Positions 1 through 24,000 of a DNA stretch of 24,000 nt are shown piece after piece. The stretch spans positions 25,954-49,953 of the forward strand of contig JAYTIE010000270.1 in assembly GCA_043732015.1 (NCBI GenBank), written 5' to 3'. This stretch comes from Elusimicrobiota bacterium. GTDB lineage: Bacteria; Elusimicrobiota; Elusimicrobia; F11. Under the pieces are notes generated by a model. The model worked only from the letters and a program-made list of their open reading frames with translations, was not told the origin of the DNA and did no database searches. A program made the position numbers and the translations under genes. Position 1 is the first letter of the stretch. Every line of letters starts with the position of its first letter.

Positions 1-466
1 GGGCGGTGCCGTTGGGTTTCACGACGTAACGGCCGGGATTGGACCTAACAAACTTGATGGCCTGGTCGAAGGAGGTGAAGTCCCAGCAGGGAAGCGTGTT
101 CACGCCGGCTTTCCGGAGTTCTTCCTGAGCCCAGTCGCGGTCCAGTTCGAGGCGGTCGCTCAGGTGGGTTCCGCCAACGACCGCTTTGCCTTCGCGTCTC
201 AGTTTTTCGGCGAGAGATCCGAACCCGATGTCGTCAAACACGATGACATCCGCCCAGTCCACGTGCTTTTCCCAGTCGTCGACCTTGTCGACAAATCCGT
301 TCGAGACATTTCGTTCGCCCTTGTCGTGAATGTAATAGCGAACGAGACTGCCTTCGTTCTTGACGGCGTAGGCGAGGTCTCCGATACATCCGATATCGGA
401 GATGAAAAGAAACTTCTTTGCGCCCTCCGGCGCTTTTGACGGACTGCTGCCCTTGTCTCCATTCAT
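1..466 (-). CDS. ATP-grasp enzyme, PurD (phosphoribosylamine-glycine ligase)-like, N-terminal part; the 3' end runs off the left edge
   Basis: Absent from the ORF track because no stop lies in the window. My translation from ATG 466..464 reads MNGDKGSSPSKAPEGAKKFLFISDIGCIGDLAYAVKNEGSLVRYYIHDKGE...VVGGTHLSDRLELDRDWAQEELRKAGVNTLPCWDFTSFDQAIKFVRSNPGRYVVKPNG. A short Rossmann-like pre-ATP-grasp region is followed by the 'ELDR...l+kaGv.t...f.s...A..fv....yVvKP.G' entry into an ATP-grasp fold, as in PurD-like enzymes. GGAGAG lies 3 nt upstream of the ATG. Confidence 0.55.
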   Translation of the reverse strand, partial: MNGDKGSSPSKAPEGAKKFLFISDIGCIGDLAYAVKNEGSLVRYYIHDKGERNVSNGFVDKVDDWEKHVDWADVIVFDDIGFGSLAEKLRREGKAVVGGTHLSDRLELDRDWAQEELRKAGVNTLPCWDFTSFDQAIKFVRSNPGRYVVKPNGTA

Positions 467-564
467 TGCTCTCCATTGTGTAGGCAATGGGTCTAAAAAT
501 CAACGTGATTTCATTTTTTCCGCTGCAGGCGGTACACTTGCGCAAATACCGAACGGAGGCCCCG

Positions 565-951
565 ATGCCATTTGTGACCATTACCATGCTTGAAGGAAGG
601 ACTGAGGAAGCGCGCGCGAAAATTTCAGAAGCGATTCACCAGGCCATGGTGGACACGATCGGGATTCCCGCCGATGACAAGTTTCAGATCATCAACGAGA
701 AGAAACCCGGCACGCTCGTGTACGACGCCGCTTACGGCGGCGTTTCACGCACGGAGGGCGTGGTGGTCGTCCAGATCACCCTGAACGCCGGACGCCCGGT
801 GGAGAAGAAGCGGGCGCTGTATGCGCGGATCGCGGCCCTGATGGAGGAACGCGGCGGGGTGCGCCCAGAGGACGTGATCGTGAGTCTGGTTGAAGTGACC
901 AAAGAGAACTGGTCCTTCGGCAAAGGCCTCGCCACCTATGCTCAAGCTTAG
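565..951 (+). CDS. tautomerase-superfamily protein (4-oxalocrotonate tautomerase-like, long ~128-aa form)
   Basis: Trimmed from track ORF 487..951 to the ATG at 565, which has GGAGG at 555-559. This gives the hallmark Met-Pro1 N-terminus MPFVTITMLEGRT (catalytic Pro1) and a beta-alpha-beta pattern (EEARAKISEAIHQAMVDTIGIP). Confidence 0.8.
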   Translation: MPFVTITMLEGRTEEARAKISEAIHQAMVDTIGIPADDKFQIINEKKPGTLVYDAAYGGVSRTEGVVVVQITLNAGRPVEKKRALYARIAALMEERGGVRPEDVIVSLVEVTKENWSFGKGLATYAQA

Positions 952-1048
952 GTCCTGATAGTCATTCGTTTTCATTCCCAGCCGGCCCTTGAAGCCGAAT
1001 GGGTTTGGGGACATACTTGGACCAGTGCTTCCTCGCACACACACACAG

Positions 1049-1090
1049 AAAACGCCCTCGTTGAGCCCAACGGGGGCGTTTCTTTTTTCT
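1049..1090 (+). terminator. rho-independent terminator downstream of the tautomerase gene
   Basis: Stem aaaacgccctcgttg (1049-1063), loop agcc, stem caacgggggcgtttt (1068-1082) with one G-U pair, followed by tcttttttct. Confidence 0.6.
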
Positions 1091-1149
1091 CCCACGCGCC
1101 AAAAGATCTAAACTCCGAAACGTCATTTACCGACGAGTCGGAGGGAATC

Positions 1150-1587
1150 ATGAGCACCATTGGCCGCCCGCATCCGCTTTTCCTTTCCGTGTTTCTGGGT
1201 CTCTTCTCCACAAGCGTCCACGCCGCCACGATCGCCAATGCCCCTTCGCAGAGGCCGGCGGGCGTTGAATTCCCCAATCTCTCGATGCCGCTCGATGCCG
1301 AGAAAGGCCACTTCGAAACCCCGATTCAAACCGTGACGCAGGAGCGCATGACGTTGCCTGAGCTCCGCACGTTCTTCGACACGCTGGACCGGGGCTCGGC
1401 TGTCCGGCTGATCTATCGCAACGGTTCCGAGTACGCCGGCAACTATTCCGGGGGCGACACGGATCATCCGCGCATTTATTGCCGCAAGGGCATGGGCGCG
1501 GCCGAGCCGGTTCCCCTTGAGGCAGTCACGGAAGCCTACGTGTTCGTCGCCGACAACCATCTGGTCAGAATCCGGTTGCCCGACTAG
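1150..1587 (+). CDS. small secreted hypothetical protein (145 aa)
   Basis: ATG at 1150 preceded by GGAGGGA (1139-1145). Signal-peptide-like N-terminus MSTIGRPHPLFLSVFLGLFSTSVHA/AT. I recognise no family. Confidence 0.5.
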   Translation: MSTIGRPHPLFLSVFLGLFSTSVHAATIANAPSQRPAGVEFPNLSMPLDAEKGHFETPIQTVTQERMTLPELRTFFDTLDRGSAVRLIYRNGSEYAGNYSGGDTDHPRIYCRKGMGAAEPVPLEAVTEAYVFVADNHLVRIRLPD

Positions 1588-1609
1588 TCTCCCGGCATTC
1601 CCGCGCCGC

Positions 1610-2695
1610 ATGCCGCTCTCCCGTTTCCTTCCCGCCCTTCTCATCGTTGTCGCAACCGCCGCCGTGCTCTGGGCATTGCGGCGTGAGCGCGAGTTGTCCG
1701 CTCGCCGCGCTGAAGAACTGGCGCAGCGCCTCCTGGAAGCCCAGCGCACCGATCCGGGCGTCGCATTCCTGCAGCGGGACATCAACAACCTGCGCGATCA
1801 GCTGTCTAAAGGTCTGTCGGAATCCGCGCGTTTGGTCAGCGAATCCCAGAAATCCGTCGGAGAGCGGCTTGCGCACGCCTCCGACATGGTCGGCCGCGTT
1901 CAGCAGACGCTGGGTTCCCTCGAGCAGGCCACGCAGCAGGTTTTCACGGTGGGCAAGGACATTTCGCGGCTTGAAGATCTTTTGCGCGCGCCGAAGATGC
2001 GCGGCGGCATTGGCGAGCAGCTGCTTGGCGATCTTTTGGGAATGATCCTGCCCGCGAAGCACTTCCGCCTTCAGCACGCCTTCAAGGGCGGAGAAACCGT
2101 CGATGCCATCGTGGACCTTGGGAGGTTTGTCCCGATCGACGCCAAATTTCCGCTCGAGAATTTTCGCCGCATTCAGGAATCTGAACCCGCCGAACGGAAC
2201 GCCGCGCGCCGGCGTTTCATGCAGGACGTCCGCAAACACGTGGACGCGATCGCGTCCAAATATATCCGGCCCGACGAAGGAACATTCGACTTCGCTCTCA
2301 TGTACATCCCGGCGGAGAACGTTTACTACGAAACCATCATCAAGGACGATGCGGCCGAAGACGCTTCCCTGGCGTCCTACGCGTTCACGCGCCGTGTGAT
2401 TCCGGTGTCGCCGAACAGCATTTACGCCTATCTGCAGACGGTCAGTCTCGGCCTTCGCGGCCTCCGAGTCGAGGAGAATGCGGTCCGGATTCTGGCGAGC
2501 CTGGACCAGTTGAAGGGGGACTTCGGCCGTTTTCACGAAGAGTTCCTGCTCGTCGGAAAACACCTGTCCAACGCACGCGTGAAATATGAAGACGCCGAGC
2601 GCCGGCTGGCACGGTTCGAGGACAAACTTCAGGCGTCCGGATCCGACAAGCCCGCCCTCGCGGCCACGGAATCCCCGGCGCTGGACGTGCGATGA
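1610..2695 (+). CDS. rmuC: DNA recombination protein RmuC
   Basis: Trimmed from 1517 to the ATG at 1610 (MPLSRFLPALLIVVATAAVLWAL, an N-terminal TM anchor). A long coiled-coil follows, then the RmuC nuclease-like core motifs VPIDAKFPLENF and LMYIPAENVYYE. Confidence 0.85.
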   Translation: MPLSRFLPALLIVVATAAVLWALRRERELSARRAEELAQRLLEAQRTDPGVAFLQRDINNLRDQLSKGLSESARLVSESQKSVGERLAHASDMVGRVQQTLGSLEQATQQVFTVGKDISRLEDLLRAPKMRGGIGEQLLGDLLGMILPAKHFRLQHAFKGGETVDAIVDLGRFVPIDAKFPLENFRRIQESEPAERNAARRRFMQDVRKHVDAIASKYIRPDEGTFDFALMYIPAENVYYETIIKDDAAEDASLASYAFTRRVIPVSPNSIYAYLQTVSLGLRGLRVEENAVRILASLDQLKGDFGRFHEEFLLVGKHLSNARVKYEDAERRLARFEDKLQASGSDKPALAATESPALDVR

Positions 2696-3057
2696 TCTGG
2701 GCGCAGCTCGGAGCCATGATGATGGTAGTCGCGGTGGGCCTGGGCGCCTTTGGCGCGCATGCGCTCAAGTCCCGGTTAACGCCGGAGATGCACGCCATTT
2801 TTGAGGTCGGAGTTCGCTACCACGTCTATCACGCGCTGGCGCTGATCGCAGTGGCGTGGCTGTCGTCGGTCCGCGCGGGGAACGCGGTCACGGCGTCGGG
2901 ACTCTGCTTCGTTGCGGGGATTGTTCTTTTCTCCGGCTCGCTCTACGCCTACGCGCTCACCGGCGCCAAACTGTTCGTTTTCGTCACGCCCTTCGGCGGC
3001 CTGCTGTTCCTCGCCGGATGGGTCGCCTTCTTTCTCGGCGCCAGATCCGCTTCCTGA
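2692..3057 (+). CDS. DUF423 (YgdD-like) small inner-membrane protein
   Basis: Contains GLGAFGAHALK...YHVYHALALI...VLFSGSLYAYALTG...FVTPFGGLLFLAGW, which is collinear with E. coli YgdD. The ATGA start/stop overlap with rmuC lies at 2692-2695. Confidence 0.85.
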   Translation: MIWAQLGAMMMVVAVGLGAFGAHALKSRLTPEMHAIFEVGVRYHVYHALALIAVAWLSSVRAGNAVTASGLCFVAGIVLFSGSLYAYALTGAKLFVFVTPFGGLLFLAGWVAFFLGARSAS

Positions 3058-3061
3058 TTCT

Positions 3062-4342
3062 TTAAGGCTGCGGCGTCGGGCGCTTCTTGTGGATGCCGAT
3101 CTGCACCGCATCCCGCTCGGTGAAAAGCGCGCCGAACCAGTCCAGCGCGACGCGCATCTTGCGCGCGAACCCCGGAATCCGGACGAGATAGAAAAGCCTG
3201 TAGATGATCCAGGCGCCAAACCCCGAGAAACGCACGCTGCCCGCGTTCACGACGGCGTTGTGACCGCCCAGCGGCGTCACGGTTCCTTTGTCCTTGAAGA
3301 AAACGGGGACGAGCGGCTGGTTGTTCAACGCGCGGTACACATTCGCTCCCACCATGCGGCCCTCGCCGATCGCGGATTGCGCTGTCGGCGGATGCGCCTT
3401 CCCGTTCTCATCCAGGTTCACGGCGCAGTCTCCGACGGCCCAGACGTTGGGAAATTCCTGCACGCGCCCGTCGTTGTCGCAGGTCAGCCAGCCGCGCTTG
3501 TCGGCGGTGAGGCCCATCTGCCGGACGAGCGGATGTGAGGCGATGCCGGCGCACCAGATCACGGTATGGGTGTCGATCTTTTCTCCGCTGGACAATGTCG
3601 CTGAGGTCGCGGCGATGTTCGAGACGGAGGTCTTCAGGCGGAAATCAATGCCGCGCTTTTTCATCGTCTCGGCGACATAAGCCGCGGTTCCTTCGTCCAG
3701 AGGACCCAGGATTCTTTCCGAAAGCTCTACCAGGATGAACTGGATTTCCGATGGTTTGATGTTGGAATAATGCGCCGCGGCTTCCAGAACGAATTCCTGG
3801 TACTCGCCGGCGACTTCAACGCCCGTGAAATTTCCGCCCACCACGACCACGCGGAGAAGGCGCTTCCGTTCTTCCGGATCGGAGATCGCGTCGGCCATTT
3901 CAAGCATATGAACCATGCGGTCACGAAGTCCCACGGCGTCCCGCAGGCTCTTCATCGTCCAGCCATGCTCGACGAGCCCCGGGACCGGTGGAAGATTGGA
4001 CACGCTGCCCAGCGCGACCACAAGCTGATCGTACTCGAGCGTCACGCTGGGACCGTCGCCGGCGACGCAGTAGGTGACCTTGTTGTTCTTCGTGTCGACT
4101 TCGGTCACGTCGCCCATCCGGAATTCGCAGCCTTTCAGGTAATGGCGAAGCGGAACGGTCGCGTGGCGCGGTTCGAGGCTGCCGGTGCCGGCTTCCACGA
4201 GCAGCGGATAAAAAAGAAGGTAGTTGTGACGGTCGATGACGGTCACGGAGACGCTTTTTCCTCCGAGTTGTGAAAGGCTTCGCGCGCAATACGCGCCGCC
4301 GAATCCGCCGCCGAGAATGATGATGCGAGTCTGACGTTCCAT
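3062..4342 (-). CDS. ndh: type II NADH dehydrogenase (NDH-2), FAD-dependent pyridine nucleotide-disulfide oxidoreductase
   Basis: N-terminal dinucleotide fold RIIILGGGFGGAYCA, second Rossmann motif VVVVGGNFTGVEVAGE, VWAVGDCA motif and an amphipathic C-terminal tail. Confidence 0.85.
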   Translation of the reverse strand: MERQTRIIILGGGFGGAYCARSLSQLGGKSVSVTVIDRHNYLLFYPLLVEAGTGSLEPRHATVPLRHYLKGCEFRMGDVTEVDTKNNKVTYCVAGDGPSVTLEYDQLVVALGSVSNLPPVPGLVEHGWTMKSLRDAVGLRDRMVHMLEMADAISDPEERKRLLRVVVVGGNFTGVEVAGEYQEFVLEAAAHYSNIKPSEIQFILVELSERILGPLDEGTAAYVAETMKKRGIDFRLKTSVSNIAATSATLSSGEKIDTHTVIWCAGIASHPLVRQMGLTADKRGWLTCDNDGRVQEFPNVWAVGDCAVNLDENGKAHPPTAQSAIGEGRMVGANVYRALNNQPLVPVFFKDKGTVTPLGGHNAVVNAGSVRFSGFGAWIIYRLFYLVRIPGFARKMRVALDWFGALFTERDAVQIGIHKKRPTPQP

Positions 4343-4344
4343 TT

Positions 4345-5004
4345 TTAGTGTGGCTGGGCCCAGGTCAACCTGGTTGGGCCCGCCGGCTCCTTTTTGGCCG
4401 AAGCTGACTCCGTGTCCGGCGATCCGCGCGTTTCGCGCGGTTCCGGCCGCCAGAGTCCCCGTTTATCCCGGCGCGCCTCAGCCTCGAGGCGCCGGAATTG
4501 ATCCGCGTACTGAAACGGGAACCTCGTATAGACCGAGGCGTAACCCGCTTCCAGAATCAAAGCGTTTAAGAATCCTTCATCGTATGAGTCAAGCTCGCAT
4601 ACGCTATCCGCCACCCACAGCTCGAGCTTCTCGCAGGGCGGCGGTTCAAAATGAACGTAGGCCAGTGTGCGTCCGTACCGGTCCTTGTGGTGATGCGCCG
4701 CGCTGGCCTGATCGTAATCCAGCGTCACGCGCCGTCCTTCGATGATCTCCCGGACGAACCTGGCCGAGCGCTCTCCCAGTTTACGGATGACCGCCTCGCG
4801 CTGCTTCGATCCGCCGGAGTCCCTCTCCATCTTTTCCGATGGGTGAACTTCCGGCGTGTCGATTCCGATCAGCCGGACCCGCACACCATTGGCCAGCAGC
4901 AACGTGTCTCCATCAACAACCCGTTTTACGATGAACGTATCGGCGGCTTGAGCGGAGGAAACCAATAGCCAGAGGCCAAGGAGGAGGGAGAGGGGCCTTG
5001 CCAC
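4345..5004 (-). CDS. secreted thermonuclease (staphylococcal nuclease / SNase-like)
   Basis: GTG start at 5004. Signal peptide ARPLSLLLGLWLLVSSAQA/AD. VVDGDTLLL...VRLIGIDTPE and DRYGRTLAYV match the SNase Ca-binding and catalytic segments (compare S. aureus RLLLVDTPE and DKYGRGLAYI). Its stop lies 2 nt before the ndh start. Confidence 0.8.
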   Translation of the reverse strand: MARPLSLLLGLWLLVSSAQAADTFIVKRVVDGDTLLLANGVRVRLIGIDTPEVHPSEKMERDSGGSKQREAVIRKLGERSARFVREIIEGRRVTLDYDQASAAHHHKDRYGRTLAYVHFEPPPCEKLELWVADSVCELDSYDEGFLNALILEAGYASVYTRFPFQYADQFRRLEAEARRDKRGLWRPEPRETRGSPDTESASAKKEPAGPTRLTWAQPH

Positions 5005-5078
5005 GGAGGGATTCTAGCAGGTCCGAAGGGGTTTCTCGAAGGCCCAGTTTTCGTGCTGATTCGACGGATGCTTTGTCG

Positions 5079-5084
5079 TATAGT
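5079..5084 (+). promoter_or_regulatory. candidate -10 box (TATAGT) placed for a leaderless or near-leaderless transcript of the 5092 gene
   Basis: tatagt at 5079-5084, a 7-nt gap (ccacccc), then ATG at 5092. No SD is present, and I found no convincing -35. Confidence 0.3.
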
Positions 5085-5091
5085 CCACCCC

Positions 5092-6726
5092 ATGCCGAGC
5101 CAGAAAGTTTCTTCCCGGCGGTCCCGCGCGCTCACCGTGATTTTTTCCGTGAGCGGCGCGCTGGTCGCGCTGAAAAGTCTCGTGACACGCCTGTACGAGC
5201 CGGACCTGTGGTGGCAGCTCGCGCTGGCCCGGCAGATGATCGCCGAATCCCATGTGACGCAAACCGAAATACTTTCCTACACCTTCCTGGGCGCGCCCTA
5301 CATCAATTTCGAATGGCTGGCCCAGCTGGGTTTTTACGGCGTCTGGCGGGTGTGGGGGCTTCCGGGCCTTTTCGTCGGGAAAATTCTGGCCGGCGTCGCC
5401 ATCGCAACGCTGATGGCGCGCGCGCTGTGGAAGTGGGGCGGCCGTGGCGGAATTCTCATGGGTCTCTGGTGGGCGGTGTTCTGGGCGCTCCGTCCCCGCT
5501 TGAACGAACGGGCCGAACTGGCCACGCTGCTGGCCCTCCCCGTTCTGCTTCTCCTGTTCCGCACCGGAATTTTCTCCGTCCATCGTCGGCGCCTGGTGCT
5601 GCTCGGCGCCTTCGTTTTGACTGTGTTCTGGAGCAACGCGCACGGCGGCTGGGTGCTGGCGCCCGCGCTTGCTTTCTTCCTTTCCTTCGGCGCGCTCTGG
5701 ACGCGCGAACACCGCCGGGCGGCGCCGTTCCTGCTGGGCATGTCCGTGATCATGACGCTGGGCGGGCTGGTTAATCCGTACGGCCCGCGCCTTCTGCTCG
5801 TGCACACCATTCATCTCGCGAACCTGGGCCGCGGCAGCGCCATTCCGGCGGTCATTGAAGAATGGGGAGCGACCTCCATTGCGGCTGCGCCCGTATTCTG
5901 GGCGCTTCTCCTCGCGTGCGCGATCGCGTTGGTGATGGGCGTGCTCCGGCGAAGTCCCTCGGCGCGGCTCTGGGCGCCCGCGCTTCTCGTCTTTGCGGCG
6001 TCGGGCGCGGCGTATTACCGGAACGCGGCCCTTTTCGTTTTTGTGGCGGGCCCTTTTCTGGCCATGTGGATCGCCGAGGGCGGCCGGAAGAGCCGGCGGT
6101 GGCTGATCCTGACGGTGCCGGTTGTGGTGTCGCTTGGCGTCGCGGCGCCCTCGCTGACGCGTCCTCTGCCAAAGACGCTCGTCCAGTGGCAGCGGCTTCC
6201 GGTGGGCGCCTGCGAATTCCTCCTCGAGAATGACATCCGGGGACGCATGTTCAACCCACTCGAGATGGGCGGGTTCATTGAATGGACGCTGGGCCCGGAC
6301 CAGAAGGTGTTCATCGATGGCCGTTATCTTTTCTTCCCGCTCGTGACGGAGCTGACCGACGCCGTCGCGACGGGGGCGGTTCCCGCGCTGATGCAGAGTT
6401 TCCAGGTGGATCACGCGGTGGTTAATTACGGAATTTTCAACGCGATGGCGGCACCGGCCAGCGCGTTGTTTCCCACGGATTCGTGGGCGCTGGTTTACTG
6501 GGACGACGCCGCGCTCGTCTATCTGCGCCGCACGCCCGCTTTCGCGGGCGTGATCGCCAAGCGCGAATACCGGTTTGCGAAACCGGACGGTCCGCTCCCG
6601 CCACTCTCCGCCGCGGACCATGCGGCGCTTCAGGAAGAAATGGCCCGGCACCGTCGCGAGGTTCCGTTTTCCATCGTGGCGGCGAATCTGGCCGAACAGG
6701 CGGCCTCGCCCGTTTCAGCGCGCTGA
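5092..6726 (+). CDS. polytopic membrane protein, GT-C-fold glycosyltransferase-like, with a C-terminal periplasmic domain
   Basis: At least 10 hydrophobic segments. The N-terminal loop motif DLWWQLALARQMI...ILSYTFLGAPYINFEWLAQ and the C-terminal MFNPLEMGGFIEWTLGPDQKVFIDGRY recall uncharacterised ArnT/PMT-like GT-C families. The start is ambiguous (GTG 5053 or ATG 5092). Confidence 0.55.
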   Translation: MPSQKVSSRRSRALTVIFSVSGALVALKSLVTRLYEPDLWWQLALARQMIAESHVTQTEILSYTFLGAPYINFEWLAQLGFYGVWRVWGLPGLFVGKILAGVAIATLMARALWKWGGRGGILMGLWWAVFWALRPRLNERAELATLLALPVLLLLFRTGIFSVHRRRLVLLGAFVLTVFWSNAHGGWVLAPALAFFLSFGALWTREHRRAAPFLLGMSVIMTLGGLVNPYGPRLLLVHTIHLANLGRGSAIPAVIEEWGATSIAAAPVFWALLLACAIALVMGVLRRSPSARLWAPALLVFAASGAAYYRNAALFVFVAGPFLAMWIAEGGRKSRRWLILTVPVVVSLGVAAPSLTRPLPKTLVQWQRLPVGACEFLLENDIRGRMFNPLEMGGFIEWTLGPDQKVFIDGRYLFFPLVTELTDAVATGAVPALMQSFQVDHAVVNYGIFNAMAAPASALFPTDSWALVYWDDAALVYLRRTPAFAGVIAKREYRFAKPDGPLPPLSAADHAALQEEMARHRREVPFSIVAANLAEQAASPVSAR

Positions 6727-6916
6727 GGCGCGGCGGGAAAGAAACCCGAGAAGAATCAGCGTCATCAACGCCCATTCGGGAACGAGACACGGCAGCAGGC
6801 GACTGATGGATCTTCCCAGCGACAGCGGCCATCCCGACGAATCGCGAATGTAGAAAGCGAATGTCAGGAAAGAAACGAAGCACGCGTACCAGCCCATCAG
6901 CCAGGTCGCGGAGCGA

Positions 6917-6960
6917 CGCGGCCGCGTAGAAGGCCGCGGCGACGATCGCCTTTTTTCTTA
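6917..6960 (+). terminator. candidate rho-independent terminator between convergent genes
   Basis: Tandem hairpins: cgcggcc(6917-6923)/ggccgcg(6932-6938) and ggcga(6938-6942)/tcgcc(6946-6950), followed by tttttt (6951-6956). It lies about 200 nt after the stop at 6726, so the assignment is uncertain. Confidence 0.4.
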
Positions 6961-6984
6961 CCGGCGCCGATATCCCGCCGGAAA

Positions 6985-8067
6985 TTATTCGCGGGTGGTT
7001 TTCCAACGGCGTTCGTCCGTTCCCTCATCCAGGATCACGTCGAACGTGAGGATGGAGATGGGGCGTTCGTCATCGGTTTCCGCGGTCACGCGCCAACGGC
7101 CCGGGACGAAATTCGATTTGATGGCCACGCCGCGGAATCCTTCGGCGCGCCCGCCCAGTATGTACAGCGGAATCCGGTCGCTGGTCTGCCACGTCTTCCG
7201 GACGGGATCACGAAGCTCCCAGCGGATGATCACCTGATGGCGAAACCGGCTCGGGGCGAAAACGCGCGCGAAGTAACAGAGGCGGTCCCCCGGACGCGCA
7301 CGGAAGGGACGTGAATCGTGCCGCCAGAAATCCAGCGTGGAGGGACGTTCGTAGATCAGCTCATAGCGGCCGTTGACGCGTTGCACGTCGTGATAGAGGC
7401 CCTGGAACTGTACGGACAAAGGCACCGGCGGAATGAGGCGCAGCACATAGAGCGCGCCGATGATGGCGATGACCGCGCCCGCCGGCGCGAATAGCCGCTG
7501 ACGGGACTGCGCCCGGTTCTCATCGAACGCGGCGAGCCAGTCCGCCACACGCCACACCACCCCTGTCGTGACCAGAAGCGCCAGCGCGAACACCCACCCG
7601 CCCATCCGGCCGATGATGATCGGAATAAAGAAGTTCATGAAGGACAACACGCAGAACGCGTAAAGGCCGAGCCGCATCCGGTGGCCGGCCCGGCGAACCT
7701 GGGGCATTTCATTCAGGAACAGGAGCACGACCAGGAACAGGAAGAAAACGAGGGGGCGCGCGCCCGTGCTGCTCTGGAAGTAGAGCACGACGTAGCTGCT
7801 GAGAAGGCCTCCGTAGCAGAAATGCAGCGCTTCAACGTTGTAGTGCCACCACTTGGCCAGGAAGGCGGGCGGTGTCCAGCCGACGCGAAGTTCGCGGTAT
7901 TGCCAGATGAGAAACGCGGTGACGATCGACAGGTACAGCAGCTGCATGCCGATGTCGGCCAGCGCGTCGATGCGGCGGATTGTCAGGTAGTCGAAAATGA
8001 ATCCGCCGACGAACATGAGTTCGTTGGCGTGGTGGTGGAGGCGTTTCGCGAAGGACTTCATATCCAT
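6985..8067 (-). CDS. DUF2914-type membrane protein (multi-TM N-terminal region plus C-terminal beta-rich domain)
   Basis: About 7 hydrophobic helices, then the C-terminal GDRLCYFARVFAPSRFRHQVIIRWELRD...WQTSDRIPLYILGGRAEGFRGVAIKSNFVPGRWRVTAETDDERPISILTFDV. This fits my recollection of the DUF2914 pattern (H.W...W......l.i.GGR..G+R......G.WrV.v). Start trimmed from 8118 to ATG 8067 (MDMKSF), which avoids overlap with the divergent gene. Confidence 0.6.
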   Translation of the reverse strand: MDMKSFAKRLHHHANELMFVGGFIFDYLTIRRIDALADIGMQLLYLSIVTAFLIWQYRELRVGWTPPAFLAKWWHYNVEALHFCYGGLLSSYVVLYFQSSTGARPLVFFLFLVVLLFLNEMPQVRRAGHRMRLGLYAFCVLSFMNFFIPIIIGRMGGWVFALALLVTTGVVWRVADWLAAFDENRAQSRQRLFAPAGAVIAIIGALYVLRLIPPVPLSVQFQGLYHDVQRVNGRYELIYERPSTLDFWRHDSRPFRARPGDRLCYFARVFAPSRFRHQVIIRWELRDPVRKTWQTSDRIPLYILGGRAEGFRGVAIKSNFVPGRWRVTAETDDERPISILTFDVILDEGTDERRWKTTRE

Positions 8068-8071
8068 CGAA

Positions 8072-8077
8072 TATAAT
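8072..8077 (+). promoter_or_regulatory. consensus -10 box (TATAAT) inside a 19-bp divergent intergenic spacer
   Basis: tataat at 8072-8077, 9 nt before the ATG at 8087. This is the only AT-rich patch locally, and no SD lies between it and the ATG. Confidence 0.35.
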
Positions 8078-8086
8078 AGCCGGATC

Positions 8087-8746
8087 ATGACGGAAACCAT
8101 TTTCATCACGGGCGCCACCGGCTACATGGGGCAGGCCCTCGTCCCCGGCCTTTTGAAACGCGGGCACCGGGTTCGCGCGCTCGTGCGTCCCGGTTCAGCG
8201 TCCCGGCTGCCGCCGGGGTGCGAAGCGGTGCCGGGCGACGCCCGTGACGCCGCCACTTTTGCCTCGGCAGTGGCCGGTTGCACCGCGTTCATTCAACTGG
8301 TGGGCGTTTCTCATCCGGGTCCGGCGAAGGCGAAACAATTTCAGCTGGTGGACCGCGTGGCGGGACTGGGCGCCGTCGAGGCGGCCCGGCGAGCGGGCGT
8401 TCGCCACTTCGTCTATCTTAGCGTGGCCCAGCCGGCGCCCGTCATGGGCGCGTACATCGCCGTGCGCGCGGAAGTGGAGGCCGCCCTGCAGCGCAGCGGC
8501 ATTCCCTCGACCGTGCTGCGTCCCTGGTATGTGATCGGTCCCGGCCACCGCTGGCCCCTGCTTATCCTTCCGGTCCTGTGGGTTCTGGAGCGCATTCCGG
8601 CGACGCGCGCCTCCGCTCAGCGGCTCGGATTTGTTTCAATCGGTCAGATGACGTCGGCGCTGCTGAACGCCATCGAGCGCCCGGCCGCGGCTGGCGTCAG
8701 AATCTGGGATGTGCCGGCGATCCGGCGTGGAGGAAAAGATGAGTGA
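8087..8746 (+). CDS. NAD(P)H-binding atypical SDR / NmrA-like oxidoreductase
   Basis: Trimmed to ATG 8087. The sequence MTETIFITGATGYMGQALVPGLLKRGHRVRALVR is a classic TGxxGxxG Rossmann N-terminus of the NAD(P)-binding (NAD_binding_10-like) family. Confidence 0.75.
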   Translation: MTETIFITGATGYMGQALVPGLLKRGHRVRALVRPGSASRLPPGCEAVPGDARDAATFASAVAGCTAFIQLVGVSHPGPAKAKQFQLVDRVAGLGAVEAARRAGVRHFVYLSVAQPAPVMGAYIAVRAEVEAALQRSGIPSTVLRPWYVIGPGHRWPLLILPVLWVLERIPATRASAQRLGFVSIGQMTSALLNAIERPAAAGVRIWDVPAIRRGGKDE

Positions 8747-9059
8747 GATGACCGTTGTGGCACGGGCCCGGGCGAAGAAAGGATGTGAAAAGGGTGTAGA
8801 GTCCGCGCTTCGCGCCTGCGTCGCCGAGACTCACAAGGAAAAGGGCTGCCTCCGCTACACGCTGCACCGCGGCGCCGAAGATCCCGCTCTTTTCGTCGTC
8901 GTGGAACGCTGGGCTTCCCTCGCCGATCACGAAGCCCACATGAAGACGCCGCACGTCGCTGCTTTGTTTGCCGCCGTTCCGTCGCTCGTCGCGGAATCCC
9001 CGGAGATTCTCGTGCTGTCGCCTTTCGACGCCGGTCTCCCGGAAAAAGGCCGGCTTTAA
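8739..9059 (+). CDS. antibiotic-biosynthesis-monooxygenase (ABM) domain protein, YgiN-like putative quinol monooxygenase
   Basis: ATG 8739 with GGAGG at 8729-8733, and an 8-nt overlap with the SDR gene. VVARARAKKG...ETHKEKGCLRYTLHR...PALFVVVERWASLADHEAHMKTPH is the ferredoxin-like ABM signature. Confidence 0.75.
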   Translation: MSEMTVVARARAKKGCEKGVESALRACVAETHKEKGCLRYTLHRGAEDPALFVVVERWASLADHEAHMKTPHVAALFAAVPSLVAESPEILVLSPFDAGLPEKGRL

Positions 9060-9940
9060 GGAAGCGCCGGCGCCGGACAGACGGCGTCGGGAAGTTTCTT
9101 CAGGGCCAGGCCGTCGGGATCGTTCAGGTAAAGCGAGACCGGCAGTTCGATCATCCGAGCGGCGTTACAGGCTTCCTCCTTCTCCGCATCGCTCCTAACG
9201 TAGAACAGTCCGGTGACGCGGAGATTTTTACCGCCCGACTGAACCGCCATGTCGCTTCGCCGGCGGATTTCCAGCCAGAACTCGGGCGTTCCCGTCACCG
9301 CATCTTCTATCACGACGCCATCCACCTTTCCCCGCCAGCGCGGAATGCCCTCGGTGCCGTTGTTCACGTAAACCGTTCCGCCGTGGGTCCAGCCTTTCAG
9401 GGAGCGCACCAGCCGGTCCATCCCCGCCATCACGCGCGTTTCGGTTTTCGCCGTGAACACATCCACCGGAACGAGAACGGTGTCGGCAAACACGCCGTCC
9501 ATTCCCATTTCGTGAATGGCGCGCGCCTGCGCGCGGACGCGTTGGCGCCAGGTCCGGTCGCCCGGGTTCACATAGTAAGAGCCCCACTCCGCATTGGAGT
9601 CCGCGACATGGTCGGGCCCGATCGTCTTGAATCCGGCACCCGTGTATTCATCCAGATACCAGGACGCCTGTCCTCCCGGACCCCGGCCGTTTCCCCGGCG
9701 GAGGGCGTCGTCCTCGCCCAGCGAAACATAGCCAAGCACCCGGGAAACGCCCGCGGCTTTCAGGGTAGCGACATCGGCTTTGGTGTAGTGCGCGGGCTGG
9801 AGAATGACGGTGTCGAAGCGGGAGAGTTCATCGAGGCGGCCCACGCCGTAATAGCAGGCGAGGCCGGTGCCGGCGCGGGCGTTTGAAGACAGGGAGAAGG
9901 TCAGTGCGGCGAGAAGGGCGCTTGCGAGCGCGCGTTTCAC
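9056..9940 (-). CDS. secreted PelA-hydrolase-like glycoside hydrolase (GH114/GH166-type TIM barrel, endo-alpha-1,4-(N-acetyl)galactosaminidase-like)
   Basis: Track ORF 9056..10354 trimmed to GTG 9940, which overlaps the pelG stop as GTGA. Signal peptide VKRALASALLAALTFSLSSNARA/G. ACYYG...FDTVILQP...VLGYVSLGE...WGSYYVNPGDRTWRQRV...GMDGVFADTV matches the GH114/PelA-hydrolase layout (YlS.GE..., W.....i......G.DGvf.D.vD). Confidence 0.7.
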   Translation of the reverse strand: MKRALASALLAALTFSLSSNARAGTGLACYYGVGRLDELSRFDTVILQPAHYTKADVATLKAAGVSRVLGYVSLGEDDALRRGNGRGPGGQASWYLDEYTGAGFKTIGPDHVADSNAEWGSYYVNPGDRTWRQRVRAQARAIHEMGMDGVFADTVLVPVDVFTAKTETRVMAGMDRLVRSLKGWTHGGTVYVNNGTEGIPRWRGKVDGVVIEDAVTGTPEFWLEIRRRSDMAVQSGGKNLRVTGLFYVRSDAEKEEACNAARMIELPVSLYLNDPDGLALKKLPDAVCPAPALP

Positions 9941-11334
9941 CGGCCGGTGCCGGAATTGATGAAGAAGATGTGACGGCTCAGGTTCGCGATTCCGTTGCGG
10001 AGGACGAGCCACGACGCCACCGTGCAGATGGCGATGGCGGCCAGGTAGCCCCAGCCGAATCCCAGCCACGGAGCCTGCGTCGCGTTCAGCCAGGTGAGGC
10101 CCGTGTTCAGCACGAAGAAAAGAACGGCCATGCCCAGCGCGCGGAGACGGAATTCGAAATAGAGAAGAAGGATCAGGTGAATCCAGAACAGCACTTGGAA
10201 GAAGGCGGCGCCGATCAGAACGCGGAAAATGTTCACCGTTGTTTCGTCGAGGCCCAGCCGGCGCAGCAGGAAGCTGCCGATAAAAAGACCGACCACTCCG
10301 ACGACAAGTTCGAGTTCGAAGAGGTTGTTCATGTGACGCTTCAGATTTTTCCACAGCTCATCCCGCTGTTCTTCGACGAGGCGGAGCGAGCTGCGCTCCA
10401 GGTGCTCGAGATAATCGCGGTAGTCGTAGTAGAAACGGGTTTCCACCATGACGAGGAAATAGGAGATCGCCGGCATCATGATCAGGTAGGACAGGAAGGT
10501 GGCGATGTCGTACGGCGGGAAAATCCGCATGCGGCTTCCATCCACGATGTGCCCAGTGATGTGCCAGAGCAGGAATTTATCGATCCACGTTCCCAGGTTG
10601 TAGAGGAATCCGATCGCGGCCAGCGAGGAGAAGGTTTTTCCGTAGGAGAAGAGGAACGTGGGACTGAACGGTTCGATCTCCGAAGCGCCCTCGGGCTTGC
10701 GCATCGAGGCGATCAGCAGCCCGACGAACGCCAGCAGCAGTCCGCCCGCGAATCCGGAAAGAAGGCCATCCAGTCCCTGATGGCGGAGAATGAAGGCGAG
10801 AATCACGGACACGATACAGCCACCCGCGAACACGAAAAACGACGTCGCGTAACGCTTCTGGAAATCGAGATAGGCGAGCGAGCACCAGGCGCCGGTCAGA
10901 GAGGCAAACAGGATGGCGGTGGCCACCTGATAGAGCCACGAGTTGCCCAGCTCAACCGGAAAGAAGTGCCGGGCGCCCATCATGCCGATGACGAGCGACA
11001 GGGGAACCAGGATGAGCTGAACCATGGCCAGGGCGCGGCGCTGGTCCATGTGCCCCAGGAAACTCCGGTCCGCCAGGTAGCGGCTGAACACCATGAACAA
11101 GGGGCCCGTCGCGAGCAGGGATCCAGCGAAAATGTACATGACGGTGGACGTGAAGAAAACCATGTCCGGCAGGCCGAGAAAACGCTGCCCGATCAGGCTC
11201 ACGAAGCCGACCGCGAAAATGGTGGCGAGCCAGGGACCGACCGAGAGCGCCAGCGAATAGCCGAACACCCGCGCAACGGTCACATAGCTGGATCCGCGCT
11301 GGAGGCGCTTCAGTTCTAAACCGATGCCGGCCAT
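9937..11334 (-). CDS. pelG: Pel polysaccharide export/polymerisation membrane protein PelG (MOP/PST-like, about 12 TM)
   Basis: The N-terminus MAGIGLELKRLQRGSSYVTVARVFGYSLALSVGPWL is nearly the conserved PelG N-terminus (P. aeruginosa MAGIGFEL...). The protein is hydrophobic throughout. Its start overlaps the end of pelF by 19 nt. Confidence 0.85.
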   Translation of the reverse strand: MAGIGLELKRLQRGSSYVTVARVFGYSLALSVGPWLATIFAVGFVSLIGQRFLGLPDMVFFTSTVMYIFAGSLLATGPLFMVFSRYLADRSFLGHMDQRRALAMVQLILVPLSLVIGMMGARHFFPVELGNSWLYQVATAILFASLTGAWCSLAYLDFQKRYATSFFVFAGGCIVSVILAFILRHQGLDGLLSGFAGGLLLAFVGLLIASMRKPEGASEIEPFSPTFLFSYGKTFSSLAAIGFLYNLGTWIDKFLLWHITGHIVDGSRMRIFPPYDIATFLSYLIMMPAISYFLVMVETRFYYDYRDYLEHLERSSLRLVEEQRDELWKNLKRHMNNLFELELVVGVVGLFIGSFLLRRLGLDETTVNIFRVLIGAAFFQVLFWIHLILLLYFEFRLRALGMAVLFFVLNTGLTWLNATQAPWLGFGWGYLAAIAICTVASWLVLRNGIANLSRHIFFINSGTGR

Positions 11335-12746
11335 GCCGCCTCCTGCGTGAGGGAAAGGTAAAGGGTCTGGAACGCGTGTAACGTCCGCGAAACGTCGAAT
11401 CCGGTCACGCGCTCGCGGCCCGCTTCCACCATCCGGTGGCGAAGCGCCGGATCGTCGTGAAGACGGCGGATGGAACGCACGAGCTGGTTCAGGTCGCGCG
11501 GAGGCACCACCTGTCCGATGCCGCTCAGCAGGTCCGGGATGCCGCCGCTCCGGGTGGCGACCATGGGAACACCCGAGGCCATAGCTTCCAGCACCGTCAG
11601 GGGCTGGACTTCCTTCAGGCTGCAGAGCACCAGGAGATCGAGATCGGCGTAGCAGTCGGCCGGATCCTTGAGGCCTTCGAAGCGGATCACGTTCTCAAGG
11701 CCCCGGCTGGACACCAGCGCGCGGCATTCGCGTTCGTAAACGGGATCTTCGACGGGTCCGATGATCGCGACCTGGAGATCGGGAATGCCGGGGAGAAGTT
11801 CGGCGGCCGCCATGATCAGAAGCTTGATGTCTTTCACGGGCGCCACGCGGCCGACCAGGCCCACGCGGAATCCTTCATGCGCTTTGCGAGGCGCCGCGGC
11901 GAATTTTTCGATGCGGATTCCGTTCGGGATGATCCGCGTGTTGCGCGGATCGGCGCCCATATCCACCTGATGCCGGCGAATGAATTCAGCGAGTGAGGTG
12001 ACGTGGTCGGCCTGCTGGTAGGCCCAGCGGCTGACCCACTCGAAAAAGGTTTCGACGGCCTTCCGTTGTCCGCCCTGAAGGAAATCGTGGAAGGCGACTT
12101 CCATCTGGCGTTCCTGCAGATAAAGGCCGTGCTCGCTGATCACGAGCGGCTTGTTGTAGCGCAGCTTGGCAAAACAGCCGAGGAGACCGGCGTAACCGGT
12201 GGCGGCGCTGTGATAGATGTCGGCTTCGGGAAGTTTCGTGCGGATGAGGCGGACCACGCCGCGCGCCATCGTTTCCCACACCCAGAAGAAGCGCGCGATG
12301 GAATCTTCCTCGCCGGTCAGCGCGTACAGGCGCGAGATGAGATCCCAGAAGACGCCGTTGTTGAGCAGATCGTTTTCGTCGAGCGGCGAGGCTTCGATGC
12401 GGCGGACCAGCGGAAGAAGCCGGGAGAAATCGTTGTTCTGCAGTCCGTCAAACGCCGCGCCGAAAGCGTCCGCCACCGGTTTCACGGAGGCGCGCGAGCG
12501 GAAGCGGCTCATCACCGTCCGCTTGGCTTTCGAGGGATTCAGATTGATGGTGATGACGCCCTTCACATTCGAGGGAAGCGGGAATTCGTAATCGCGCGCG
12601 GTCCGGTCCCGGTCGGTCAGCGCGACGATGGTGAAATCCTGGTTGGGCGACCCCAGGATGAGCTCGTGCGTCCAGACGGAAACGCCGCCCTTCACATAGG
12701 GATAGGTTCCTTCCAGGATCAGGCAGACGTGTTTGCGCGCGCTCAT
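11316..12746 (-). CDS. pelF: Pel glycosyltransferase PelF (DUF3492-type N-domain plus GT4 GT-B fold)
   Basis: VCLILEGTYPYVKGGVSVWTHELI is the PelF/DUF3492 signature. The C-terminal GT4 motifs are GRVAPVKDI..., the LLVLCSLKEVQPLTVLEAMASGVPMVATRSGGIPDL segment with an E..-7-E-like motif, and DDPALRHRM. Start set at ATG 12746, which overlaps the upstream stop as ATGA. Confidence 0.9.
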   Translation of the reverse strand: MSARKHVCLILEGTYPYVKGGVSVWTHELILGSPNQDFTIVALTDRDRTARDYEFPLPSNVKGVITINLNPSKAKRTVMSRFRSRASVKPVADAFGAAFDGLQNNDFSRLLPLVRRIEASPLDENDLLNNGVFWDLISRLYALTGEEDSIARFFWVWETMARGVVRLIRTKLPEADIYHSAATGYAGLLGCFAKLRYNKPLVISEHGLYLQERQMEVAFHDFLQGGQRKAVETFFEWVSRWAYQQADHVTSLAEFIRRHQVDMGADPRNTRIIPNGIRIEKFAAAPRKAHEGFRVGLVGRVAPVKDIKLLIMAAAELLPGIPDLQVAIIGPVEDPVYERECRALVSSRGLENVIRFEGLKDPADCYADLDLLVLCSLKEVQPLTVLEAMASGVPMVATRSGGIPDLLSGIGQVVPPRDLNQLVRSIRRLHDDPALRHRMVEAGRERVTGFDVSRTLHAFQTLYLSLTQEAAWPASV

Positions 12747-14884
12747 GGTTTCAGTCTCCGGCGCGCGCGGGACAAGGTCCACAGCGGGAAAGCGAAGAGC
12801 GAGAACGCGAGCAGCGGCAGCCCGGCGCGCCGCGCGGCGCCCGCGGTGGCGGTCGTCGGCGAGATGCGGACGGTGTCGTGGCCCGATCCGTCGAAATGGA
12901 AGTGCGCCACGCCATTCGCGACGCCGGCGATGGCGACGTAGGGCCGCTGGCCGTTGGTGTCGTCCGCTGCGGTCACACGCAGTTCATAGGCGCCCTTTTT
13001 CGGAACGCGAACATCAAGCTCAGTCCGTCCAAAGGACCTGGTTTCGAGAAGGAGCGTGTCACCTTCCGTCTCCCTCGCATCCACCCAGCCGGCGGCGGAA
13101 ACGACGCTCGCCTGCGCCTGCGGCTGGCTGGAAAGCGCGATCACATGCCGATGGGAGCCATCCAGGAACACGTAAAGTTTTCCGTTCCGGTCGGCGAACC
13201 CGACCACGTTTTCAGAGCGGCTGAAGTCCACGCTCTCGCCCGGTTTGGAGAACACGACCGTCCGGCAGTCGCCCGCGTTGGAAACCACGGTGCGCCCGTC
13301 ATCGTCGCGCGCCAGGGCCGCCGTCTGGAAATCGCTGACGAGTTTCGTGTAGTCGGACACGAGCACGGGAGACACTTCGTGGCGGGTGGCCCAGTCGAAC
13401 ACCGAACACAGGGCCCGCAGGGACTTCACGGATTCACCGCTGTAGAAATGGAAGTAGGCGTGCGCGGGCGTTTCCGGCTGCGCGGCCGTCCGCTCGAAGG
13501 TCTCGATGATGTTCTGGTAACCGTCGAGGTGATCCTTGGACCAGCCGGAGGTGAGGTCGAAGTCGTTCGAAGCCCGGTGATAGAACTGCATCATTCCGTC
13601 GATGCGGCGGGTCATGGGAGAAAGATGGGTGCGGGACGGATACAGCTGGTCAAATCGGTTCGTGAATCCGGTGTCTCCGTTGAGGCCGTTGATGTTCGCG
13701 ACGCCGAGCGCGGACAGGCGACGCAGCGCTTCCGCCGGTGGATTCGCGAGCGAGCTCCAGGTGAACAGCGCGACTTTTTTTCCTTCCGGCATTACGCGCT
13801 CATTCATGGTCGTGATGGATCCGTCAATTTCCGCCGCCAGGTCCACGGTGGGCGCCGACCAGTCGAGCGGGTGCGACGCGCTGTGGCTGGCCGCTTCCAC
13901 GTGGGGCAGCGCGAACATGGCGCGCGCAATGCCGAGTGCGCGCGAATCGCGATCAAGATCGCTGGACACCACGGAGACGGAAATGGGCATGCGGTAAACC
14001 GACAGGATTCTTTCGAGAATCACCTGTCCGCAGAGAATTCCCGATTCCGATGGAGACAGGAAGCCGTCGCCGTCGATGTGCGCCATCCAGAGCCGGCGGC
14101 CGTTCAACGTGGCCGCTTCAAAATGCGGATCGGATTCGAGACCCAGTGTTTCCGTCAGGAAGGCGTAGGGATCAAGATGCCAGCGCTGTTTGGTGAGGTC
14201 CGCCTGGCGGTATTCGTAGAGAAGATAGTCGCGCGCGGCGTAGCCGCCGGTCTTCGTGGCGAGGACGGGCGTGCTTTTTCCGTCGGCCAGATCGGTCCGG
14301 TTCAGCGTGAGATAGGCGGTGGCGTCGGCGCTGAGAGCCAGAACCTGATGGTATGAGCCCACGCTGGCGGCGGTAAATGGCTCTTCGAATGAAAGCAGAG
14401 GAGCGGCGCTGACGAGAGAAATGCGGTCCGGGTCCGCGGTTCCGAATCCTTCGTAGCGAAGTCCCAGCGCGGTCAGTGACCGGTTGAGATCCTGATGGCT
14501 GAGGAAATTTCCGGAAGCACGGTCCCGCATCGCGCCGATTTCTCCGAACACGACGAACTTCCGGCCGGCAGCGGTCTGGCGGTTCATCCAGGCGAGGTAG
14601 TCCTTCGCGTTCGTCATCACCGGGCCGCGGAAGAACGTCACGACGCCGCGGTAGGGGCTCATGTCGGCGGGCAAAGCATTGTCGGCGTCCGCGTAATCCA
14701 CCGCGAGACCCAGCGATTCGAGAGGTTGTTCCAGCAGTGACGCGGTCTGGTTGTGCGCGGCGGAATCGCCTTCGGAGCTCTTGTAGAGCGCCAGCACGCG
14801 ACGCTTGATTTCCGTCGGCTGAGCCTGCGCGGCGGCGACGCAGGCCAGCGCGGCGCCGAGAAGGATGAGGCGGCGGATCATCAT
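12743..14884 (-). CDS. PelA-like periplasmic polysaccharide deacetylase (CE4-type) lacking the hydrolase domain, with a C-terminal TM anchor
   Basis: Signal peptide MMIRRLILLGAALACVAAAQA/QP. CE4-like metal and catalytic motifs WMAHIDGDGF (about 14063-14080) and EAASHSASHPLDW (H-S-x-x-H at 13871-13885). An N-terminal alpha/beta domain and a C-terminal beta-sandwich-like region parallel the reductase-like, deacetylase and jelly-roll regions of PelA. The last 30 aa form a hydrophobic helix followed by RARRRLKP. Confidence 0.65.
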   Translation of the reverse strand: MMIRRLILLGAALACVAAAQAQPTEIKRRVLALYKSSEGDSAAHNQTASLLEQPLESLGLAVDYADADNALPADMSPYRGVVTFFRGPVMTNAKDYLAWMNRQTAAGRKFVVFGEIGAMRDRASGNFLSHQDLNRSLTALGLRYEGFGTADPDRISLVSAAPLLSFEEPFTAASVGSYHQVLALSADATAYLTLNRTDLADGKSTPVLATKTGGYAARDYLLYEYRQADLTKQRWHLDPYAFLTETLGLESDPHFEAATLNGRRLWMAHIDGDGFLSPSESGILCGQVILERILSVYRMPISVSVVSSDLDRDSRALGIARAMFALPHVEAASHSASHPLDWSAPTVDLAAEIDGSITTMNERVMPEGKKVALFTWSSLANPPAEALRRLSALGVANINGLNGDTGFTNRFDQLYPSRTHLSPMTRRIDGMMQFYHRASNDFDLTSGWSKDHLDGYQNIIETFERTAAQPETPAHAYFHFYSGESVKSLRALCSVFDWATRHEVSPVLVSDYTKLVSDFQTAALARDDDGRTVVSNAGDCRTVVFSKPGESVDFSRSENVVGFADRNGKLYVFLDGSHRHVIALSSQPQAQASVVSAAGWVDARETEGDTLLLETRSFGRTELDVRVPKKGAYELRVTAADDTNGQRPYVAIAGVANGVAHFHFDGSGHDTVRISPTTATAGAARRAGLPLLAFSLFAFPLWTLSRARRRLKP

Positions 14885-16095
14885 TCGCCGAACCTCACTT
14901 CGACGCTGGTGTCGAGGCGATTTTCAGAATAGTCCTGGCTGAAGCGGCCGTTGGAATCCAGGTGATAGAGTTCGCCGCGCAGCGACACGTTGCGGTTCGC
15001 GCGCCATTTCACGCCGCCGCGGAGGGACTGTTCGTAGCGGCCTTCGTCGTTGACGCCGGCCGTGAATTCCGCGAGGTAGCCCCAGCGCTCGGCGGCCGTC
15101 ATCGGACGGCCCGGCAGGGCTTCGAACGGCGCGCGTTCGAAATTGCGCGTCAACCGGAGGCGGCCGAACATGAGGTGATAATAGGCGGGCGACCAGTAAG
15201 TCGGTCTCTCGTCGGCGTAGGACGTCGTTTCGATGCCGGCGGACGCCGTCAGCCCAATTTTTTTGGAAATCGTGTAGCCGGCTTCGCCGCCGAAGCCCGC
15301 GCGCGTGTTGTGATCGCTCAGCCAGGCGCCGGTCGCAAAGCCGTCGATCCACCAGCGCGGGAGAAGCTGATAGAAAAGCCCGATACCCGCCTGCCAGAGC
15401 GCGAGCCGGTCCCGAACGTTGACGAGGCGCTCCCACATGTCGCGATGCGCCACGTCGAGCGTAATGCCGAGCCGGGATCCGATGCCCCCGGAGAGGCGCG
15501 CATCGCCATTCCAGTCGCCATGCAGCCCGTCGTAACGGTCTCTCTCCAGGCCTTCCTGAAGGAGCCAGCCCTTCGGCAGAAGGTGGGCGCCGTCGATGCG
15601 CCACGCTTCGCCGTAAATCCGGTCGTTGTCATCACGGAAGCGCAGGCGCGCGCCGGACGCCTGAAGCCGCGTGTGGCTCGAGATGAAAACGAAGGCGCCG
15701 CCGGAGAACGCTTCCCGGCGGATTTCAAGGCTGTCCCAGGAACGCGTGTAACCCGCGAACACACCGGGACGGCGGTCCGTGTTGTCGCGAGAGGATCCGT
15801 CGTTGGTGCCTTCCTCTTCGAGTTCGAGCGCGGCTTCGGCTTCTTCCACGTCGCCCTGGCCGGTGGAATCCAGCGCGCTGCCCGCGTCACCGCCCCGGAT
15901 CCAGTTAAGGTTGTCGCGGAAACGGGCGTCTTCGATGCCGTCACTGGAGCGGTGATTGACCGCCAGCGGCTCTTCCGGCGAAATATTGTACCCGCCGGAA
16001 CCGGGAGGGAAAATGGCTTCAATCATCATCGGGATGGCCATGCTCATTCCGAGGAGAATGAGAAAGATGCCGGCCAGTCCGGCGCGGCGTCTCAT
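14881..16095 (-). CDS. putative outer-membrane beta-barrel (porin-like) export protein
   Basis: N-terminal hydrophobic signal or anchor (AGLAGIFLILLGMSMAIPMMIEA) and an acidic low-complexity linker (GDVEEAEAALELEEEGTNDGSS). About 300 aa of alternating amphipathic strands with aromatic girdles follow (GFGGEAGYTISKKIGLTASAGIETTSY, VSLRGELYHL, RLDTSVEVRFGE). ATGA coupling at both ends. No family is recognised; it may be analogous to the PelB C-terminal porin. Confidence 0.5.
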   Translation of the reverse strand: MRRRAGLAGIFLILLGMSMAIPMMIEAIFPPGSGGYNISPEEPLAVNHRSSDGIEDARFRDNLNWIRGGDAGSALDSTGQGDVEEAEAALELEEEGTNDGSSRDNTDRRPGVFAGYTRSWDSLEIRREAFSGGAFVFISSHTRLQASGARLRFRDDNDRIYGEAWRIDGAHLLPKGWLLQEGLERDRYDGLHGDWNGDARLSGGIGSRLGITLDVAHRDMWERLVNVRDRLALWQAGIGLFYQLLPRWWIDGFATGAWLSDHNTRAGFGGEAGYTISKKIGLTASAGIETTSYADERPTYWSPAYYHLMFGRLRLTRNFERAPFEALPGRPMTAAERWGYLAEFTAGVNDEGRYEQSLRGGVKWRANRNVSLRGELYHLDSNGRFSQDYSENRLDTSVEVRFGE

Positions 16096-16754
16096 GGGCG
16101 GCCCGTCCAGTAGTTGACGGCGTTGTTCATCTCATCGCGGTGGGGCAGCGCCGAAATCGCCGCCATTTCCGAGCGGCACCCATCGAGGTTGCCCAGCGTC
16201 AACTGCATTTCGGCGATGAGAAACCGGGCATTCGCGTAATCCGGAGCGGTGGGCGGCACGAGACCGAGAACGGTGCAGCCGTCGCGCCCGCGACCGAGAC
16301 GCGCGTAGATGCGTCCGAGCTGCAGGCGGGCGGAGGTCAAAAGCGGTTCTTTCAGGTGATCGATGGCGGCGGCCACATGCCAGGCGGCCTCGGAATAGGT
16401 GGAGCGCTGGGTTTCAAGCGAATGTCCGGCGGAAGCCGCGCGGTCATAAAGGAGTCGCGCCAGTTCGAGCCGCGCCTCGGAGAGCTCCGGCTCGGCGTCG
16501 ACGCGGCGGCGTTCACGCTGGATGGCCTTCTCGGATTTTTCCGAAAGCCGCTCGAGCGCCAACGCGGCGAGAAGCCGGATGCGCTCGTCGGGATCCTGGA
16601 GGGCCTGATGCAGCACGGCGGAGGCTTCGGGATGTCCGCTTTCATAGAGATCCATGACCATACGCTTGCGCTGTTCCCAGCTCTCCGTGCGCAGAAGGGC
16701 ACGGTAGGGAAGAACGTTCAGCGCGTCGCGATGGGGAGGGCGGAGGACGACCAT
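16092..16754 (-). CDS. HEAT/TPR-like alpha-solenoid protein without signal peptide or TM segment (positional equivalent of PelE)
   Basis: HEAT-like HPEASAVLHQALQDPDERIRLLAALALERL and TPR-like ARLELARLLYD / ARLQLGRIYARLGR / ARFLIAEMQLTLGN. I see no hydrophobic stretch. It starts 5 nt after the PelD-like stop. Confidence 0.5.
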   Translation of the reverse strand: MVVLRPPHRDALNVLPYRALLRTESWEQRKRMVMDLYESGHPEASAVLHQALQDPDERIRLLAALALERLSEKSEKAIQRERRRVDAEPELSEARLELARLLYDRAASAGHSLETQRSTYSEAAWHVAAAIDHLKEPLLTSARLQLGRIYARLGRGRDGCTVLGLVPPTAPDYANARFLIAEMQLTLGNLDGCRSEMAAISALPHRDEMNNAVNYWTGRP

Positions 16755-16759
16755 GGATA

Positions 16760-18112
16760 TCAGCGGGCCGCGGGGACGGTGGGCGGTTCTTCCTTCCGCA
16801 GACCGGAATCCTCGAGAGTCTGGGTTCCGAAGGAGAAAGCGAGTTCGAGCGGCGCGGGATGTTCTGCCGGAACGGCGATCGTGGAGAGCTGTTCGCTGGT
16901 GCGCTGGATGAACGCGTTGGTCTTTTCCGGCGCGGTCTGTGTCATCAGGAGCGCCAGGCGGCCGTTGCCCTGATAGGACAGCACGTCTGATTTTCGCTTG
17001 TTGCGGTCGATCACGCCGATGACCTGACGGACCAGGGATTCGGCCATCGCGGGACCGAGATCGGTCGCGTAGGAATCGAAATTCCGGATGTCCATGAACA
17101 GAAGGCTGATCGCCCCCTTGTAACGGTTCGCGGCGTGGACTTCCTGTTCGATTCGCTGGCGGAAGCCCGCCCAGGCTTCCAGTCCTTCGCTGACCGATCC
17201 CTTGCGCTGCGCGGCGTTCTCGAGGCAGCGGTTGAGAAGGCCGGCCAGAAACCCGAGGTTGGCCAGCGTGTAGGGCGTCAGGCGAACGAGCGGCAGCGCT
17301 TCGATCAGCAGCACGGAGTGAAGCTGGCCCTGAACGATAATGGGCGCCGCGGCCAGAAACTGAACGCCGGAGGAAAGAGACTCGACGTCCCGAACGGAGA
17401 GAACGGCGGGTTTCGCCTGGAGCTGCGCGAACGGCGTGGCGCTCTGGGAAACGGCCGCCGGGTTTTCAACGCTGGCCTGTCCCGCCTGGGAGCGGCGCCA
17501 GAAACGTTCCTTGGCGCGGTCAAAGAGATACAGGGCGCACTGGTCTGCGCCGACGATCTTCTGCGCCAGAGGCGCGGCTGCGTCCAGAATGCGCGATTCT
17601 TCCGACGAGAAAAGATCTTCGGATGCGCCATGGAGCTCGGTCAGCTGGATGTCTCCGAAACGAATCCACTCTTCCAGCTCCCGGTTGGAAACCTCGAGGC
17701 GGTTCCGTTCCTCGGTCACGGACGAGAGGGATGTTTCCAGGGCGGCCGTTCGCTCGCGGTGGTGATGGAGGGACCGCTGGTAAAGCTCTCCGGCTTCACC
17801 GAAAAAGACGCCGCCCAGAATGAACACGACCACGTTGGTCAGGTCGGGCTGATGGAAAATAGAGTTGGCCGCGAAGCCCGCGGCGGACAGCTGAACGCTG
17901 TAGAACACATTCGCCAGGAGAGCCGACGCGACACCCTCGCGGAATCCATAGAACAGGCCGATCAACGCGATGGGCAGAAGATAAGGATGAACGGGATAGG
18001 ACCGGAACGCGGGCACATGCCGGAACCACACATGGTTGATGACGGCCATGACGACGAGAAAGATGGCCGTGTCGATAACCGAACGCCAGTGGAAGACGCG
18101 AGATCTGTTCAT
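16760..18112 (-). CDS. pelD: PelD-like c-di-GMP receptor (4 TM, coiled-coil, GAF, degenerate GGDEF with intact I-site)
   Basis: Four N-terminal TM helices. Coiled-coil RERTAALETSLSSVTEERNRLEVSNRELEE. GAF-like ILDAAAPLAQKIVGADQCALYLFD...HSVLLIEAL. C-terminal GGDEF fold ISLLFMDIRNFDSY...RKSDVLSYQGNGRLALLM, where GG(D/E)EF is replaced by GNGRL but RxxD sits exactly 5 residues upstream. Confidence 0.8.
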   Translation of the reverse strand: MNRSRVFHWRSVIDTAIFLVVMAVINHVWFRHVPAFRSYPVHPYLLPIALIGLFYGFREGVASALLANVFYSVQLSAAGFAANSIFHQPDLTNVVVFILGGVFFGEAGELYQRSLHHHRERTAALETSLSSVTEERNRLEVSNRELEEWIRFGDIQLTELHGASEDLFSSEESRILDAAAPLAQKIVGADQCALYLFDRAKERFWRRSQAGQASVENPAAVSQSATPFAQLQAKPAVLSVRDVESLSSGVQFLAAAPIIVQGQLHSVLLIEALPLVRLTPYTLANLGFLAGLLNRCLENAAQRKGSVSEGLEAWAGFRQRIEQEVHAANRYKGAISLLFMDIRNFDSYATDLGPAMAESLVRQVIGVIDRNKRKSDVLSYQGNGRLALLMTQTAPEKTNAFIQRTSEQLSTIAVPAEHPAPLELAFSFGTQTLEDSGLRKEEPPTVPAAR

Positions 18113-18159
18113 GGGAGCACATTTCCTTGCGTGAAAAATCGCGACAATTGGAGCCCGGA

Positions 18160-18165
18160 ATTATA
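18160..18165 (-). promoter_or_regulatory. candidate -10 box (TATAAT, preceded by TG) for the pel-like operon
   Basis: Minus-strand reading: ...aaaaaaccgaTGTATAATtccgggctcc...cgcAAGGAAAtgtgctcccATG. The hexamer lies about 48 nt upstream of the pelD-like ATG (18112). An SD-like AAGGAAA lies about 9 nt before the ATG. No good -35 is present. Confidence 0.3.
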
Positions 18166-18273
18166 CATCGGTTTTTTGACCCTTTTCCTTCGGAGAACGG
18201 CAAACGGGCCGGATTTTCCGCCGCGCCCGGAAATGACCTGATTTGGCGGTCCGGATCGCCTTCCGCCGCAGAC

Positions 18274-19665
18274 CTAGACGCGCTTGGTCTTCCAGTGGCC
18301 CTGCCGGAAAAGCACCGCGCTGACCACCGCGAGCGCGGAAAACGCCAGCGTGACGGCGATGAAAACGCCCTGCGGTCCCATTCCTACTACGTGCGAGAGT
18401 GCCCAGGCGGCGGGGATTTCGAAGACCCAGAACACGAAGAAGTTGATCAGGGTGGGCGTCCAGGTATCGCCCGCGCCGTTGAAGGACTGCGTGACGACCA
18501 TGCCATACGCATAGAAAAGGAAGCCGCACGCCACGGTTCTCAGGCACGCCGTGGCGTATCCGTGCACGGCGGGATCGGTCGAAAACCATCCGGTGATGTT
18601 GGGGGCGAACACGAGATACAAAAGCCCCATCGATCCCAGGAACACGACGTTGTACAGGCCGGCGAGCCACACCGACTGTTCCGCCCGGTCCGGCTTTCCG
18701 GCGCCCAGCGACTGGCCCACCATGGTGGCGGCCGCGTTGCTGAGCCCGAACGCGGGGAAAAGGGCGAAGAGAATCATTCGCATGCCCACGGTGTAGCCGG
18801 CGACCGCGTCGCTTCCGAAAGTCGAGACCACGCGGACCAGTCCCACCCAGCTCGCGGTCGCCACGAAAATCTGCAGCGTGCTGGAAGCCGAGAGGCTGAT
18901 CACGCGCCACATGACCTCCGAGTGCAAGACCAGATGACGGGCAAGAACTTTCACGCGACCGTTGCCCCGGAACAGGTGGGACAGGCTATAAGCCGCGCCG
19001 ATGCCGCGCGACACGGTGGTGGCGACGCCGGCGCCGGCCACGCCCAGCTTTGGAAAGAAAAGAAGCCCGTAAATGAAGCAGGGCGCGAGGATGAGATTGA
19101 GTCCGTTCGCAATACAGAGCGCGCGCATGGCAATGGTGCCGTCTCCCGCGCCGCGAAACAACGCGTTTCCCAGGAAGAGGAGAAGAATCGCAAAGTTGCC
19201 GCCAAACATGACCCGCATGTAGGGCGTGGCCGTGGCGGCCAGCGCCGAATCGGCGCCCATGAGTTTCAGAAGTTCAGGCGCGAATGAGACGCCGGCGGCG
19301 CCCAGAAGCGCGGACACGAAAATGCCGAGGGCGATCACCTGGACCGACGTGTTGGCTGCGCCTTCGAAATCCTTCTCGCCGATTCGCCGGGCCATCATGG
19401 CCATTGCGCCGATGCTGAGTCCGAACGCCACGGTATAGACCACGGTGAGAAGCGATTCGGTCAGGCCGATCGCGGCGATGGCCGAGGGCCCCAGGCGACC
19501 TGCAAAGAAAATGTCCGTGACCGCGAACACGCTCTCCATCACCATCTCGAGAATCATCGGGATGCCGAGCAGGATGACGGCCTTGCTGATCGGGCCTTCC
19601 GTGTAGTCCCGCGGCGCCCCGTGGATGGCTTCCAGAAATATTTTCCACACGCTTTTAATGGACAT
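18274..19665 (-). CDS. MATE-family efflux transporter (NorM/DinF-like, 12 TM)
   Basis: Trimmed to ATG 19665 (AAGGAAGA just upstream). MSIKSVWKIFLEAIHGAPRDYTEGPISKAVILLGIPMILEMVMESVFAVTDIFFAGRLG is the typical MATE N-terminus, with the second-half repeat ...RVISLSASSTLQIFVATASWVGLVRVVSTFGSDAVAGYTVGMR. Confidence 0.85.
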   Translation of the reverse strand: MSIKSVWKIFLEAIHGAPRDYTEGPISKAVILLGIPMILEMVMESVFAVTDIFFAGRLGPSAIAAIGLTESLLTVVYTVAFGLSIGAMAMMARRIGEKDFEGAANTSVQVIALGIFVSALLGAAGVSFAPELLKLMGADSALAATATPYMRVMFGGNFAILLLFLGNALFRGAGDGTIAMRALCIANGLNLILAPCFIYGLLFFPKLGVAGAGVATTVSRGIGAAYSLSHLFRGNGRVKVLARHLVLHSEVMWRVISLSASSTLQIFVATASWVGLVRVVSTFGSDAVAGYTVGMRMILFALFPAFGLSNAAATMVGQSLGAGKPDRAEQSVWLAGLYNVVFLGSMGLLYLVFAPNITGWFSTDPAVHGYATACLRTVACGFLFYAYGMVVTQSFNGAGDTWTPTLINFFVFWVFEIPAAWALSHVVGMGPQGVFIAVTLAFSALAVVSAVLFRQGHWKTKRV

Positions 19666-19753
19666 TCTTCCTTCAGTTGTTGATAATGAATCCAAGGTCG
19701 AAATGTCTCCCCTACCGTCGACCGATCGTGTCATTCCGTTCCCGGAGGACCCC

Positions 19754-22700
19754 ATGCGCTCACGTCCGTCGCTACGTCCGGCCCTGATGCCGGCTCTCTT
19801 CCTCTCGCTCATCTGCGCCGTTGCTCAGGCAGCGGATCCCACGGTGTCGATCCTCACTCCTTCGAATGGCGCGACCGTCGCCGGCGCTGTGCACGTCAAT
19901 GTGTCCGCAGCCAGCCCAACGCAGGTCGTGAAAGTGGAATATTTGGTGGACGGCGCTTTCGTCTATCGTACGGCGGGTCTTCCTTACTCGTTCGGCTGGG
20001 ACACCGCGGCGCTCACCGATGGCGCGCATACGCTGACCGCCACCGCTTATAACAATTCCAATCAGAGCACGTCTCAGAGCATCACGGTCACCGTGAATCA
20101 CACCGGCGTCATCACGGTTCCCAACGCGCCCAGCATCGTTCAGGTGTCGGGACGCCAGCTTCTTGTGCAGAAGCGGAAGTCCGACGGCACGCTCTCGCCC
20201 GCGACCCCGTATCTCATCAAGGGATTCACCTGGACCGCGAGCAGCGTCGCGCCGGTCCGCGGCTACAATCCTTATGATCCGTCCAACCCCGCCGGTTTCA
20301 CCGACTACGGCTATTTCTTCGACTGGTCCGGCCGCAATCCACAGGGGCATACGATCCAGTCGGAATGGTCCCGCAACCGCTATCAGGGCCAGTTTGCCCA
20401 GGACGCGGCGCTGATGAAGTCCGCGAACGCGAACACGGTGCGCGTGTACAATGACTTCGGCTCGGACCCCGCGGCGACGAAGTCCATCCTGGACGAGTTC
20501 TACCGGCGCGGCATCATGGTTGTGTTGACGATCGTCAGCTCGCAGGACGATATCTCCAGCGGCCGTTATCTCCAGACCGTCAACCTGTGCAAGAACCATC
20601 CGGCCATTCTCATGTGGGCGCTCGGCAACGAGTGGAACGTGAACCGCTACTACCAATCCTATCCGGACACGCTTACCGCCAGGGCGGCGACCGAGCAAGC
20701 GGCGCAGCAGATCAAACTGACCGATCCGAATCACCCGGTCAGCTCTTCCCTCGCGGACCGCTGGACCGTTTCCACGGGCGGCGCTTGCGGATCCGACGAC
20801 GCGTCGAGCGACATTCCGACCATCGTGCAGAACGTTCCGTCCGTCGACCTGTGGGGCCTGAACATCTATCGCAACGCGGGCTTCGGCACGCTGTTCACGG
20901 ACTGGAAGAACTTGACGGGCAAGCCCATGTTCCTGGGCGAGTTCGGCACCGACGCGCTGACGACCACGGCGTTCAACCAGCCGCCGCAGTGTGTGCAGCT
21001 GGTGAGCGTCACGGCGGCCAACGTCACGCCGGTTGTCCAGTCGCAGTTCGACCAGGACCGCTGGAACGAGATCCGTCCCAACCTTTCGGGCAACGATGCG
21101 ACAAAGGTCGCGATCGGCGGCTTCGTTCACGAGTTCGCCGACCAGTTGTGGAAGGCCGGCAATTACAACAACAACATGGGTGGCGTCGTGAATTACAGCG
21201 ACGGCATTCCGCACTACCAGCAGTCCGACTTCCACGGATTCTATGCGCCGGGCTCCAACCCGGACGCCGTGTTCAATGAGGAATATTTCGGCGCCGTTCA
21301 GGCCGACCGCACACCGCGCGACCTCTTCTACACGATGCAGTCGTACTACGCGGGTCTCGCCGATCCGCAGGCGCCGGCGCAGCTTCCCGCGCCGACGGGC
21401 CTCAACTCCTCCGCGATCTCGCAGACAGGTTTCACGGTGGGATGGTCCGCCGTCAGCGGCGCGACCGGATACAGGCTGGACGTCTCCGCCTCCTCGTCGT
21501 TCGCGACGCTTCTGGCTTCCTACAACAACCTCGATGTGGGCAACGTCACGACGAAGTCCGTGGCCGGTCTCACTGCGGGCACGCCGTACTATGTCCGCCT
21601 CCGCGCCTACGACGCGTCGGCCGTCGCTTCGCTGAACAGCACGACGCTGAACGTGCAAACCCAGGCGTCCTCGAACGACACCACGCCGCCGACGCCGATT
21701 CCCTGGCTCGGCCTGTCCGCGCCGACGTCAACGTCGCTGAAACTTCAGTGGCAGCCCGCCACCGACAACGTCGCGATCGGCGGTTACCAGATAAACGTGT
21801 CGCTGACGTCGAACTTCAGCTCGTTCGTGACTGGCTATCAGGCGAAGGTCGTGGCCGCGAACCCGACGTCGTCGTCGCTCACCGGACTGTCGCCGTCCAC
21901 CGTGTATTACGTGAACATGCGCTCCGTGGACACCTCGGGAAATGTCTCGACGCTCACCGACACGGTCAGCATGGCGACGAGCGCGGGCTCGGCGCCGCCG
22001 GCCGCGCCGACGGGCCTCAACTCCTCGTCCGTCTCGCAGACCGGCTTCACGGTGAACTGGCCGTCGGTAGCGACCGCGACCGGCTACCGGCTGGACGTTT
22101 CGCTGTCGCCGTCGTTCTCCACGCTGCTGAGCGGCTACAACAACCTGGACGTCGGCAACGTGACGAGCAAGGCCGTCACCGGCCTCACCGGAAGCACCGT
22201 CTACTACGTGCGCCTTCGCGCGTACAATGCGGCGGGAACGTCGGCTTCGTCTTCGGCGCTCAGCGTCACGACCAGCGCGACGCCCACGGTTCCCTCGGCT
22301 CCGGCCGGACTGAACGCCTCGGGCGTAACATCGAGCGCGTTCACGCTCGGTTGGGGCGCGGTGGCCAATGCGACCGGCTATCGCGTCGACGTGTCCGTCT
22401 TGTCCGACTTCAGCTCGACCTTGGCGTCGTACAACAACCTCGACGTGGGCAACGTGACGAGCCTCCCGGCCACGGGCCTCTCGGCCTCGACCGTCTATTA
22501 CACCCGCGTGCGCGCCTACAACAGCGCGGGCACGTCGGCGAACAGCGCCCCGTTCAACGTCACCACGCAGAGCGCCAGTTCGGACACGACGCCGCCGTCG
22601 TCCATTCCGTGGCTCGGCCTGTCGACGTTCGCGTCCACCTCGATGACAGTGGATTGGCAGCCGGCGACCGACAACGTTGCCGTGACCGCCTATCAGGTGA

Positions 22701-22894
22701 GCGTGTCGCTCAGCCCGACATTCGACACGTTCGTCGGCGCCTATCAGAACAAGCCGGTCGCCGCGAGCCCGACCTCGTTCGGCATCACGGGTCTGGCGCC
22801 GAACACGCTGTACTACGTGAAACTCCGAGCCGCCGACGCGGCCGGCAACGTCGGCCCCTACACCGACACAGTGAACGGCCGCACGACGCCGTAA
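19754..22894 (+). CDS. large secreted glycoside hydrolase: signal peptide, Ig-like domain, clan GH-A-like (beta/alpha)8 catalytic domain, five FN3 modules
   Basis: Trimmed to ATG 19754 (GGAGGA at 19744-19749). Signal peptide MRSRPSLRPALMPALFLSLICAVAQA/AD. Ig-like domain: ILTPSNGATVAGAVHVNVSA...HTLTATAYNNSNQSTSQSITVTV. Catalytic domain: YLIKGFTW, DAALMKSANANTVRVY, MWALGNEWN (N-E at 20627-20632) and GKPMFLGEFGTD (E at 20939-20941, about 103 aa later, the spacing expected for strand-4 acid/base and strand-7 nucleophile). Five FN3 modules follow. Confidence 0.8.
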   Translation: MRSRPSLRPALMPALFLSLICAVAQAADPTVSILTPSNGATVAGAVHVNVSAASPTQVVKVEYLVDGAFVYRTAGLPYSFGWDTAALTDGAHTLTATAYNNSNQSTSQSITVTVNHTGVITVPNAPSIVQVSGRQLLVQKRKSDGTLSPATPYLIKGFTWTASSVAPVRGYNPYDPSNPAGFTDYGYFFDWSGRNPQGHTIQSEWSRNRYQGQFAQDAALMKSANANTVRVYNDFGSDPAATKSILDEFYRRGIMVVLTIVSSQDDISSGRYLQTVNLCKNHPAILMWALGNEWNVNRYYQSYPDTLTARAATEQAAQQIKLTDPNHPVSSSLADRWTVSTGGACGSDDASSDIPTIVQNVPSVDLWGLNIYRNAGFGTLFTDWKNLTGKPMFLGEFGTDALTTTAFNQPPQCVQLVSVTAANVTPVVQSQFDQDRWNEIRPNLSGNDATKVAIGGFVHEFADQLWKAGNYNNNMGGVVNYSDGIPHYQQSDFHGFYAPGSNPDAVFNEEYFGAVQADRTPRDLFYTMQSYYAGLADPQAPAQLPAPTGLNSSAISQTGFTVGWSAVSGATGYRLDVSASSSFATLLASYNNLDVGNVTTKSVAGLTAGTPYYVRLRAYDASAVASLNSTTLNVQTQASSNDTTPPTPIPWLGLSAPTSTSLKLQWQPATDNVAIGGYQINVSLTSNFSSFVTGYQAKVVAANPTSSSLTGLSPSTVYYVNMRSVDTSGNVSTLTDTVSMATSAGSAPPAAPTGLNSSSVSQTGFTVNWPSVATATGYRLDVSLSPSFSTLLSGYNNLDVGNVTSKAVTGLTGSTVYYVRLRAYNAAGTSASSSALSVTTSATPTVPSAPAGLNASGVTSSAFTLGWGAVANATGYRVDVSVLSDFSSTLASYNNLDVGNVTSLPATGLSASTVYYTRVRAYNSAGTSANSAPFNVTTQSASSDTTPPSSIPWLGLSTFASTSMTVDWQPATDNVAVTAYQVSVSLSPTFDTFVGAYQNKPVAASPTSFGITGLAPNTLYYVKLRAADAAGNVGPYTDTVNGRTTP
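21386..22891 (+). repeat. intragenic tandem FN3-module repeats, two sequence types in the order A-B-A-A-B
   Basis: Type A modules lie at about 21386-21664, 22004-22276 and 22298-22570. They share PxGLN.S..S..GFT..W..V..ATGYR.DVS....F...L..YNNLDVGNVT......GL...T.YY.R.RAY. Type B modules lie at about 21677-21979 and 22583-22891. They share DTTPP..IPWLGLS....TS....WQPATDNVA...YQ..VSL...F..F...YQ.K.VAA.PTS...TGL.P.T.YYV. Copies look about three-quarters identical at DNA level by eye. Confidence 0.8.
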
Positions 22895-22907
22895 GAATCG
22901 GTCCGGC

Positions 22908-22955
22908 AAAGAAAAAGCCCTCTTCTCCGATGGAGAAGAGGGCTTTTCTTTTTCC
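22908..22955. terminator. bidirectional rho-independent terminator between convergent genes
   Basis: caaagaaaaa-GCCCTCTTCTCC-gatg-GAGAAGAGGGC-ttttctttttcc. The 11-bp GC-rich stem is perfect, with an A-run upstream and a T-run downstream, so it can serve both strands. Confidence 0.75.
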
Positions 22956-22965
22956 GGCCGGGCCG

Positions 22966-24000
22966 TCAGCCGGCGGTTCGCCCGGGCCGGCTTTCATGCA
23001 TGTCGAAAGCCACCAGAATAATCAGCACGAGCGTGCCGATCAGCGTGAAGTAGCTGTAATTGTTGGCGCGTGTCCAACCCCAGAGCTGGAAGTAGTGCTG
23101 AAGGCCGACCGCCAGCGCGCAGAGGAAGCCGATCACCTGGTTGGGCCGGAGGCCCGCCTGGATTTCCGAACGCGGCCGCATCGCTATCAACATGGACGGA
23201 ACGGCCAGCGTGAAGTAGTGGCCCCACACCAGAACTCCCGTCAGCAAATAGACATTCAGCCCGATGACGCCCGCGGAAACAGCTTCGAGACAGGCCGGCC
23301 GGAACGGTGACATGTCGGAAACCAATGGCGGGGTCCGTCCCGACAGCCGGTAGAAAAAGGCGACGCAGGTCGTGAGAAAAACCGCGGAAACGATTTTGTA
23401 GGGCAGAATTGTCGCGACGTGAAGATCGCGGCCCAGAATGCCGCCCGCCGCGCCGCGCACTTCGAACGCGCGATGCGGCGCGTGCGCCAGCCAGCTTTGC
23501 CAGGTACAAGTCGGGCCCAGCACGAGGGCCGGCAGGAAAAGCGCCGTGAGAACGCCGGCCATAAGCCCGATGGAATACCAACCCAGCGCTTTCCGGTCGT
23601 TCAGCGCGAAGATCAGGAACGCGAACGCGGGCGCGTAGAGAACCGTGGGCTTAAATGCGGCCATCATGACCAGCGCGGCGCCGGAGGCCACGCGCGCGGC
23701 CGGATTTCGCCACCGCAGCGAAACCAGACCCAGCATCACCGCGCCGGCGATGGCCGCGCTGCCGTTCTGGTCGAACACATCCCTCCGGAATGGAAAGAAC
23801 GGTATCGTGAAAGCCCAGACAAAAATCCCAAACGACCATGGCGGAAATTTAAGGAACCACGCCATCGCCACGATTCCCGCGATGTAGAGGACAAAGCCCG
23901 CGAGGCGCGCGCGGTTGTAGTCGCGCTCGAAGTTCCCGGTGGAAATGAGCTTGTAGACTGTGTAATGGAAAGGAGACGCGGTGAGATCGAGGTCGCTGTA
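22966..24000 (-). CDS. polytopic membrane protein, GT-C/DUF2029 (GT87)-like; the 5' end runs off the right edge
   Basis: The track ORF starts at 23871, but the frame stays open to 24000 (YSDLDLTASPFHYTVYKLISTGNFERDYNRARLAGFVLYIAGIVA-MAMAWF...). About 9 or more TM helices with short loops. The functional call is tentative. Confidence 0.5.
   Translation of the reverse strand, partial: YSDLDLTASPFHYTVYKLISTGNFERDYNRARLAGFVLYIAGIVAMAWFLKFPPWSFGIFVWAFTIPFFPFRRDVFDQNGSAAIAGAVMLGLVSLRWRNPAARVASGAALVMMAAFKPTVLYAPAFAFLIFALNDRKALGWYSIGLMAGVLTALFLPALVLGPTCTWQSWLAHAPHRAFEVRGAAGGILGRDLHVATILPYKIVSAVFLTTCVAFFYRLSGRTPPLVSDMSPFRPACLEAVSAGVIGLNVYLLTGVLVWGHYFTLAVPSMLIAMRPRSEIQAGLRPNQVIGFLCALAVGLQHYFQLWGWTRANNYSYFTLIGTLVLIILVAFDMHESRPGRTAG

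Follow-up and report, generated by a model that had tools for sequence, protein, structure and literature searches.

The window, the 24,000-nucleotide stretch of DNA that we analyzed, carries seven co-oriented, translationally coupled genes on its minus strand, running from position 18112 to 9056. The genes lie in the order D-E-B'-A_DA-F-G-A_H, where B' denotes a barrel alone, and every ORF is present at the limits given below. The D/E junction is a 5-nt gap. ATGA overlaps occur at the E/barrel, barrel/A_DA and A_DA/F junctions, F and G overlap by 19 nt, and a GTGA overlap links G to A_H. In the ORF list, each frame opens at the first start codon that follows a stop; two of these starts were moved. 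For pelF, the GTG at 12782 was dropped and the ATG at 12746 is the most likely start. For pelA_H, the start at 10354 was rejected in favor of the GTG at 9940, since an ORF from the former would run ~400 nt into pelG. Genes called independently on Logan contig L001, whose sequence is identical, have boundaries that agree with ours, including a PelF of 476 aa. The first-pass annotation had described seven co-oriented, coupled genes at 9056–18112 with Pel-type family assignments; this layout is correct, and all seven assignments survive profile, structure and synteny tests. Close to the operon, at 7997–8746, lies an SDR gene that encodes a generic NmrA/NAD_binding_10 protein.

The synthase genes are the clearest members of the locus. 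PelF (11316–12746, 476 aa), a GT4 glycosyltransferase, scores 294.5 bits against NCBIfam NF038011, for which the cut-off is 100, and also matches Pfam DUF3492 (229.8 bits) and Glycos_transf_1. PelG (9937–11334, 465 aa) is a polytopic inner-membrane protein with ~12 hydrophobic segments; its residues 1–457 cover all 452 positions of Pfam PF16933, at 321 bits. On these profile scores, which lie far above the curated family cut-offs, we regard PelF and PelG as firm calls.

Gene 1 (16760–18112, 450 aa) encodes a PelD-like c-di-GMP receptor with four N-terminal transmembrane helices, a coiled coil, a GAF domain (Pfam, 22.9 bits) and a degenerate GGDEF domain (46.9 bits). When aligned to WspR, its RKSD (residues 373–376) falls on the RxxD I-site and its GNGRL on GGEEF: the I-site is retained and the GGDEF motif is changed. 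Residues 12–436 are colinear with the PelD-position proteins of L007, a full TPR-PelB locus (E 3e-15), and of L011 (E 7e-21). Profile and structure-sequence searches matched neither a PelD-specific model nor a PelD PDB entry. Of the family calls for which the first-pass annotation had proposed profile searches, PelF and PelG pass Pel-specific models and PelD hits only the generic GGDEF and GAF models.

Gene 2 (16092–16754, 220 aa) had been described as a solenoid. It is indeed a helical-repeat protein (Pfam HEAT_2, 35.6 bits), and its identity can be narrowed. Alignment with hhalign of its family (A3) to PelE of the L007/L008 type (A4) gave a probability of 97.9% (E 6.6e-13), confined to residues 124–334 of those PelE proteins. 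In L007 and L008, the proteins at the PelE position carry two to three N-terminal transmembrane helices, whereas gene 2 has neither a hydrophobic segment nor a signal peptide. Its ORF starts 5 nt past the pelD stop and cannot be extended upstream. We assign gene 2 as the soluble TPR/HEAT domain of PelE, with the PelE transmembrane helices missing.

What is the protein encoded by the third gene (14881–16095, 404 aa)? It matches no Pfam or NCBIfam model and has no TPR domain. An N-terminal hydrophobic helix, probably a signal peptide, is followed by an acidic disordered segment of ~75 residues, and in all 15 family members this extension holds 13–22 acidic versus 2–8 basic residues. The AF2 model (pLDDT 71.6 overall, ~85 in the barrel) has 16 strands at residues 111–401. 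The top Foldseek match in the PDB is PelB in the PelBC complex (9h80_M, E 2.5e-12, TM 0.58), followed by PgaA (4y25) and BcsC (6tzk); the TM values of 0.55–0.58 for these three are normalized to the full 404-residue query, and all further barrels reach at most 0.41. Family members terminate in RF. The remote profile relatives are exclusively TPR-plus-barrel exopolysaccharide porins encoded beside GT2 synthases or a PelA_DA-like gene. Since these sequence links are weak (E 1e-5 to 4e-4), and hhalign of the family against two PelB C-termini gave no profile-profile signal, the case for homology to PelB comes mainly from the fold and the gene context. The barrel is the counterpart of the PelB porin, with PelB cut down to its porin and the TPR domain alone missing. 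Therefore, PelB is truncated rather than absent, which amends the earlier statement that the locus lacks recognizable PelB and PelC; as that statement held, we found no PelC in the locus.

PelA is divided between two genes. The product of the fourth gene, pelA_DA (12743–14884, 713 aa), corresponds to PelA with the hydrolase domain missing. Its signal peptide is followed by an alpha/beta domain, the CE21 deacetylase domain and a beta-rich domain, and at the C-terminus by an additional hydrophobic helix (679–711) and an Arg-rich tail, RARRRLKP. This helix is found only in loci without TPR-PelB. The protein is ~31% identical over ~80% of its length to full-length PelA proteins of 920–950 aa and matches residues 256–820 of the PtPelA chain 9cgy in phmmer (E 1.4e-47). 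Its AF2 model (pLDDT 91.3) superposes on 9cgy with TM 0.75 and rmsd 3.4 A (Foldseek E 4.5e-48), far ahead of the second-best match (E 4e-8). These results confirm the gene as the deacetylase part of PelA. Its earlier placement in CE4 does not stand, as the PelA deacetylase is the founding member of CE21 (PMC12022489). D271, D273, H334, H338 and H479 are invariant in an alignment of 28 sequences; their PaPelA counterparts are D528, D530, H600, H604 and H761 (PMC12022489). By this alignment, the metal triad and both catalytic residues, acid and base, are intact.

The last gene, pelA_H (9056–9940, 294 aa, GTG start), encodes a periplasmic GH166/GH114-like hydrolase with a signal peptide. The original hydrolase call is borne out by Pfam GH114 (32.7 bits, cut-off 27) and by phmmer matches to the PelA hydrolase 5tcb (E 2.3e-8) and to residues 13–176 of 9cgy (E 2.7e-8). 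VFADTV aligns on LFLDTL and VVIED on AVAVES of the PelA hydrolase; the latter motif is the site of catalytic E218 (PMC9894940). The E218 equivalent is kept, with the residue mapping being our own count.

The identical seven-gene order is present in three further independent contigs (L002, L010 and L012), with colinear, full-length orthologues at 33–69% identity. The observation as a whole, with its family signatures and this recurrence, is far beyond chance. Every barrel-family gene with readable neighbors sits in a pel locus. The family is rare, and its named members are all Elusimicrobiota MAGs; the host is probably an uncultured member of the Elusimicrobiota known from metagenomic contigs alone. 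The host is a diderm, as first suggested: the barrel ends in the usual C-terminal Phe motif of outer-membrane proteins, and TonB-receptor and TolC-like genes lie on the flanks of the related locus L002.

The locus likely encodes a synthase-dependent machine for a Pel-type exopolysaccharide, controlled by c-di-GMP and belonging to a diderm, in which a pelDEA(DA)FG-like system is combined with a minimal outer-membrane exit. The domain identities, catalytic and ligand motifs, fold matches, translational coupling and synteny were observed; the order of events is inferred, and would begin with c-di-GMP binding at the RxxD I-site that PelD retains in its catalytically dead GGDEF domain. PelD, the soluble PelE-like TPR protein, cytosolic PelF and polytopic PelG would form the inner-membrane polymerization and translocation complex. 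In the periplasm, the three-domain CE21 enzyme PelA_DA, probably tethered at the inner membrane near PelG by its C-terminal helix, would partially de-N-acetylate the polymer, presumably to a GalNAc/GalN product. The polymer may then exit through the 16-stranded PelB/PgaA/BcsC-type barrel without a TPR scaffold, and the free periplasmic PelA-type hydrolase would trim it. B. cereus offers a precedent for tethering: its PelA_DA, likewise a deacetylase of three domains, is anchored in the membrane by a helix that is modeled to contact PelG (PMC13254593), and this anchor parallels the C-terminal helix described here.

Does the barrel act as the exporter, and can it do so by itself? Published work reports that PelA is recruited, and deacetylation enhanced, by the TPRs of PelB (PMC12022489), and describes PelB of P. 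aeruginosa as unable to function without the PelC ring (PMC12141448). Both the TPRs and PelC are absent at the locus in the 24 kb examined. Because our view is limited to these 24 kb of the genome, TPR-PelB and/or PelC could be encoded elsewhere, with the barrel serving, for example, as a porin or anchor, and the missing hhalign signal against PelB C-termini would fit such a role. However, ATGA overlaps couple the barrel gene on both sides, its position is constant in all four independent loci, its relatives with readable neighbors are confined to pel loci, and its best fold matches are precisely the three 16-stranded exopolysaccharide porins with solved structures. Moreover, the flanks of the four loci contain no TPR or PelC-like gene. 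We therefore think it unlikely that the barrel is not the exporter or is insufficient for export.

There is a similarly small chance that this Pel-family machinery makes another polymer, such as a GlcNAc-rich or otherwise modified one, and should be termed pel-like rather than Pel. All seven proteins are only 20–35% identical to their canonical-type counterparts, published surveys caution that the product of a divergent pel locus may differ (PMC7112194, PMC7112168), and we recognized no UDP-GlcNAc 4-epimerase of the PelX/GalE type in the operon, the SDR nearby being generic. However, the CE21 deacetylase and the PelA-type alpha-1,4-N-acetylgalactosaminidase fold are kept with their catalytic residues intact, and an unrelated substrate is hard to explain because both Pel-specific modification enzymes are retained in this state. 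Far less probable is decay of a canonical pel locus into a non-functional remnant. Three proteins are indeed cut down relative to P. aeruginosa (PelB without TPRs, PelE without transmembrane helices, PelA in two pieces), but none of the seven coupled ORFs is disrupted, the catalytic and I-site residues have been kept, and B. cereus has working PelA_DA and PelA_H as separate proteins (PMC7112168, PMC13254593). The reduced architecture is maintained across orthologues at 33–69% identity and therefore points to long-term purifying selection.

How does this machine compare with known systems? Like PelB (9h80), PgaA (4y25) and BcsC (6tzk), the barrel has 16 strands, a C-terminal aromatic residue and a gene inside an exopolysaccharide operon. 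Those three carry periplasmic TPR domains in the same polypeptide, whereas this one stands alone and its sequence similarity to them is marginal or absent. From pelABCDEFG of P. aeruginosa, the locus has representatives of PelF, PelG, a PelD-type receptor, a PelE-type TPR domain, the PelA deacetylase and hydrolase, and a 16-stranded PelB-type barrel. In contrast to P. aeruginosa, the order is D-E-B'-A_DA-F-G-A_H rather than A-B-C-D-E-F-G, with PelA in two genes and no PelC; PelB, a barrel with an acidic disordered tail in place of TPRs, and PelE, which lacks transmembrane helices, are both much shorter, and PelA_DA gains a membrane helix at its C-terminus.

The locus shares with pelDEA(DA)FG of B. 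cereus ATCC 10987 the core order D-E-A_DA-F-G, a stand-alone three-domain PelA_DA (alpha/beta, CE, beta-sandwich) with a single membrane helix, a separate PelA_H, and a PelD with a degenerate GGDEF and an I-site (PMC7112168, PMC13254593). Thus, the proposal of a monoderm-type core order with an inserted barrel gene is correct, with the stand-alone hydrolase closing the operon. Unlike in B. cereus, the outer-membrane barrel gene lies between E and A_DA, and pelA_H is last and co-transcribed rather than divergent (accessory). A_DA carries its anchor at the C-terminal end, following a signal peptide that looks cleavable, whereas in B. cereus the anchor is N-terminal; by sequence and fold, pelA_DA is closest to Gram-negative PelA (9cgy). 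The divergent diderm pel loci L007 (from GCA_029262055.1), L008 and L009 (a Fibrobacterota MAG), which keep a full TPR-PelB, likewise have a stand-alone PelA_DA of ~700 aa, a PelA_H of ~295 aa and no recognizable PelC in the operon. A split PelA and the absence of PelC are thus not unique to the present locus, as L007 and L008 combine both with a full TPR-PelB. What distinguishes these loci is a PelB of 1112 or 1193 aa with TPRs, against a barrel of 404 aa here, a PelE of 337–340 aa with transmembrane helices, and a PelA_DA that ends without the C-terminal helix.

The minus-strand operon at 18112-9056 consists of seven genes: pelD, a pelE-like gene (pelE'), a beta-barrel gene, pelA_DA (encoding PelA without its hydrolase domain), pelF, pelG and pelA_H (encoding a stand-alone PelA hydrolase). 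Its F, G, D and A components place the locus in the Pel family. The ORF listing bears out the seven co-oriented, coupled genes described in the first-pass annotation. The ORFs follow one another with one 5-nt gap, three ATGA overlaps, one 19-nt overlap (pelF/pelG) and one GTGA overlap; the genes are therefore translationally coupled. As read from the sequence, pelF most likely starts at ATG 12746; with the alternative GTG at 12782, the protein would be 12 residues longer and its gene would run into the preceding one. pelA_H starts at GTG 9940, from which a typical signal peptide follows directly (VKRALASALLAALTFSLSSNARA). A 432-aa version of this last gene, starting at 10354, was rejected because its first 138 codons overlap pelG and GTG 9940 precedes a clear signal peptide. 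Gene calls stored for an identical Logan contig give the same seven products, of at least 425 (cut by the contig end), 220, 404, 713, 476, 465 and 294 aa.

On sequence grounds, the identities of PelF and PelG are unambiguous, and profile searches upheld the signatures first reported for both. PelF, a GT4 glycosyltransferase, matches the NCBIfam equivalog NF038011 at 294.5 bits (cut-off 100) and carries an N-terminal DUF3492 domain (PF11997, 229.8 bits). The adjoining gene encodes the polytopic membrane protein PelG, which covers the whole PF16933 model at 321 bits. The hallmark of PelD is an inactive cyclase domain that has kept its c-di-GMP-binding I-site (PMC2170427, PMC7112168). The product of gene 1 (450 aa) combines four hydrophobic helices at its N-terminus with a coiled coil and with GAF and GGDEF domains; when it is aligned with WspR, RKSD (373-376) lies opposite the I-site RSSD and GNGRL stands in place of the catalytic GGEEF. 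It can also be aligned over its whole length with the proteins that occupy the PelD position in two other pel loci, one with a full TPR-PelB (L007, E 3e-15) and one without a barrel (L011, E 7e-21). Family models returned only generic GGDEF and GAF matches, none PelD-specific, and among PDB sequences no PelD structure was found at E<=0.01, only active diguanylate cyclases such as WspR. The PelD assignment made in the first pass therefore holds on architecture, motifs and context: with its transmembrane helices, GAF domain, degenerate GGDEF domain and RxxD motif, the protein is PelD-like and a predicted c-di-GMP receptor.

The domains of PelA are all present but are divided over two genes, for products of 713 and 294 aa, with pelF and pelG between them. 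PelA_DA shares ~31% identity over ~80% of its length with PelA proteins of 920-950 aa and aligns with chain residues 256-820 of the PelA crystal structure 9cgy (E 1.4e-47). Its model (pLDDT 91.3), comprising alpha/beta, CE and beta-rich domains, superposes on 9cgy with a TM-score of 0.75 and an rmsd of 3.4 Å, and the next Foldseek match is worse by 40 orders of magnitude. Residues D271, D273, H334, H338 and H479 are invariant in a 28-sequence alignment. Mapped through the 9cgy sequence alignment and a derived 36-residue chain offset, they correspond to PaPelA D528, D530, H600, H604 and H761, which form the catalytic base, metal triad and catalytic acid (PMC12022489). H269 corresponds to PaPelA H526, and the acid-positioning residue is Asp, not Glu. 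The deacetylase had been labelled CE4 in the first pass, a label that must be replaced: the PelA deacetylase resembles CE4 but now constitutes the new family CE21 (PMC12022489). The hydrolase signature, by comparison, stands. PelA_H matches Pfam GH114 at 32.7 bits (cut-off 27) and aligns with the PelA hydrolase-domain structures 5tcb and 9cgy (E ~2e-8), its VVIED lying opposite AVAVES, the motif with catalytic E218 (our own count on the tagged 5tcb chain; E218: PMC9894940). Conservation of the CE21 and PelA-hydrolase active sites lends indirect support to a putative product, a partially de-N-acetylated alpha-1,4-GalNAc polymer.

PelA_DA ends in a long hydrophobic helix (679-711) followed by RARRRLKP. 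Residues 679-713 are encoded at 12743-12850 (sequence …LPLLAFSLFAFPLWTLSRARRRLKP). Among stand-alone PelA_DA proteins, the helix and basic tail recur in the four closest relatives and in P0039 of the barrel-less locus L011; the helix occurs only in loci without a TPR-PelB and is not found in PelA_DA encoded beside a full TPR-PelB. The layout of helix and Arg-rich tail recalls tripartite C-terminal sorting signals of the PEP-CTERM type, although the PEP motif is missing.

Gene 2 encodes a 220-aa protein that matches HEAT and TPR models weakly and has neither a hydrophobic segment nor a signal peptide; its ORF cannot be extended upstream. Its family profile aligns over the full length with residues 124-334 of the PelE-position proteins of L007 and L008, two loci that keep a full TPR-PelB (hhalign 97.9%, E 6.6e-13). 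Those proteins have two to three N-terminal transmembrane helices that are missing here, and we therefore regard PelE' as the soluble domain of PelE alone. We also considered that gene 2 might be the TPR half of a fissioned PelB. This was rejected, as the protein lacks a signal peptide and its whole length aligns with the soluble domain of PelE-position proteins.

The barrel protein (404 aa) has no Pfam or NCBIfam family match. An AlphaFold2 model built from an 11-sequence alignment shows a helix at 2-28, disorder at 29-103 and 16 beta strands at 111-401, with a pLDDT of ~85 in the barrel. C-termini in the family read (V/L)(R/K)F, the usual C-terminal signal of outer-membrane proteins, and the barrel of this operon ends in RF(GE). 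In a Foldseek search of the PDB, the best match was PelB of the PelBC complex (9h80_M, E 2.5e-12, TM 0.58), followed by PgaA (4y25, TM 0.56) and BcsC (6tzk, TM 0.55), and all remaining barrels scored a TM of <=0.41. These three are the solved 16-stranded exopolysaccharide porins (PMC12141448). By sequence, the family is isolated: there were 11 word-index hits, and of 1.84 billion representatives just five 50%-identity clusters scored below E 1e-30. Three of the next four profile matches (E 1.4e-5 to 3.7e-4) are proteins with TPRs and a C-terminal barrel, two of which (L004, L013) adjoin GT2 synthases. The family profile drew only a chance antibody match from PDB sequences, and a comparison by hhalign with the last 420 aa of two PelB proteins reached a probability of 0.9%, so we claim no sequence-level homology to PelB. 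By predicted fold and by context, gene 3 appears PelB-porin-like, without an assertion of strict homology. The first-pass annotation had reported that no recognisable PelB or PelC is present. For PelC this stands, with no candidate in the 24-kb window or in the flanks of three syntenic loci. For PelB it needs correction, because a porin fold with PelB as its best PDB match is present and what is missing is the TPR portion, no TPR having been found in the barrel protein or elsewhere in the window.

All 15 family members have an acidic stretch linking the N-terminal helix to the barrel, with 13-22 D/E and 2-8 K/R residues. This extension, spanning residues ~31-105 (15780-16005), is disordered and predicted to be periplasmic; its net charge ranges from -8 to -17 across the family, and it holds an invariant N62..W65..G69-D70-x-G72 motif. 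Strand 12 of the barrel carries a second invariant motif, Y300-W301-x-P303..Y306, which might match the conserved Tyr-1103 of PelB (PMC12141448).

The order of D, E' (220 aa), barrel (~405), A_DA (~712), F, G and A_H was recovered in three other places: GCA_964482515.1 together with a Logan contig (L002/L003), an ENA locus (L010) and JGI Ga0163151 (L012). All seven proteins of these loci align over their full length with those of this operon at 33-69% identity. The L002 operon is flanked by genes for a TonB-dependent receptor and a TolC-like OEP, so the hosts are diderms, and the 16-stranded outer-membrane barrel agrees with the earlier view of a diderm locus with an inserted barrel gene. The barrel family is rare. 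It occurs in one of 185,579 species-representative genomes, on a 3.4-kb contig of an Elusimicrobiota MAG, and on two JGI metagenome contigs; the sole taxon labels on its members are 'Elusimicrobia bacterium' (P0123) and 'Elusimicrobiota bacterium' (L006).

Other loci with a stand-alone PelA_DA gene are arranged differently. L007 has A_DA, A_H, a 1112-aa TPR-PelB, D and a 337-aa PelE; L008 has D, E, F, G, A_DA and a 1193-aa PelB; L009, from a Fibrobacterota MAG, has A_H and then A_DA; and L011 (7633-16448) has pelD, E (266 aa), A_DA, F and G with no barrel. These loci indicate that a split PelA and the lack of an operon-encoded PelC are not peculiar to the present locus. The TPR-less barrel, the PelE without transmembrane helices and the C-terminal anchor on A_DA are peculiar to this operon type. 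The PelA_DA of L011 likewise has a C-terminal membrane helix, and downstream of its operon lies a gene for a secreted, low-complexity protein of 479 aa with abundant PTK/AP repeats and an Asp run. The third TPR-barrel relative of gene 3 is encoded in L014 (7902-11794) and L015 (423-4315), where a 706-aa DUF2194, PelA_DA-like gene directly precedes and overlaps the 597-aa TPR-plus-barrel gene. No PelF or PelG was found within 10 kb of this two-gene module, which looks like an orphan modification-and-export pair.

GC content is even over the pel locus and its flanks. An Rfam scan of the window found no riboswitch or other RNA, a sigma-70 scan found no recognisable promoter upstream of pelD, and terminator-like signals were not clearly above shuffled expectation; a GC-rich hairpin lies at 9067-9090, within the end of pelA_H. 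A MATE-family transporter gene (18274-19812, minus strand) precedes pelD on the same strand at a distance of 161 bp. It was rejected as a component of the pel system, of which it is probably not part, since no conserved counterpart adjoins the operon in L002 or L010; L002 has no MatE gene upstream, L010 has no upstream sequence, and L012 has a MatE gene ~8 kb upstream. Divergent from the MATE gene is a gene (19625-22894, plus strand) for a 1089-aa secreted protein with a bacterial Ig domain (Big_7), five fibronectin type III domains and a weakly matching GH2_C/GH72-like TIM barrel; this protein may be a surface glycanase. Just past the pel locus, a DUF2914 membrane protein is encoded on the operon strand (6985-8118, minus). 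Its counterpart in L010 (9234-10349) directly follows pelA_H on the same strand and is missing at that position in L002, so it may be a lineage-specific accessory gene or merely conserved neighbourhood. Genes for NmrA/NAD_binding_10 SDR-like and ABM monooxygenase-like proteins (7997-9059, plus strand) converge on the 3' end of the operon, where the ABM stop (9059) overlaps the pelA_H stop (9056); the SDR is not a recognisable UDP-GlcNAc 4-epimerase. Farther away, a polytopic membrane protein of 557 aa that matches no Pfam family is encoded at 5053-6726 (plus strand), in a region with a marked AT skew (-0.318 at 5001-6000); the 545-aa ORF that runs the other way at 5014-6651 is probably a shadow ORF.

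The locus is likely to be a functional Pel-type system in which the genes have the roles given here. The evidence best fits a synthase-dependent Pel pathway gated by c-di-GMP, in which PelD would sense c-di-GMP; PelD, PelE', PelF and PelG would polymerise the chain and pass it over the inner membrane; PelA_DA would deacetylate the polymer; the barrel would export it; and PelA_H would trim it. How would such a system manage without the remaining exporter parts? Models of Pel secretion come from P. aeruginosa, in which the PelB TPRs are seen as the platform for recruiting PelA, and the dodecameric PelC ring is treated as an essential, Pel-specific part of the exporter, its electronegative funnel being thought to attract cationic Pel (PMC12022489, PMC12141448). 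In B. cereus, a PelA_DA with the same three domains has a single transmembrane helix modelled against PelG (PMC13254593). By analogy, the C-terminal helix could plausibly dock the deacetylase at PelG, replacing the PelB TPRs that recruit PelA (PMC12022489). More speculatively, the acidic tail of the barrel might attract the cationic polymer in place of the PelC funnel. The PelB TPR and PelC functions may instead be encoded elsewhere in the genome, and it is doubtful that Pel here crosses the outer membrane without them. If it does, the locus would represent a natural minimal diderm Pel machine, and possibly a link between monoderm pelDEA(DA)FG and proteobacterial pelABCDEFG.

A conserved natural system with a barrel but without TPRs and PelC would set a minimal requirement for export, which a soluble PelE and a membrane-tethered deacetylase would likewise help to define. 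For structural and complementation studies the operon provides constructs that are small and tractable, and it is one more data point on the relation between monoderm-type and diderm-type pel operons. In the literature searched, no paper describes a PelB-type barrel that stands alone without TPRs in this gene order, and none mentions Elusimicrobia together with Pel genes. The wide diversity of 'pel-like' clusters, frequent locus loss and fission of pelB are already documented (PMC7112194; bioRxiv 10.64898/2025.12.21.693542), the barrel family is rare and its hosts are uncultured, all of which limits the impact of the finding.

Altogether, the observation made in the first-pass annotation is confirmed, and its interpretation was largely right once corrected. 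Compared with P. aeruginosa pelABCDEFG, the locus departs in four defining features. The single multidomain PelA (hydrolase, alpha/beta, deacetylase and beta-rich domains) is here two genes; PelB, a periplasmic TPR region with a C-terminal 16-stranded porin, is represented by a porin fold without TPRs; PelC, a small outer-membrane lipoprotein that forms a ring on PelB, has no counterpart in the window or syntenic flanks; and PelE, with two N-terminal transmembrane helices and a TPR-like domain, retains the homologous TPR domain without the helices. The barrel resembles the TPR-porins PelB, PgaA and BcsC in predicted fold; its sequence evidence is weak, with TPR-barrel proteins reached at E 1.4e-5 to 3.7e-4 and no hhalign signal with two PelB C-termini. 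The Gram-positive type differs in two features: its D-E-A_DA-F-G genes are strictly contiguous, and its host is a monoderm lacking any outer-membrane component. The monoderm-type core order proposed at first is thus kept in relative terms and is not contiguous, as an outer-membrane beta-barrel gene sits between E and A_DA. Both the membrane-anchored, three-domain PelA_DA and the separate PelA_H of the Gram-positive type are matched here, with the PelA_DA anchor C-terminal rather than N-terminal as in B. cereus (PMC13254593).
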